Translations under genes and position numbers: made by a program
Source: Terriglobales bacterium
GTDB taxonomy: Bacteria; Acidobacteriota; Terriglobia; Terriglobales; Acidobacteriaceae
Assembly (NCBI GenBank): GCA_036008085.1
Contig: DASYOD010000041.1
Span: forward strand, 9,695 to 73,694
Reading direction: 5' to 3'
Length of the DNA stretch: 64,000 nucleotides
The notes under the pieces: model-generated
Database searches by the model: none
What the model saw: only the letters and a program-made list of their open reading frames with translations
Told to the model about the DNA's origin: nothing
Shown: positions 1 to 64,000 of the stretch, piece by piece
Layout: each line of letters opens with the position of its first letter
Numbering within the stretch: the first letter of the stretch is position 1

Positions 1-1669
1 CGAACATGAATTGGGCCAGGGTGCGCGCGACTTCAGTTTTGCCGACGCCCGTGGGACCAAGGAACAGAAACGATCCGATGGGCCGATTCGGGTTCTTCAA
101 GCCAGCGCGGCTGCGGCGGATGGCGCGAGCCAAAGCACTGATGGCTTTGTCCTGGCTAATGATGCGCTTGTGCAGCTCTTCTTCTATGCGCAGCAGTTTC
201 TGGGTCTCTTCTTCTTTGATCGACGTTACGGGCACGCCGGTCCAGCGCGAGACCACGTCTTCAATGTCCTCACGGCCGACTACACCGGTCGAAGATTCGT
301 CCAGATGATATTTTTCGCGAAGAGCGCGCAGGTTCTCGCGCTCTTTGCGTTCCTCGTCCGAATAGAAACGGGCCTTTTCGAACTCATGGTTCGCAATGGC
401 GTTTTCCATACGGTGAACGATGAACTTGATGCGCTTCTGCACTTCGGTAAGTTCCTCAGGCAGCGAAGTCTGGCGCAGCTTTACGCGGGCACCGGCTTCG
501 TCGACCAGGTCGATTGCCTTGTCTGGCAGGAAGCGGTCGGGAATATAACGATTCGAGTGCGATACCGCGAAGTTGATGGCATCGTCGGTATAGGTGACAG
601 CGTGAAACTTCTCGTACCGGTCTTTGATCCCGAATAAAATCTTGGTGGCGTCGGCTTCGTTGGGCGGTGGAACTTTCACCGCCTGGAAGCGGCGTTCGAG
701 CGAGCGGTCTTTTTCGATGGACTTGCGATACTCGCCCGGGGTCGTCGCGCCGATGCACTGGATTTCTCCGCGTGACAGCGCTGGCTTGAGAATGTTGGCG
801 GCATCGAGCGAGCCTTCAGCCGAGCCTGCGCCAACGAGAGTGTGCAACTCATCAATAAAGATGATCGAGTTCTGCGACTCCATCAATTCCTTCATGATGG
901 TCTTGAGGCGCTCTTCGAACTGGCCACGATATTTGGTGCCGGCGACGATTAGTGACAGATCGAGCGCAAGAATGCGTTTGTCAGCGAGGAACGACGGCAC
1001 TTCACCATCGGCGATGCGTTGTGCGAGGCCTTCGACGATAGCGGTTTTTCCTACGCCAGGTTCGCCGATCAACACCGGATTGTTTTTGGTGCGGCGGCAG
1101 AGGATTTGAACCACGCGTTCCAGTTCGCCGTCGCGTCCAACGAGAGGATCGAGTTGAGAATCCATTGCTGCCTGGGTGAGATCGCGCGAGAATTCGCTTA
1201 ACAGCGACGATTCACGCTGGCGCTGGGGCTGAGCTTTTTCCTGGCTGGTGCGAGCCAGTTCTTCGCGGATGGTCGAAAGTCTCAAGCCGCGCTCGTGCAG
1301 GATCTCAGCGGCAAAGCATTTTTCTTCGCGCAACAAACCCAACAGCAAATGCTCGGTGCCAATATGTTTATGGGAAAGGCGTTCCGCCTCTTCTGCAGCG
1401 TAGGCGAGGACGCGCTTGCATTCGTTGCTGAGCGGCAGGTCCACCGAGGTGGAAACCTTCTCGCGAATGGTGGTGTGGCCTTCGATCTGTTTACGGATGG
1501 ATTCGACCGAAGCGTGGGAACGTAGAAAGCGGTTGGTCAGGGCTTTATCTTCGCGTAGAAGTCCCAGCAGAAGATGTTCTGTCTCAATATAAGGAGACCC
1601 GAACTGGCTGGCTTCGTAGCGCGCGAAAAAGATGACGCGCCTTGCCTTCTCCGTATAGCGTTCAAACAT
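1..1669 (-). CDS. clpC: Clp/Hsp100 AAA+ chaperone ATPase, ClpC/ClpA type (N-terminal about 555 aa; 3' end runs off the window)
   Basis: My minus-strand translation from the ATG at 1669 gives [41 protein letters not shown] (Clp_N-like). D1 Walker [14 protein letters not shown] lies near 1040-1080 and D2 Walker [14 protein letters not shown] near 20-60. The plus-strand ORFs listed here are antisense artefacts. Confidence 0.85.
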
Positions 1670-1757
1670 ATGGCCCTCTCCCCAGAGTTCTCGGGAAGCT
1701 TAGCGGGTCAACCTGGCGGCCCTGCTCCTCGGATCTCCCCTGACCCTCAGTTAATGG

Positions 1758-1773
1758 TGCAATCGACGTGCCA
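1758..1773 (-). promoter_or_regulatory. candidate sigma-54 (RpoN) -24/-12 promoter upstream of the clpC-like gene
   Basis: The minus strand reads TGGCAC-GTCGA-TTGCA, an exact fit to TGGCAC-N5-TTGCW. It lies about 90 nt upstream of the ATG at 1669. Confidence 0.55.
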
Positions 1774-2149
1774 ACCGCTACACTCTTTATATCGCAGATT
1801 TGGCGCGCAATTATCAGTTACCAAAGACACTTACTTGTCGCTTCTCGGCAAGTGATTGCAACTTTCTGCCGTGGCCGACTGGCGGCGTTTTCAGCTGCCA
1901 TCCTTTCTGTCATCTCTTTTATCATTCCGACACGTCGTGCGACAAAAGTCAATTACCTCTAGGTGCCACCTTTAACACTCACCGTATCAAATCGTAGACC
2001 AAGCGGCCCAACGCAGTGAGCCTGATAAACACCCAAATCATTTTGACCCATCGCGGCTGCGGCTGATGAGCGCGCTTTGCGCTGTTCGTATATGCCCTAG
2101 TCCGACACAGATCAGAAAATGCAACCCGTCCAAATGAGTCTGCAACCTC

Positions 2150-2860
2150 TCATGCGGGCAACGTCTCCGGCGCTACTTCTTCGATCCTTCCCTGCTGCAA
2201 CCTCAAGACGCGCTGACAACGACGGGCAAACGCGAAGTTGTGGGTGGCGATGAGGGAAGTCAACTGGTAATCGCGATGCAATCGGGCGATCAACTCAAAG
2301 ACTGAATCTGCGGTACGGCTATCGAGATCCCCGGTAGGCTCGTCTGCCAGCAGAAGTTTGGGGTTGGTGATCAAGGCTCGAGCCAGAGCAACCCGCTGCT
2401 GTTCACCGCCTGAAAGCTCTCCCGAACGATGATGCGAACGCTGATCCAACCCAACCTCACCGAGCCACCGCGAAGCTTCTGCCTGCACCTCTGACCATGG
2501 CCGACCTCGAAGCAGCAGTGGCATCGCCACATTCTCCAGCGCCGTAAACTCCGGCAGCAGGTAGTGGAATTGCCAGACGAAGCCGACTTCGCGGTTACGA
2601 AACTCGGCTGCAGCGTTTTCCGAGAGCGAACTTAGTCGCGAGTTGGCGAAGTATACGTCACCCGCGGAAGGACGATCAAGCGCGCCCAGAATATGCAGTA
2701 ACGTACTCTTTCCGGCACCTGATTCGCCGACGATGGCGAGCATTTCGCCTTTATCCGCCTGAAACGACAAGTTTTCAAAGAGCACTAAATCAGATTTTCC
2801 GGACCGGAAGACCTTCTTGAGACCCTCGATCCTTAATAACGCCTCGATACTTAGATGCAC
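2150..2860 (-). CDS. lolD: ABC transporter ATP-binding protein, LolD/MacB-FtsE-like (lipoprotein release)
   Basis: 236 aa with Walker [10 protein letters not shown], signature [15 protein letters not shown] and Walker [16 protein letters not shown] start. Confidence 0.8.
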
Positions 2861-2877
2861 TGGTGGCGCTCTCCGTC

Positions 2878-3096
2878 TCAGGAATGCAGGCTTGCCGGGT
2901 GGTCATCTACCCGACTCACCTGACGAAAATACCACCACTCATTAAAACACGGGTACGGCGGAAACGTTTCATCTGGCGTTTCTACAAGAAACTGTAATTC
3001 AGTAGTTGCGGCGTGGATGTGACGACGGTCACCGATTTGCGGGCAGCCCCTGATGAGTAGGACGGTGCTGACGAACCGTTTGGTTGTCCGGTTCAT
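2878..3096 (-). CDS. small hypothetical protein (72 aa)
   Basis: Internal ATG of track ORF 2878..3234. It begins 15 nt after the stop of the propeller gene and ends 17 nt before the lolD GTG, so it fills the gap exactly. I recognise no family. Confidence 0.4.
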   Translation of the reverse strand: MNRTTKRFVSTVLLIRGCPQIGDRRHIHAATTELQFLVETPDETFPPYPCFNEWWYFRQVSRVDDHPASLHS

Positions 3097-3110
3097 CGCG
3101 AAAACCGCCG

Positions 3111-5384
3111 CTACTTTGTCCGAATAACGGTTTTTGCCGAAATCATGTTTTCGTATTGATCGTAGACGCGAACTACAACCACGTGCTCGATTTGTCCGCC
3201 AGCGCTGTTCTTCGGGGTCGCACACGAAGAACAAGCTGCCGGGATGGGGATGCGGAAGTCGTAACTCTCGGTCCGTGAATCTGACAATTGGCCGACCGGC
3301 TCAACGAATTGCCACTCACCTGCATCGACCGAATACTCGGCGCGCTTGATGGTTGAAAAACTGTCCGCGGCACGGAACGTCACGTGAATCTGATTGCCTT
3401 CAACCGAGGCAGCAAGATTTTCGATTTGCGGCGCAGTGGTGTCAACTTCGAACGGCGAGCTCTCTTTTTCCGCGGTCAACGCCTCTCCTGGCGAATGCGA
3501 AGGAGCGTCGGAAGCTACAATTTTGATCCTGTACAAGCCATCCGGGAGAAGCGAAGCGTCGAAGGAATAAAACTTTTCCGTCAAATTGTCTTTTAGCAAG
3601 AGCCACCGCGAATCCGCATCGCCGCGATAGTAAACCGAGTACACCATTTGATCATCGTTATCGTCGTGCACACTCCATTTCACGCCGATGGATTCGCGAT
3701 CATGAATGGGCGGCGGAGGCGGCGCGTCGAAGTGAGGTTGCTGGCCGGCTGCGCCGCCGATGTCTGGGCCAGTGGGCTTGGGCAGCGCCTGGTAACGCAC
3801 TCCGGTCTGCACCGTGATGTCGTCAAAATCAGGGGGTACATTTTTGGGCAGGTAATTGAGCGTGACGCTTTCCACCCGCGGTACGGGATTTCCCGCGCGC
3901 AGTAACGCTCTCCACTGAATGAATCGGGCTGGCGGCGCACTGACTGGGCTGGTGTTGTGCAGATCGATTTGTTGCCATGGGCTCCAGTTACGGTCTGGAT
4001 TGTCCACGTTGCCGCTGCGGGCGAAGAGTTCAACGTTACCGGTGCCGCGGAATTCGACGCGTCCCCAGCGGGAGAAAATGTGCGCGTCAAAAACATCGCT
4101 CTCGTAACTACCCTCCGATGCCGGGGTGGCGCTCAGCAGAAACACCTTGCCGAGATTGCTGGTCGACGCGTAAAGGCCTCCATGAGGAGCCTCGGCAAAC
4201 GCCGTGACCTGGGTTGCGCTGGCTTTGATTAAGTCGGTGAATTCGTCTTCTCCGCGAATAGCGAACACATGCCCGCGATTTCCCGTGCCAGCCAGCAGGC
4301 GGCCGTTTTGATCGAAGGCGAGAGCGTAGACAAGATCTTCGCGCGAGTTCCACAGGCGGCTGGGAGAGCCGTCCGGCGCGATGCGATAGATTTCTGAACC
4401 GCCGGCTGCGCTTGAACCGGACGACGAAAAGCTGACCGATGCGGGTGGCGCGCTAGCGCCGGCGCTGCTGATGACGATCCCACCCTGGCCGCTGCTCGAT
4501 GAGGACGGAGAACTTGGAATCGAAATTGGCGCAGAGAAGCCTGGCGCGGACGTGCCGCCATGCTTTTCGCCGGCTCCCGCGGCGTAGATGTTTCCCATTT
4601 TGTCGATGGCTAGCGCGGTGATTTCTTTTTTCGGGGCGCTGTAAAGCACGAAGCCTTCTCCGGCCGGCGAAATTCGGTAGACGAGGCCACTTCCGTCAGA
4701 ACCGGCGATCAAATTGCCCTTGGCATCGAGCCGCATTACGCGGATATGAGCTTCGTCGCTCTTGAAGAAGACCGAATGCTCGCCATTCGGCTTGACGCGA
4801 AAAATTTCTCCATGATCGCCGGTGGCTACGAACAGGTTGCCAGCGTCGTCGAGCAAGAGATTCCAGATGTATTTGGTGCCAGGCTCGAAATAGACGGATG
4901 AGCTCCACGGAGAATCTGCTGTTGTCTTGTCAGCGGATTTCTTATCTTTCGAACCTTTCCCTGTGGCAATCGCGTGAGGCTCGATTTTGTAAACTTTGCC
5001 GTCTGGATTGGTGGCCGCGTAGATGACCCCGCTCTCACTGACAACCAGCGCCTGCACTTGCAATTCTTGCGGCTCGAAAATCACGGAAGATTTTCCGTCG
5101 GGAGTAATTCGATAAACTCGCGCTGGCGAGCCGGCGGCGGCATAAATGTTGCCGTCGCGATCCGCGGCGATTGACCAGATATAGGTCGACGGAGTGGTGT
5201 ACAAGGCGGTGAAAGCGGGAGCCAGTTCCAATCCGCCGGTGCTGCGTATGGCCACCCCTTTGGGCGTGCCCTTGATCAGTTCATCGAATTTAGATTGTTC
5301 CCAGGTACGGGTGCCTTCGGCGAAGACAATGGAAGTCAGAATAAGAATAGAAAAACTACCAAACAGCCAGCGCAAACGAATCAA
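3111..5384 (-). CDS. secreted beta-propeller-like repeat protein with C-terminal Ig/Fn3-like region
   Basis: 757 aa with signal-peptide-like N-terminus MIRLRWLFGSFSILILTSIVFAEG. Recurrent blade-like motifs (DGNIYAA, SGVIYAAT, AGNLFVAT, KGNLIAGS, MGNIYAAG, NGRLLAGT) and a Ser/Gly/Ala-rich linker. TTG start preceded by GAGG. Confidence 0.65.
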   Translation of the reverse strand: MIRLRWLFGSFSILILTSIVFAEGTRTWEQSKFDELIKGTPKGVAIRSTGGLELAPAFTALYTTPSTYIWSIAADRDGNIYAAAGSPARVYRITPDGKSSVIFEPQELQVQALVVSESGVIYAATNPDGKVYKIEPHAIATGKGSKDKKSADKTTADSPWSSSVYFEPGTKYIWNLLLDDAGNLFVATGDHGEIFRVKPNGEHSVFFKSDEAHIRVMRLDAKGNLIAGSDGSGLVYRISPAGEGFVLYSAPKKEITALAIDKMGNIYAAGAGEKHGGTSAPGFSAPISIPSSPSSSSSGQGGIVISSAGASAPPASVSFSSSGSSAAGGSEIYRIAPDGSPSRLWNSREDLVYALAFDQNGRLLAGTGNRGHVFAIRGEDEFTDLIKASATQVTAFAEAPHGGLYASTSNLGKVFLLSATPASEGSYESDVFDAHIFSRWGRVEFRGTGNVELFARSGNVDNPDRNWSPWQQIDLHNTSPVSAPPARFIQWRALLRAGNPVPRVESVTLNYLPKNVPPDFDDITVQTGVRYQALPKPTGPDIGGAAGQQPHFDAPPPPPIHDRESIGVKWSVHDDNDDQMVYSVYYRGDADSRWLLLKDNLTEKFYSFDASLLPDGLYRIKIVASDAPSHSPGEALTAEKESSPFEVDTTAPQIENLAASVEGNQIHVTFRAADSFSTIKRAEYSVDAGEWQFVEPVGQLSDSRTESYDFRIPIPAACSSCATPKNSAGGQIEHVVVVRVYDQYENMISAKTVIRTK

Positions 5385-5477
5385 GTTGAATTACCTCTGT
5401 GCACAAATGTTGGGCGGAGAATTCAGGTTATCACGACGAGGGCAACAGAAAATTGCGCATCACAGGCACTCGTGTGG

Positions 5478-5566
5478 GGTGGACATTCCTGTCCGCCTCG
5501 TCGACAACGGAGATTTCTGCAGCTTGAGATCAACGTCAAGTGCAGCGGACAAGAATGTTCGCTGCA
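5478..5566. repeat. pair of REP-like hairpin units in inverted orientation
   Basis: GGTGGACATTCCTGTCCGCC (5478-5497) and TGCAGCGGACAAGAATGTTCGCTGCA (5541-5566). Each is self-complementary, and the 16-nt cores 5481-5496 and 5545-5560 are complementary at 14/16. Lies in the gap between two minus-strand genes. Confidence 0.5.
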
Positions 5567-5572
5567 CACGGC

Positions 5573-7387
5573 CTACTTAATGTTGATAGTCAGCACTTGG
5601 GCGCCGGCTACTACGTAGTCGAGCGGGGCTGTGGCGGCTTCGTTTACCGACGATTCGTTGGAGACAACCATGTCCTGGGTGCCGCGCATGCCATCCATTA
5701 CGTTCATGATAGACAACGGGAGAGTGGGCATCACCTTGTCGGCGACCATGGCTTGGGGATCGGCTTCGAGCAGGGAAACGTAGACGCGATTGTTGACGTG
5801 TTCTTTGTTGAGCGCGGCGATGGTTGAAGCCAGATCAAGTCTGCGTCCGAGAAGCGATGAGCCACGGCTGAAATGGTCGAGCGTGTCACCGTCACTGACC
5901 AGAATTCGCAGCTGTCCTTTGGAAGTAGACGGCGGAATGTGGATGGGAATGTGTTGCACCACGCCTTCGCCGCGGTACGGACGCAGCATGGCTTCAATCG
6001 TGATGTCGTCGCCAGGCCGGGCTTCTGTAATGTCGGTACGGGCGCTTTCAAGACGGGCCCAGTGGCGTTCGCGGACGATATCGTAATCCAGTTGCACGCC
6101 GTGAATCTCGGGCATGCTATACGGATTGTCAAAGATGCGGCTGAAGCGCTCGCCCAGCGCGGCAGCGGCGAGCATGGCTCCGGGCTGTCCACCGTCGACG
6201 GCAGCAAACATATCTTGCATGGTCACCGCTGGATATCCGTCAACGCTAATGCTCCCAGTCATCCGATAAGTAGTTTCCTCACCGTACTCGTTCACGCCGT
6301 GCAATGCGTTGAACACCGTAGCCATCATTGCTACCGGGCTCAGGTGGGCGTTGTTGAGGATTTCGTAGTGGAATTGTTTGTCGGCTGATTCGCCGTGAAT
6401 GGTTAGGGTGACCGGAATCATCTCAGGCTTCTTGCCGAACTCTCCGAGGATGCCGTTGTGACGATCCTGCACAAACGAGCCTACAGTCTCAGTCGTATTC
6501 ACGATTTTGAAAGCGTTGAGCGGCGAGGGCAAAGTCGCGAGCACTGTCGCTTTGGTCATAGGGAGATCGACCGCGCCGAACTGCATCAGGGGATGGCCGC
6601 AGGCGAGAAGATGTTGTGCGTCCATATAAGTGACGGTGCAAGTGGCGGCAATGTTCATGTCACCCTGAACGAGGATCGCGCTGACTGCAGAGCCGGGTTC
6701 CATTGGCTCAGGCTGTTTGGCATTGCTGGCTGAACCGGCTCCCATCACCGGAACGATTCCGGCAGCGGCGAATTGTGACGAGAAGCGCTGCACTGTGTCT
6801 TCAGAGAATCCGTTGAAAACCAGCGGCGTTTCGATGGGCTTGAGATAGTTCGTGAAACCTTGAGTGGCGGAATCCTGCGCAGGAGAATTGGCAATGCCGG
6901 GGCTTGCAGTTTTGCTCGGAGAACGCGCGGCGGAGTGAGCTTCTATGGGCTCGGAAGCCGGACTGCGGTCGAGCGCGCTGATCTCGAGCATCTCAGCGAT
7001 CGGAGTGACACCGGCAATTGGTTCTTTCGAGAATTCACCGATGCGGAAGGCGACGGCGCCCGCGAGTTTTCCGTTCAGGTACACAGGGCTGCCGCTCATC
7101 CCGGCGACTACGCCGGTGTAGATTGCTTTGGCGCCGCCGAGGCGAATCAGGATTACGTCGCCCTTGGGACCATTCGCATTTTGCAGGACACCGAGCACCT
7201 CGACGTCCATGGCTTCGGGCTTTGTGCCCTCGAATACGGTATAGGCGACGCCGTGCATTCCGGCGTGGATCTGCTCGATGGGGATAGTCTCAACTGGCTT
7301 GGAAGTTTGGGCTGGGCTTGCGAAAGACAGTACGCTGCTAAGAACTACAAGGGCGGGAACGGCTCGTCTGAGTACACTTAGGCCCAC
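5573..7387 (-). CDS. secreted serine peptidase, SpoIVB/S55-like
   Basis: 604 aa with signal peptide MGLSVLRRAVPALVVLSSVLSFASPA. The block VVAGMSGSPVYLNGKLAGAVAF resembles the catalytic-serine block of SpoIVB-type peptidases (from memory). GTG start. Confidence 0.65.
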   Translation of the reverse strand: MGLSVLRRAVPALVVLSSVLSFASPAQTSKPVETIPIEQIHAGMHGVAYTVFEGTKPEAMDVEVLGVLQNANGPKGDVILIRLGGAKAIYTGVVAGMSGSPVYLNGKLAGAVAFRIGEFSKEPIAGVTPIAEMLEISALDRSPASEPIEAHSAARSPSKTASPGIANSPAQDSATQGFTNYLKPIETPLVFNGFSEDTVQRFSSQFAAAGIVPVMGAGSASNAKQPEPMEPGSAVSAILVQGDMNIAATCTVTYMDAQHLLACGHPLMQFGAVDLPMTKATVLATLPSPLNAFKIVNTTETVGSFVQDRHNGILGEFGKKPEMIPVTLTIHGESADKQFHYEILNNAHLSPVAMMATVFNALHGVNEYGEETTYRMTGSISVDGYPAVTMQDMFAAVDGGQPGAMLAAAALGERFSRIFDNPYSMPEIHGVQLDYDIVRERHWARLESARTDITEARPGDDITIEAMLRPYRGEGVVQHIPIHIPPSTSKGQLRILVSDGDTLDHFSRGSSLLGRRLDLASTIAALNKEHVNNRVYVSLLEADPQAMVADKVMPTLPLSIMNVMDGMRGTQDMVVSNESSVNEAATAPLDYVVAGAQVLTINIK

Positions 7388-7557
7388 GATTCACCCACAC
7401 TTTTCCCCGAGAACCGCCAACTGGTTCTCAAAAAAAACAGATTACACTTCATGTGTTGTTCGCGATCTGCCGGGAAGGAGGAGGTTGGTTAAAGGTCGAA
7501 CATCCCAATCGCGAAGCTCTGCGTCTATACTAGCATAAGGTTTTCCGAGGAGATCAA

Positions 7558-8751
7558 ATGTTTTCTTGCTTTACCCTGGCTCGAAAGTACCTATGCCACC
7601 TCTCGTTCTTATTAGGTTTGATTCTTGGAACCTTTAATTTGTTGCCCCTCGCTCAGGACCAGGGGTCCTCGGCACCTTCAAAAGGCCAGAGTGAGCCTCC
7701 CGATGCGGCAGGGGGTCCGCAATCCGATGTCGGCCCCTATGCCATCCCCAAGAAAAAGGACGAACCGCCACCACCCCCGCCTCCGGAGAAGCCGAAAAAG
7801 ATCGAGGGGATGCCGGATTATTCCATCCGCGTGGACATTCCGCTGGTTGAAGTGCCGGTCATGGTCACGACCAAAGATGGGCAGTTTATCTCCAGTTTGA
7901 AGAAGGAAAATTTCCGCATTAGCGAGGATGGATCGCCGCAGACCATCAGCAACTTTACGATCTCAGAAGCGCCAATTACAGCCGTGCTGCTGGTCGAGTT
8001 TGCGGCTGGCGATTACTTCTTCATGAATGACATTCTGCATGCGTCTTATTCGTTCGTAAGCACGTTGAAGAAAGATGACTGGCTGGCGGTGATCTCTTAT
8101 GACATGAAGGATTACATTCTGGCCGACTTCACGCAGAACAAGCAGGAGGCGTACGGGGCGCTGAACCAGTTGCGCATTCCGGGCTTCACGGAAACTAATC
8201 TGTTCGACGCGCTTTACGATTCGCTGGACCGGGTAGACCGCATTGAAGGCCACAAGTACATCATTCTGGTTACCACCGGGATCGACACTTTCAGCAAACT
8301 CAATCTCGACCAGATCACGAAGAAGATCAAGTCTACAAAGGATGTAACGATTTTCCCTATCAGCGTGGGATGGGCGATCCGGGAATATTTCGAAGCGCGG
8401 GGTGGGGCGGCTCCGCATGGCATGGGCATCCCAATCAATCAAATGGATTACCTGCAGGCTGACAACGAGATGAATACTTTCGCTCGTTTGACTGGAGGGC
8501 GCGCTTACTTTCCGCGGTTTCAGGCGGAGTTCCCGGAAATTTTTCATCAGATCGGCGGAGACATTCGCAATCAGTACAGCATTGCCTATCATCCCAGTAA
8601 TCCCAAACTGGATGGCAGTTACCGCAAGCTGAAAGTGGAAGTGGTCGCGCCCGACGGCGGTCCGCTAAAGATTAAAGATCAGAAGGGGAAAGATTTGAAG
8701 TACATGGTGATTGCGCGCGAAGGGTACACGGCGAAGCACACCGTGGAATAA
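7558..8751 (+). CDS. VWA domain protein (VWFA-related acidobacterial type)
   Basis: 397 aa. N-terminal hydrophobic segment, Pro-rich linker PPPPPPPEKPKK, then a VWA-like body. ATG preceded by GAGGAG. Confidence 0.7.
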   Translation: MFSCFTLARKYLCHLSFLLGLILGTFNLLPLAQDQGSSAPSKGQSEPPDAAGGPQSDVGPYAIPKKKDEPPPPPPPEKPKKIEGMPDYSIRVDIPLVEVPVMVTTKDGQFISSLKKENFRISEDGSPQTISNFTISEAPITAVLLVEFAAGDYFFMNDILHASYSFVSTLKKDDWLAVISYDMKDYILADFTQNKQEAYGALNQLRIPGFTETNLFDALYDSLDRVDRIEGHKYIILVTTGIDTFSKLNLDQITKKIKSTKDVTIFPISVGWAIREYFEARGGAAPHGMGIPINQMDYLQADNEMNTFARLTGGRAYFPRFQAEFPEIFHQIGGDIRNQYSIAYHPSNPKLDGSYRKLKVEVVAPDGGPLKIKDQKGKDLKYMVIAREGYTAKHTVE

Positions 8752-8758
8752 AGGTCTA

Positions 8759-8774
8759 GCACCGGAATCGGTGC
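8759..8774. terminator. short hairpin between convergent genes
   Basis: GCACCG-GAAT-CGGTGC, 8 nt after the VWA stop and 24 nt before the ZIP gene stop. A T-run (GGTTTTT) lies further downstream. Confidence 0.3.
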
Positions 8775-8797
8775 CCCTCACATCAGGTTTTTAGTCT

Positions 8798-9529
8798 TCA
8801 ATGAACGTGGGCGAAGTGGTCCAGTAAAAACATGAAGCCTACGCCGAGGAAAACTACCAGGGCCATTTTTGCTCCGGGCTCGCGGTTTACTTCGGGTATC
8901 AGATCTGAGGCGGCTACGTAGATCGTTACTCCCGCCGAAAGCGGCAGTCCAAAACTCACTTCGCGCCGGAAGACTGCCATAGTCGCTACGCCTGCGAAGG
9001 TCGCGATTCCGAGCAGCACTGATGCGCCCCAGGCCACACTTCTACTTTGGCCGCTGGCCATCATTACTGAGCTGATGGTGAAGCCTTCGGGAATCTTGTG
9101 CAGGAAAATTGCCAGGAAAATTATCCATCCCAGAAAGTTTGAAACCAGAAAGCCGGAGGCGATGGCGATGCCGTCGAAAAAAGTGTGAATGATCAGGCCA
9201 ACGAGGATCGAGTATCCCTTGTGCGTGTGAACGAATTGGTCCTTGTGGGTTTCTTCTCCGAAATGGAAGTGGGTGGTTACGGTGTGCTCGAAGAAATGAA
9301 CGATCAAGTAGCCGACGAGAACCAGAAAGGCCGCGCTTTTGCCGCGTAATTCCAAAGCGGCGGGAAATACTTCCACGATGGCCGTTGCCAACATGAATCC
9401 CGCGCCCAGGGCGACGAAATATCGGAGATAAGAACGATCCCAATGCTTTTGCACGATAATGGCGCCGCCGAACACATTGGCGACTGCGGCTGTGAGGCCC
9501 AGAAGCAGGCTAAGAAGAATGGGATGCAT
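8798..9529 (-). CDS. zupT: ZIP family divalent metal transporter
   Basis: 243 aa polytopic membrane protein with the HKIPEGF motif and His-rich loop HFHFGEETHKDQFVHTHKG. Confidence 0.75.
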   Translation of the reverse strand: MHPILLSLLLGLTAAVANVFGGAIIVQKHWDRSYLRYFVALGAGFMLATAIVEVFPAALELRGKSAAFLVLVGYLIVHFFEHTVTTHFHFGEETHKDQFVHTHKGYSILVGLIIHTFFDGIAIASGFLVSNFLGWIIFLAIFLHKIPEGFTISSVMMASGQSRSVAWGASVLLGIATFAGVATMAVFRREVSFGLPLSAGVTIYVAASDLIPEVNREPGAKMALVVFLGVGFMFLLDHFAHVH

Positions 9530-9780
9530 TTGGGGAGGATGATATCAGTTCTCCGGTTCCCAGTTTTCGCGCAGGTTCGGCAAGGGCCCGACTTCAGTCG
9601 TGCTGCTGGGTCGTCGAAATGCGGGAGCGCTTCCGCGCCTGACGCTACATTCTTGTGTTCACGACGGTTTTTCCACACCTTTTTCCAGCGCCGGCATTCA
9701 CTTCTCAATGGCTCATGGCGCGCGCCCCTTCACAACTCAATGCCTGAACAGCTTGCGGAAAAACGTTCGGCGTCGGAGTT

Positions 9781-9860
9781 TTGAAGGGGCACGGCTTCCC
9801 AGCCGTGCCTTAAGTCTTTGAAAATGCTGTAAGGCGGGGCTGAAAGCCGCGCCCCTTCAA
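9781..9860. repeat. compound REP-like element (two hairpins nested in a 9-bp outer inverted repeat)
   Basis: Outer arms are TTGAAGGGG (9781-9789) and CCCCTTCAA (9852-9860). Inner hairpins are GGCACGGCT/AGCCGTGCC (9788-9809) and GGCGGGGCT/AGCCGCGCC (9833-9853). Confidence 0.55.
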
Positions 9861-10002
9861 GGATCCAGTCGCCGAAGCGAAGGTTTTCGTAGCTTGTGAA
9901 ACCGTGCGCTGTGAATGCGAAATGAGTTCGGAATTTATTCATCAGACGGCTGAGAAAAACCGCGCGCATGTATTCTGTGACGACGTTGCAAAATTTTTCA
10001 TC

Positions 10003-10031
10003 TTGACAGCCCATGGCCTCTAGCCCACAAT
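10003..10031 (+). promoter_or_regulatory. candidate sigma-70-type promoter (TTGACA-17-CACAAT)
   Basis: Perfect -35 TTGACA at 10003-10008, a 17-nt spacer, then CACAAT at 10026-10031. This would give a leader of about 270 nt before the ATG at 10303. Confidence 0.35.
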
Positions 10032-10302
10032 GTCCCGACCTTTTTTGCGAGATTTGCTAAGTTGGTCGTGAATAGCCCGTCTTCCCTTTCGCCGTCCCCC
10101 AGGCAAGGGCTGTTCGAATTTCGAACGCTTGATATTTAGGATGGCTTGTCTGGATCTGAGCTCGGATTGAATCATCACAACCCGAATCATTGCTAAGGAC
10201 ATCCTTGGTCGGAATCCAGCGGAAATGACTGTTCGTCGGCGGGCGCAAGCTGAAGTTGCGATCCCAAGAAGAAATCCGTAGCACATACTCAAGGAGGAAT
10301 TT

Positions 10303-11559
10303 ATGCGGGTGAAAGCGCTTGTGTTGTTTGTGGCGATTCTGGCCTTTGCGGCTTCTGCATGGGCGGCAGGTACTGAGACTATAATCTACGACTTCCCCGG
10401 CTTCACCGGCGATGGAACTTCTCCCTATTCTGGCCTGGTGGTCGACAAGGCGGGGAATCTCTATGGAACGACCTACACTGGTGGCGCCAGCGGTCTTGGC
10501 TCAGTCTTTGAGTTGACGTTGTCGAACGGCGTCTGGACTGAAACCCTTCTTTATTCTTTCACCGGGGAGTCGGCGGGCGACGGAGCTTATCCCGTATACT
10601 CCCCGCTCGTCATCGACAAGTCAGGAAATCTGTACGGTACAACCTCCCAAGGGGGCGCTAATAACGGCAGTTGCAATTGCGGCACGGTATTTGAGTTGAC
10701 CAAGTCTGGCAGCACATGGAAGGAAACGATTCTGCATAGCTTCCTCGGCTACGCACAAAAAGACGGTTATTTGCCCCAGGCCGGATTGTCGTTTGACAGC
10801 ACGGGCAACCTATACGGCACGACCTATCAGGGTGGCTCATTCAACGTTGGAAGTGTTTTCCAATTGGCTCCGACGAAAAGCGGCTGGAAGTACAAAATGA
10901 TTCACAGCTTTAACAATGCAAACGGTGGCTCCGCTTACCCATTCGGGGGAATCACGGCGGGTGCAAACGGCTATTACTATGGCACAACCTACTACGGCGG
11001 ATATGCCTACAACGCCGGCACCGTCTACAGATTGTTTGAGTCCAGGGGTGCTTGGTTTGCACAGACCATATTCTACTTTCTCGAAGGTGGAGACGGGATC
11101 TACCCTGATTCCAGCCTGGCCATGGATGCAAAGGGCAACATGTATGGCACCACCTACCAGGGCGGCAACGATGAGACCTGCGGTGGCGGCTGCGGAACCG
11201 TCTTCAAGCTGACAGCGGGCAAGAATAGTAAATACACGCAGAGTGTTATTTACAGCTTGCAGGGCGGTGTCAAAGATGGCCAATATCCCGAACAAGGCGA
11301 TGGCGTCATTGTGGACGCAAGCGGTAACCTCTACGGAACAACCTTGTTCGGCGGGAGTACGGAAAACGCCGGCACCGTTTTCGAGCTAAAGCCCTCAGGC
11401 AGCAGTTACAAGGAGACTGTGCTTTGGTCTTTCGACACGGTCAGCGGCGATGGATATTATCCTCGCGGCGGAGTCATTCTCCTCAACGGTAACCTCTATG
11501 GCACAACCTCCGGCGGAGGGAGTAAGGGTGCCGGAACCGTGTTTGAGATTAAACCGTAG
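10303..11559 (+). CDS. secreted GloVer (Gloeo_Verruco) tandem-repeat protein, seven repeats
   Basis: 418 aa with signal peptide MRVKALVLFVAILAFAASAWA. Seven copies of GNLYGTTxxGG...GTVFEL-type repeats. Strong AAGGAGG Shine-Dalgarno. Confidence 0.85.
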   Translation: MRVKALVLFVAILAFAASAWAAGTETIIYDFPGFTGDGTSPYSGLVVDKAGNLYGTTYTGGASGLGSVFELTLSNGVWTETLLYSFTGESAGDGAYPVYSPLVIDKSGNLYGTTSQGGANNGSCNCGTVFELTKSGSTWKETILHSFLGYAQKDGYLPQAGLSFDSTGNLYGTTYQGGSFNVGSVFQLAPTKSGWKYKMIHSFNNANGGSAYPFGGITAGANGYYYGTTYYGGYAYNAGTVYRLFESRGAWFAQTIFYFLEGGDGIYPDSSLAMDAKGNMYGTTYQGGNDETCGGGCGTVFKLTAGKNSKYTQSVIYSLQGGVKDGQYPEQGDGVIVDASGNLYGTTLFGGSTENAGTVFELKPSGSSYKETVLWSFDTVSGDGYYPRGGVILLNGNLYGTTSGGGSKGAGTVFEIKP

Positions 11560-11592
11560 TCCTGTCTTCGGCAGTTGAATGGCTACACTCTT

Positions 11593-11627
11593 GCCGCCTG
11601 GCTTTATGGCCCGGCGGCTTTTTTTTT
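11593..11627 (+). terminator. Rho-independent terminator
   Basis: Stem GCCGCCTGG...CCCGGCGGC followed by a run of 9 T, about 35 nt after the stop at 11559. Confidence 0.75.
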
Positions 11628-11738
11628 CTAGAACCCAATTGGTAGCCATTAAGGCTGCGTTGGTCTTCTTTATTGATCCCTCCAAACTCAAACAGTTGTC
11701 CCTAGCTATAATCCAGTTTGGCTGAAAACTGATAGCTG

Positions 11739-13061
11739 ATGGCTTCTATGCGCTTCGAACTTTTTGTCGCCTCGCGCTACCTTCGTGCCAAACGGCGCCA
11801 GGCGGTGATTGGCGTCATCACCGGCATTTCCATCGCGGGAGTTGCTGCCGGGGTCGCTTCTCTGGTTGTGGCGCTGGCAATCAATAACGGATTTCGTCAG
11901 GATCTGCAGGACCGGCTTCTGGGTTCGAGTTCTCATATCAATCTGCTGCGGGTGCAGAGCGATGGCATCAGCAACTGGCGGGTGCTCCTGGACCGGCTGT
12001 CAAAAGAGCCGCATATTGTGGCCGCAGCGCCAGCGATTTACGAGCAGGTTCTGATCTCCCGGGGACCGCGGGCGCGCGGAGCGGTACTCAAGGGAATGAT
12101 TCCCCGCGAGGAAAGAAAAGTCAGTGATTTACTGAGTACGGTGAAAATCGGATCGGCGGATGCGCTTGCGGAAACTTCGCAGAACGCGGGCGAGGGCGCC
12201 GCACCGACAACCTCCACCCCGACGACGTCGCCTACCGATCTTCAAGGGGTGGAAAATCGCTTGGCCGCTATGCCTCCCATTATTCTCGGCGAAGACATGG
12301 CCAATGAGTTGGGCGCGACGGTTGGCTCAACTGTGCTGGTGACCAGTCCGCAAGGAGAGCTGACTCCCTTTGGTATGGTGCCGAAGTATGACCGCTATCG
12401 TGTAGTGGGAATTTTCAACTCAGGTTTCTTTGACTACGACAGTTCGTGGGCATTCACGCGTCTCAGCGATGCGCAACGGCTGTTCGGGCTGGGCGATCTG
12501 GTGTCTGTGCTTGAGTTCAAAGTGGACGATATTTACCAGGCGGGAGAGATCTCGCGGCAACTCGAGCAGGCTGCGGGCAAAGGTTTCATGGCCACTAACT
12601 GGATGGAGCAGAACAAGCCACTGTTTCACGCGTTGCGTTTGGAGCGGCTGGTAACGTTCATCACCATTGGCCTGATCGTTTTCGTGGCCGCGCTGAATAT
12701 TTTGATCTCGCTGACGATGATGGTCATGGAAAAAACTCGGGACATCGCAGTGCTGATTTCCATGGGCACGCGCAAAGCGCAGGTACGGCGTATTTTTATT
12801 GCGCAGGGTGTACTGATTGGGGTAGTGGGAACCGCGATTGGCCTGGTCCTTGGTTACGCGCTTTCGTGGGCCGGGGGACACTACCATCTGCTTTCGCTGG
12901 CACCCGAGGTTTATTCGATTGATTATGTGCCCTTCGCTCCGCGGGCTGCGGATGGCTTGCTGGTGGCGGGGGTAGCGATTGGAGTTTCGCTGATCGCGAC
13001 GGTGTATCCGTCGTGGTCGGCGGCACGGATTCTACCTGCTGAGGCTTTGCGCTACGAGTGA
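11739..13061 (+). CDS. LolC/LolE-family (FtsX-like) lipoprotein-releasing ABC permease
   Basis: 440 aa. N-terminus MRFELFVASRYLRAKRRQ is typical of LolC/E, with a large periplasmic loop and a C-terminal FtsX-like 3-TM bundle. Confidence 0.8.
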   Translation: MASMRFELFVASRYLRAKRRQAVIGVITGISIAGVAAGVASLVVALAINNGFRQDLQDRLLGSSSHINLLRVQSDGISNWRVLLDRLSKEPHIVAAAPAIYEQVLISRGPRARGAVLKGMIPREERKVSDLLSTVKIGSADALAETSQNAGEGAAPTTSTPTTSPTDLQGVENRLAAMPPIILGEDMANELGATVGSTVLVTSPQGELTPFGMVPKYDRYRVVGIFNSGFFDYDSSWAFTRLSDAQRLFGLGDLVSVLEFKVDDIYQAGEISRQLEQAAGKGFMATNWMEQNKPLFHALRLERLVTFITIGLIVFVAALNILISLTMMVMEKTRDIAVLISMGTRKAQVRRIFIAQGVLIGVVGTAIGLVLGYALSWAGGHYHLLSLAPEVYSIDYVPFAPRAADGLLVAGVAIGVSLIATVYPSWSAARILPAEALRYE

Positions 13062-13135
13062 ATGTGGGACGGAAATTCTTGATGTGGGCGAATGACTTCT
13101 GATCTTAAACGCTCTTGCTGCCGGCATCATCGATT

Positions 13136-13169
13136 CCCACCCTTTCGCAAAAAACGCGAAAGAGTGGGG
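13136..13169. terminator. REP-like hairpin between convergent genes (possible bidirectional terminator)
   Basis: CCCACCCTTTCGC-AAAAAAC-GCGAAAGAGTGGGG, a 13-bp stem with one mismatch. Confidence 0.45.
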
Positions 13170-13209
13170 CACCCTCATCTATTTGGGGTTTAGGTGGGGC
13201 AGTCGCGCG

Positions 13210-13506
13210 TTAGGAGGCAGTGCGATGGACCGTGGGCTCGGGATGTCGTTCCCGGACGCGGTCGCGAGCCACCAGGCGATTCAGATCGTAGCTGTAGGGG
13301 CCATAGGCGCGGAACGCTTGCTCATCAAACAGGCGTTTGATGCCGCAGCCCAGGCAAACCTGGTAGGAGCGGTCCTGGAAGCGCACTGGCCAGCTCATTT
13401 TGCGGTGCCAGCAGCCGCGGAAAATCACCACGCCGGCGGCGCCCAATCCGGTAGCCACTACGCCGAAGGGCCAGAGCCATCCTGACTTCTTTTTCTGTTC
13501 ACTCAC
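13210..13506 (-). CDS. small membrane-anchored hypothetical protein with CxxC
   Basis: Track ORF 13210..13563 starts at TTG. I prefer the in-frame GTG at 13506 (VSEQKKKSGWLWPFGVVATGLGAAGVVIF...). One TM segment, then YQVCLGCGIKRLF. Confidence 0.5.
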   Translation of the reverse strand: MSEQKKKSGWLWPFGVVATGLGAAGVVIFRGCWHRKMSWPVRFQDRSYQVCLGCGIKRLFDEQAFRAYGPYSYDLNRLVARDRVRERHPEPTVHRTAS

Positions 13507-13774
13507 CTGCCACAACCTAACATGGGGGACAAGATATACTTCCTGAACCGAGGATAAGCCCAATCGAAGGCTTGCGCAACGGGCAGCGGAAGAGCTTGAG
13601 TCCCAAAGGGTTGCGTGGCCGTAGAGGGCCTTACCTTGGTGCTGGCGAAATATTTTGAGACATTGCGATTAGAGCTAAACCACGGTACCTTACTTTAAGC
13701 TGCGGCAAAATCTCCTCCCCCAATAGCGCCGCATCGGTCACATTCAGCGCTGACTGTTTCGCTTATCACCGTCC

Positions 13775-16261
13775 ATGAGCGCGGGTCTTAACAATCCGGA
13801 TTTGGAGTTAATGAAGGAAGACGCGGCGGCGGTTCCTGCGGTCGGACCGCGTGCTTCTTCGCCCACGGAACGCATGGGCCATGAAGCGCTGCAGGCTCTT
13901 CTCGCGTTCTCGGCTTTGCACGAGCAGATCCGTAGCCGACGAGCGAAGCAGACGCGTGATGGTTCGAACCCGGACGACGATTGGCAGCTCGAGCAATTCG
14001 TTTTGGATGAAGTGCTGCAACTGGTCGCCGAGCGGGCGCTCGCAGTTACTGGCGCGGATGGCGTCGCCGTTGCGTTGGCGCAGGACAATGCCATCGTTTG
14101 CCGCGCCTCAGCAGGTAGCATTGTGCCTGACCCGGGCGTGCGTCTCGATCCGAACTCGGGATTTTCCGGCGAGTGCCTGGTTTCAGGACGGATCGTGCGC
14201 TGCGACGACGTTGATATTGACCCGCGAGTAAATCTGGAGGCCTGCCGACGTTTGGGTGTGCGGTCCATGCTGGCGGTGCCGCTTTCCGCAAAACAAAATG
14301 TTGTGGGTTTGCTGGAGGCATTTTCTGGCGAGCCTTACGGATTTAACGATAGCGACGTTCGCAGTTTGAACCTGCTGGCTGAGTTGATTCTTTCGGCGAT
14401 GAAACCGGAAGAGGAAGATCGTCTGCGGGAGATTTCACGGCAGGTTGTTAAATCCGCGGCAGCCGAACCTGAAATGAGTTTCGTTTTTGAGCCGGAGACT
14501 GTGGAGTTAGGGCTTGAGGCTGCGGACGTGCATGAGGGCACGGTTGAAGGGGCGGCGAGTCAGGAAGAGAGTTTGGGGGATTCAAATTTAGGACGAGCGT
14601 CTTTATCCGTCCAGCCGGGCGAGGACGCCCGACCTCCACAATCTGTTGCTCTTACTGAAAATTCAGAATCGATCAGTGGCTCCTCGCCGGGAGCGAAGCC
14701 TGAACGCGTGCCCAATTCGACTCCTGGCCTCGCGGTAGTAGCAGCAGTCGTAGTGATAGCTGTGGCGCTGGGCGCCATGGTGTGGTGGAAGCTGGGACAC
14801 CGTGTGCCATCGGCGCGGGTGCAAGCCAGTTCAGTTGCAATCGCAGCGAGTCCACAAAGCGAAACTGAAATCACGCAGCACGCCACACCTGAAGCCGCGC
14901 TAGCGGCGGCTACGAGCACAGAAAACGAAGACGAGACGGAATCAGCGCCCACCACTCCCGAAGAAGCCGGCCTGTTGCCTCAGATCACTGGCATTCGGCA
15001 TTGGTCATCGGCTGACTCCAGCACCGTGGTAGTTGACATCCAGGATCAGGTGCAATACGAAGCGCATCGGCTTCCCAATCCAGAGAGAATCTATTTCGAT
15101 TTGCACGACACCACGCTTGCAGGCAGCTTCACCACTCGCACGATTGCGGTTAACGATGCCCTGCTACAGCGGGTTCGTGTGGCTCAGCCAATGGCAGGGG
15201 TTACCCGCGTGGTGCTCGAAACCACGGGCGCATCGGATTTCTCGGTGCGATTGGAACCGAATCCGTATCGACTGGTGGTCGAAGTCCGCAAGATTGGAGA
15301 CAAGTCGCATCCCCGGGCGAAGCTTGATCTCTTCGCTTTTCCTGACCCTGCGATCCTGGATCAAGGATCAAAGAAGCAGCCTCCTGAATTGTCTTCGAAT
15401 CAGCTCACCCTCGGGCAGAAACAGTCGAACCAAGCTTTGCTCAGTTCGATCGCCCTCACTCCCAGCACCCTGAAGCCATCTCTTCAAGTACAGACAAATG
15501 ACAATCGACCGGCGACATCCGCGAAGCCGGAAGGCCTCGAACAAGTGCCCACTCCACTCCACGGACCCAAGCTGCGCATCGTGCTCGACGCCGGTCACGG
15601 AGGATGGGATCTCGGAACAGTTGGGCGTAAAGGTCTTTTGGAAAAAGATCTGGTGCTGGATATTGTGCAACGCCTCGGGCGCCTGATTGAGACTCGCCTG
15701 GGTGCTGAGGTAATTTACACGCGTAAAGATGACAGCTATCTTTCGCTGGAAAAGCGGGCTGAAATTGCCAACCTGGCGCAAGCCAATCTGTTTGTTTCCA
15801 TTCATGCCAATTACAGCGATTTCCCTTCTGCGCGCGGCGTGGAAACCTATTACACCAACACTTATTCATCGGTAAAAGCCAGGACCGAAGACGCCGACGA
15901 TGCATCACCGGCGGGATTGAAAACTATTGACTGGACGAATGTCGACATTCGAGAAAAGGTGCGGGAGTCGCGGCGAATTGCCGCCAGTCTCCAGCATTCG
16001 TTATATGCAATGCTGTCGGAAAACAATTCAGGGCTTCGCAATCGCGGAGTCAAGCAGGCTCAGTACGTGGTACTGACCGGGACTTCAATGCCGGCGGTGC
16101 TGGCTGAGGTTTCGTTCGTCAGCAGTCCGACCGACGAAAACAATCTGCAGAGTTCGACTTACCGTCAGCGGATCGCGGAAGCGCTCTACAGCGGGATCGC
16201 ACATTACCAGGCGTCTCGTGATGTAAAGATGGCAAGTGGCGCGAAGCCTGCAGGCAGATAG
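13775..16261 (+). CDS. GAF - TM - AMIN - N-acetylmuramoyl-L-alanine amidase (Amidase_3, AmiC-like) fusion
   Basis: 828 aa. GAF-like region spans LDEVLQLV...GLLEAFSGEPYGFNDSD, and the TM segment is LAVVAAVVVIAVALGAMVWW. The AMIN-like block is ITGIRHWSSADSSTVVVDIQDQVQYEAHRLPNPERIYFDLHDT. The amidase core is IVLDAGHGGWDLG...FVSIHANY...AVLAEVSFVSSPTDE. Confidence 0.8.
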   Translation: MSAGLNNPDLELMKEDAAAVPAVGPRASSPTERMGHEALQALLAFSALHEQIRSRRAKQTRDGSNPDDDWQLEQFVLDEVLQLVAERALAVTGADGVAVALAQDNAIVCRASAGSIVPDPGVRLDPNSGFSGECLVSGRIVRCDDVDIDPRVNLEACRRLGVRSMLAVPLSAKQNVVGLLEAFSGEPYGFNDSDVRSLNLLAELILSAMKPEEEDRLREISRQVVKSAAAEPEMSFVFEPETVELGLEAADVHEGTVEGAASQEESLGDSNLGRASLSVQPGEDARPPQSVALTENSESISGSSPGAKPERVPNSTPGLAVVAAVVVIAVALGAMVWWKLGHRVPSARVQASSVAIAASPQSETEITQHATPEAALAAATSTENEDETESAPTTPEEAGLLPQITGIRHWSSADSSTVVVDIQDQVQYEAHRLPNPERIYFDLHDTTLAGSFTTRTIAVNDALLQRVRVAQPMAGVTRVVLETTGASDFSVRLEPNPYRLVVEVRKIGDKSHPRAKLDLFAFPDPAILDQGSKKQPPELSSNQLTLGQKQSNQALLSSIALTPSTLKPSLQVQTNDNRPATSAKPEGLEQVPTPLHGPKLRIVLDAGHGGWDLGTVGRKGLLEKDLVLDIVQRLGRLIETRLGAEVIYTRKDDSYLSLEKRAEIANLAQANLFVSIHANYSDFPSARGVETYYTNTYSSVKARTEDADDASPAGLKTIDWTNVDIREKVRESRRIAASLQHSLYAMLSENNSGLRNRGVKQAQYVVLTGTSMPAVLAEVSFVSSPTDENNLQSSTYRQRIAEALYSGIAHYQASRDVKMASGAKPAGR

Positions 16262-16278
16262 ATTCGGGTCATCAGGTT

Positions 16279-16307
16279 TTGACTACGCGGCAGGGGAAGC
16301 CTAGAAT
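16279..16307 (+). promoter_or_regulatory. candidate sigma-70-type promoter for tatA (TTGACT-17-TAGAAT)
   Basis: TTGACT at 16279-16284, a 17-nt spacer, TAGAAT at 16302-16307. Lies 28 nt upstream of the tatA ATG. Confidence 0.45.
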
Positions 16308-16334
16308 TTTCACAGGCGCGCTATTGGAGGATTT

Positions 16335-16514
16335 ATGGGTGAAGGACTGTTTCAGCCGCTGCACATTCTGCTGATCGTCGGCATTGCGCTTTTGTTGTTT
16401 GGCCCCAGCAAGTTTGCCGATCTGGGCAAGGGCTTGGGAGAAGGCATTCGCAACTTCAAGTCCGCGGTGAAAGATAAAGAGAAGGACGAAAAAGAGCCCG
16501 AAAAAAAGGCGTAG
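16335..16514 (+). CDS. tatA: twin-arginine translocase subunit TatA/E (59 aa; below the ORF-track cutoff)
   Basis: My own translation: MGEGLFQPLHILLIVGIALLLFGPSKFADLGKGLGEGIRNFKSAVKDKEKDEKEPEKKA. Carries the FGPSK hinge and an amphipathic helix. GGAGG lies upstream. Confidence 0.85.
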   Translation: MGEGLFQPLHILLIVGIALLLFGPSKFADLGKGLGEGIRNFKSAVKDKEKDEKEPEKKA

Positions 16515-16526
16515 GCTTCTGTTGCT

Positions 16527-17084
16527 TTACAGCACTCTGTGCTCCTGCATCATTCGATATACCAGCGAAACCGGTAATCCCACCACGTTGAAATAGTCTC
16601 CCTCGATGCGCGAAATCCAGCGTGAAGCGCGGCCTTGAATGGCGTAAGCTCCGGCCTTGTCCATGGGTTCGCTGCTCGATACGTAGGACTGAATTTCATC
16701 GTCGCCGAGGCGGTTCACGGTGACGATTGTGGTTTCTGATCGCACATCTTCGAATCCGCGACCCAGTAGGCAAACTCCGGTGATCACCTGGTGTGTCCGA
16801 CCGGAAAGTAAGCGCAACATGCGGGCGGCATCTGCGTTGTTGCGAGGCTTGCCCAGGATTTCCGAATCTACGACGACGATAGTGTCGGCTCCCAGAACAA
16901 AATCCTTTGACTCCTTGTCGAATGCTGCCAAAGCTTTTTCCAACGCCATGCGCTCGGCAAAGGCGCGAGGTAGTTCTCCTGCTTGGGGGATTTCGGGAAT
17001 ATCTGTTGGGCGAGCCACGAAAGCGATGCCCGCATTGCGCAAAAGCTCCTGGCGGCGCGGAGAGGCAGAGGCGAGTACAAGCAT
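16527..17084 (-). CDS. maf: Maf-like nucleoside triphosphate pyrophosphatase
   Basis: 185 aa: MLVLASASPRRQELL...GADTIVV...GKP...AGAYAIQG. Confidence 0.85.
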   Translation of the reverse strand: MLVLASASPRRQELLRNAGIAFVARPTDIPEIPQAGELPRAFAERMALEKALAAFDKESKDFVLGADTIVVVDSEILGKPRNNADAARMLRLLSGRTHQVITGVCLLGRGFEDVRSETTIVTVNRLGDDEIQSYVSSSEPMDKAGAYAIQGRASRWISRIEGDYFNVVGLPVSLVYRMMQEHRVL

Positions 17085-17144
17085 GAAAGCTGATTTTAGC
17101 CGATCAGTTAAACGCGATTTCGGAGAACGGCAATGCTTAGGCGT

Positions 17145-17555
17145 TTATCTTCCGACCGGGGACGACAGCGTAACCAGCGCGTGGCGAAGTGATTCGAGAA
17201 AAGGCTTGCCAGTCGTTTTCAGTTTTCGCTCCAGACGCTCGGTGCAATCGCAGTTGCCGCAGGACCACGGCTCAGAACCATTTTGATCCCGACAGCGGCT
17301 ACGATCATGCGCATCCTGCACTCGCGCCAATTCAAAATATTGCTCCCAATATTCGCGCTCCTCCTGCAACGGAGTCGGACAGTAGCAAATCTCTACCCAG
17401 CGAGTGGTCTCGTCCTCACACAGTCTGGCCTCTTGCATGTTTCGCAAGTACTCGCCTCCCGCCACTGAACCGTGCCCCAGCGTTCCATCTTCGATCGCTT
17501 TGAGCAGAGCCTGCTCGCAGCCGGGTTTTACACGTGCTCTGACTAGATAACGCAT
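17145..17555 (-). CDS. hypothetical Cys-rich protein
   Basis: 136 aa, ATG start. Motifs CYCP and SCGNCDC. I recognise no family. Confidence 0.5.
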   Translation of the reverse strand: MRYLVRARVKPGCEQALLKAIEDGTLGHGSVAGGEYLRNMQEARLCEDETTRWVEICYCPTPLQEEREYWEQYFELARVQDAHDRSRCRDQNGSEPWSCGNCDCTERLERKLKTTGKPFLESLRHALVTLSSPVGR

Positions 17556-17639
17556 AAATTTATTTTACCGTAGCGGCGCTCGTGCTGCTGAAGCGCGTAG
17601 CGCAACCCCTGTTAGAATCAAGCATTGACCCCTGCAGCC

Positions 17640-19445
17640 ATGGACGCCGCGTTTATTCGCAATTTTGCCATTATTGCTCACATTGACCATGGCAAATCCA
17701 CGCTCGCCGATCGATTGCTCGAATTAACTGGTTCCCTGACTGCGCGTGAGATGCAGGCTCAAGTGCTCGACTCGATGGATCTCGAACGCGAGCGCGGCAT
17801 CACCATCAAGGCTCACGCGGTGCGCATGATGTACCAGGCGCAGGATGGCCAGACTTACCAGCTTAATTTGATCGACACTCCCGGCCACGTGGATTTTTCG
17901 TACGAAGTCTCGCGTGCGTTGGCGTCTTGCGAAGGCGCATTGTTGGTGGTGGATGCATCTCAGGGCGTTGAAGCGCAGACCTTGGCGAATGCTTATCTCG
18001 CTATCAATCATGGGCTCGAAATTATTCCGGTCATCAACAAGATTGACCTGCCCAGCGCTGACGTTCCGCGAACTAAGGAGATGATCGAAGGCGCCGTCGG
18101 TCTGGACGCAACCGACGCGGTTCTGATCAGCGCCAAGACCGGGCAAGGCGTGCCTGATGTGTTGGAGGCGATCGTCAAACGCGTTCCGCCGCCCAAGGGA
18201 GATCCCGAAAAGCGGCTACAGGCGCTGATTTTCGACTCATGGTTCGACCCGTATCGCGGTGTGATCGTGCTGACGCGTGTGTTTCAGGGAACGCTGCGTA
18301 AAGGACAAAAGATCCGCCTGATGTGGAATGGACGCGTTCTTGATGTGGAAACGCTCGGAGTGTTGACGCCGAAGCCGGTCGAAGTCGACGAACTGCGTGC
18401 CGGCGAAGTCGGCTTCCTGATCGCTAATATTAAGAACGTGGCGGACACAAAAATCGGCGATACCATCACCGAAGAAAATAATCCTGCGATCGAGCCGTTG
18501 CCCGGTTTCGAAGAGATCAAACCCATGGTTTTCGCCGGGCTGTATACGGTGGACGCGCACGAGCACACGCAACTCCGCGAGGCGCTGGAAAAATTGCGCC
18601 TGAATGATTCGTCATTTTTCTTCGAGCCGGAAAGCTCGGTCGCGCTCGGCTTCGGATTCCGCTGCGGTTTTCTTGGCCTTTTGCATATGGAGATTATCCA
18701 GGAGCGTCTGGAGCGCGAGTTCAATCTGGAGTTGATCACAACCGCGCCCGGCGTGCGCTACAAAATTTATAAGACGGATGGCGAAATGGTGGAAGTCGAC
18801 AATCCTTCGCGGTGGCCCGCGCCGAGTGAGATTGCCAAAATCGAAGAGCCGGTGATTTTAGCAACAATCTTGACCAATGAAGAATATGTCGGCGGCATTC
18901 TAAAGCTGGTGGAAGAAAAGCGTGGCAAACAGAAAACATTTGAATATGTCAGCTCCTCGCGAGTGATGCTGCATTACGAACTGCCTCTCAACGAGATCGT
19001 TCTCGATTTTTATGATCGGCTTAAATCGGTTTCGCGCGGGTACGCGTCGCTCGATTACCATCTGGCGGACTATTGGGAATCGCCCATGGTTAAGATGGAT
19101 ATTCTGGTCGCGGGTGAACCGGTGGACGCGCTTTCCGTCATCGTGCATCGCGACTTCGCGTATGAACGCGGCAAGGCGCTGGTTTCCAAAATGCGGGAAC
19201 TGATTCCGCGGCAGATGTTTGAAGTGGCGATCCAGGCTTCAATTGGAGCCAAGATAATTGCCCGTGAGACCGTGCATGCCATTCGCAAAAACGTTCTTGC
19301 CAAGTGCTACGGCGGCGATATTACCCGCAAACGCAAGCTGCTCGAGAAGCAAAAAGAAGGCAAGAAACGCATGAAGCGAATTGGAAGAGTTGATATTCCG
19401 CAAGAAGCATTCCTCGCCGTGCTAAAGGTCGGCGAAGACAGCTAG
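17640..19445 (+). CDS. lepA: elongation factor 4 (LepA)
   Basis: [30 protein letters not shown] and NKIDL motifs. The track start at 17625 is TTG; the ATG at 17640 gives the usual N-terminus. Confidence 0.95.
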
Positions 19446-19575
19446 TTTAGACGCGGGTGTCATCGCCCGTGCGGGCGGCAAAATCGAACCCTTTTTGTAG
19501 GATTGGTGAATACGAAACGCGCACGAGAGAGGACGCTCGTCCCCTACACTGCAGCGCTCGCGACTACTTTAAATT

Positions 19576-20541
19576 ATGAGAAGACTTATCACGTATTGCG
19601 TTTTATTCGCGGCTGCGACTCTCGCGTCCGCTCAGACCAAGCCCGTCGAACTGCAAGTGCAAACCAATCTTCCATTCCGATTTGTGGCTTATGGCGACAC
19701 CCGGTTCACTGACCCCACAGATACTGACGCCTCAAATCCCGTGGTGCGCAAGGCTCTTGTTCAAGCCATAGCGGACGCGCATCCCGCGTTCATATCGATT
19801 GGCGGCGATCTCGTGTACGGCGGCGCCAATAAGAATGACTGGCGAGTGTTTGACACTGAAACCGCGCCTTGGGTGCAAAACAAAATCCCAGTTTATCCGG
19901 CGCTGGGAAACCACGAACTGTACGGCAATGAGAAGATCGCGCTGGAAAATTATTTTCAGCGCTTCCCTCAATTACAGAACCGACGCTACTACTCCGTGCG
20001 CGCGGCCAACACGCTCATGCTCATGTTAGACAGTTCGCTCGACGAAACTTCGGGGCCGCAAGGGCAATGGCTCGTGCACGAACTGGATACATTGTCATCC
20101 GACGTCGACTTCGTTTGCCCTGTGCTCCATCACCCTCCTTTCACGGACTCGTCAGAGCATTTTCTTAGTGGCGGACATTCGGCGCGCCCTTCTGAGCAAG
20201 CCTTGGCATCGTTACTGGAGAAACGGCAGGCTGGCACCCACGCGCGTTTCGTGGTGATCGCCGGCCACGTCCATAACTATGAACACCACGAGCACGGTGG
20301 AGTGACTTACTTCGTCACGGGCGGCGGCGGGGCGCATCCTTACTTGATTCCGCGCAAGGCTGGAGATCCGTTATTCGATAAGCCGGTTAATTACCACTAC
20401 CTGGTGGTGGAAGTGGATCGCGGCAGGATGAAAATCAGCATGAACCGCGTGGAACTGACAAACGGAAAGGCTAACTGGACTACGCCTGATGTGGTTGAAA
20501 TTTCCGCGCCTGTGATAATGCCCGTCACAGCCGGAAAGTAA
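19576..20541 (+). CDS. secreted metallophosphoesterase (calcineurin-like)
   Basis: 321 aa with a signal peptide. Motifs: GDTRF, GGDLVY, GNHE, and VLHHPP...GHVHNYEH. Confidence 0.75.
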   Translation: MRRLITYCVLFAAATLASAQTKPVELQVQTNLPFRFVAYGDTRFTDPTDTDASNPVVRKALVQAIADAHPAFISIGGDLVYGGANKNDWRVFDTETAPWVQNKIPVYPALGNHELYGNEKIALENYFQRFPQLQNRRYYSVRAANTLMLMLDSSLDETSGPQGQWLVHELDTLSSDVDFVCPVLHHPPFTDSSEHFLSGGHSARPSEQALASLLEKRQAGTHARFVVIAGHVHNYEHHEHGGVTYFVTGGGGAHPYLIPRKAGDPLFDKPVNYHYLVVEVDRGRMKISMNRVELTNGKANWTTPDVVEISAPVIMPVTAGK

Positions 20542-20551
20542 AGCGCGTGGA

Positions 20552-20594
20552 GGACGGGCGTCTCGACGGTCCAGTCGGGCGGAGACACCCGGCC
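20552..20594. repeat. REP-like inverted repeat between convergent genes
   Basis: GGACGGGCGTCTC (20552-20564) pairs with GAGACACCCGGCC (20582-20594) at 11/13. The core GACGGGCGTCTCG recurs at 43665-43677. Confidence 0.45.
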
Positions 20595-20614
20595 TCATTA
20601 GAAACACGGCTTCA

Positions 20615-21427
20615 CTAGCTGCCCGCGCTCGCGACTGCTAATTGCGGCACTACGGGAAGAGATCGAATGAGTTGTTGCGTATACGGATGTTTGGGATTCT
20701 GGAACAACTCCGCGGTTCTGCGGCACTCCACAATCTCGCCCTGATGCATGACTGCAACACGGTGCGCGATGGTCGCGACCGACAGCAGATCGTGAGAGAT
20801 ATACAGAATACTGATGCCGAACTTCGAGCTCAGGCCGGCAAAGAGCTGCAGAATTTCGGCCTGGGTAATCAGGTCGAGAGCACTGGTAGGCTCATCCGCA
20901 ATTAGTAGCGGCGGCTTATGCAACACAGCCATCGTAATCAGCACCCGCTGCGCCTGACCTACACTTAATTGCGCTGGATACCGCCGTAGGAACTCCTGCT
21001 CTCCAGGCAGGCTGACATTTAGCAGCGCTTCCCGCAACGCCTGCTGGCACTGTTCTGCCGAGCCGCTCTGGTGAACTTTCCACGCCTCCGCCAATTGGGT
21101 GCCGATGCGCAGCGCGGGATTCAGCGACGACATGGGACTCTGCAGAATGAGTCCGATTTCTTTTCCGCGTAGCGCCCGAACTTCTCGCTCGCCAAGTGCC
21201 ATCAGATCGCGGCCGTTGAAGTAAATCGAACCGCGCGCCTGAGCTCTCTTCAAATAAAGCAATTTCAAGATGGCCAGCGACAGGGTGCTCTTGCCGCATC
21301 CGCTTTGCCCGACCAGCCCAAGAATTTCCTGTTTGCCCACGTCCAAGGTGAGATCGCGCAGCACTCCCGGTTTGCCGGGATAGTCGACCGAGATTTGCAG
21401 TGACAGCAGCGGCTCCGCGTCCATCAA
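20615..21427 (-). CDS. ABC transporter ATP-binding protein (peptide/nickel Dpp/Opp-type)
   Basis: 270 aa with GQSGCGKST, LSVGQAQRV and LLIADEPTSALD, plus the C-terminal HPYTQ motif typical of oligopeptide-type ATPases. Confidence 0.8.
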   Translation of the reverse strand: MMDAEPLLSLQISVDYPGKPGVLRDLTLDVGKQEILGLVGQSGCGKSTLSLAILKLLYLKRAQARGSIYFNGRDLMALGEREVRALRGKEIGLILQSPMSSLNPALRIGTQLAEAWKVHQSGSAEQCQQALREALLNVSLPGEQEFLRRYPAQLSVGQAQRVLITMAVLHKPPLLIADEPTSALDLITQAEILQLFAGLSSKFGISILYISHDLLSVATIAHRVAVMHQGEIVECRRTAELFQNPKHPYTQQLIRSLPVVPQLAVASAGS

Positions 21428-23046
21428 TGATTCCTGGCGACCTCGGTGCTTAGTGAGAGCTGATCAATATTCCAATAAACCTGGGGCCGCAACACCACTG
21501 GATGCGCGTTGTGCAGCGCCGGCGATACCGCCGACAGCGCGTTCTTGTTCACCAGATAAATGAACGGCTCCTGCTGCCACGCAATTTCCTGCACCTTGTC
21601 GTAATCTTCTTTGCGTTTCTTCGGATCAAGCGTCGAGGCTTGTGCGCGCATCAACTTATCGATGTCGGCTTCCCATGGGGTCGATGGAGTTTTCTGACTG
21701 GGGTTCCACTGGTGGCTGTCAGCGGAGCTGAGCCAGACAGTCATTTGGGCATCGGGATCAAGTTCGTCGTTGACCATCCCGAGCAGGCATGCCTCGTAAT
21801 CGAACGAATGTGTGATGCGTTCGATCAAAGAGGGGAAATCCAAGGTGACCACGTTTAGTTTGATTCCAACGCCTAACAGGTCCTGCTGAATCATGGTCGC
21901 CATGCGTTCGCGGGCTTTGTTTCCGGCGTTGGTAATTACTGAAAATTCGACTGCGTGTCCGTCGTGATCGCGCAGGGTGCCATCTTGAAGATGGAATCCA
22001 TCCTGAGCGAGGCGCTGCAGCGCGGACTTCTTATCGAAGGGATGCGGCTGCAGCTTGGGATTGAACCAGAACTTATTGGCCGGACTGACCGGGCCCACTG
22101 CGGGACGGGCGTGCCCATGAAATACTATGCGGGCAATATCTTCGCGGTTGATGGCTTCGGAAACCGCCCGGCGGAAGTTGGTCGAAGTAAACCAGGCTTT
22201 CTTGTATGCCGGCAACGGAGAATTAGCGACCTGATTGAACCACATCTCTTCGGAATCGAGCGACGCACCCGCATCGTGCGCCATTGACGGATCCTGAGCA
22301 GCGATCTTGTCGAAATAATCGGCGTCAACCGAGTTGATGAAGTGAATTTCGCCTCGGGTTAGCCGCAGCATCTCGATGTCGCGATTCTGTTGGATATCCA
22401 GACGAACCGACTCTATGTACGGCAATTGGCGGCCCGCCGGATCTTTTTCCCAATAGTTGGGATTGCGTTTCAAGATCAGGTATGAGCCGGCTTTATTTTC
22501 GCCAACGTAGTAAGGTCCGAGCACTGCCATTTCTTTTTGCGGAGACTTCGAGGACATAATCGCCACCTGATCGAAGAGTCGGTCCAAGCCAGCGATTGGA
22601 GCAGGGAAAGTGACTCGGACACGGTTCTTCGGCAAAACCTCAGTTTGAACTTTTCCCTCTGATGCGCGGAACGCGTCTCCGGTCGGCGAGTGCAATGCGG
22701 GATCCATCAACTGCTGCATGGTATAGGCGACATCCTCCGGGGAAAAGGGAGTGCCGTCGGAGAAGCGCAGCCCTGTGCGGAGTTCGAAGGTGATCGCCTT
22801 TCCGCCATTTGTGATCTTCCATGACGTAGCAAGTCCAGGCTCAAGTTCCTGGGTCATCCGGTTGACGCGCACCAGCACGCCGCCAGTCAGGTAGCGGATG
22901 GTTTCCGAGGCATCGTCGGCAGCAAGCAGCGGGTTGAGCGTCTTTGGTTCCGATCGCAGGCAGAAATGCAATTCGCCGCCAGATTGGGCCAGCGAACCGA
23001 GCGCGAGCAGGATCGTCAGAAGGAAACTTGTTAACAGTTTTTTCAT
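21424..23046 (-). CDS. ABC transporter substrate-binding protein, family 5 (peptide/nickel)
   Basis: 540 aa with a signal peptide. Overall resemblance to SBP_bac_5 proteins. 4-nt overlaps with both neighbouring genes. Confidence 0.75.
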   Translation of the reverse strand: MKKLLTSFLLTILLALGSLAQSGGELHFCLRSEPKTLNPLLAADDASETIRYLTGGVLVRVNRMTQELEPGLATSWKITNGGKAITFELRTGLRFSDGTPFSPEDVAYTMQQLMDPALHSPTGDAFRASEGKVQTEVLPKNRVRVTFPAPIAGLDRLFDQVAIMSSKSPQKEMAVLGPYYVGENKAGSYLILKRNPNYWEKDPAGRQLPYIESVRLDIQQNRDIEMLRLTRGEIHFINSVDADYFDKIAAQDPSMAHDAGASLDSEEMWFNQVANSPLPAYKKAWFTSTNFRRAVSEAINREDIARIVFHGHARPAVGPVSPANKFWFNPKLQPHPFDKKSALQRLAQDGFHLQDGTLRDHDGHAVEFSVITNAGNKARERMATMIQQDLLGVGIKLNVVTLDFPSLIERITHSFDYEACLLGMVNDELDPDAQMTVWLSSADSHQWNPSQKTPSTPWEADIDKLMRAQASTLDPKKRKEDYDKVQEIAWQQEPFIYLVNKNALSAVSPALHNAHPVVLRPQVYWNIDQLSLSTEVARNH

Positions 23047-23849
23047 ACCGCCAACTCCTCTTTCGTCAGGACAAGATGAAAGCTACTGACCACCAGAATG
23101 AACAGAATGAGTGGAACAAATTGCCAGGCTTGACCAGAGATGGTTGAAAAGCCCTCGAGTTCGCGAAGCAGGCTTCCCCACGAGGGCAGTGGTTCGGCGA
23201 CGCCCAAGCCTAGAATTCCAAGATTGGCTTCGGTCAAAATAAAAACTGGGACTGAAATCCAGAACTGCGCGTACAAGACTGGTTTGAGATTGGGCACGAG
23301 ATGACGCCAGAACAATCGGAAACCGTCGCTGCCCGATGCGCGTGCGAGAAGAATAAAATCCGAGCGTGAAAGCGCTCGGGCATCTGCGCAGATAATGCGC
23401 GCCGCTCCGGCCCAGCCCAGGCAGCCGAGCATGGCAAAGGTGATCAACACGGAAACAATCGGAGAGACGTTCAGGGGCAAGAGCGCGCGAACCGTAATCA
23501 GCAGGAAAAGCCAGGGCAGCGATAGGAAAAGATCGGTTCCCGCCATCACGAAACGCTCGACGCGTCCGCCGGCGAAGCCAGCAATACCTCCGATAAAAGC
23601 TGCCAACAAGCTAGAGAGCAACGCAGCCGCCGGGGCCAGCAACAGTGATACTCGTGTGCCGTACAATACGCGCGAAAAGCGATCCCTTCCTAAATCGTCT
23701 GTGCCCAAAGGATGTTGCCGCGAAGGCGCAGCATCAGGCTCGTCGCGAAACTGGTGCGCGTACGATGCTGGCGCTATGAAGTTCGCCAGCAAGCATGCGG
23801 CGGAAATCACCAGCAGGAAAACAATGGCTGCTGTCTTCGCCCAGTTCAT
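23043..23849 (-). CDS. ABC transporter permease (DppC/OppC-like)
   Basis: The ATG at 23849 (MNWAKTAAIVFLL...) overlaps the upstream stop as ATGA. The longer 23975 start in the track would overlap the upstream gene by 130 nt. Confidence 0.75.
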   Translation of the reverse strand: MNWAKTAAIVFLLVISAACLLANFIAPASYAHQFRDEPDAAPSRQHPLGTDDLGRDRFSRVLYGTRVSLLLAPAAALLSSLLAAFIGGIAGFAGGRVERFVMAGTDLFLSLPWLFLLITVRALLPLNVSPIVSVLITFAMLGCLGWAGAARIICADARALSRSDFILLARASGSDGFRLFWRHLVPNLKPVLYAQFWISVPVFILTEANLGILGLGVAEPLPSWGSLLRELEGFSTISGQAWQFVPLILFILVVSSFHLVLTKEELAV

Positions 23850-24751
23850 GCTTCGCTCACGGCAAAAATTTTGCCCATCATTTCGGAGGCCGAATTGGCC
23901 ATGAGCGTGACCAACGTGACAATCATCGTTAGATTCACCAGCAGGGCTACATCGCGCCCCAGTGCCGCTTTCCATGCCAACTGTCCGATGCCTGGCATGT
24001 CACACAGCGCTTCCATCGGAATCGCCGCAGTGAACGCGAAGCTGACCGTAACGCCGAGTAGAGCCAGAAGCTGGGGTGTTGCGGTTGGAAGAATGTGCCA
24101 AACCAGCACGCGCATATTGCCCAACCCTTTGGCTCGTGCGGTCAGCACATGAGGCAACGCCGAACTTCGGCCCAGCAGATTGCGAGAATAACGAAACATC
24201 TTGGGAAAAATGATCAGACCGAGCAGCAATCGTGTCGGCGCCTGTGCCAGCACAAAAAGAAGCGCGAGGACTGCCGCAGGGAGGCAAAGTAAGACTCCGA
24301 CCAGCAAACTGCCAAGCAGATCGAGATACCAGGCCCTCGACATCACGACGGCGACCGCGAGGAAAAATCCGGCAGTCCATCCCAGAGCCATCCCGGCAGC
24401 CACTGATTTCAAAGTCTCGGGCAAACGTTCGGCTACCAGTTGTCGAACCGGGCGTTGCAGTGTCCGGGAAATTCCCAAGTCGCCGCGGAGTAAGCGGCTC
24501 AAATAATGAAAATAGAAAACGAAAATATTGGCGTCGGCGGCGCGCGTTTCGCGCAGTGCCTGAATACTTTGGGTGCTTAGGCGCGAGTCCAACTCCTCCT
24601 CGTCGATCCCGAAGCCAGGCGCAAAGCGCACCAGTGTGGCTCCCAGAAAACCGCCGAGCAGGACGGTAATCAGAATCTTGGCGACGAGTTTTGGCAATGC
24701 GGACAGCGTATCGATACCTCCGCGGAGCAACGCAGCACAACTAGTTTTCAA
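23846..24751 (-). CDS. ABC transporter permease (DppB/OppB-like)
   Basis: 301 aa, polytopic, first gene of the 4-gene operon. Confidence 0.75.
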   Translation of the reverse strand: MKTSCAALLRGGIDTLSALPKLVAKILITVLLGGFLGATLVRFAPGFGIDEEELDSRLSTQSIQALRETRAADANIFVFYFHYLSRLLRGDLGISRTLQRPVRQLVAERLPETLKSVAAGMALGWTAGFFLAVAVVMSRAWYLDLLGSLLVGVLLCLPAAVLALLFVLAQAPTRLLLGLIIFPKMFRYSRNLLGRSSALPHVLTARAKGLGNMRVLVWHILPTATPQLLALLGVTVSFAFTAAIPMEALCDMPGIGQLAWKAALGRDVALLVNLTMIVTLVTLMANSASEMMGKIFAVSEA

Positions 24752-24876
24752 ACAGGGATTTTATCTATTATAGTTAGGTAAGTTACGTGGCAACAATCAC
24801 TTACCCAAAAAGCAGCAAACTAAAGTAACGCAGGAGATTTTCGGCAAAGGCTTTGTTTTCAAGCCAGGCAATCAGC

Positions 24877-26214
24877 TCACAATGGCAGCTCCCAGCCTTC
24901 GTCCTTCATCCTTTGATTGGTCCACTCCTGCAGCTCTTTGTAAACCGCGGGGTCGATGACCACGAATGTGGCGCCGGCGCGTCCGTCAAGATCGGCCCAG
25001 ACGATTTGTACCTTGGCCTCGATACAGGCTTGGCTGTTGGGCAGGCTGAAGCTGATATCCATAAGGCCTTCGGACCGGCGGGGATCGGGCAATCCTTCGA
25101 GGCCCATGCCGCCGACGCTGAGATTTACCGCGGTCACCTGCGACTCGTGGCCGTGACTGTCTTTGAGCGTTACCGGAACATTCAGTTTCGCGCGGAAGAA
25201 TTTCTTTTGCTTCAGGCTGAGCGCGCCGAGCGCCCGGCTCTTATCGCTCGGAGCGGCGGTGATTTTGTATTCGCCCAGCTTCCGGCTTAGCGTTCTGCGC
25301 GAAATCCCAAGTTGCTCGGCCGCTTTGGCGCGGTGACCTCTGGTATTTTCCAGCGCTTTCATTACCATCTGTCTTTCCATGTCTTGCAGATCGCCGGCGG
25401 GCACTGGAATATTGGTCTTTTGCTGCTCGGCTGAAAGTTCCGCCGTCACATCGGACGCGCCAATCTCTTTTCCCGATGCGAGCATCGCAACTTTGGCTAT
25501 CACGTTTCGCAGCTCGCGCACATTTCCAGGCCAGGAATGCGGTTGCAGTGCGCGCAGCGCCTCCGCGCTGAAATGCAGGTCGGGAGATTTCAGCCGGAGA
25601 AAATGCTCGGCTAAGGCGAGAACATCTTCTGGGCGCTCGCGCAACGGTGGAACCCTCAATTGAAACTGGCTGAGGCGATGAAAAAGGTCTTTGCGGAAGC
25701 GGCCTTCGCGCACTGCGGCTTCGAGATCCTGGTTGGTGGCGGCGACGATGCGGACATCTACGGTGATTTTGCGATGCCCTCCGAGCCGATAGTACGGAGC
25801 GCCGTCCAGCACGCGCAGCAACTTTACTTGAATATGAGAGGGCAGTTCGCCAATTTCATCCAGGAAGAGAGTCCCTTTGTCGGCCAGTTCGAAAAGTCCG
25901 GGCTTGGAATTGTCAGCGCCGCTGAAGGCGCCTTTTTCGTAGCCGAAGAGTTCGCTCTCGACCAGGTGCTCAGGCAGAGCGGCGCAGTTTATGTCGATCC
26001 AGGACTTGCCATTGCGATAGGAAAATTCGTGGATGCTGCAGGCAATCAGTTCCTTGCCAGTGCCGGTTTCACCGGTGATCAGGACGGTTTCCGTGTGGCC
26101 GGCAACGCGCTCGACCATGGCCATGAAACGCTGCATCGCGGGACTGGCCACGATGAATGCTGTTCCGTGGATTTCGCGTTGAACTGCCGCCCCAGATTGC
26201 AATGCGTCCCCCAC
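24877..26214 (-). CDS. sigma-54-dependent transcriptional activator: AAA+ core, Fis-type HTH, C-terminal PilZ-like domain; no N-terminal sensor domain
   Basis: 445 aa. AAA+ core has Walker A GETGTGKE, the GAFSGA loop (a GAFTGA variant) and LFLDEIGEL. The HTH is RAKAAEQLGISRRTLSRKL. The last 110 aa or so carry NLSVGGMG plus a beta-barrel-like pattern. A TAG stop lies immediately upstream of the GTG start, so no receiver or GAF domain is possible. Confidence 0.8.
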   Translation of the reverse strand: MGDALQSGAAVQREIHGTAFIVASPAMQRFMAMVERVAGHTETVLITGETGTGKELIACSIHEFSYRNGKSWIDINCAALPEHLVESELFGYEKGAFSGADNSKPGLFELADKGTLFLDEIGELPSHIQVKLLRVLDGAPYYRLGGHRKITVDVRIVAATNQDLEAAVREGRFRKDLFHRLSQFQLRVPPLRERPEDVLALAEHFLRLKSPDLHFSAEALRALQPHSWPGNVRELRNVIAKVAMLASGKEIGASDVTAELSAEQQKTNIPVPAGDLQDMERQMVMKALENTRGHRAKAAEQLGISRRTLSRKLGEYKITAAPSDKSRALGALSLKQKKFFRAKLNVPVTLKDSHGHESQVTAVNLSVGGMGLEGLPDPRRSEGLMDISFSLPNSQACIEAKVQIVWADLDGRAGATFVVIDPAVYKELQEWTNQRMKDEGWELPL

Positions 26215-26563
26215 CGGCTACGGGAATACATCGTTTGCGGCAGCAGGCTGCCGCCGCGCTCGATTCAAGCCGGACCAAAGAAAAAGCTAGCACAGCGTGG
26301 AACGAACTCATGAGTAACGTCTGGCACCGACGGTGACGAAGGTAATCCCAGTTTCACAGCGAGGCGCGAATCGAACTGGACCGCTGAAAATGAAAATCGT
26401 GGCGTGCTATTGATGCCGCCGGATGTCCTCCCGGATCGGAAGCTCTGCTCGACCCAAAACCAGCGGTCTTCTCCCGGCCTTGGCCGAGTAAATACTGAGC
26501 ATTGACCTTCCGAACAACCAGTGAGAGACTGGCTGCGCTCGCCTCGCCTGTATTCGAGGTTAT

Positions 26564-28510
26564 ATGAATCAGTCACTCTTCAAAGCAGTTACCCTGGGGT
26601 TGATGTCAATGCTGCTCGGCAACGCCTCCGCCCAGCGTGGCCCAACTCCAAACTCACCAACTGCAGACACTACCCCCAATCCGACCTCCGGCCTTACAGC
26701 GCTACCAGCGAGCACCGGGACTATCGTCCAACTCGCCGTGCGGGATGAGAAGGATAAGCCCCTCGATCGTCAAGCTTTGGTGCAAATCACGAACAAGATT
26801 AGCGGACAGATTCGGGCTGGGGTCACAGAGGAGGACGCCACGGCTATGATCGGCGACTTGGAGACGGGCCAGTATGATGTAGCCGTAAGCGCCCTCGGTT
26901 ATTTGACGTCGCATCAGGAAGTCATGATCAGCGGCAGAATCACCCTGAACCACATGGAGGTGGCCTTAAAGAAAGATCCCTCCGCTGTCGATCTGGGGGC
27001 GGTGAACGTTAAGGAGATTCCCACGAAGGTTCGGCGCAACATGGTGCATGGCTTGGTCGCCCTCAAGTCCTCGAAGCTGGATGAAGCGCAGAAGAAGCTC
27101 GATGCCGCTTACAAGGCTGATCCTTCGAACGCAGAAGTGAACTTCCTTTTGGGCTATCTGTACTTTGAAAGACAGAATATGGACCGGGCGCAGAGTTATC
27201 TCGCCACGGCCACAAAGCTGGCGCCGCACTATGGTGAGGCGCTCACATTGCTTGGACGAGTGGAAATTCAGCGCAACGACGCTGCCGCAGCTCGGGGCCC
27301 GCTGGAACAGGCGGTTGCGACCCACCCCGAATCCTGGATGGCGCATTACCTTCTTTCCGACGCCTATCTGCTGCAGCACGAGTTCGACAAGGCGCAGGCT
27401 CAAGCGCGGCTTGCTATTGAAAGAGGAGCGGCAGCGGCAAATCCGGCACAACTGATTCTGGGACAGGCACTGGCCAATCTGCAGCGCTACCCTCAGGCAA
27501 TTCAGGCGTTAGAAACGTTCTTGAAAACTGCGCCCGCTGATCCGAACGCGAAGCAGATTCACGAGTTGGTTGCCGAACTTGAGAAACGGCAATCCCAACC
27601 GGATGAAGTAATTGCGCCTCAATCCATTGTTTCGAGAATGATCCCGATCGTCGCCGCCACTGACCCGGTTCTGATGGCGAAGAGCTGGGGCCCTCCTGGC
27701 GTGGACGACACCAAACCCGCGGTGGCTTCCGGCGTCTCATGCCCGATCGATGAAGTAATTACGCAGTCCGGCGTTCGCGTCAAGGAACTGGTGGACGATC
27801 TGGCCAAGTTCAACGCCGTGGAAGATGTTTACCACGAAGAAGTCGACCTAGCCGGGGTTTCCAAGAAACATACCACCATCAGGTTCGACTATGTTGCCTC
27901 GATCGCAGAGCCGAAGCCCGGCAGCTTCAAGGTCGACGAGTTTCGCAGTGGGCGCTCTGACATTGGAGCCTTCCCCGACCAGATCGCCACACGCGGCTTG
28001 CCCACTATGGCTTTGATCTTTCACCCCGACATGCGTGATGATTTCGAAATGAGCTGCGAGGGTCTGGGCACCTGGAATCAGAAAGCCACATGGCTGGTCC
28101 ATTTTCAGCAACGCGAAAACAAGCCACGCCGCATCCAGAATTACGTCGTCAACGGCAGAGATTACGCGGTCAGCCTCAAAGGACGAGCCTGGATTTCCGC
28201 GGACACTTTCCAGATCGTTCGCCTGGAATCGGATTTGACCGATCCGATCAAGGAAATTCAACTGCGCAGCGAGCATCAGACTGTGGAGTACGCTCCAGTA
28301 CGATTTCCCAAGAGCAAATCCGAACTCTGGCTGCCCAAGAACGCCGAACTGTATTTCGACCTCCGCAAGCACCGCTATTTCCGGCGCCACAGCTTCGACC
28401 ATTTCATGCTGTTCTCGGTGGATACCGAAGAGAAACGCAAAGAACCGAAAGAAGCCAAGGTTCCAGAGTCGAGGTCACCGAAACCCAAATCTCGCAAGCG
28501 GCATGCTTAA
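26564..28510 (+). CDS. secreted TPR-repeat protein with N-terminal carboxypeptidase-regulatory-like domain and Lys-rich tail
   Basis: 648 aa with a signal peptide. TPR-like helices cover roughly aa 170-340, followed by an unassigned C-terminal domain of about 270 aa. Confidence 0.6.
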   Translation: MNQSLFKAVTLGLMSMLLGNASAQRGPTPNSPTADTTPNPTSGLTALPASTGTIVQLAVRDEKDKPLDRQALVQITNKISGQIRAGVTEEDATAMIGDLETGQYDVAVSALGYLTSHQEVMISGRITLNHMEVALKKDPSAVDLGAVNVKEIPTKVRRNMVHGLVALKSSKLDEAQKKLDAAYKADPSNAEVNFLLGYLYFERQNMDRAQSYLATATKLAPHYGEALTLLGRVEIQRNDAAAARGPLEQAVATHPESWMAHYLLSDAYLLQHEFDKAQAQARLAIERGAAAANPAQLILGQALANLQRYPQAIQALETFLKTAPADPNAKQIHELVAELEKRQSQPDEVIAPQSIVSRMIPIVAATDPVLMAKSWGPPGVDDTKPAVASGVSCPIDEVITQSGVRVKELVDDLAKFNAVEDVYHEEVDLAGVSKKHTTIRFDYVASIAEPKPGSFKVDEFRSGRSDIGAFPDQIATRGLPTMALIFHPDMRDDFEMSCEGLGTWNQKATWLVHFQQRENKPRRIQNYVVNGRDYAVSLKGRAWISADTFQIVRLESDLTDPIKEIQLRSEHQTVEYAPVRFPKSKSELWLPKNAELYFDLRKHRYFRRHSFDHFMLFSVDTEEKRKEPKEAKVPESRSPKPKSRKRHA

Positions 28511-28740
28511 CGAGGATTGTCCGCCGAAAGGCCGACCTCGGTCCTGAGAGGCGGTTGGCTCAGCAAATCCCGCCGTACCACCACCTATTTTCACACTCTT
28601 TTCTCGCAACTCACAGGCCTGATCCGGGTTTATATTCGCAGTGGCAGGTAGTCAGTCACCTGCGCTAAGCTTCAAATCGCGTCGGCATAAAGGGTTGGGG
28701 AACACGGCTGGGGCTGGCGGTGTTCCGAGGGAGAATAGAT

Positions 28741-31353
28741 ATGAGAGGCTTCCGGCGCTTATTTCGGCACCATTTTATTGTGGCAATACTGGCCGTCGCC
28801 ACGGCAACTTTCTCGGCGCAAGCTCAAGATATGCCGGCACCGCCGCCGGATCAGCAACAGGCTTACCCAGCTGACCAGGCGCCACCGCCGCCGGCAGAGC
28901 AGGGTGGTCAATCGACATACCCCACGGATCAGGCTCCGCCTCCGCCAGCGGAGACGGCTCCTTCAGTTGGAGATCAGTCAGGGTATCCCGCGGAGCAGGC
29001 TCCGCCAGTAGTTAGTCAGGCTCCCTACCAAACGGAGCCCGCGCCATCGGCCGGGCAGCCGCTGCCTTCGGATGGCAGCCAGGCGGGTGATCCTTCGGGC
29101 CGCGTTGGACGCTTAGGCTACATGTCCGGATCGGTTTCAGTGCAGCCGCAAGGGACCGGGGATTGGGTTCAGGGTTCGGCTAACCGTCCTCTTACCAACG
29201 GCGACAACGTATGGGCTGACCAAGACTCGCGCGCCGAGCTGAATTTGGGTACGGGCGTGATGCGCATTAGCTCGGAAAGCAGTTTGACTCTGACGAACGT
29301 CACCAACGATGCTGTGCAGGTGCAATTGCATCAGGGCACGTTGAATGTGCATGTCCGCAAGCTCTACAGCGGCGAGGTTTATGAGGTCGACACCCAGAAC
29401 CTGGCGTTCACGATAACCAAGGGTGGGGATTACCGGTTCGACGTCGATCCGAATGGGGATACGACCATCGTTACGGTTTGGAAGGGCGAGGGCGAAGCCA
29501 CCGGGCAGGGACAGTCGGTTAAGGTGCGCGCTGGCGAGGAGGCTCGGTTTACCGGGGGAACTTCGCTGGCGCATCAGACTATGGACGCGCCGCGACGTGA
29601 CGGCTTCGATGATTGGTGCAAAGTGCGCGACCAGCGCGAAGACGAATCCACCTCGGCGCAGTACGTTGCGCCGGGCGTGGTTGGAGCCGGCGATCTGGAT
29701 GAATACGGAAGCTGGCGGAACACCCCTCAATATGGAAATGTGTGGGTGCCGAGCAACGTCGCGCCAGGATGGGCTCCGTATAGTGATGGACAGTGGATCT
29801 GGCAAGCGCCTTGGGGATGGACTTGGGTAGACGCTGCTCCGTGGGGATTTGCTCCGTTCCACTATGGGCGCTGGGTTGACTTTGGCCCTTACTGGGGATG
29901 GGCGCCAGGACCGTACTGGGCCCGGCCTTACTACGCTCCGGCGCTGGTGGCCTGGTTTGGCGGGCCGCACTTTGGCATTGGCATAAACTTTGGCTTCGGC
30001 ATTGGCTTTGGCGGAGGATTTGGCTGGTGTCCGCTGGGCTTTGGCGAGCCGTTCTTCCCGTGGTACGGGGCTAGCCGCGGTTATTTCCGCAATGTCAACA
30101 TCAGCAACACGCGGATCAACAACTTTAACCATATCGCGAATAACTACGGCCGCAACGGCGGAGCATCTTACGGCAGAAATGGGGTTGGGATGCCGCGCTA
30201 TGCCACGCGGCCCGGAGCGATGACTGCGGTATCACGAAACACGCTGGAGCGGGGAATGTCCGTGGCTGGCAACAGGGTTAACATACCTGGCAGCGCCTTG
30301 CGGAATCTATCGAGTGCGAGTCTTGACCGTCCGAATATTTCCCCGACGCGTTCCAGCGTGCTGGGGTCAAAGGCAGGCCTGGCAGCGGCGCATCCTGCTT
30401 CAGGAGTTACTTCACGGCCGACGGTTAGCCGAATGACTCCACCGCGGAACTCGGGGTTGTCCAAGCCATCGCCGGCAATCGCGGCTTCGCATAATAGTGT
30501 GGCTGGGCGCGATGCGGGCTCACCAATGGCGAATCGGGCGCCTTCGGCTTCGCCAATGGGAAATCGCGGCTCTTCGCCAATGACAAATTCCGGCTCTTCC
30601 TCGATGGCAAATCGTGGATCTGAAGGACGTCCGCTTGCGCCATCACCTTCAGCTGCGCGCAATGTACCGCGTCCGCCGCAGAGCAGCACGAGGCCTTCCG
30701 GAGCTTCGGAGGGAGCAGGTGTAAGGTCGGAAGGAATGAATGGCGCGCGACCTGGGTCTTCGGATGGGTTCTCCGCTTCGCGATCGGCGCCTCGGCCAGC
30801 ACAAAGCAGCCCGACTATGAGCGCCCGAAATATGGCGCCAAGCATGTCATCGGGTTCGCGCTCGTATTCGGCTCCATACTTTGGCCGCGGGAACAATGTG
30901 CCGCGTCCTACGGGGCGAGTGCAGTCCGCAGCACGTAGCTACTCATCAGGACAGGGCGGCTACTCGGCCCGTTCGTACAGCGGTGGGGGGGTCGGCGGTT
31001 ACAGTGGCTCGCGCGGATACAGCGGAGGCGGTTATGGCGCCTCACGAGGATACGGCGGAGGTAACTACGGCGCGCAGTCGCGCAGTTACAGCGCGCCCTC
31101 GCGTAGCTACAGCGCGTCTCGCAATTACGGCGGATCGCCTTACAGTGGCGGTTCGTCGAGGGGATATAGTGGCCGAAGCTACTCCGCGCCGTCGTCGCAC
31201 GGCTCAGGCTCGTTCGGCGGCGGTCGCGGATACTCAGGGTCACACGGGAGCTTCGGAGGCCACGGCGGCTCGGGCGGTTCCCATGGCGGGGGCGGTTCGC
31301 ATGGTGGTGGCGGCGGCCATGGTGGGGGCGGTTCGCACGGCGGCCATCGCTAA
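28741..31353 (+). CDS. secreted FecR-like / W-G-rich domain protein with long low-complexity C-terminus
   Basis: The ATG at 28741 gives signal peptide MRGFRRLFRHHFIVAILAVATATFSAQA. Pro-rich repeats are followed by a FecR-like beta region (DNVWADQDSRAELNLGTGVMRI). A Trp/Gly-rich block follows (WVPSNVAPGWAPYSDGQWIWQAPWGWTWVD), then about 400 aa of S/G/R/Y/H low complexity. Confidence 0.7.
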   Translation: MRGFRRLFRHHFIVAILAVATATFSAQAQDMPAPPPDQQQAYPADQAPPPPAEQGGQSTYPTDQAPPPPAETAPSVGDQSGYPAEQAPPVVSQAPYQTEPAPSAGQPLPSDGSQAGDPSGRVGRLGYMSGSVSVQPQGTGDWVQGSANRPLTNGDNVWADQDSRAELNLGTGVMRISSESSLTLTNVTNDAVQVQLHQGTLNVHVRKLYSGEVYEVDTQNLAFTITKGGDYRFDVDPNGDTTIVTVWKGEGEATGQGQSVKVRAGEEARFTGGTSLAHQTMDAPRRDGFDDWCKVRDQREDESTSAQYVAPGVVGAGDLDEYGSWRNTPQYGNVWVPSNVAPGWAPYSDGQWIWQAPWGWTWVDAAPWGFAPFHYGRWVDFGPYWGWAPGPYWARPYYAPALVAWFGGPHFGIGINFGFGIGFGGGFGWCPLGFGEPFFPWYGASRGYFRNVNISNTRINNFNHIANNYGRNGGASYGRNGVGMPRYATRPGAMTAVSRNTLERGMSVAGNRVNIPGSALRNLSSASLDRPNISPTRSSVLGSKAGLAAAHPASGVTSRPTVSRMTPPRNSGLSKPSPAIAASHNSVAGRDAGSPMANRAPSASPMGNRGSSPMTNSGSSSMANRGSEGRPLAPSPSAARNVPRPPQSSTRPSGASEGAGVRSEGMNGARPGSSDGFSASRSAPRPAQSSPTMSARNMAPSMSSGSRSYSAPYFGRGNNVPRPTGRVQSAARSYSSGQGGYSARSYSGGGVGGYSGSRGYSGGGYGASRGYGGGNYGAQSRSYSAPSRSYSASRNYGGSPYSGGSSRGYSGRSYSAPSSHGSGSFGGGRGYSGSHGSFGGHGGSGGSHGGGGSHGGGGGHGGGGSHGGHR

Positions 31354-31372
31354 TTGAAACTACATTTTGATG

Positions 31373-31406
31373 CCGCCCCGCTGGTTCAGCGGGGCGATCT
31401 TTTTTC
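31373..31406 (+). terminator. Rho-independent terminator
   Basis: GCCCCGCTG-GTT-CAGCGGGGC followed by GATCTTTTTT, 20 nt after the stop at 31353. Confidence 0.8.
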
Positions 31407-31589
31407 GGCTAATTCGTTGTCCTGCAATCGCATAGAAACGATTCACGTTGTGCTCGCCGGATCCCTCAGCTTGCTGGAAAGAACCCCGACATTCCGAATG
31501 ACCTTTCTCACAAATTGATACGCTAACGGAACTCAGGACGGTTTTGTACGACCAAAGTCGAACTCACCCCCTCCGACCGTATCCCCTGA

Positions 31590-31618
31590 TTGCCTTTGGT
31601 TCCCAATTCGGGTAAACT
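31590..31618 (+). promoter_or_regulatory. candidate sigma-70-type promoter for carD (TTGCCT-17-TAAACT)
   Basis: Hexamers at 31590-31595 and 31613-31618 with a 17-nt spacer, 50 nt upstream of the ATG. Confidence 0.3.
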
Positions 31619-31668
31619 CATGTAGTGTTGTTCCTCGTTTTCCCTCCTGGTTTTGTGGGTGACTTCTC

Positions 31669-32205
31669 ATGTTGAACGGAAATGGCAGCTTCCACATAGG
31701 CGACAAAGTCGTCTACCCGAATCATGGCGTCGGTGTAATTGAGCAGATCAGCAGCCGTACTATCGGCGAGACTGTGGAAAATTTCTATCTCCTGAAAATA
31801 AAGTCGAGCAGCCTTAAGGTTATGGTGCCATTTCATAACGTGGGCACCGTCGGCCTGCGGCGCGTGGTGAAGAACGGCGAAATTCAGAAGATCGTGGATT
31901 TTCTTGAAGATGGAGAATGCGATAACAACGCCGACTGGAAATACCGCTTCAAAGAAAATTCTGAGCGCATGCGCACGGGCTCTCTTCTGGAAGTGGCGAA
32001 CGTGCTCAAGGCGTTACTGGTTCTGAACCAGTCCAAGTCGCTTTCGTTTCGGGAAAAGAAAATGCTCGAACGTGCGCGCTACCTTCTCGTGAGCGAGTTG
32101 GCAATGGCCAGAAATTGCGACGAGCCGCAGATCGAGGAATTGTTGACGAAAGCTTTGTCGAAGGCAAACCTGCGGTTCCCGGAAGCCTCAGAATTCCAAG
32201 CCTGA
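31669..32205 (+). CDS. carD: CarD/CdnL family RNA polymerase-binding transcription factor
   Basis: 178 aa. FHIGDKVVYPNHGVGVIEQI...YLLKI is typical of the CarD_CdnL_TRCF N-terminal domain. Confidence 0.85.
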   Translation: MLNGNGSFHIGDKVVYPNHGVGVIEQISSRTIGETVENFYLLKIKSSSLKVMVPFHNVGTVGLRRVVKNGEIQKIVDFLEDGECDNNADWKYRFKENSERMRTGSLLEVANVLKALLVLNQSKSLSFREKKMLERARYLLVSELAMARNCDEPQIEELLTKALSKANLRFPEASEFQA

Positions 32206-32302
32206 GGCGATTTTTCAACGCACCGTCCGCTTCCCATTCTGGTAAAAAGTTCGCCGACCCATCACGTCGGCGCCAGGCGGTAGGTTTATAATCCGGTGAA
32301 GC

Positions 32303-32782
32303 ATGACCGATCAAATTAAAAGAAAATTGCAGGAAGAAATGAATCAGCTCGAACATGAACTGGTTTATGAACTGCCTAAAGAGATTAAGAAAGCCGCTGC
32401 CTTGGGCGACCTCAGCGAAAACGCTGAGTACCACATGGCCAAGCAGCGCCAGGAATTCGTCAAGGCCCGGCTGCGTCAATTAGGCAAACGCATGGGCGAT
32501 CTCGCGCTGATTAACATGGATAATATTCCCCACGACAAGGTGGGGCTGGGCTCGACTGTCAAGGTTTACGACAACGACAAGAACGAAGAAGTCCAATACA
32601 AGCTGGTCACCAGCGAAGAAGCCGATTTCCCGTCGGGCAAAATTTCTACCAGTTCGCCGATTGGCCGCGCCTTGCTCAACAAGAAAGTAGGCGACACTGC
32701 GATCGTGGTTACGCCGAACGGCAAGCGCGAAATGGAAATTCTGAAGCTGAGTACGATTCACGACGAAGCGGCTGCTGGATAA
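32303..32782 (+). CDS. greA: transcription elongation factor GreA
   Basis: 159 aa. Coiled-coil N-terminus with GDLSENAEYH, and C-terminal domain SPIGRALLNKKVGD. Confidence 0.9.
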   Translation: MTDQIKRKLQEEMNQLEHELVYELPKEIKKAAALGDLSENAEYHMAKQRQEFVKARLRQLGKRMGDLALINMDNIPHDKVGLGSTVKVYDNDKNEEVQYKLVTSEEADFPSGKISTSSPIGRALLNKKVGDTAIVVTPNGKREMEILKLSTIHDEAAAG

Positions 32783-32792
32783 CTAACAGCGC

Positions 32793-33479
32793 ATGACTCC
32801 AAGCAAAGAAGCCAACCGAAGCGCCGGTCGCACTGGTTACAAAACCTGGACCAGCGTCTTCGGCCGAGGCTGCGGCATGTTGCTCGATGCGATTGTTCGC
32901 CGCCTGGCGTTAGCCCGAGTCAATCCCAACGTGCTCACATTCCTGGGTCTGGTCGTCAATATAGTTGCTGCTTTTCTCTTTGGATACGCAAATACGGAAA
33001 ATCAAGCCCGCATGTTCCTCTACGCTGGCCTGGTCATCATCGGGTCGGGCTTCTTTGATCTAGTCGACGGCGCCGTGGCTCGAGCCAGCAATCGTGTGAC
33101 CCGCTTCGGCGGATTCTTCGACTCGGTAGTCGACCGCTACAGCGATGCCTCCCAATTCGTAGGGCTGATGGTGTTTTACGGCCGCAGCGGCCGCTCCGTC
33201 TATGTAATCCTCGCCGCCATCGCGATGATCAGCGCGATCATGGTCAGCTACACGCGGGCCCGCGCCGAATCGCTGATAGGGTCGTGCCGCGTAGGTTTCA
33301 TGGAGCGTCCCGAGCGGCTTGTTCTGGTTATTATCGGAGCGCTTTTCAACCGCATGGCGCCAGTCCTGTGGATCATCGCTGTTCTCTCCACGATTACCGT
33401 AATCCATCGCATCCGCTACACCTGGACGAGAACGGAACTCGTAGACCGAGCAGCGGCGAATCCAGTACAGGCCGCATAA
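32793..33479 (+). CDS. CDP-alcohol phosphatidyltransferase family protein
   Basis: 228 aa. DLVDGAVARASNRVTRFGGFFDSVVDRYSD fits D-x2-DG-x2-AR-x8-G-x3-D-x3-D. Confidence 0.8.
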   Translation: MTPSKEANRSAGRTGYKTWTSVFGRGCGMLLDAIVRRLALARVNPNVLTFLGLVVNIVAAFLFGYANTENQARMFLYAGLVIIGSGFFDLVDGAVARASNRVTRFGGFFDSVVDRYSDASQFVGLMVFYGRSGRSVYVILAAIAMISAIMVSYTRARAESLIGSCRVGFMERPERLVLVIIGALFNRMAPVLWIIAVLSTITVIHRIRYTWTRTELVDRAAANPVQAA

Positions 33480-33535
33480 TAGCGGTAAACGTCTCCTACA
33501 AAGATGGGAAGGTGTAACTGGTCGCGAACGCAGAT

Positions 33536-34198
33536 TTAGTGCGTGAGATATTGTCGAGCCAGCCAGAGTTTTAAATCGCGCTTCAAATCCGGACTCATGC
33601 CCAGGAAACGGATTCCGGCGTTACCCATTTTATCGATCCAGGCTATTTCTCCCTGAACCTTCATTGGAGCCTTGCTTTCCGGCAATTGAAAACCGAGTCG
33701 CACCGGACCCTGGAACGCCATGGGGTAAGGGAGACGGATTCCCATTCCGCCTTCGCTGAGGTTTATCAGATGGGCCTCAACTTTCTTTCTGGGGCCGTAG
33801 GCGAGGCTTACCGGCAGATCGAGCGCGTGCCGGTTATAGCGGAGGCGGCCGTCAAGAATCATGTTGCGCGCCGCGGAAAGAGTGCGCACGGCTTGCTCTA
33901 CGGAAATCGGCTTTTTAAAAACAAATGTTGCGCCTCTGTCTTGCAGTTGCCCGGTCGAACCGCTGACGATGACGAGCGGTACTGCGTTCAATCCGGTGCC
34001 GAGCCCTTTTAGAAAACTGCTGGTTCCATCCAGATCGCAGTCCACAATGAGAGCGTCGACTTTGGACTTGGCAAGTTTAGCGCGAGCCCGCTCCGGTTCC
34101 GGTTCAACCTCGACGCCGATGTGCAAGCCTCCGAGAATACACTCCAACACACTGACTTCTGCCCAATCGCGAGAAACTACCATGGATGAGAGTGTCAT
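33536..34198 (-). CDS. receiver-like domain + PilZ domain protein
   Basis: 220 aa. The N-terminal CheY-like fold has only one Asp of the usual N-terminal acidic pair (VVSRDW...ALIVDCDLDG). The C-terminal PilZ-like part has RLRYNRH and NLSEGGMG motifs. Confidence 0.7.
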   Translation of the reverse strand: MTLSSMVVSRDWAEVSVLECILGGLHIGVEVEPEPERARAKLAKSKVDALIVDCDLDGTSSFLKGLGTGLNAVPLVIVSGSTGQLQDRGATFVFKKPISVEQAVRTLSAARNMILDGRLRYNRHALDLPVSLAYGPRKKVEAHLINLSEGGMGIRLPYPMAFQGPVRLGFQLPESKAPMKVQGEIAWIDKMGNAGIRFLGMSPDLKRDLKLWLARQYLTH

Positions 34199-34367
34199 AC
34201 GGCAACTGTAGCTGCAGGCGTAATCAGGCTACAGATAACGAAGGTAATGAAGGGCAGGCGCCAGGCTTCGGGTGTGGCTTGGGTTTTCGACCGCGAGTTT
34301 GTTGGACACGACGAATGGACTCCACCGGAGATCCCTGAAGCCTGACGCCTAACGCCCGAAGCCTGTT

Positions 34368-35324
34368 TCACGCTGTAGCGGATTTTCCCTGTGCACGGTA
34401 CCAGTCGATGGTGCGACGCAAGCCTTCTTCGAAGTTCACCTGCGGCTTGTATCCCAGATGTTTCTCCGCATGCGACAAATCAGCCAGCGAGTGTTTTACG
34501 TCTCCCGCTCGTTCGGGAGCGTGGTTCACCTCGCCGGGATATCCGATAAGTTTTTTCAGCACGCGGAACATCTCGTTCAAATCAATTCGCGTGCCCGATG
34601 CCACGTTGAATATTCGTCCCGCCACTTCGCTGGCCGGAGCTTTGCAGGCCAGCAGATTGGCGTGCACGACGTTTTCCACGTAAGTGAAATCGCGGCTCTG
34701 AGCGCCGTCGCCGTAGATGGTCGGCTGTTCTCCTTTGAGCATTTGCGTAATAAATTTGGCCAGCACACCGGAGTACGGCGACGTGGGATCTTGCCGCGGT
34801 CCAAAGATGTTGAAATAGCGTAAGGACACAGTTTCTACGCCATAGCAGCGGAAAAAAGATGTCAGGTAATACTCGCTGGCCAACTTCGCTACAGCGTAGG
34901 GCGAAATCGGATTGGGAATCATATCTTCGCGTTTGGGTAGGGTGGGCGTATCACCGTAGGCCGAGGACGAAGCCGCGTAAATGACGCGCTTAACTTTTGC
35001 GTCGCGAGCTGCGACTAGCAGGTTAACCGTTCCGTCCACATTGGCTTGATTGCTTTCCAGTGGATTCAGCACCGACCGGGGCACCGAAGGAATGGCTGCT
35101 TCATGCAAAACGTAATCGACGCCCTTGCACGCCGACTGCATTGCGCCAAGGTCAAGCAAGTCAGCCTCGCGAACGTCGATGCGATCGAGCAGTTCGGAGA
35201 TGTTGGTGCGCTTTCCAGTTGAGAAATTATCAACTCCGCGCACGTTGTCGCCCTGCGCCAAAACCGCTCGCGCCAACGACGATCCAATGAATCCCGCGAT
35301 TCCAGTAATAAGATAAATTGCCAT
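34368..35324 (-). CDS. NAD-dependent sugar-nucleotide epimerase (extended SDR, WbpP/TviC-like)
   Basis: 318 aa with GIAGFIGS Rossmann motif, catalytic YAVAK, and FNIFGPRQDP. Confidence 0.8.
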   Translation of the reverse strand: MAIYLITGIAGFIGSSLARAVLAQGDNVRGVDNFSTGKRTNISELLDRIDVREADLLDLGAMQSACKGVDYVLHEAAIPSVPRSVLNPLESNQANVDGTVNLLVAARDAKVKRVIYAASSSAYGDTPTLPKREDMIPNPISPYAVAKLASEYYLTSFFRCYGVETVSLRYFNIFGPRQDPTSPYSGVLAKFITQMLKGEQPTIYGDGAQSRDFTYVENVVHANLLACKAPASEVAGRIFNVASGTRIDLNEMFRVLKKLIGYPGEVNHAPERAGDVKHSLADLSHAEKHLGYKPQVNFEEGLRRTIDWYRAQGKSATA

Positions 35325-35397
35325 AGATGCTTAAATCATAATGGATGAGAGTGAATTGAGAAACGGACCATCGGTAACCGGGTAGTTGATGCGTCAG

Positions 35398-35997
35398 CTA
35401 CGCCTGATGGCTTTCAACGGCGATGCGGATTTCTTTCCACAACTCTTCGTGCCCGGCGGTGCTTTTGGCGGAGAACGGCACAATCCGCGCTTGAGGAAAT
35501 TCCTGGTTGAGCGTTTGCAGAGAGTTTCGCAATTGATTCCCGGACAGCTTGTCGCTTTTCGTTCCCACGATCAGGAATGGCCGCGCGGTAAAAGTAAGAA
35601 AATCGAGGAGTGCCTTGTCGCTCTCCTGCGGGGGCACGTTCACATCTACCAACACCAGACACAACGCCAGCGAGGGACGATGCTCCAGATAAGGTTCAAT
35701 AAAGCTTGGCCAATGGCTGGAAATTTCGCGTGAAATTTTCGCATATCCGTAACCGGGCAAATCGGTGAAGATCAATTCCGGCGTGGGCTTTCCCGGCCAG
35801 CGCAGCTCGAAAAAGTTGATGCTCCGCGTGCGGCCCGGCGTAGAGCTGGTTTTGGCCAGTTTCTTGCCCACCAACGAATTAATCACACTCGACTTGCCGA
35901 CGTTCGAGCGGCCCAAAAACGCGACCTCGGGAAGCGTGGGTGCGGGAAAGTGGCTGGCGTCCATCGCCGACATCATGAATCGAGCCAAGACGCGCAT
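35398..35997 (-). CDS. engB: ribosome biogenesis GTPase YihA/EngB
   Basis: 199 aa with GRSNVGKSS (G1), DLPGYG (G3) and TKSDK (G4). Confidence 0.85.
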   Translation of the reverse strand: MRVLARFMMSAMDASHFPAPTLPEVAFLGRSNVGKSSVINSLVGKKLAKTSSTPGRTRSINFFELRWPGKPTPELIFTDLPGYGYAKISREISSHWPSFIEPYLEHRPSLALCLVLVDVNVPPQESDKALLDFLTFTARPFLIVGTKSDKLSGNQLRNSLQTLNQEFPQARIVPFSAKSTAGHEELWKEIRIAVESHQA

Positions 35998-36054
35998 GGC
36001 TTCAGTGTGCAGTTTCGCTGCGTAAGTTGCAAGCGGCTGCGGATTCTTGAGGTG

Positions 36055-36291
36055 CTAGTCCAAGCCTAGCGGCTTTTTGTTTTTGACATCCGCTTCGCGG
36101 ATGGGCCTGAACTTATGCCAGAGAAAAAGTACGCCGGCTACCACGACTCCAATTCCTACGCTTATCAGGAAAAACCATCGGTAAGCCGGGAACGCAATCA
36201 AAACGATTGCCACCACTGCGATGGCGACAATTAAACCGGTTGCTCCACGGAATCGCGATTTAGGTTCTTCTGAATAAAACTTCGGCTCCAT
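36055..36291 (-). CDS. small two-TM membrane protein, hypothetical
   Basis: 78 aa with two hydrophobic helices, packed tightly between engB and dcd. Confidence 0.5.
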   Translation of the reverse strand: MEPKFYSEEPKSRFRGATGLIVAIAVVAIVLIAFPAYRWFFLISVGIGVVVAGVLFLWHKFRPIREADVKNKKPLGLD

Positions 36292-36310
36292 ACAAACATC
36301 CTGCAGCGAT

Positions 36311-37495
36311 TCAGACTGACGACGTCTGCCGGCGAAATTGCTTGCTCAGCGTGAGCGCTTGCTGCTGATACGACGAACCGATCTGCAAGCCATAAATTTT
36401 CTCTGGCTTGGAAAGCAGCGGCATGTAGGTGAGCCGTCCGACGAATTGCTCGTGTTCGATCAGGAACGGCACCTCATGCGCGCGCACTTCCAGCACTGCT
36501 CGCGTGCCTTTGATGTCACTGGCGCCGTAGCCGAATCCGGGATCAAAAAAACCGGCGTAGTGAATGCGAAACTCGCCGACTGAAGGGTCGAACGGCACCA
36601 TCTCCGCGGCAAATTCCGGAGGAACGCGCACCCGTTCCTTGGAAGCCAAAATGTAGAAATCGCCCGGCTCAAGAATCACACGCTGATTTGTGCTTTGCCG
36701 CCGAACCTCCCAGAATTCTTCGGGCGCGTAATAATTTATTCGATCCAGTTCGATCGCGGGAGCGTGCTTGCGAGCTTTATAGGCGATGACTTCATCGGGC
36801 GAGGAGCCTTCGAGATTCACCGTGATTCTCAGGCCGCGATCTACGGACGCCTTGACTGCGTTTTCCTCGTCCATGTAGATGAGCTGTTGCTCTTCGTCAA
36901 GGCGACGAATCCGGCTGTCGGACGATACGGGATTCCCTCGCACAAAGCGCAGTTGATTGAGCCTCATGCCCGCGCGCACAGCAACAGTGAAGGTGCGGGA
37001 AACGATTTCGGCGTAGAGCCTGCCTTTATAGCCCGGCGGAACGCGCTCAAATTCGACGCCATCATCGGTGATCAAGCGAATGAAAACGTCCAGGCGTCCG
37101 GTGGTACTTTTCGGATTCGCTTTGCCGGAGATGTCGCGCGGCAAATCAAGTTCTTCAACCAAGGGAACAATGTAAACGCATCCCTTTTCGAAAACGGCGG
37201 CGCTGGTGAGATCGACGCGCGCCATGCGAAGGTCTTTTACTTTCGCTTCGACTTTGCCGCCGGGACCGGGAAGAAAGCTAGCCTGCACACGATGCGCGAT
37301 GTCTCCCAGCCGCAGATCGAGGCTCGCCGGTTGAATCTGTTCTTCCGTGATGGCGCGATTGCCGATGATGCGTCCCTTGGCAATCAACTCGCGAATAGAT
37401 TGCGATGGAAGTATGCCCGTGGTGCGCTCTTCGTTCGCAGCTGGCATCTCCGGAAACAACCCGACTTCTCCGTTCCTCAAGTCGGAACTGGACAT
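36311..37495 (-). CDS. dcd: 2'-deoxycytidine 5'-triphosphate deaminase, long form (DCD family)
   Basis: 394 aa. QPASLDLRLG, ANPKSTTGRLDVF and HYAGFFDPGFGYG blocks are typical of the ~370-aa DCD family. Confidence 0.75.
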   Translation of the reverse strand: MSSSDLRNGEVGLFPEMPAANEERTTGILPSQSIRELIAKGRIIGNRAITEEQIQPASLDLRLGDIAHRVQASFLPGPGGKVEAKVKDLRMARVDLTSAAVFEKGCVYIVPLVEELDLPRDISGKANPKSTTGRLDVFIRLITDDGVEFERVPPGYKGRLYAEIVSRTFTVAVRAGMRLNQLRFVRGNPVSSDSRIRRLDEEQQLIYMDEENAVKASVDRGLRITVNLEGSSPDEVIAYKARKHAPAIELDRINYYAPEEFWEVRRQSTNQRVILEPGDFYILASKERVRVPPEFAAEMVPFDPSVGEFRIHYAGFFDPGFGYGASDIKGTRAVLEVRAHEVPFLIEHEQFVGRLTYMPLLSKPEKIYGLQIGSSYQQQALTLSKQFRRQTSSV

Positions 37496-37620
37496 GATTC
37501 AAGACTCCCGTCGTTGCTTGATGATCTCCGAAAGGCGGTGTGCCCCTCGATTCATTCTAGGCTGGAAATTGCTGTCAATCTACGGCGGATTAGGCCAACT
37601 GTCAAGTTCTGACGATTCAT

Positions 37621-40050
37621 TTACTGATGCGCGGTAGGCCCTTCTGCGGGCGGGGTTATCGGCGGAGCAATGGTTCGCCCTCCCTCATCCACTTGAGCCA
37701 TGGGCTCTGGCAGCGGGCCCTCGAGCGCGACGCTCAGCACCTGGTCCATGGTGTCGACGAAGTGCATTTTCATCGCGGTGCGCAGGTTTTCCGGCACCTC
37801 GGCGAGATCTTTTTCGTTGTCCTGAGGCAGGATAACTTCGAAGAGCCCGGCACGATGGGCGGCCAGAAGCTTTTCTTTTAGTCCACCGATTGGCAGTACC
37901 TTGCCACGAAGCGTAATCTCGCCGGTCATGGCGAGATCGCGGCGAACGGGGATTTTGCTCAATGCGCTTGAGATTGCGGTTGCGATGGTAATACCCGCTG
38001 ATGGGCCATCCTTGGGAATGGCGCCCTCGGGCACGTGCACATGAATATCGATATTGCGGTAGAAGTCGCGCGCTAATCCGAGGCGTCCTGCGCGCGAGCG
38101 CACATACGACATCGCCGCTTGGGCTGATTCTTGCATGACGTCGCCGAGTTTGCCAGTCAAAGTGAGTTTGCCTTTGCCATCGACGACCGTTGCTTCCGTG
38201 CTCAAAATCGAGCCGCCGACTTCGGTCCACGCCAAGCCGGTAACCAGCCCGACTTCGCTACGTTCGTGCGCCAAAGTATCGCGGAATTTGATTACGCCCA
38301 GGTAATCATTCACGTTGTTCTGGGCGATTGCGATGTTGTATTCAGCGCCCTCTTTGACCACTTTGCGCGCGACCTTGCGGCAGACATTGCCGATTTCGCG
38401 TTCCAGATTACGCACGCCCGCTTCACGTGTGTACGAGCGGATCAGCGACGATATCGCCTCGTCGGAAAACTTGATGTTCTTGTCGGTAAGGCCGGCTTGC
38501 GCCATCTGCTTCTTCACCAGGAACTGCTTGGCGATTTCGACCTTCTCCTGCTCCGTGTAGCCGTGCAGGCGCAGAACTTCCATGCGGTCTTGCAATGCCG
38601 GGGGAATGGTGTGGATGACGTTCGCGGTGGCAATAAAAAAGACCTGCGAGAGGTCGTATTCCACGTCGAGATAATGATCGACGAACATGAAATTCTGCTC
38701 GGGGTCGAGGACTTCGAGCAGCGCCGCCGAGGGGTCACCGCGAAAATCCATGGACATTTTGTCAACTTCGTCGAGCATGAAGACGGGATTTTTTGTCCCC
38801 GCTTTCTTCATCATCTGGATGATCTGTCCCGGCAGAGCGCCGATGTAAGTCCGGCGATGGCCGCGAATTTCGGCCTCGTCGCGAACTCCACCCAACGACA
38901 TGCGCACGAACTTGCGTCCTGTGGCCTTCGCGATCGACATGCCGAGCGAAGTCTTGCCAACTCCTGGAGGCCCGACGAAACAGAGAATTGAGCCTTTGGG
39001 ATTTTTTACTAACTGGCGGACGGCGAGGAATTCGAGGATGCGCTCCTTGATTTTCTCCAGGCCATAGTGATCTTCGTTGAGAACTTTCTCGGCACGACTG
39101 ATATTGCGAATTTCTTTCGAGCGCTTTTTCCACGGAACGGCCAACAGCCAGTCCAGATAATTGCGGGATACGGTGGACTCGGCTGACATGGGCGGCATCG
39201 CTTCCAGCTTTTTCAGTTCCTGTATGGCTTTGTCGCGAACGTCTTTTGACATGCCGGCGGCGTCGATCTTCTTCTTCAGTTCGTCGAACTCGCTTTTTTC
39301 GCCGCGGCCGAGTTCCTTCTGGATGGCTTTGATCTTTTCGTTGAGGTAATACTCTTTTTGCGCCCGCTCCATCTGCCGCTTCACCCGCGACTGGATGGTG
39401 CGGTCCATATTCAGCTTTTCGATTTCGATATCGAGCACGTCACCGATGCGGCTCAGGCGTTCGGCGGGATCAAAAATCTCCAGTAGTTCCTGCTTTTCTT
39501 CGATGGAAAGTTGCAGGTTGGCGGCGATGGTGTCGGTAAGTTTGGCCGGATCTTCCATGCGTACAGCCGCGATCATCGTCTCGTAGTTCAAGGATTGACA
39601 AAGTTTGACGTACTGCTCGAACAAGCCGGTGACACGCTGCATGCCAGCTTCGATCTGCGGGTTGGTTTCGGTGGCGTAGCGCGCTAGCCGAACCGAAGCC
39701 TGCATGAACCCTTCGCTCTCGGTGACCTGCAGGATTTTGCCGCGCTCAATGCCCTCTACCAATACCTTGATGTTGCCATCGGGCAGTTTGAGGCTCTGTA
39801 CGATATTGACGACTGTGCCCACCTGATAAATTTCGTTTGGCTTAGGTTCGTCCATGCTGGCGTCGTGCTGCGTGGCCAGAAAGATCTTCTTGTCCGAGGC
39901 CAGCGCTTCTTCGAGAGCGTGCACGCTGGACTCGCGCCCGACTACGAACGGCGTCATCATATAGGGGAAGATGACCACATCCCGGATGGGCATCATGGGC
40001 AACTTTTTAGTTTCGAATTTTTCTTTGGATGTGGTCACTGAGTCTCCCAA
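37621..40050 (-). CDS. lon: ATP-dependent protease Lon
   Basis: 809 aa: [23 protein letters not shown], Walker [10 protein letters not shown], catalytic [14 protein letters not shown]. The 40050 start is TTG; an ATG alternative lies at 39996. Confidence 0.95.
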
Positions 40051-40060
40051 AACCGCTTTT

Positions 40061-40101
40061 GGCTTCTAGCTAAAACATCTCACTGCTCCAAGCTAGTAGC
40101 C
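40061..40101 (-). other. intergenic stem-loop between clpX and lon
   Basis: GGCTTCTAGCT (40061-40071) pairs with AGCTAGTAGCC (40091-40101) at 10/11, with a 19-nt loop. No clear T-run follows. Confidence 0.35.
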
Positions 40102-40126
40102 AGAAGCTAGCAGCTAGGAGCGTGCC

Positions 40127-41404
40127 TTACCCCGCCTTTTCCATCATTGCGAATGACGCACTGTGTTTCTCGACCATCTGTTGTGTTACTTCGAACTCTT
40201 TTACCTTCTTCTGACTGGGCAGATGGTACATCAAATCGAGCATTAATTCTTCCAGAATCATGCGCAAGCCACGTGCTCCTACCTTGCGAGCCATAGCCTG
40301 CCTCGCTACAGCGCGCAGCGCGTCCTCACTGAATTTCAGGCGGACGTTTTCAAATTCGAACAGCCGCTGGTATTGCTTCACGATGGCATTCTTGGGCCGA
40401 GTGAGGATTTCAATCAATGCTACTTCATCCAGGTCTTCTAATACGCCAACCACCGGCAAGCGTCCCACGAATTCGGGAATCAAGCCAAATTTGATCAAGT
40501 CTTCCGGCTGTACGTCGCTCAGCAACTCAAAATTGCGTTTACGAGCCGTTGCTGGTTCTTCCACTTCACCCTCTTCTCCAACCTTGAAGCCCAGCGATTT
40601 CTTTCCCGCCCGCCGGCCGATGATCTTTTCCAGGCCGACAAACGCGCCGCCGCAGATAAACAGGATATTGGTGGTATCAACGGGGGTGAATTCCTGATGC
40701 GGATGCTTTCGTCCACCTTGCGGTGGTACGTTCGCGATCGTGCCTTCGAGAATCTTCAGCAGCGCCTGCTGCACGCCCTCGCCGGAGACATCCCGGGTAA
40801 TAGAAGGATTCTCGTCCTTACGGCCGATCTTATCAACCTCGTCTATATATATGATCCCCGTTTGAGCCCGCCCTACATCCCCGTCGGCCGCCTGCAACAG
40901 CTTCAGAATGATATTTTCCACGTCCTCGCCGACATAACCAGCCTCGGTCAAGGTGGTTGCATCTACTATGGCGAAAGGCACGTCCAACATGCGGGCCAGG
41001 GTCTGCGCCAACAGGGTCTTGCCGGTCCCGGTGGTGCCGATCAGCATGATGTTCGATTTGGTCAGCTCGATACCGTCGCTAGCGCGCTGACGGTTCATAT
41101 AGATGCGCTTGTAGTGGTTGTAGACAGCCACAGCCAGCTTTTTTTTCGTCTGTTCCTGCCCGATAACGTACTCATCCAGGAAACTCTTGACCTCTTGGGG
41201 CTTAGGAAGCGTGTTCGGGGTTGCAGCGGCAGGGGTTGCAGCGCGGTCATCTTCCAGGATGGAGTTGCAGACCGCCACGCACTCATCGCAAATATATGCC
41301 CGAGGATAATCGCTGGGGGATGAAATCAGCTTGGCGACTGCGTCTTGGGACTTATGACAAAATGAACAGCGTAGGATTTCCTCAGTGCCTGTCCTGTTTT
41401 TCAC
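40127..41404 (-). CDS. clpX: ATP-dependent Clp protease ATP-binding subunit ClpX
   Basis: Zinc-binding N-terminus CSFCHKSQ...CDEC and Walker [13 protein letters not shown] prefer the GTG at 41404, which sits 9 nt after AAGGAG, over the TTG at 41413. Confidence 0.95.
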
Positions 41405-41529
41405 TCGGCTCAACTCCTTGTTATTACACTAACCTCCCGGCACTTTAGTGATCATTGCCCTTGAGCAATTGGGGAGAATCTTTTGCGCCGAGACTCCCAA
41501 ACCTGACCGGCTGAATGCCGATCATACCT

Positions 41530-42138
41530 TCATCTGGTCTTATAGATGATATCGTCTATGATTCCATATTCCTTAGCTTGCTGCGCGTTCATGATGAAGT
41601 CGCGCTCCACGTCTTTCTCCACTTTTTCGAGCTTTTGTCCCGTATGCTTTGCCAGTAACTGGTTCGTAATCTCGCGCATGCGGAGAATTTCGCGGGCGTG
41701 AATGTCGATATCGGTCGCCTGACCCGAAAGGCCGCCCATCGAAGGTTGATGGATCAAAATTCTCGAATTGGGCAGCGCCAGCCGCTTCTTATTTTCTCCG
41801 GCAGCCAAAAGAAGCGCAGCCATTGAAGCCGCTTGGCCGATGCAGATTGTGGTCACGTCGTTCTTTACGTATTGCATGGTGTCATAAATCGCCATGCCCG
41901 CTGTAATCGATCCGCCCGGAGAATTCACGTACAACTGAATGTCCTTCTCCGGATCCTCTTGGGCAAGAAACAGCATCTGCGCTATCACCAGATTGGCGAT
42001 GTTGTCGTCAATCGGCGTGCCAATAAAAATAATGTTGTCCCGCAAAAGGCGCGAGTAAATGTCGTAAGCCCGCTCGCCCCGCCCGGTTTGCTCAATCACC
42101 ATTGGAACTAACATAAGATGTGGGTCCTTCACGTTCAC
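41530..42138 (-). CDS. clpP: ATP-dependent Clp protease proteolytic subunit ClpP
   Basis: 202 aa: [19 protein letters not shown], catalytic [15 protein letters not shown] start 8 nt after AGGAG. Confidence 0.95.
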
Positions 42139-42190
42139 CTTTCACACTCCTGATCCGACTACTGAAGCTTCAAGGAGGATCGGAAGCGAT

Positions 42191-43498
42191 TCACGCGGAC
42201 TGATGATAAAGAAAGTCGAGGGTCTTTTCGTTGCGGATTCTATTCCGGATTCTATCCAGCGCTCCATCGCGTGTCAAACGCGACCGGATAGCCTCCGGCG
42301 TCTGCTTCGACTGTGTTGCCAAAGCTTCGACTTCGTGATCGATTTCCGCATCGCTGACCTCGATTTTTTCCTCCTCGGCGATTTTTTCGAGCAATAACGC
42401 GGCTTTCACTTCCTGAACTGCCTGGTCTCGTTGGCCTCCGCGCAGGCGGTTCAGGTCCATTTTCTTCATGTCTTCAGCTTTCATGCCTTGCGCCGCCAGC
42501 GCTCGCAATCCACGGTCGAGGCGAATATCGATCTGGTGTTCGACCAGCGCCTCGGGTACCTCGAAATCGTTGCGCTTCACCAACTCGGCCACCAGCTTGT
42601 CTTTGGCTTCACGCTCGGCGTTATGTTTCTTCTCCGCCTCCATGCCCTCGCGAATTCGCGTTCGCACTTCCGCAAGATCGGCAAACTCTCCCAGCTCTTT
42701 GGCAAATGCGTCGTTCAATTCCGGCAGACTCTTCTGCTTGATCGCGTTCACCTTCACCGTATAAGTAAAAGTTTTTCCTGCCAGCCGCTGATCGGAAAAA
42801 TCCTGGGGATAATGCACATCAAAGGTCCGCTCGTCACCCACCGAAGCGCCGCGCAAATTTTCGGTAAACTCCGGCATCGTGCCCTGGCCGCCGATTTCAA
42901 CGAGGATGTCGTCCATGTGAACGGGATTCGTCCCTGTGGGTCCTGGCTTTGCCGATTCCTGCGCCGGACTTTCCCCGTCCTTGGGTTTTCCATCCAGCGA
43001 AACCTGGGCAAAGTCGCCGTCTCCCAGCGGACTTCCCTCGATCGACGTAAAGGTGGCGCGCTGCTCCTGCAGACTCTTGAGCGACTGCTCGACTTCTTCG
43101 TCAGTAACAGAAATGTCCGGTTTGTCGGCTCGCAGTTCCTTGTAATCTTCCACCCGAATGGCCGGCATCACTTCAAAGCTGGCCTTAAAGCGCAGCGGCT
43201 CTCCGTCGTGCACATGCAGGTCAGAGACGCGCGGCTGCGAGACCGGCATCAGACCCAGTTTGTCGGTCTCCTTGCGGAAGTAGCGCGGCACCAGCGCCTC
43301 GACCACATCGCTCTTAATGCCTTCAGCAAAACGCTGCTTAATAATGGAGGCGGGCGCATGGCCCGTGCGGAATCCGGGAATGCGGGCAAGCTTCTGATAT
43401 TTCTGAACGAGGGTCGCAGTTTCGCGGGCAACGTCTTCCGCCGGAATTTCTACCTGAATCTCTCGTTTGGTGCTGCTACTGGTTTCAGTGGGGCTCAC
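42191..43498 (-). CDS. tig: trigger factor
   Basis: Sits upstream of clpP-clpX. N-terminal ribosome-binding region IPGFRTGHAP. I prefer the GTG at 43498 (435 aa) to the 43606 track start. Confidence 0.9.
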   Translation of the reverse strand: MSPTETSSSTKREIQVEIPAEDVARETATLVQKYQKLARIPGFRTGHAPASIIKQRFAEGIKSDVVEALVPRYFRKETDKLGLMPVSQPRVSDLHVHDGEPLRFKASFEVMPAIRVEDYKELRADKPDISVTDEEVEQSLKSLQEQRATFTSIEGSPLGDGDFAQVSLDGKPKDGESPAQESAKPGPTGTNPVHMDDILVEIGGQGTMPEFTENLRGASVGDERTFDVHYPQDFSDQRLAGKTFTYTVKVNAIKQKSLPELNDAFAKELGEFADLAEVRTRIREGMEAEKKHNAEREAKDKLVAELVKRNDFEVPEALVEHQIDIRLDRGLRALAAQGMKAEDMKKMDLNRLRGGQRDQAVQEVKAALLLEKIAEEEKIEVSDAEIDHEVEALATQSKQTPEAIRSRLTRDGALDRIRNRIRNEKTLDFLYHQSA

Positions 43499-43665
43499 GT
43501 GTACCTTTCGCAAAACCGTCGTCTCAGGAGCCCGAGCCAACTTCGGACCAACCAAAAACCTTCGGCTGCAATCTTGAGTGTAAAGATATATGGAGACGAC
43601 CGTCAAACCCCGGAGCCGATTTTTCTCTCCTATTTTGGGACTTTAGTAACCGAGGCCATTGGATG

Positions 43666-43682
43666 ACGGGCGTCTCGCCCGT
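43666..43682. repeat. REP-like hairpin ACGGGCG-TCT-CGCCCGT
   Basis: Perfect 7-bp stem in the tig/permease divergent region. Shares the core GACGGGCGTCTCG with 20553-20565. Confidence 0.4.
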
Positions 43683-43949
43683 GGAGTTTTTCGCGCAGAT
43701 ACCCTCTCACTCCGTCAGACGCCGAAGAGATCGAATTCGCGTCACTACGCGGGCCTTGGCCAAAGGTAGCGTATTATTTCTTCATTGCTATCCCAGCGAA
43801 CTCAGAAGGTCTTCTGGTCCACTTCGCGATCTCCTAAAAAACACCGCATAGCCTTGGTTGGCATGGGGCATACCCGCTACAACGAGATTGCGAATGACGG
43901 AGAACTAAGCACGCAATTAAAGCCGAACAAGAACGGGAGAAAATGGTAA

Positions 43950-45230
43950 ATGCTCTCTCCCGGCGTTGCTCATCTCCTGCTCTCGAGCATCATCGCTGTG
44001 AGCGTGGCGCTGATGCTCATTCGGCCGCGCGGCTTACCTGAGGCTTATTGGATCAGCGGAGGTGTTCTCCTCCTTTTATTGCTGCGACTCATCAACCTTC
44101 AACTAGCGTGGCGCGCTGTCGGCAGAGCATTAGACGTCTGCTTTTTTCTTATTGGCATGATGTTGCTGTGCGAACTTGCGCGCGAGCACGGCGTCTTCGA
44201 CTGGCTTTCAGCTATTGCAGTAAGAAAAGCGAATGGCTCCTGCCTGCGGCTGTTCACTCTGGTCTACGCGCTCGGCACAGTGGTTACGGTGTTCCTGTCA
44301 AACGATGCGACGGCCGTGGTGTTAACGCCGGCGATCCTGACCGCGGTGCGTAAAGCAAAAGTCCAGCCCCTGCCCTATTTGTTTGTTTGTGCCTTCATCG
44401 CCAACGCCGCGTCGTTTCTCTTGCCAATTTCAAATCCGGCGAATCTGGTTGTCTTTCACGATGCCATGCCGCCGTTGGGGAGATGGCTCCTAGCATTTGG
44501 AGTTCCCTGCTTACTGTCGATCGGCACAACATATATGGTATTGCGTTGGGTTTATCGCAAAGAACTCTGCGAGCGCATCGAGCATCACGTCGAAGCCCAA
44601 ATTTTGGATGGCAACGGTAAGGTCGTACTGGCCAGTGCTGCGCTTATGATTGCGGTTTTGCTTACGGCCTCATCGCTTGGCAAAGACTTAGGCCTGCCCA
44701 CGTGCCTGTCCGCTTTAGTTGTCACGGCGATTGTAAGCATCAAGAAGCGAACTAATCCGCTGCGGTTGGCTCGCGAAATAAGTTGGGAAACCCTGGCGCT
44801 GGTCGCTGGACTTTTCGTCATGGTCGATGCAATCGAGAGTATTGGCGCGATGCGTTACACCGCAGAATGGCTTAACTGGGTGCAGCACAGGAGCATTATC
44901 ACTGGAGATTTGATGGCTGGGTTCGCAGTCGGAATCGCCAATAATCTTGTGAATAATCTTCCGCTAGGGCTCATCGTCGGCAGCACTCTGCACGCCGCGC
45001 AAGCCAGGGGTCCAATCACTGAGGCGGTTCTCATCGGGGTTGATCTTGGACCGAATCTTTCCATCACTGGATCGCTGGCAACGATTCTGTGGCTGATTGC
45101 CTTGCGCAGAGAAAAGCTCAACGTCACTTTTTGGGACTTCCTCAGAGTCGGCGCGCTTGCCATGCCGATTGCTCTGCTGGCGGCCCTCAGCGGCGCGATT
45201 TTAATGCATCTCTGTTTCGGGGCTTCGTAG
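43950..45230 (+). CDS. ArsB/NhaD-superfamily (SLC13-like) anion permease
   Basis: 426 aa with about 10-12 TM segments and overall resemblance to arsenical-pump/citrate-transporter-type permeases. The family call rests on general look only. Confidence 0.55.
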   Translation: MLSPGVAHLLLSSIIAVSVALMLIRPRGLPEAYWISGGVLLLLLLRLINLQLAWRAVGRALDVCFFLIGMMLLCELAREHGVFDWLSAIAVRKANGSCLRLFTLVYALGTVVTVFLSNDATAVVLTPAILTAVRKAKVQPLPYLFVCAFIANAASFLLPISNPANLVVFHDAMPPLGRWLLAFGVPCLLSIGTTYMVLRWVYRKELCERIEHHVEAQILDGNGKVVLASAALMIAVLLTASSLGKDLGLPTCLSALVVTAIVSIKKRTNPLRLAREISWETLALVAGLFVMVDAIESIGAMRYTAEWLNWVQHRSIITGDLMAGFAVGIANNLVNNLPLGLIVGSTLHAAQARGPITEAVLIGVDLGPNLSITGSLATILWLIALRREKLNVTFWDFLRVGALAMPIALLAALSGAILMHLCFGAS

Positions 45231-45344
45231 GCTCTCTGAAAACGAATCGTTAAGCGGAGATCGCAGTCTGGTTGCGGGTTAAAACACCCACACTCCAGAC
45301 CGGCGATCTAGGTTGACACTTCGAAAGAAAGGCGCGTCCGAATC

Positions 45345-45680
45345 CTAGGCACTCTTCTTCAATTCGCGAACACTAGGTTGGTAGGATCCCGCAACGTTGC
45401 GAAAAGTGACGTTAAACCGATTCCGGACATTGATCTGAGTAATGGCCAGGGTCAGGTTCACAAGTTCCTTGTCGGTGAAATACTCGGGCCGCACTAGCGT
45501 GGACAGAGCCGGTGACACGAATCGCCGAAGGCCGCGTGACAGATGAAGTGTACAAGGGCGAAGGAGGGTTCGAGGCGGCGACTATGAGAGTTACTCAGTG
45601 CATATCCACGTCAATGATGCGTGGTCCGCGATTCGGCCATCAACCGATTCGCTCGTTTCACGCACGGTCATCAGGGAATG
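45345..45680 (-). pseudogene. decayed carboxymuconolactone decarboxylase (AhpD-like) family gene remnant
   Basis: My minus-strand translation ending at the TAG at 45345-45347 gives PEYFTDKELVNLTLAITQINVRNRFNVTFRNVAGSYQP. This matches the conserved C-terminus of CMD-family proteins. Upstream, the frame is closed by a stop at 45582-45584. Only degraded, frame-shifted similarity remains there (IIDVDMH-stop, SPLYTSSVTRPSAIRVT). Confidence 0.45.
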
Positions 45681-45733
45681 TGGCGCGAATAAGTAGTTCT
45701 TTAGTTTTGATGGGTGCTGGAACGTAAGGGGAG

Positions 45734-46828
45734 CTATTGCAAATCTGCTTTGTCGGGGTTGTAGAGGAACATAAATCGCAACGCGAGATATTGACCGCCG
45801 AACTCGTTGGGCAAGGGCGGAAATGGATTCGAAGCGGTGATGCCGCCCCAGGCGCCGCGATCGAGCGCTACGTCGCCGGAAGTCGAGACTAATCTCATCC
45901 CTGCGACTGTGCCGTTCTTGAGAATAGCGAACTCGATTGTGACTTTGCCTTTCTTCATTAATGGTGCCCGCGCCGATTCTGGAATCAGGTTGTACCAGTT
46001 GATCTTCACGTCGTGCAGCACGCGCTGCAAATAAGGCCCGAAATCCACGCCCATGGTGTCGGACAGGACTTCGAGCGGTCCCATCGCGGCCGTCGGTTTA
46101 CCACCCAAACCAAGACCGTAATTTCCTCCGTCGCCGCCGCCATAGCCACCACGGTTGGCAGCAGCCGCGCGAGCGGCTTGTTCGATAGCCGAGCCTGCGG
46201 ACTGAATCCCGCTGCCAAAAGCTGCTTGAGGAGTCAAAGCGGGCGGAGTCTGCATTTTCGCAACCTGCTGGGGAGGAGGCGGCGGAGGCGCTGATGGCTG
46301 AGGCGCAGGATTCTGACTGGCTCCAGACGCAGGAGGCGCAGGCTGGGGTTGCGGGGTTTGAGCAGCATTCGCACCGGGCCTGCCCGGCCGCGATGCGTCG
46401 AGAATTTTTTTCAACTCCTTCCGATCGATTTGCGGTGCATGCGATGTGGCGATGCGATCTTTGTCAGAAATGATATTTGTGTTGGGACGCTGGGTTACCT
46501 TCTGTTCGTCAGGAGGCAATTCCAGATAGGTAAGGTCTTTTTGCGATTGCGGACTCATCACCACTACAGCTCGCCTTGGCATAAATCCTGCCAGCTTCGG
46601 CGAATTGTATAGCAGCAGTACAACAATCAAGTGCACCACTACGGAAATCCAGAAAGCCTCGCGCCTGCGCGCATGCGCCAGTTCATCCTGAAGGTGTAAG
46701 AGTAAAGCAGGAGCCTCCACGATTTCCCGATACGCCGACTCCCAATAACGCGCATCGTACAAATCTCCGCCCTCGGAAGGTCGCGTTGATGGAGCCGGAT
46801 TTGTCGGCGGGATTTGCGTAGTCGACAT
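45734..46828 (-). CDS. TonB-family energy transducer
   Basis: 364 aa. One TM segment (FWISVVVHLIVVLLLY), a Pro-rich spacer (PQPQPAPP...PPPPPPQQ), and a C-terminal TonB_C-like block (GKVTIEFAILKNGTVAGMRLVSTSGDVALD). Confidence 0.75.
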   Translation of the reverse strand: MSTTQIPPTNPAPSTRPSEGGDLYDARYWESAYREIVEAPALLLHLQDELAHARRREAFWISVVVHLIVVLLLYNSPKLAGFMPRRAVVVMSPQSQKDLTYLELPPDEQKVTQRPNTNIISDKDRIATSHAPQIDRKELKKILDASRPGRPGANAAQTPQPQPAPPASGASQNPAPQPSAPPPPPPQQVAKMQTPPALTPQAAFGSGIQSAGSAIEQAARAAAANRGGYGGGDGGNYGLGLGGKPTAAMGPLEVLSDTMGVDFGPYLQRVLHDVKINWYNLIPESARAPLMKKGKVTIEFAILKNGTVAGMRLVSTSGDVALDRGAWGGITASNPFPPLPNEFGGQYLALRFMFLYNPDKADLQ

Positions 46829-47067
46829 CGAATGAACTACCTGCTGGTCGAGGGACGGGTGTCGAACATCAGTTGCAAGGACAGAAAATCCCCCACGTTT
46901 CCTGGGTGTTTCCAGTCTACTGCCTCGAGCTGCTGGCGCCTGCGGTCCAGTGTCTTATTCTCGCATCTTTCGCGCGAATCTGCGAAGGTTTGAAAGTGCC
47001 AGAACGGGAGATTTGAATCCAGATGGTCAATTGCAGTTTACAAAAATTTACATTTAGGGAATGTGGC

Positions 47068-48048
47068 CTAAGCGTGCAGCCGGTCGAGATCAATCTTTTC
47101 CCCGTGTACGCGAATGGCAGAGACGATGTCCAAAGCGCCAGCTAAGGCGCGGCGTCCGTCTTCTAAGGTAACTTCGGGCTCAGAACGTTGCTTCACGGAG
47201 TGGAGAAATGATTTCAGTTCCGCGTGTAAAGGCTCCTCATTCGTAGTCGGAAGTTTCGCCATTTGAATTTGCGGATTCACCGAGGGCACGCTGCTGGCGG
47301 TGTCCGCGCCGACCGTGAAGAGCAGAACATCCTGCCGTCCATAATCGAGAGATACATACTGCTTGGGTTGAAAGAAGCGCAGCTTACGCACACGCTCGGT
47401 CGAGACCCGGCTGGCAGTAAAGTTGGCGATGCATCCCGACTCGAATTCAAGTCGGACATTCGCGATGTCAACCTTGCCGGAAAGGATGGGCAAGCCGACT
47501 GCCCGCACTTCCTTGACCGGCGATTTCACAAACGAGAGCACAATGTCGAGATCGTGAATCATGAGGTCGAGCACGACATCAACGTCGAGAGACCGCGGGG
47601 TGAATACGCTGAGGCGATGAACTTCAAAAAACATGGGACGGGTAATCACGGGAACGGCGGCGCGAACGGCCGGGTTGAAGCGCTCCAGGTGACCGACCTG
47701 CACAATGCGGCCATGTTTCGCGGCAAGGTGCATTAGTTGGTCGGCTTCCGCCAGCGATGTAGCCACCGGCTTTTCGATCAGCACATCGATCCCAGCCTCC
47801 ATCAATTGCTGCGCGGCCGTGAGGTGATGGATGGTGGGCACAGCTACCGAGGCAGCCTGAACCTCGCTGTGGGTGGTAGTGAGCTGCTGGATCGAACCGA
47901 AACTGCGGCAACCAAACTCACGTGCCACTGCGTCCGCCCGGAGAGTGTCTGGGTCAACTACCCCAACCAGCCGTACTGGCGCGCCCTCGTTGGCAAGCTG
48001 ATGGTAAACGCGGGCGTGGTTGCGGCCGAACGTGCCCACACCAATCAC
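47068..48048 (-). CDS. Gfo/Idh/MocA family oxidoreductase
   Basis: 326 aa with Rossmann N-terminus VIGVGTFGRNHARVY and an EKP motif. The GTG at 48048 is the only classical start; an in-frame stop lies 11 codons upstream, so the N-terminus is short and uncertain. Confidence 0.75.
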   Translation of the reverse strand: MIGVGTFGRNHARVYHQLANEGAPVRLVGVVDPDTLRADAVAREFGCRSFGSIQQLTTTHSEVQAASVAVPTIHHLTAAQQLMEAGIDVLIEKPVATSLAEADQLMHLAAKHGRIVQVGHLERFNPAVRAAVPVITRPMFFEVHRLSVFTPRSLDVDVVLDLMIHDLDIVLSFVKSPVKEVRAVGLPILSGKVDIANVRLEFESGCIANFTASRVSTERVRKLRFFQPKQYVSLDYGRQDVLLFTVGADTASSVPSVNPQIQMAKLPTTNEEPLHAELKSFLHSVKQRSEPEVTLEDGRRALAGALDIVSAIRVHGEKIDLDRLHA

Positions 48049-48252
48049 GGCGACGTTAGTGAAGTTATCGGCTGCCAGTAGTCAGTTCCCGGTTGGACGA
48101 CGTCTTGATTTAATCACAAACTGTTCGCGAGGGTAGCATTTGGAAATGGGCTTATCGCTTTGCGTCCCATGCGAGAGCCATTCCTTCGAGTTCAGGGAGC
48201 TAGTCTAGAATCTTGCGTTATTGCAACGATCGCGGCGAGCGCTGGATAGAGA

Positions 48253-48372
48253 TCACATCGAGCTGATCCTGATGTAGCGCGCCGAGTCCTTCAGCGAAAC
48301 AAGAAATACATATCCCGCGAACAGCAATCCGGCGGTTCCCACTATGTTTCGAGCTACTTTGAGTGCACTCAT
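48253..48372 (-). CDS. candidate 39-aa single-TM micro-protein (not in ORF track)
   Basis: My translation: MSALKVARNIVGTAGLLFAGYVFLVSLKDSARYIRISSM. The ATG is preceded by GGAGGCTGACTTTTT (GGAGG at about -10). Confidence 0.4.
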   Translation of the reverse strand: MSALKVARNIVGTAGLLFAGYVFLVSLKDSARYIRISSM

Positions 48373-48800
48373 AAAAAGTCAGCCTCCAAGCCGATTTAAG
48401 TCCTCAAATTTGGATGCTGGCACTTTCGCAGCTGTTGGTTCCAGAAAACGAGTCTTTTACCGGGTATCGCGCGAATCGGTCTTTCGTATCAGCGCGTCCG
48501 GTCATTTTTCGATCGGCCATCTAAAGGCCGATCAAGCCTGGCCGGTACGTTCTGCGGGTTCGCGAGCTTCGTGACACTGAACCCCGCCAATGGCAGGAGA
48601 GTTAGTGAATAAGCGAAACCGAGCGTAGATTCTTTGTGCATTGGTGTCCGGGCTTGGCCGAAAAGCCCATAGCCAGCGCCCCGATCGCCCGCTATCTCCT
48701 AGAGAGGATTGCCTTTGACGTGAAAAGCGAAACGAAAGCTATGCGGCCGGCACCACTAACATGATGGTTTGCCCAATTGACGAAGTTCAAGGGTAGAGGT

Positions 48801-49409
48801 ATGCTTTGCGGCCAAGATGTTCCTAGTATGGGGTATGCAGTGAGTACATCGAAGCCAGTTACTGAGTTGTTAGTAAAGTGGAAAGGCGGAGATGCGCATG
48901 CCCTTCAGGCGTTAATGCCGCTGGTTTACGGGGAGCTTCGGCGTGTAGCCCATCGCCATCTGCAAGGCGAGCGCCCCAACCACACCTTGCGAAGCACCGA
49001 ACTGGTGCACGAAGCGTATCTTCGCCTGGTCGATCAGAAGCCATCTGAATTCGAGAGCCGTTCACATTTCCTTGCGGTGTTAGCGCTGTTGATGCGTGAG
49101 ATCCTCGTCGACTACGCCCGTCGGCGTCGCGCCGCCAAACGCGGCTATGGATGCAAAATTACACTGGATCCCGCTATGGCAGTCCCCGAAGAGCAGCATC
49201 TGGACGTGCTAGCCCTGGATGACGCCCTGAAGGAACTCGAGCGTTTCGATCCCCCGCAAGCGCGAGTTGTTGAATTGCGATTTTTCGGCGGCCTTTCCAT
49301 CGATGAGGTGGCTGATGTACTTAAAATCTCTCCTGCGACGGTGAAGCGCGAGTGGGCAACCGCACGAGCGTGGCTCTATCGTGAACTCAACCGGACCGCA
49401 GAGGCGTGA
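48801..49409 (+). CDS. ECF-type sigma-70 family factor (kinase-associated type)
   Basis: LLVKWKGGDAHALQALMPLVYGELRRVAHRHL...LVHEAYLRL (region 2) and LSIDEVADVLKISPATVKREW (region 4). I prefer the ATG at 48801 after GGGTAGAGG over the TTG at 48777. Confidence 0.8.
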   Translation: MLCGQDVPSMGYAVSTSKPVTELLVKWKGGDAHALQALMPLVYGELRRVAHRHLQGERPNHTLRSTELVHEAYLRLVDQKPSEFESRSHFLAVLALLMREILVDYARRRRAAKRGYGCKITLDPAMAVPEEQHLDVLALDDALKELERFDPPQARVVELRFFGGLSIDEVADVLKISPATVKREWATARAWLYRELNRTAEA

Positions 49410-49443
49410 CCGAAGAATGCTCAGAACATTGAGCATGGTGTAA

Positions 49444-52110
49444 ATGAACTGGCGGTGTTCGATGATTCGGGAGCATTGGGGATCTGTAAAAGAAAAGCTG
49501 CAAGCGGCGCTCGATCTCGAACCTGAGAAACGCCGTGCCTACCTGGATGAGGCGGCAGGTTCGGATCCAGAATTGCGCCGCGAACTGGAATCGCTGCTCG
49601 TTGCCCACGAAAAGGCTGGCACCGATTTCCTGAATACTCCGACGGCACCCGCGACTGCAATGGCGGAAACCACGAAGCGGTCTGAAATCTTTATTGGCAG
49701 ACGCATCGGGCCTTTTCAAATTATCAATCAAATTGGCGCGGGCGGAATGGGCGAAGTTTATCGCGCCTTCCGCATCGATGAGTACGAAAAAGAAGTTGCG
49801 ATAAAGGTCGTACGTGCCGGCCAGGAGTCAGGATTCTCAGTCAGCCGCTTCAAGAACGAGCGACAGATCCTGGCCAGGCTTGATCATCCCAACATCGCTC
49901 GGCTGTTAGACGGCGGTACCACCGACGACGGTCTGCCGTATTTCGTCATGGACTTTATCGAGGGAAAGCCGATTGACGAGTATTGTGTAAGCCATAAGCT
50001 TCCGACCGAAGATCGATTAAAGCTATTTTCGCAGGTGTGTTCTGCGGTGCAATATGCGCATCAGCGTCTTATCATTCATCGCGACATCAAACCCAGCAAC
50101 ATTGTTGTAACCTCCGACGGCACGCCCAAGCTGCTGGACTTCGGTATCGCAAAGATTTTGGACCCAGAGGCGCCTGCTGGCCAATTCGAACGCACGCTAA
50201 CTATATTTCGCGCCCTCACTCCCGGCTACGCCAGCCCTGAACAAGTCAAGGGAGAAACCATCACGACAGCGAGTGACGTTTATTCATTGGGCGTCGTGCT
50301 GTACGAACTGCTCACCGGGCGTCATCCCTATCGCAAACCCAATAGCACAGCCCAAGAAATGTCTCGCGCAGTGTGCGAAGTAGAACCAGAAAAACCCAGT
50401 ACGGCAGTTAGAAGGAGAACCGCAGATGAAATCGCTCGCGAACCGCGTTCGCTCGCTTTATCAGACGGCCGTGACAACTCTACAGAAAAGCTAAGCAAGA
50501 GATTACGCGGCGACATAGACAACATTGTTCTGATGGCGTTGCGCAAAGAGCCACAGCGACGCTACGCGTCGGTCGAACAATTTTCCGAGGATATCCGTCG
50601 TCATCTGGAGAATCTTCCTGTCCTGGCGCGCAAGGATACTGTCAGCTATCGCACCTCAAAATTTGTCAGCCGGCACAAGGCTGGAGTAGTTACCGCAATT
50701 TTGTTGACTCTGACTTTGCTGGGCGCATTGGCGATTACCCTTTGGGAAGCCCGCGTGGCACGGCAACAGGCCGCGGTTGCGCGAGCCCAGCAGTCCAGGG
50801 CAGAGCGTCGTTTCAATGACGTACGCAAATTGGCTAATTCCCTGATATTCGAGGTCCACGATTCGATTAGAAACCTCCCGGGGGCAACTCAAGCGAGAAA
50901 GCTCGTGGTCGGTCGAGCACTTGAATATCTGGATAGTTTGTCACGCGAAGCAAGCGGCGACCCTGCGCTGCAGAGCGAATTGGCGACCGCATATGACAGC
51001 GTGGGAGATGTGCTTGGCTCTACGGATAATCCGAACCTCGGTGATTTCGAAGGTGCCGCGGCAAGCTATGCCAAAGCGTTAACCATCTGGGAAGCGCTAG
51101 CCGCTGCAAACCCGAGCGACGTGAAGGTCCAGCTTGGTCTGGGGAGTGAGTATTTCAGAACAACGCAAGTGCTCGAAAATATTGGCGATTTCGCGAAAGC
51201 CCGCTCCACCATGGAACGAGCACAACCCCTCGTGCAAAGAATGATGACCGAGCAGAACGATCCCAGACTGCAATTTCAACTTGCTGGTCTTTATTACTAC
51301 ACGGCTGGGGCGCTTGAGAAGACCGGCGATTTCTCTGGTGCCTTGCAAAATTATCGGCAGGCCGCCGCTGTTCTCGAACCGATTGCAGCCCAGCCAGGGA
51401 GCAACATTTTTGGACGCGCCTATTTACCGGTAAATTACGACGGGATAGCAAGAATGCAGGCGGAAACCGGCCAGATCGATGAGGCGGTCACCATGGCATC
51501 CAATGCACTTCATATTTTAAAGACCTTGTCGGAAGCTAATCCTACCAATGCCACTTTTCGTGAGTATATGGCGGACGCATATGGGACCTCGGGCGACATT
51601 CTGCGAAAAAAGGGAGACTATGAAGCAGCGCTCGCGATGTATCGCCGAGACGAGGAGACATGCAAGGAGTTGAAGTCCGCTGACGCCAATAATCAGCAAT
51701 CGATTATAAATTTGGGGTTTAGTAAAGCGAATATCGGTGAGATTCTTATGAGACAAGGAAAAGTCTCTGCGGGCCTGCGCAGCATTCATGAGGCTATCGC
51801 CGTTTTCCGGACCGCGCCGGGTTTCAAGAATTTATGGATCGACAGTGGGTTAAGTGCGTCTTACGCCGATGTGGGGGCTGGCTACATAGCGCTGGCGGAG
51901 CGGGCCGTTTCTCGGACCGAGAGATTAGAGTATTGGCGTGAAGCAAGGTCCTGGTATCAAAAAGGCATGGATGTATGGGCAAACAATCCGAAATCTGGTG
52001 GACTGGATGCCTTTGGTCACAATCAACCTGCGCAAATCAATCAGGAAATTGCAAAATGCGATCTGCGTTTGGGAGCCCTAACAGGTGCGCGAACGCCGCC
52101 CAAGGAGTAG
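49444..52110 (+). CDS. transmembrane Ser/Thr protein kinase with extracytoplasmic TPR-like repeats
   Basis: 888 aa. Kinase motifs: GAGGMGEVYRA, VAIK, HRDIKPSNI, DFGIAK, SPEQ. The TM segment is VVTAILLTLTLLGALAITLW, followed by about 430 aa of TPR-like helices. Confidence 0.9.
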   Translation: MNWRCSMIREHWGSVKEKLQAALDLEPEKRRAYLDEAAGSDPELRRELESLLVAHEKAGTDFLNTPTAPATAMAETTKRSEIFIGRRIGPFQIINQIGAGGMGEVYRAFRIDEYEKEVAIKVVRAGQESGFSVSRFKNERQILARLDHPNIARLLDGGTTDDGLPYFVMDFIEGKPIDEYCVSHKLPTEDRLKLFSQVCSAVQYAHQRLIIHRDIKPSNIVVTSDGTPKLLDFGIAKILDPEAPAGQFERTLTIFRALTPGYASPEQVKGETITTASDVYSLGVVLYELLTGRHPYRKPNSTAQEMSRAVCEVEPEKPSTAVRRRTADEIAREPRSLALSDGRDNSTEKLSKRLRGDIDNIVLMALRKEPQRRYASVEQFSEDIRRHLENLPVLARKDTVSYRTSKFVSRHKAGVVTAILLTLTLLGALAITLWEARVARQQAAVARAQQSRAERRFNDVRKLANSLIFEVHDSIRNLPGATQARKLVVGRALEYLDSLSREASGDPALQSELATAYDSVGDVLGSTDNPNLGDFEGAAASYAKALTIWEALAAANPSDVKVQLGLGSEYFRTTQVLENIGDFAKARSTMERAQPLVQRMMTEQNDPRLQFQLAGLYYYTAGALEKTGDFSGALQNYRQAAAVLEPIAAQPGSNIFGRAYLPVNYDGIARMQAETGQIDEAVTMASNALHILKTLSEANPTNATFREYMADAYGTSGDILRKKGDYEAALAMYRRDEETCKELKSADANNQQSIINLGFSKANIGEILMRQGKVSAGLRSIHEAIAVFRTAPGFKNLWIDSGLSASYADVGAGYIALAERAVSRTERLEYWREARSWYQKGMDVWANNPKSGGLDAFGHNQPAQINQEIAKCDLRLGALTGARTPPKE

Positions 52111-52316
52111 AGCTGGGTAGCCTGACGTCTGTTTCCTTTGTGACTGCCGTTCTCGACCACAACGAGGTTAACTAGGGTCGCGAGAAACGTTGAAGCGACA
52201 ACTGGGCATTGGGCACGTTTTGCGGTGAAACGCTCCTTGAAATTGGCTTATCGCGTGGTCACGAATTCTGTAAAATACGCAATTGGATTCCATCTGGGTG
52301 ACGCCGCCGATCAATC

Positions 52317-53354
52317 ATGGCCGACAGTGCTACCATTCGCGATTCTCAGGTCCCGCCAACCATTTCAGAAATCCACGTCCTCTGGATAACCGCCGGTCTG
52401 GGTTGTGACGGCGACACGATTGCCATGACTGCCGCGATGCAGCCCAGTATTGAAGATGTTGTACTGGGCTCCATGCCATGGATTCCGAAAGTGCATCTTC
52501 ACAATCCCTTTCTCGCCCAGGAGAATGGTGAAGACTTTCTAAGGCATTTTCATCTCGCCGCCAATGCTGAATTGGCTCCTTTCATTCTGGTGATTGAAGG
52601 ATCCATTCCGAACGAGAACAATAAAGATGAAGGTTACTGGGCGTCTATGGGTACCGATCAGAAAAGCGGCCAACCCATAACTACGTGTGAGTGGATCGAC
52701 CGGCTCGCGCCCCGCGCCTGGGCAGTGGTGGCGGCAGGAACGTGTGCTACTTACGGTGGCATTCACGCGATGGAGGGAAATCCCACGGGATGCATGGGGC
52801 TTCCGGATTACCTGGGATGGCAGTGGAAATCGGCCGCGAACATCCCGATTGTGTGCGTGCCGGGATGTCCGGTACAGCCGGATAATTTCATGGAGACGCT
52901 GCTGTACCTTTTATATATGGCTGCGGGGCGCGCTCCCATGATTCCGCTGGATGCTGCGTTGCGCCCAACCTGGCTGTTCGGCGCCACGGTTCATGAGGGC
53001 TGCGATCGAGGCGGCTACTACGAGCAGGGTGAGTTTGCCGACGAATATGGATCGCCCCTCTGCATTGTGAAGTTGGGCTGCTGGGGTCCCGTAGTGCAGT
53101 GTAATGTGGGAAAACGTGGGTGGATGGCTGGAATTGGCGGTTGTCCCAACGTCGGTGGAATTTGCATTGGATGCACGATGCCGGGTTTTCCTGACAAGTT
53201 TATGCCGTTCATGGATCAGCCGCCGGGTTCGTTGCTCTCATCGAATGCAGTGATGACTTATGGCAGAGCCATTCACGCACTGCGCCGGTTCACGCAGGCG
53301 TCGTTGAATAAAGAGCCGAGTTGGCGGCGAAAAGGAACTGAGGCAAACGTGTAG
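52317..53354 (+). CDS. [NiFe]-hydrogenase small-subunit homolog (Fe-S subunit), no Tat signal, no adjacent large subunit
   Basis: 345 aa with motif series VLWITAGLGCDGDT, AAGTCATYGG, VPGCP, HEGCDR, CIVKLGCWGPVVQC, GGCPNVGGICIGCTMPGFP. This is the ligand pattern for proximal, distal and medial clusters of group 1/2 small subunits. Confidence 0.8.
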   Translation: MADSATIRDSQVPPTISEIHVLWITAGLGCDGDTIAMTAAMQPSIEDVVLGSMPWIPKVHLHNPFLAQENGEDFLRHFHLAANAELAPFILVIEGSIPNENNKDEGYWASMGTDQKSGQPITTCEWIDRLAPRAWAVVAAGTCATYGGIHAMEGNPTGCMGLPDYLGWQWKSAANIPIVCVPGCPVQPDNFMETLLYLLYMAAGRAPMIPLDAALRPTWLFGATVHEGCDRGGYYEQGEFADEYGSPLCIVKLGCWGPVVQCNVGKRGWMAGIGGCPNVGGICIGCTMPGFPDKFMPFMDQPPGSLLSSNAVMTYGRAIHALRRFTQASLNKEPSWRRKGTEANV

Positions 53355-53379
53355 TTGAGGTCGATTTTTTGTGAGGTGC

Positions 53380-54993
53380 ATGGACATGGTCTTCGGGGGC
53401 CAAAGCGCAACAGAACGAACTGCCCACCAGGACTTGAACTTGAGTGAAGTCGTGAGTGTAAGCCAGGCAGAAACTCTTCTTGCGGATCTCGCCGCGATGT
53501 TCCTTACCGATCCCTCCCAGCCGGTTACGTCGGGTCCCGAAGGAAGCGGGGACGAGTCCGAAGAGCAACTGCCTAACGTTGACGCTATCTACCGGGCTTT
53601 GGTCGAGCAAATTCCTGCAGTTGTTTTCATGGCCCATTTGGACCGAGGCATCGGAGAAGCTTATGTGAGCCCACAGATTGAAGCCAGCCTGGGTTTTTCG
53701 CAGGAAGAATGGCTGGAAGATCCGATTCGCTGGTATCAGCAAATCCACCCCGAGGACAAACAACGATGGAGCGTCGAGGCAGCGCAGATGTTTCTCTCGG
53801 GCACGCCGCTGCGGTCGGCGTATCGCGTGATAGCGCGAGATGGCAAAGTGGTGTGGTTTCATTGCGAAGCCAAGATGATTCGGCGCAAGAACGGCCGGCC
53901 ATGGTTCATCCACGGCATTGCGTTTGACATCACTGAGCTGAAGCGGACGGAAGAAGCGCTGCAGGAAGAACGCAACGTAGTTTCGGCGATACTGCACACG
54001 GTCGGCGCTTTGGTGGTGGTGCTGGATCCGCAAGGCCGCATCGTCCGTTTCAACCGGGCTTGTGAGCACGTCTCTGGTTATTCCTTCGAAGAGGTCAAGC
54101 ATAAATATTTCTGGGATTTGTGCGTGGTTCCGGAAGAAGCACAACGGTTCAAGATTCTTATTGAACAATTGCGTGTCGAGCATGCGTCCAAGGACTATGA
54201 AACTTCGTGGGTAGCGCGGGATGGCTCGCAGCGGCTGATCGCCTGGTCAAGCACGATACTCCCCGGTGATGATGGAGCGCCAGCCTACATCATCGCCACT
54301 GGCCTTGATATCACAGAGCGCAAGCGTCTGGAGACGGCAATTCTGGAAATTGGCGCGGAAGAACAACGTCGTATTGGTCGTGATCTGCATGATGGTCTTG
54401 GGCAACAACTGACTGGGATTGCGTTTCTGAGCAAGGTTCAAGAGCAGAAACTGGCAGAAAAAAGCCTTCCGGAAGCGGCCGAAGCAGCCCGGATCGTGGC
54501 GATGGTTAATGAGGCCATTCAGAAGACTAGAGAACTGGCGCATGGCGTTTCACCCGTGATATCAGACGCTCATGGTCTAATGTCGGCCTTGAAGCGATGG
54601 GCGGCTGAGGTCGAAGACTTATTCAACATTTCTTGCTGCTTACGCATTGATGAACCTGTTCTTATTTATGACGCCAATATGTCTACCCATCTGTATCGGA
54701 TTGCGCAGGAAGCCGTGAATAACGCCATCAAGCACGGGCGGGCCAAAAATATAACAATCAGCCTCTCTGCCAGTAAGGAATCCGGTACCTTGAGAATAGA
54801 AAACGACGGTTTGGACCTAGCGGAACTTCCCAGGAATGGCGCAGGCATGGGGATGCAAATCATGAACTATCGAGCGCGAATGATTGGCGGATCGCTTAAA
54901 GTCGAGTGCGGCGCCAGAGTCCGCGGGCTTGCCATCACATGTCAATTCCCATTGACAAGGGGCGAGCAAAGGAAGAGAAAGGTTGGCTCATGA
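53380..54993 (+). CDS. soluble sensor histidine kinase, PAS-PAS-HisKA_3-HATPase_c
   Basis: Two PAS-like modules (...WYQQIHPEDK...; ...VLDPQGRIVRFNRACEHVSGYS...), H-box EEQRRIGRDLHDGLGQ, N-box EAVNNAIKHG. No TM segment. Starts 25 nt after the hydrogenase-like gene. Confidence 0.85.
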   Translation: MDMVFGGQSATERTAHQDLNLSEVVSVSQAETLLADLAAMFLTDPSQPVTSGPEGSGDESEEQLPNVDAIYRALVEQIPAVVFMAHLDRGIGEAYVSPQIEASLGFSQEEWLEDPIRWYQQIHPEDKQRWSVEAAQMFLSGTPLRSAYRVIARDGKVVWFHCEAKMIRRKNGRPWFIHGIAFDITELKRTEEALQEERNVVSAILHTVGALVVVLDPQGRIVRFNRACEHVSGYSFEEVKHKYFWDLCVVPEEAQRFKILIEQLRVEHASKDYETSWVARDGSQRLIAWSSTILPGDDGAPAYIIATGLDITERKRLETAILEIGAEEQRRIGRDLHDGLGQQLTGIAFLSKVQEQKLAEKSLPEAAEAARIVAMVNEAIQKTRELAHGVSPVISDAHGLMSALKRWAAEVEDLFNISCCLRIDEPVLIYDANMSTHLYRIAQEAVNNAIKHGRAKNITISLSASKESGTLRIENDGLDLAELPRNGAGMGMQIMNYRARMIGGSLKVECGARVRGLAITCQFPLTRGEQRKRKVGS

Positions 54994-55679
54994 TTCCTAA
55001 ACAAATCAACAACAATTTCCCCGCCAAAAAGAAAACAGTGTTCGTGGTTGATGATCATCCTATTGTGCGCCAGGGCTTGACGCTCCTCATTAATCGGGAA
55101 AGCGATCTCGTGGTGTGTGGTGAAGCCGAAGAAATGCAATGTGCGCTGTCGACGATTCACAGCACCAGACCGGACATCCTTATTGTAGACATCTCGCTCA
55201 ATGGTCCGGATGGGTTAGAGCTGTTAAAAAACATCCGAATAACGTCTCCACGTCTTCCCGTCCTGATTCTTTCCATGCACGATGAATCGATCTATGCGGA
55301 ACGGGCCTTGCGGGCCGGGGCAAACGGTTACATCATGAAGCAGGAAGCCACAGAGAAGGTGCTGGTGGCGCTGCGTCGCATTTTGAGCGGTGAAATTTAT
55401 GTGAGCGATCGAATTGCGAACAGCATGTTGCGACACTACGTTCGCGGCGCCAGCCCTTCAGAACATACGTCAGTGTCCGATCTTACGGACCGCGAGCTGG
55501 AAGTTTTTCGGCTAATTGGCGAAGGTCAGGGAACACGTCAGATTGCCGAGGCCCTGCACCTTAGCGTGAAAACGGTCGAGTCCTACCAGGCGCATATTAA
55601 AGAGAAACTCTCTCTGCGAAGTGCGCGCGAACTGGTTCAGCACGCGGTGGAATGGAATGTGCGCGAAAAAACGGCGTGA
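54990..55679 (+). CDS. NarL/FixJ-type response regulator (REC + LuxR HTH)
   Basis: KTVFVVDDHPIVRQGL...DILIVDISL and the HTH LTDRELEVFRLIGEGQGTRQIAEALHLSVKTVESY. The ATG overlaps the kinase stop (ATGA). Confidence 0.9.
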   Translation: MIPKQINNNFPAKKKTVFVVDDHPIVRQGLTLLINRESDLVVCGEAEEMQCALSTIHSTRPDILIVDISLNGPDGLELLKNIRITSPRLPVLILSMHDESIYAERALRAGANGYIMKQEATEKVLVALRRILSGEIYVSDRIANSMLRHYVRGASPSEHTSVSDLTDRELEVFRLIGEGQGTRQIAEALHLSVKTVESYQAHIKEKLSLRSARELVQHAVEWNVREKTA

Positions 55680-55723
55680 ACTGTGGTTGGGTCAATAAAG
55701 TTTTCCGGCCAAGTGATTGAGGT

Positions 55724-57391
55724 CTATCGATGGTAATTTTTCACGAACTCCGGAACTGAATCAGCCACGCGCACTTCTCGCTTCGTAGAATCAGGCAGCG
55801 TGACCAGAACCTTCCTCGGGTAATATTCGTCGCTGGGCCAATCGTAGCTGTATACAAAAACTGCTCCACTGCCAAACTGCTGGCGTATAAGAAATCGTTG
55901 CCGGAACCAATTGCGGAGCAGCAGGCGCCTGTTCTCATCAGTGATCTGAGTCATGAGAACTCCGTCGTACTCGTAATGCCTCTCCCGGCCCGAAGACGAG
56001 ACCGCAGACTTCAGCATTCCATCGGCGTTGTACTCGTATTGCGCCCAGTGACCCGCGTCATCCTCTGCCCGCTTGATGCGCGAAGAATCGTCGTACGTGA
56101 ACCTGATCCAGTGTTCATGCGGAGTCCTGATTTCTTGTAAGTTCCGCCGCGAATCGCGCTTCAATTCCAGGCGGTTGCCGTTGGCGTCGCGCATCTCATA
56201 AGGCGCGCCTTGCGCCAGACTGCTGGCGTTATAAGACTCAGGAAACAGCATTTCTGAACCGTCCGCGAGCCTCGTTGTCCATCCATGGCCGTCCCATCGC
56301 GTCGTTGCTTTGTAGAAACAACTGGAGGTTTCTGAATGCTGGAACACCGAGTCCGCATAACCCGTGCCTTTGGAAATTCGATCAAAATACAAGAAGTCGC
56401 CGTCTTCGAGCACGATCATTTGATACGTGTACGGATTTCGCGTACCGATCGGAGCAATGTCATAAGGATGATTGCAATTGCGTCCAAATGCGTGCACCGG
56501 ATTTTGATCTACCCACTCGTTCGACGTATAGGTGCGAGTAAGCGGAACCTTGATGACATCGTCAAGAAAGAGATCGGTCTCGCGCAGCACGAAGTTTCCG
56601 TAGCGCAGGTCAGCTTCGAACCGGTCCACCGGATCGCTGTGCGTCGTAGGCATGGCACAACTGCCAAGCTGAGGAAGCACGCCGCCAGTGCCCACTTGTG
56701 CAAAGACACAGGGGAAATCTCCGTCAAACCGCGCTGCCGCAGCAACCGTATTTCTATATTCCGGCACCGCTGCTGATTGGAGATGAACCTCCACATAAGC
56801 ATTGGGATCGTATTCGACCACTCGCCCGGATACGAGATCTACCTTCTCGTGTAGCTTCTCAAAATCTATCTCGAAGGTAGTGTAAGTCCACGGGCCTGTT
56901 CCCCTGCCGCCAACGACGTGCGCTATCCCATCACCGTTGGGACCGTGCACAGGAATCGTCAGATGCGCTTCTTTCCATCCGGTTTCGTCCTGTTTGATTT
57001 CTCCTTGCAGTCCGGCTGCGATTGCAATCGGCATCCCGATCAGTCGAACGATGTCTGCATTGGCGGCCATCCGCGCCACCGCATCGGTGGCAACGGCTGC
57101 ACGCTGTGTCGCCCGCGATCTTTGGAGGCCAATCCCCACACCGACGCTAACGAGCAGGCACGCCAATAGCAGAGCGAACAGAACGGTCTTGCGGTGGGAG
57201 TAAGGTACCTGTTTGGAATGGCCGCAAAGCGGACAGACTCCACCTTTCTTTACCGCATCCGCAAGAGAGGTCTCAAGAATTTGGTCAACGGTCGTGTTGA
57301 CCTGCTCTTCTGAGGGATCGACTTCAACTCCGCATCCACGGCAATTCATAAGCGTCCCCGGTGGATCCTTGCGCAAGCGTGGGCGGCTCAC
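55724..57391 (-). CDS. zinc-ribbon / TM / Coa1-like / short RHS (YD-repeat) protein
   Basis: 555 aa. N-terminal CRGCG...CPLCGH, then the TM segment VLFALLLACLLVSVGVGIGL. A Coa1-like block follows (IGMPIAIAAGLQGEIKQDETGWKEAHLTIPVHGPNGDG). The RHS-core entry motif is VDRFEADLRYGNFVLRETDLFLDDVIKVPLTRTYTS, followed by a few YD repeats (YEYNADGML...HYEYDG). No C-terminal toxin domain. Confidence 0.7.
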   Translation of the reverse strand: MSRPRLRKDPPGTLMNCRGCGVEVDPSEEQVNTTVDQILETSLADAVKKGGVCPLCGHSKQVPYSHRKTVLFALLLACLLVSVGVGIGLQRSRATQRAAVATDAVARMAANADIVRLIGMPIAIAAGLQGEIKQDETGWKEAHLTIPVHGPNGDGIAHVVGGRGTGPWTYTTFEIDFEKLHEKVDLVSGRVVEYDPNAYVEVHLQSAAVPEYRNTVAAAARFDGDFPCVFAQVGTGGVLPQLGSCAMPTTHSDPVDRFEADLRYGNFVLRETDLFLDDVIKVPLTRTYTSNEWVDQNPVHAFGRNCNHPYDIAPIGTRNPYTYQMIVLEDGDFLYFDRISKGTGYADSVFQHSETSSCFYKATTRWDGHGWTTRLADGSEMLFPESYNASSLAQGAPYEMRDANGNRLELKRDSRRNLQEIRTPHEHWIRFTYDDSSRIKRAEDDAGHWAQYEYNADGMLKSAVSSSGRERHYEYDGVLMTQITDENRRLLLRNWFRQRFLIRQQFGSGAVFVYSYDWPSDEYYPRKVLVTLPDSTKREVRVADSVPEFVKNYHR

Positions 57392-57650
57392 AACTTCACG
57401 ACCGACACATCATAAGCCAGCCCCGCCCAGCATTCCACGTTTCTTTGCGTATGTCCCTGCTGACGGTTCTGAGCCACGGGGTTAACGGCGTCGCCCAATG
57501 AGGGATCCGTTTAGTATTAATCCCCGAAACTTCTCCTGGAGGGTGCCTGGCCTGTTCCGTTTTCCGGACAAGACACACACGAGGGGATCACCTGACGGAA
57601 CTGACTGTAGAATGCGCTCGCTACTCGGAGACCCCACAAGTCTGGTTGTC

Positions 57651-57854
57651 ATGTCCTGTATAAGCTGCAGATCGATCAATCAAGTGCAGTTAGGTTCTGA
57701 GATTTTCATCCATTCCCACGGCGTGAAAGGTGTTGACAGGCCTGGCGTGATGGCATTTCCGACGCTGGTTGTCTGTTTGGATTGCGGCTTTTCGGAATTC
57801 GCTATTCCACAAGCCGAGTTGCATCTGCTAAGGAAACAGGAAGCGGCCGCGTAA
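57651..57854 (+). CDS. 67-aa zinc-ribbon-like hypothetical protein
   Basis: The ATG at 57651 inside track ORF 57498..57854 gives MSCISCRS...VVCLDCGFSEF, i.e. two CxxC pairs. Confidence 0.4.
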   Translation: MSCISCRSINQVQLGSEIFIHSHGVKGVDRPGVMAFPTLVVCLDCGFSEFAIPQAELHLLRKQEAAA

Positions 57855-57967
57855 CCGCGATCCTAGCCGAAATGCACACGACATGGATGAACGTTCCACC
57901 CATCCTCTTCGATGCAATTACCGCGCTCCGCTCGCCAACTGGACCCGTTCGCACACGGCAAGGGTTT

Positions 57968-58702
57968 TCAGGCGGCAGCTCTCACGGCTTTCTCTGCGCT
58001 CTTCGGCGGGCACTTAGCGTCGTAGGTCACTTGCATCTCCCTGAGCTTGAGCACTCCGTAAAACACGATAAGCGCCATGGCTACGACCAGAAGAGCGGCG
58101 AATCTCTTTTCCCAACCGTAGGCGCCTTCACGGTTAGCGACATAAGAGGCAATGATCAGGCAGAGAATACCGATGTTGATACTCCAGTTCACGCGCTTCG
58201 GCACGATGTAGTCCAAGGTGCCGAAACCGGCGAGCTGATAGAGCATGAACGGCAGGATCGCTACCATGGGTAGCAACTCGGAGGCGCCCAGACTGATGTC
58301 GAGAGCGCCGGGTGCCAGCGCATGCAGCAACCTGCTATGCGCCAGTTGATGGAACAACGCTGGGATCGCACACAACAAGGGCACAACGGCGAGCAATTCG
58401 AGCACCAACGCTCCGCTCCAGGTGCCGACCTCGGAGGAATGATCAGCGCCTGCGCCCGATGATTGCGTGCCGATAAATAGACCCCCGACAATGGCTGCAG
58501 CGCTGGACAGCATCAGCAACTCTACCGTGATGCCAAAGGCCTCTGGTTCGCCCGCCTTGAGTAACAGCATGGCCAGAAAACCGGGTGTGTAGAACAATAC
58601 CCGCACCAATTTCGCCCAAACCCGAGCGTCGCGTTCTGGCGGCAAGATCGGGAGCGCACGTCCGTCGATTCCTATGGTCAGCCTGGCTTTATCCTTCGAC
58701 AT
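57968..58702 (-). CDS. polytopic membrane protein, hypothetical
   Basis: 244 aa with about 6 hydrophobic helices. I recognise no family. Confidence 0.55.
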   Translation of the reverse strand: MSKDKARLTIGIDGRALPILPPERDARVWAKLVRVLFYTPGFLAMLLLKAGEPEAFGITVELLMLSSAAAIVGGLFIGTQSSGAGADHSSEVGTWSGALVLELLAVVPLLCAIPALFHQLAHSRLLHALAPGALDISLGASELLPMVAILPFMLYQLAGFGTLDYIVPKRVNWSINIGILCLIIASYVANREGAYGWEKRFAALLVVAMALIVFYGVLKLREMQVTYDAKCPPKSAEKAVRAAA

Positions 58703-58902
58703 TCCGTTGTCCTCCAGATACAGCTTGCATTTGGCGTCTGGGTGCTTTTAACAGCGGAGAAACATTGCGCAGCAAAAGCCAACAATTTCGCGTGCGCCAG
58801 CTAGTGCATCACGAGTATCTAGTAGTGCCAACTGTCACTTATTACGAACATCGCACTCCTAAAAAGCATCGCCCGACACCCAGATCAATACTCGACTACG
58901 GC

Positions 58903-59403
58903 TCATTTGCCATCGGTGACGATGAGTTCCGCATGCGCGGTTCCACACATTCCGTAGGTCGCTCCTGACTGGCAAGCTCCCGCGGAATACTTAAAGCATC
59001 CCGGCCGTTTTGCCAAGACTGAGACTGAGCGATCGGAACCGCCGATGATGGCGCCCGCTGGTTCAAACGGAGATGCAGGGCCGACATCGACAACGAAGCC
59101 GTTGTCCTTGCCGCTGCTGTTCCACTTAATCGTGGTGCCGACCTTCACGCAGAAAAGCGAATTACCCTTAGCGTTCGGGATGCTGGGAGTGGAGGATGCT
59201 GAATCCGCCGTCCGTTTTACATCCACGCTGCAAGGACTGGAAGAGGATCCGCATGTGTTGGCACTCGAACACAGCTGCGCCGGATTTGGTTCGGAACAAA
59301 CATACTTGCTGTCTTTCGACTCGGCATTTGAGTTACCAAGAAACAGCAACAACATCGACATTAGCGAAATACACCTAACTGCGAAGCACCGGCAGAATTG
59401 CAT
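58903..59403 (-). CDS. secreted Cys-rich hypothetical protein
   Basis: The ATG at 59403 gives signal-like MQFCRCFAVRCISLMSMLLLFLGNSNA. The mature part has about 10 Cys, and its C-terminal half looks beta-rich. Confidence 0.5.
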   Translation of the reverse strand: MQFCRCFAVRCISLMSMLLLFLGNSNAESKDSKYVCSEPNPAQLCSSANTCGSSSSPCSVDVKRTADSASSTPSIPNAKGNSLFCVKVGTTIKWNSSGKDNGFVVDVGPASPFEPAGAIIGGSDRSVSVLAKRPGCFKYSAGACQSGATYGMCGTAHAELIVTDGK

Positions 59404-59502
59404 AATGCACCTCGGGATTCGATCTTCAACGCAACCGGCCAATTAAGAGTCGGACATCCTTCGATCAGAACCTTTTAAGAGCCGTGAACGTGGTCCTGCT
59501 CA

Positions 59503-60105
59503 CTAGTTAACGCCAGGCGTTCCCGCCCAATCGAGCACGTCAACCAGTTTCCAAGGGTTCTGATTCAGGTCCCACTGCAGTTGCCCTTGTTTGTCGAGGA
59601 CAAGCTGGGCCTCGGGATACAAGGCTCCTGTGCTCTTGCTCTTGTCCTGGTCGTTTATCTCGAGTATGCCGGCGGTGAGGTTGAACGATTGAGACTGAGT
59701 GTCAAAGAACGCTTCACCGAACCTGATCTGGCGATTGGTCACAAAGACGATTTTTCTTCCCGTCGGCGTGGGAATCATCTTGATATAGGAGCAGTCATTG
59801 CCGAGTGTGCCAGTGATCTCGACGTGGCCTACCGCCTTCATCCGCTGTAGAGCATTTACGAGTCCCTGGTTCTGACCCTTTTCATAGGATTGAACGAGTG
59901 TCTGTTTGTCGGCAGGAGTCGAGAACTCATAAATATTCAAGGTCACGCCGATATTCTGACCCATTTGGGTGCCGGTACCGAACGCCGTGGCCTCAATCGT
60001 TTCAGTCTTTTCTCTCGCCATACCCGGAAGGGACACTGTCATCACCAAGCCCAACAGAAGCATGGCACCAATAACTACCTTGGGGACCTTTCCTTCTTCA
60101 TGCAT
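59503..60105 (-). CDS. secreted hypothetical protein
   Basis: 200 aa. ATG preceded by GGAGG. Signal peptide VVIGAMLLLGLVMTVSLPGMA. Confidence 0.6.
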   Translation of the reverse strand: MHEEGKVPKVVIGAMLLLGLVMTVSLPGMAREKTETIEATAFGTGTQMGQNIGVTLNIYEFSTPADKQTLVQSYEKGQNQGLVNALQRMKAVGHVEITGTLGNDCSYIKMIPTPTGRKIVFVTNRQIRFGEAFFDTQSQSFNLTAGILEINDQDKSKSTGALYPEAQLVLDKQGQLQWDLNQNPWKLVDVLDWAGTPGVN

Positions 60106-60305
60106 AAATTCCTCCGATCTACAAATTCGCTAAGCCGCCACAGCTGATGGTTTCGGCGTGTGAAGATTGATCTCCTCGCTGATGTGTGAACGAGAATTCG
60201 GCCTGTCTCCCACGGCTTAGGCGAATTCTGACCTTGTCAATCTGGGAATGTAACTGTCAAAAGTGACGGTTCGGGGCAAGGCAGGGTTCTACAGAATGCT
60301 TTTTT

Positions 60306-61469
60306 CTATTTCTGGAAAGCGGCCGGAGTTTGCATGCTGGCCCACACTTCCGCCGCCGTCACCCGCCGCGAAATTGCGGGGTGCGATTGAAAAAACCATT
60401 CAACCCATCGCGATGGAGACCGCTCTGCCAGATTCTGGTCTGCCAATTTGTTCATGGAAGAAATAAACGGCCCGACACTGGGGATGGACTGAAATGCATA
60501 GCGGTCAGCCTGCCGTTCGTTGTAACGAGAGTAGGCATTGAGAGCTGGTAACAAGAGGAAAGACAGGACGGTCGAAACCAGCACCAACAGCGGCAGATTG
60601 GCAAAGTCAGAGACGGTGACAAACATGTGGGTTCGGTCCACCGCGTAGTGAAGAACCCAGTTTGCCGCCCAAAATCCGACCAGCGTAATCCCTGCCTGAA
60701 CCGCAATGCTTTTGAGAATATGCCGGTGCACGTGATGTCCGAGCTCATGCGCCAGCACGGCTTCAATCTCGTCAGCTGAATAATTTTCGAGCAAAGTATC
60801 CGCGAGAATGATCCGCCGCGTGTTACCGAGTCCAGTCAAGGCCGCGTTGGCTTTCTTGCTTTTCTCCGAAAGATTCCACTTATAGACGCCGCGCACTCGC
60901 GTTCCGGCTCGTTCGCTGAGTCCGAGTAGACGGGTTTTCAGGTCCTCGTTGTCGAGAGGTTCAAACTTATAAAAAATGGGAAACAAAACTACAGGAGCAA
61001 GCTGCGCCATCAAGACGAACAAACCTAAGAATGCAGCCCACGCGATTACCCACCAATGCTGCGGGAATTCGCGAATTATGAAGTAAAGTATTTCGACTAC
61101 AATCGACGCCAACACCACGCCGACTAGAAAACCTTTGGTTTCGTCCCAAACCCAAGCGCGCAATTTTTGGTTGGACAGATTGTAGCGACGTTCCAATCGA
61201 AACCCGTAGTAGTCGAGGCCCAGGCCAAGCAGTTTTCCAATCAGCATGAGCATCACGACATAAAGAAAAACTGCTAGCGTGTAGTGTTCATAACTGCCGT
61301 GCAAGGCAAGATCGCGCAGCGTTCCATTCCATCCCATGCCTAGAAGAACGACAAGAAGAAGAAGGCCGAGGAGAAAATCCGCAATACCGAGCCATCTCCG
61401 AACACGGTTATACCGACGCGCTTCGGGCGAGTCGGTTGGAGCAGGCGTGGTGGCAGTTGCATTGCTCAT
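60306..61469 (-). CDS. M48 family (Ste24/HtpX-like) membrane zinc metalloprotease
   Basis: 387 aa with multiple TM helices, HELGHHVH (HExxH) and a downstream E in NERQADRYA. Confidence 0.8.
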   Translation of the reverse strand: MSNATATTPAPTDSPEARRYNRVRRWLGIADFLLGLLLLVVLLGMGWNGTLRDLALHGSYEHYTLAVFLYVVMLMLIGKLLGLGLDYYGFRLERRYNLSNQKLRAWVWDETKGFLVGVVLASIVVEILYFIIREFPQHWWVIAWAAFLGLFVLMAQLAPVVLFPIFYKFEPLDNEDLKTRLLGLSERAGTRVRGVYKWNLSEKSKKANAALTGLGNTRRIILADTLLENYSADEIEAVLAHELGHHVHRHILKSIAVQAGITLVGFWAANWVLHYAVDRTHMFVTVSDFANLPLLVLVSTVLSFLLLPALNAYSRYNERQADRYAFQSIPSVGPFISSMNKLADQNLAERSPSRWVEWFFQSHPAISRRVTAAEVWASMQTPAAFQK

Positions 61470-61548
61470 CGGTAATTATGATTATCTTACCCGGCGGTTT
61501 TAATTGCGAGTCACGTAAGTGCGGTGAACGGCAGGTTAAGTGCTTGCC

Positions 61549-62967
61549 CTAAGTACTTTGCACGAATGCCTCAGCCTTCGACAGGATTTCCGTCACTAAT
61601 TCCGGCGATGCAGCCTCCGCATACACTCGCAGCAGCGGTTCCGTTCCCGAGGCTCGGAATAGCAACCACGCTTCGGCGCCATTGCCATTTGTGGGCGCAT
61701 CGAGAAAGAACTTTATTCCGTCGAGGCTCTCTTTTCTTAAGACGCCGTAAGCGCCCAAACGGTTGGTTTGGTCGGATCGGGCGCGCTGGATGGCCTGTTG
61801 CTTCACATCTTCTGGAACGTGAAGATCGCGCCGCCCGTAATAGTGTGAACCGTACTCGCGCTGCAAATCGGCCACCAACTGGCCCAGCGGCTTTCGTTCG
61901 TCGGCCATGACATTGGCCAAAAGCAGCGAATTCAGAAGGCCATCGCGCTCCGGCAAAAATCGCGAATAGCCAATGCCCCCGGACTCTTCGCCGCCGATGA
62001 CAATTTCGCGTTCCATCATCAAATCAGCGGCGTACTTGAATCCGATCGGGCATTCGTTCACTTTGCGGCCATGCTTTGCCGCAATGCGATCGATCATGCG
62101 GGTGGTGTTGAAAGCCCGCACCACTTCTCCGGGCCATTTTTTTCTGACGAGTAACCATTGCAGCAGAACGGAAATAATCTTGTGAGAATCCACGAAGCTG
62201 CCGTCCTCGGCTACGGCGCCGATTCGATCGGCGTCACCGTCGGTCGCGAGTCCGGCATCGCATTGCTCTTTCACCACGGTTTGCTGCAGCATGGCTAAGT
62301 GCGGCTCGATGGGTTCAGGATTAATATCGGGAAAAAGCGGGTTGACTTCCTGACGGATGGTTACGTGCTGAATTCCACGCTCGCTGAAAATGCCCGTAAG
62401 CACGCCCCGTCCGGAGCCGTACATTGAATCGACAGCAAACTTGAAATTCGCTTCGGCAATGGCGTTAAGATCGGCGAAAGCGCTGATCGCCGCGACGTAT
62501 GGCTGTTTCAAATCGACTTCTTCGATCGTAGCTTTCTGGCCGATGGGCATGGTGCCGGCGGCCAACTCCTCTTCGATCGCTTTCATGATCGCCGGCGTAC
62601 CGGATCCTCCGAACTTGCCCTTGAACTTCACCCCATTCCAGTTCCACGGATTATGACTCGATGTAATGACCAACCCGCCTGCAGCTGCGCGATGCTTTAC
62701 CGCATAGGAGATGGCTGGCGTGGGAGTGTAATCGTTGGCTAAGCTCACGGGAATGCCGGCTGCGGCCAGGATTTCCGCGGCGACCCGGGCTGCAGTAGGT
62801 GAAGCAAACCTAGTGTCATAGCCGACGATTACCCCGCGACGCGGGTCTTCATGCTTAAAAACATAGCCCGCAATCGCGCCCGCTACACGGCGCACGTTGT
62901 CGAAGGTGAAATCGTCAGCGATAATGCCTCGCCAGCCGTCAGTGCCGAATTTTATGGGAGCAGTCAT
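61549..62967 (-). CDS. phosphoglucomutase/phosphomannomutase family protein
   Basis: 472 aa: FGTDGWRG, active-site TSSHNPWNWNG, metal loop ATDGDADR, GEESGG. Confidence 0.85.
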   Translation of the reverse strand: MTAPIKFGTDGWRGIIADDFTFDNVRRVAGAIAGYVFKHEDPRRGVIVGYDTRFASPTAARVAAEILAAAGIPVSLANDYTPTPAISYAVKHRAAAGGLVITSSHNPWNWNGVKFKGKFGGSGTPAIMKAIEEELAAGTMPIGQKATIEEVDLKQPYVAAISAFADLNAIAEANFKFAVDSMYGSGRGVLTGIFSERGIQHVTIRQEVNPLFPDINPEPIEPHLAMLQQTVVKEQCDAGLATDGDADRIGAVAEDGSFVDSHKIISVLLQWLLVRKKWPGEVVRAFNTTRMIDRIAAKHGRKVNECPIGFKYAADLMMEREIVIGGEESGGIGYSRFLPERDGLLNSLLLANVMADERKPLGQLVADLQREYGSHYYGRRDLHVPEDVKQQAIQRARSDQTNRLGAYGVLRKESLDGIKFFLDAPTNGNGAEAWLLFRASGTEPLLRVYAEAASPELVTEILSKAEAFVQST

Positions 62968-62974
62968 GAGAACC

Positions 62975-63053
62975 GGTCGTTGGTCATTCGTCCTTGACCG
63001 TTGGCAAGATCGTTTTAGTTTTGCCAGCTATCAGCGACGAACGACCGACGACC
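62975..63053 (-). other. long nested inverted repeat filling the manC-pgm intergenic gap
   Basis: GGTCGTTGGTCATTCGTC (62975-62992) is complementary to GACGAACGACCGACGACC (63036-63053) at 16/18. An inner TGGCAA/TTGCCA pair lies between them. The structure abuts the upstream stop and ends 8 nt before the downstream ATG. Confidence 0.5.
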
Positions 63054-63054
63054 T

Positions 63055-64000
63055 CTACACTAATTTAAGCAGCTTCTTCTCATCCAGATATTTCACAATT
63101 TTGCCGACGTCCTGCGCGTGCTCGCGAGTAGTGATCAAAAGTGCGTCATCCGTTTCTACGATTACCAGATCGTTCACCCCTACGGTCGCCACAAATTTTT
63201 TGGGAGAATGAACGTAATTACCAGCAGCATTCAGGGAGAAAAAACCTTCGCTCGCAATCAAGTTACCGTCCGACGGTTGTTTTTTGGCGGTGTGATGCTC
63301 GTGCAACGCGGTCCACGATCCCAAATCGTTCCACCCGAAATCTGCAAGCAGGCAGAAGATGTTGGAATTCTGCCGCCCTTTGGATGAGCGCGGCTCGAGC
63401 ACAGCGTAATCTATGCTGATGTTTTCGCACTTGGGATAGAGGCGGCGAAACGTTGCGGCAAACTTTCTGGTTCCGAACGTCTTCGCGATCTGTTCAACCA
63501 GCGCCGCTGTTTTCGGCAAATGCTCGCGCAACGCATTGGTCAGAGTTCGAGCGCTCCAGATAAACATGCCGCTGTTCCAGAAATAATTTCCCGCATCGAC
63601 AAATCGGGCTGCGCGTTCGGCGGGAGGTTTCTCGGCGAAACGGCGCACCCGGCGTGCACCTCCCGCCGCCGAGTCGACTTCGATATAGCCGTATCCGGTT
63701 TCAGGTCGCGTCGGGCGAATTCCGAGCACGACAATATTCTCGCCTGCCGCAGCGATTTTGATGCCCTCCTGCAAAATTCGGCGATAGCTTTTTTCGTCAC
63801 CAATAACGTGATCCGACGGGAACATTCCAATCACTGCATCGGGATCGCTTTGCATCAGGATGAAGGCTGCCAATCCGATGGCCGGCGCAGTGTTTCGTCC
63901 TACCGGTTCAGCGATGATTTGTTGTTTACTAAGCCGTGGAGTCTGGCGCGAAAGTTCGCGCTGCGAATCTTCATTGGTGATAATCCAAAAACTTTTTGCC
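63055..64000 (-). CDS. manC: mannose-1-phosphate guanylyltransferase, short type without cupin domain (N-terminus off window)
   Basis: The frame stays open to the window edge: ...FWIITNEDSQRELSRQTPRLSKQQIIAEPVGRNTAPAIGLAAFILM...FPSDHVI...GYGYIE. The track ORF 63055..63873 is only its Met-bounded part. Confidence 0.8.
   Translation of the reverse strand, partial: AKSFWIITNEDSQRELSRQTPRLSKQQIIAEPVGRNTAPAIGLAAFILMQSDPDAVIGMFPSDHVIGDEKSYRRILQEGIKIAAAGENIVVLGIRPTRPETGYGYIEVDSAAGGARRVRRFAEKPPAERAARFVDAGNYFWNSGMFIWSARTLTNALREHLPKTAALVEQIAKTFGTRKFAATFRRLYPKCENISIDYAVLEPRSSKGRQNSNIFCLLADFGWNDLGSWTALHEHHTAKKQPSDGNLIASEGFFSLNAAGNYVHSPKKFVATVGVNDLVIVETDDALLITTREHAQDVGKIVKYLDEKKLLKLV

Follow-up and report, generated by a model that had tools for sequence, protein, structure and literature searches.

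A group 1h hydrogenase small-subunit paralogue forms a conserved unit with a two-component system in Acidobacteriota: a candidate redox sensor module

The window, that is the whole 64-kb stretch of DNA analysed here, contains three consecutive genes on one strand that join a [NiFe]-hydrogenase small subunit, designated SSU', to a histidine kinase as well as to a response regulator. The genes and the features assigned within and around them are the following:

52262..52285, + strand: promoter-like element upstream of SSU', GAATTCTGTAAAATACGCAATTGG (conserved consensus)
52317..53354, + strand: SSU' small-subunit gene, 345 aa (Pfam, 5AA5_A match, clade membership)
53380..54993, + strand: soluble histidine kinase of the sensor type; domains PAS-A (PAS_3), a further PAS, HisKA_3, HATPase_c (Pfam, NCBIfam)
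53467..53493, + strand: N-terminal kinase motif A..(L)L..LA, candidate docking helix (conservation)
53590..53940, + strand: PAS-A, first PAS domain of the kinase, residues ~74-190, nearly invariant and diagnostic for signalling proteins linked to SSU' (column conservation)
54990..55679, + strand: NarL/FixJ-type response regulator, REC and GerE/LuxR HTH, 229 aa (Pfam, NCBIfam)

By its sequence, the first gene codes for a complete small subunit of the group 1h [NiFe]-hydrogenases. Its product carries both Pfam domains that mark the [NiFe]-hydrogenase small subunit superfamily, Oxidored_q6 (PF01058, residues 30-198, 79.9 bits) and NiFe_hyd_SSU_C (PF14720, residues 221-298, 78.9 bits), each above the gathering cut-off of 27. 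Among solved and characterised relatives, HofK, the group 1h small subunit of R. eutropha (PDB 5AA5_A), comes closest, and SSU' aligns with it end to end (E=5.6e-176; 73% identity over 325 columns); the runner-up is a [NiFeSe] small subunit at 1e-42, and the group 2a Huc small subunits follow at ~1e-28. The predicted ligands are C30/D33/C143/C184 for the proximal, C262/C276/C283/C286 for the medial and H226/C229/C249/C255 for the distal cluster, which corresponds to the group 1h pattern of 3Cys+1Asp proximal, 4-Cys medial and His+3Cys distal ligation. Specifically, CxxD (C30, D33) stands in place of CxxC, and the proximal [4Fe4S] cluster of 5AA5 is indeed held by three Cys and one Asp (review PMC11023054), confirming a ligand set that the preliminary description of this locus had given for group 1h. 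That description had also reported the lack of a twin-arginine signal, and no RRxF motif occurs in the SSU' N-terminus, whose residue 8 aligns with HofK residue 10. The gene ends with a TAG stop at 53352-54, giving the C-terminal tail RKGTEANV; the conserved 15-residue tail of structural subunits (HPRAELTTGYHPRSY-like) is absent from the window protein. The next gene encodes a histidine kinase, not the hhyL that adjoins group 1h small subunit genes.

The kinase begins with an ATG at 53380 behind GAGG, 25 nt past the SSU' stop (an alternative GTG lies at 53371), and contains the H-box RDLHDGLGQ. Its stop overlaps the regulator start as ATGA at 54990-54993; the JGI gene call gives the regulator the same length, and its translation includes the receiver Asp context IVDISL. 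With HisKA_3 and HATPase_c in the kinase and REC and GerE/LuxR in the regulator, all above Pfam cut-offs, the pair is a NarL/FixJ-type two-component system. The earlier claims about reading frames, junctions, domains and motifs (345 aa, 25 nt, ATGA, PAS-PAS-HisKA_3, REC-LuxR) hold throughout. The most conserved region of the kinase is PAS-A, with column conservation of 0.81-0.90 vs 0.4-0.75 elsewhere. Among solved structures it matches the uncharacterised structural-genomics PAS domains 3H9W and 3MR0, with weak matches to FixL/HIF, and no cofactor signature is recognisable in this comparison. The motif A..(L)L..LA (residues 33-41, numbered from the GTG start) has positions that are at least 90% conserved in 71 kinases, the rest of the N-terminus being variable; it recurs in kinases with unrelated output domains and may form a docking helix for SSU'. 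Upstream of SSU', the consensus gAatt.tGTAgAATACGCag..gg lies at a median of 74 nt before the start codon, its core TAnAATAC is found in 46/122 non-redundant loci, and the best 9-mer is shared by 27 loci vs at most 6 in shuffles. The element at 52262..52285 is likely the -10 region of the operon's promoter, while a generic sigma-70 promoter and terminator scan of 51900-56000 gave no signal beyond shuffle background.

The arrangement recurs in related genomes, throughout soil Acidobacteriota. Among the best 80 of 598 matches taken from a search of genome contigs with SSU', a PAS-A kinase follows SSU' in 77/77 testable genome loci. In metagenomes, SSU' lies directly upstream of PAS-A in 70 of 73 PAS-A loci. 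The adjacency is kept in >140 loci and the three genes have operon-like spacing in >100, although these loci are phylogenetically non-independent (almost all Acidobacteriota, many of them MAGs), so that the counts overstate the number of independent events. Median gaps are 25 nt between SSU' and kinase and -4 nt between kinase and regulator, and 4-nt overlaps of SSU' and kinase gene are frequent. SSU' always directly precedes a signalling protein that starts with PAS-A, and in the window it likewise stands immediately before a same-strand PAS-A kinase and a response regulator. Order and spacing establish the trio as one operon, predicted to encode a cytoplasmic sensory module. The earlier proposal that the small-subunit gene is tied to a two-component system and not to a large subunit is supported, and gene order, for which a check in related Acidobacteriota had been suggested, is conserved there. 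PAS-A itself is common to at least four output architectures: the HisKA_3 kinase, a GAF-PAS-HisKA kinase partnered by a REC-HD-GYP protein, a simple HisKA kinase, and a kinase of the hybrid type. In loci L042 and L045, SSU' is coupled to a kinase and a REC-HD-GYP protein; in these two and in L062 and L066, SSU'-type genes accompany other kinases, and hhySL is absent within 10 kb.

In most Acidobacteriota, 0.2-0.5 kb separate the trio from hhyS-hhyL-nifU-DUF5947-DUF6084-hycI on its downstream side. The full hhyS-hhyL operon follows 0.2-5 kb downstream in 40/46 metagenome loci with enough downstream sequence, and hhyS-hhyL follows in nearly all genome loci among the matches listed; as a rule, the trio stands just upstream of these hydrogenase genes, which it probably controls. 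The window departs from this layout, as does L012, the closest genome (96%) among the best 80 of 598 matches, in which only the trio locus is seen. In both, the downstream neighbour is a convergent RHS/DUF6531 gene, neither hhyS nor hhyL lies within 8.3 kb downstream or 52 kb upstream, and the trio does not precede the hhy structural and maturation genes by about 3.6 kb. Across six frames of the 64-kb window, RxCGxC and DPCxxC occur in no real ORF, and tblastn with the relatives' HhyL, NifU-like, DUF5947, DUF6084 and HycI proteins returned no match, in agreement with the earlier statement that the window holds no large subunit. The term orphan is correct for the window and its closest relatives and fails for other relatives, and a layout with the Ni-Fe subunit removed is specific to this lineage. 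Where synteny breaks (for example in the window, L012, L017, L058, L092, L144 and L172), it does so between regulator and hhyS and not between SSU' and kinase; P0121 and P0122, from a comparison with the nearest relatives of the L092 structural HhyS, lie on contigs from other samples and are still linked to a trio. In the lineage of the window, a rearrangement has, on this syntenic evidence, parted the trio from hhy.

Phylogeny, which had been proposed as a check, places SSU' in a clade of its own: the split between SSU' and the rest is recovered in 189/200 NJ bootstraps, with the window sequence inside the SSU' clade. Mean identity between the SSU' and structural HhyS clades is 72.7%, and HofK is 78% identical to structural copies and 70.5% to SSU'. 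All 12 Fe-S ligands are retained in 67/67 SSU' sequences, so that the protein can be taken, from its residues, to keep all three Fe-S clusters, and at 162/326 columns SSU' and structural HhyS have one and the same fixed residue. Over the same genome pairs, SSU' changes at 1.28 times the rate of HhyS. Its tail is variable with a median of 8 aa, whereas that of structural copies is conserved at 14-15 aa, and the clade has its own signature residues (T34, I35, A36, W55, I90, N102, C180, G232, Q261, G265, Q301, S329). These comparisons establish SSU', at the sequence level, as an ancient paralogue of HhyS that has lost the conserved structural tail and gained fixed residues of its own. Within the uncoupled lineage, dN/dS of SSU' is 0.05-0.07, and it is 0.05 against L012 at dS 0.29; the uncoupled trio is under strong purifying selection.

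The fact that large-subunit and accessory genes were sought in the window without success would suit a hydrogenase operon remnant, displaced or in decay, that stands by chance beside an unrelated two-component system. This account has next to no probability: the ORF is intact, dN/dS is low, the adjacency recurs throughout the loci, and a distinct paralogue clade with every Fe-S ligand in place means that SSU' is no stray subunit. Linkage, clade and dN/dS effectively refute the remnant reading, and a pseudogene was dropped on dN/dS and ligand conservation.

The signature residues also bear on whether SSU' might serve as an alternative catalytic small subunit, forming with HhyL a second Hhy isoenzyme with a different electron acceptor or potential; its gene would then share a transcript with the regulatory genes of the locus but have no role in signalling. 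T34/I35/A36, C180 and Q261/G265 adjoin cluster ligands and could thereby tune cluster potentials, and the high conservation, the complete ligand set and the single hhyL per genome would all fit such an isoenzyme. Against this, at each of the breakpoints observed the kinase, not hhyL, remains the neighbour of SSU', one and the same PAS domain co-occurs with it across different kinase families, and the frequent 4-nt overlaps bind its gene to that of the kinase, which leaves the isoenzyme a very unlikely reading.

The preliminary description knew of no described system of this kind; the literature does not support this. Giguere et al. 2020 (PMC8027828) report an extra hhyS homologue ~3.6 kb upstream of hhy in KBS 83 and E. 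aggregans, as in P. methylaliphatogenes (Greening et al. [quoted passage not shown] The trios are G002DRAFT_03432-03434 in KBS 83 and Q363DRAFT_01014-01016 in Edaphobacter aggregans (SI-2). Like the window unit, the published one consists of an hhyS homologue (~70% identity), a kinase and a regulator; both come from the same phylum, and the window protein belongs to the same SSU' clade as those copies that many relatives carry ~3.6 kb upstream of hhyS. The published unit precedes hhySL, whereas those of the window and L012 do not, and the published account, one paragraph and RT-qPCR, does not cover mechanism, PAS-A or operator. In exponentially growing KBS 83, transcripts of the homologue and of hhyL are detected and those of hhyS are not, and the homologue's transcript increases 13-fold in stationary phase; E. 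aggregans has no detectable transcript of the homologue, and hhyL is nevertheless induced 3.5-fold (PMC8027828). Cultured carriers have a single hhyL per genome, according to the literature.

Promoter comparison suggests a link from the trio to these genes. A 17-bp palindrome, ATCGGGGA-N-TCCCCGAT, lies ~230 nt upstream of hhyS and is present in 87/110 hhyS promoters that have this NarL-type regulator upstream and in 0/12 that do not (Fisher p=6e-8). It is kept in 8/9 trio-linked hhyS promoters with 1-5 kb insertions, and is absent from ~20% of linked loci and from L058. This co-occurrence makes the palindrome a candidate operator for the regulator, although it could also be a property of another regulator that co-varies with the clade. 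The window contains no hhyS-type palindrome when up to 3 mismatches are allowed. A lone GGGATTCCC occurs there at 36929, at chance level and with the flanking arms missing.

The available data are best explained by a model, which we consider reasonably probable, in which the trio is an Fe-S/H2-redox sensor module controlling hhy expression. SSU' would dock on PAS-A and the N-terminal helix of the kinase, as their co-occurrence suggests; the redox state of its Fe-S chain would set kinase activity; and the phosphorylated NarL-type regulator would act, via the palindrome upstream of hhyS, on transcription of the hhy operon, which encodes the high-affinity hydrogenase that scavenges atmospheric H2. 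Within this model, the favoured mechanism, put forward tentatively from the same patterns of co-occurrence, is that SSU' borrows the one HhyL that the cell has and makes with it a sensing hydrogenase of low abundance. Electrons released by oxidising H2 would then reduce the SSU' clusters in the SSU'-HhyL complex, which would constitute a functional analogue of HoxBC-HoxJ with an independent origin inside group 1h. The earlier analogy with HoxBC-HoxJ and HupUV-HupT is apt in this respect. For the lineage of the window, the model predicts an hhySL operon at another place in the genome, still accompanied by the palindrome. Points against the model are the transcript pattern of E. aggregans, the linked loci that have no palindrome and the lack of a recognisable cofactor signature in PAS-A.

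A rival possibility is that SSU' acts as a stand-alone Fe-S redox sensor whose three clusters signal the redox state of the cytoplasm, O2/ROS or Fe-S status straight to PAS-A. No hhyL lies in the 52 kb upstream or the 8 kb downstream of the strongly selected trio of the window and L012, the four loci with other kinases likewise have no hhySL nearby, and SSU' has lost the conserved structural tail, all of which would be expected of such a sensor. Furthermore, carbon starvation, not H2, induces the hydrogenase, which fits an energy or redox signal (PMC8027828). Yet SSU' has half of its columns in common with the structural subunit and changes only 1.28 times faster; constraint above the need of three clusters suggests that a large-subunit interface has been kept. 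The module also adjoins hhySL in most carriers, and no carrier genome is known to be free of hhyL. A stand-alone sensor thus appears unlikely, and the Fe-S wire without a large subunit that the preliminary description had advanced is less favoured, given the shared columns and the single hhyL, than the HhyL-sharing mechanism.

Much of the atmospheric H2 that soils take up is consumed by group 1h hydrogenases, and Acidobacteria are among the main carriers of these enzymes; in mycobacteria, hydrogenase control runs via other routes. For control of the group 1h hydrogenase in Acidobacteria, the trio is the obvious candidate. Since atmospheric H2 is nearly constant, the advantage of sensing it is not obvious. 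If SSU' does share HhyL, H2-sensing hydrogenases would have arisen independently a third time, and for the first time without a catalytic subunit of their own; if no large subunit is involved in lineages such as that of the window, a dedicated three-cluster Fe-S redox input would feed histidine kinases, HD-GYP proteins and hybrid kinases. Either way, a new design of redox or gas sensor would have been derived from an enzyme subunit. More broadly, it is possible, if somewhat doubtful, that SSU' and PAS-A make up an uncharacterised sensor cassette arising from a duplication of the small subunit only, with HhyL time-shared or no large subunit at all. The SSU'/PAS-A pair and the candidate operator turn a supplementary remark into something testable, and nature offers 'experiments' with the module cut off from hhy or connected to c-di-GMP-type outputs.

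Comparison with known systems sharpens these distinctions. The group 2b systems HoxBC-HoxJ-HoxA (Cupriavidus necator) and HupUV-HupT-HupR (Rhodobacter/Bradyrhizobium) have a dedicated large subunit, whereas no HoxC/HupV-type large subunit is found in the window or beside SSU' in any relative examined, the only one near SSU' in relatives being structural HhyL. SSU' is a group 1h paralogue, whereas HoxBC and HupUV belong to group 2. Its partners are a HisKA_3 kinase and a NarL/GerE-type regulator, whereas HoxA and HupR are of the NtrC type. HoxB of the regulatory hydrogenase contacts HoxJ through an extension of its C-terminus; the C-terminus of SSU', unlike that of HoxB, is shortened. HhyS/HofK of the C. 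necator actinobacterial-type hydrogenase (PDB 5AA5) has the same ligands as SSU', including 3Cys+1Asp, and no Tat signal, but it falls outside the SSU' clade, differs at the 12 fixed substitutions, among them the extra Cys180, and keeps both the 15-aa tail and hhyL as the next gene. The diguanylate-cyclase-linked putative sensory hydrogenases of group 2c (HydDB) have their own large subunit and belong to group 2, and the module of the window has a transcription-factor output; in L042 and L045, a hydrogenase component would likewise feed second-messenger signalling.

The window holds a three-gene operon, comprising a kinase-linked paralogue of the group 1h hydrogenase small subunit (SSU'), a PAS histidine kinase and a NarL-type regulator. 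The data show that this trio is conserved and under selection, and that its first gene encodes a paralogue distinct from the structural small subunit, whose Fe-S ligands are intact.

Features of the trio and its surroundings in the window
48777-52110, + strand, ECF sigma factor gene (Sigma70_ECF), then gene for a TPR-repeat Ser/Thr kinase of 888 aa; the pair directly precedes the trio
52262-52285, conserved element GAATTcTGTAgAATACGCAgTTGG upstream of SSU'
52317-53354, + strand, SSU' (345 aa; Pfam Oxidored_q6 and NiFe_hyd_SSU_C)
53352-54, + strand, SSU' stop codon TAG, read from the sequence
53380, + strand, kinase start codon ATG, 25 nt after the SSU' stop and behind GAGG
54990-93, + strand, ATGA overlap of kinase stop and regulator start, read from the sequence
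55724-57391, - strand, gene converging on the regulator; its product is a DUF6531/RHS-repeat protein whose N-terminus has a zinc-ribbon-like CxxC...CxxC

Translation of the window yields ORFs matching the preliminary description, in which the 25-nt gap before the kinase and the ATGA overlap are exact. Among solved structures, the SSU' product aligns over its full length with HofK (5AA5_A; E=5.6e-176, the second-best match reaching 1e-42), the small subunit of the actinobacterial-type (group 1h) hydrogenase of C. necator/R. eutropha, to which it is 73% identical; its scores against the NCBIfam small-subunit models are all far under cut-off, since the models are aimed at hydrogenases of other groups. 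A twin-arginine motif was not found at the N-terminus and the first ligand motif reads C30-D-G-D33, bearing out the claim of a full small subunit with CxxD and no such signal. The proximal cluster of three Cys and one Asp, proposed in the preliminary description, is also right, since a review gives these ligands for the proximal [4Fe4S] cluster of 5AA5 (PMC11023054). According to Pfam and NCBIfam, the kinase is a PAS_3-PAS-HisKA_3-HATPase (HATPase_c) protein, with no hydrophobic segment, and the regulator a REC-GerE protein.

The initial claim that the 64-kb window lacks a large subunit is upheld: the L1/L2 motif occurs in no real ORF in any frame, and tblastn with the relatives' HhyL, NifU-like protein, DUF5947, DUF6084 and HycI gave no match. 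An identical SSU' protein lies on four JGI soil-metagenome contigs with unchanged neighbours. On long contigs with close homologues, the genes after the trio encode another small subunit, a large subunit (PF00374), NifU, DUF5947, DUF6084, a hypothetical gene, HycI and HypC, together a full operon of group 1h. When a single genome of each species was scanned, with the best 80 of 598 matches taken as loci and classified by tblastn, the loci came nearly exclusively from Acidobacteriota MAGs (Acidobacteriaceae, Terriglobales, Bryobacterales, Korobacteraceae, Acidiferrales and Blastocatellia), and about 60 of these best 80 loci carry trio-hhyS-hhyL-nifU-DUF5947-DUF6084-hycI on a single strand, hhyS and hhyL (hhySL) being the structural subunit genes. 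The order small subunit-kinase-regulator is kept across related genome and metagenome loci, with operon-like spacing at all of them (median gaps of 25 nt and -4 nt). In one locus (L058) the hhy operon is divergent relative to the trio, and in another (L017) a 5-kb insert separates regulator and hhyS; in the window, its identical contigs and a 96% identical relative (L012), hhySL is not nearby. The 'orphan' label holds for the trio of the window and its closest relatives and fails as a general state: most relatives keep hhySL next to the trio, and its absence here is a local rearrangement.

The window and L012 are collinear from 44000 to 64000 at ~91% nucleotide identity, including the convergent RHS/DUF6531 gene, which sits where relatives have hhyS. 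In the nearest coupled relative, L092 (SSU' 91%, regulator 93% identical), hhyS follows 1.5 kb after the regulator, and the sigma-ECF/Ser-Thr-kinase block upstream of the trio is inverted compared with the window. Across loci, the regulator-hhyS spacer forms a series of 0.3, 1.2-1.5, 2.1, 4.3 and 5 kb, and is then absent. Between the window and L012, the genes of SSU', kinase and regulator give dN/dS values of 0.052, 0.069 and 0.054, in that order, with dS at 0.29-0.44; the detached module is therefore judged functional.

In a 136-sequence alignment, SSU' splits from the structural copies and HofK in 189/200 NJ bootstraps. Mean identity is 83.7% within SSU', 86.7% within the structural copies and 72.7% between the two, with HofK at 78% to the structural copies and 70.5% to SSU'; in the 53 genomes with both copies, SSU' diverges only 1.28 times faster. 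No SSU' protein (67/67) has lost any of the 12 ligand positions; nine, mostly Blastocatellia-type, have Glu in place of Asp33, which is the sole change. The two clades differ by fixed residues at twelve sites (SSU' residue first: T34S, I35V, A36S, W55G, I90V, N102I, C180N, G232A, Q261N, G265P, Q301E, S329T), and several clade-distinguishing positions adjoin cluster ligands. At the C-terminus, the structural subunits share a 15-residue tail that is conserved (HPRAELTTGYHPRSY), where SSU' has a short, variable, basic one. Both clades nonetheless share the same residue, at least 95% conserved, in 162 of 326 columns.

SSU' is coupled to one PAS domain, the kinase's first (PAS-A), in both directions of testing. 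Specifically, a close PAS-A relative lies within 1.5 kb downstream on the same strand for all 77 SSU' with enough downstream sequence, and for one of 72 structural-type small subunits (L066). When metagenome contigs were scanned with PAS-A alone, against ascertainment bias, SSU' stood directly upstream in 70/73 testable loci and a large subunit downstream in 40/46 loci with enough sequence. The three exceptions (L110, L111, L165) have a PAS-A kinase and regulator that SSU' does not directly precede; L111 retains hhyS after its regulator. Column conservation is 0.81-0.90 in PAS-A (kinase residues ~74-190) versus 0.4-0.75 in the rest of the kinase; near the N-terminus, a short A...L..LA motif likewise reaches at least 90% conservation. 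The surrounding architecture varies.

Kinases and partners downstream of SSU'
Majority of loci and the window, PAS-HisKA_3-HATPase kinase with REC-GerE
L054, PAS-A-HisKA_3 only
L042 (9743-14714) and L045 (9890-14734), PAS-A-GAF-PAS-HisKA-HATPase kinase, then a REC-HD-GYP (HD_5) protein
L062, PAS-A-HisKA-HATPase
L064, hybrid kinase with REC

Judged from these neighbourhoods, SSU' appears to be partnered with one particular PAS domain, whichever kinase carries it. Their contact is predicted to lie close to the distal cluster and would involve W55, N102 and the short tail of SSU'. L042 and L045, with no hhySL within 10 kb of SSU', suggest that the output of the same sensor is c-di-GMP turnover, and not transcription, in some Acidobacteriaceae.

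The finding is real, and the functional intuition of the preliminary description was largely right; its view that no such system had been described was not, given that Giguere et al. (PMC8027828) already report, in the Acidobacteriaceae strain KBS 83 and in E. aggregans, an hhyS homologue about 3,600 bp upstream of hhy, as in P. methylaliphatogenes. The homologue is expressed in exponential phase in KBS 83 and rises 13-fold in stationary phase, and its expression was not detected in E. aggregans; hhyL is induced ~125-fold and ~3.5-fold, respectively, and exponential-phase cells contain hhyL transcripts and undetectable hhyS transcripts (PMC8027828). Each strain has a single large-subunit copy (Eichorst et al. 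2018). A literature search found no later functional work on the module. The window carries a detached variant of a known, mechanistically unexplored module, in which SSU' would provide the kinase with its input. In the favoured but unproven model, SSU' would draw on the cell's single HhyL to detect electrons from H2; the high shared conservation and the expression of hhyL without hhyS in KBS 83 are consistent with this. The main rival, that SSU' senses redox state alone, is kept alive by the window's detached arrangement and by the rewired loci L042, L045, L062 and L066.

On the output side, the regulator may act on hhy through a candidate operator. A 17-bp palindrome, aTcgGGGA-N-TCCCCGAT, is common to the regulator-hhyS intergenic regions, with a median distance of 233 nt to hhyS, and occurs in 72/91 non-redundant loci (shuffles, at most 5). 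It holds its place ~190-240 nt upstream of hhyS despite 1-5 kb inserted after the regulator (8/9 loci), and is found in 0/12 hhyS promoters without a window-type regulator upstream (Fisher p=6e-8, uncorrected for phylogeny), namely those at loci lacking a trio, at Blastocatellia loci whose regulator is of another family, at L066, and at L058 with its divergent trio. Upstream of SSU' it occurs in 0/122 cases; that region is marked instead by another conserved element, GAATTcTGTAgAATACGCAgTTGG, ~74 nt ahead of the SSU' start. In the window itself the palindrome is missing, also when three mismatches are allowed, and the prediction is that the organism's genome would carry hhySL elsewhere with the palindrome (motif ATCGGGGANTCCCCGAT) ~230 nt upstream.

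Several loci merit separate mention. L066 (9920-12590; CAVWFQ010000009.1), from a Phycisphaerales MAG (Planctomycetota), encodes a mixed-signature small subunit whose T34, I35, Q261, G265 and truncated tail are SSU'-like and whose G55, N180 and A232 are structural-like. A PAS-A-like kinase (56% identity) comes next, a REC-GGDEF-EAL gene lies divergently upstream, and a large subunit is not encoded within 10 kb; the locus may represent either an intermediate or an independent form of the module, outside Acidobacteriota. L054, L059, L064, L065 and L068 carry CDGE for CDGD, so that Glu replaces the Asp ligand of the proximal cluster; they are mostly Blastocatellia MAGs (L064 is labelled Heliomicrobium, probably a binning error, and L065 unclassified Acidobacteriota), with regulators 31-33% identical to that of the window and hhyS promoters without the GGGAnTCCC palindrome. 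L064 (5332-12462) places a single SSU' between two PAS-A kinases, with a HisKA_3 kinase and regulator upstream and a hybrid HisKA-REC kinase downstream, ahead of hhySL. In L172 (1878-5735), the 4.3-kb regulator-hhyS spacer holds four genes, one for a 581-aa Trans_reg_C and TPR protein, marking this junction as an insertion hotspot. One MAG (JBOGLC01; L024 and L072) apparently has two SSU' copies on separate contigs, one at a contig end and the other within a full trio-hhySL locus. Finally, in several NCBI MAG records, group 1h small subunits (P0089, P0142, P0159, P0223) are entered as 'hydrogenase expression protein HypE', which looks like a systematic mis-annotation.
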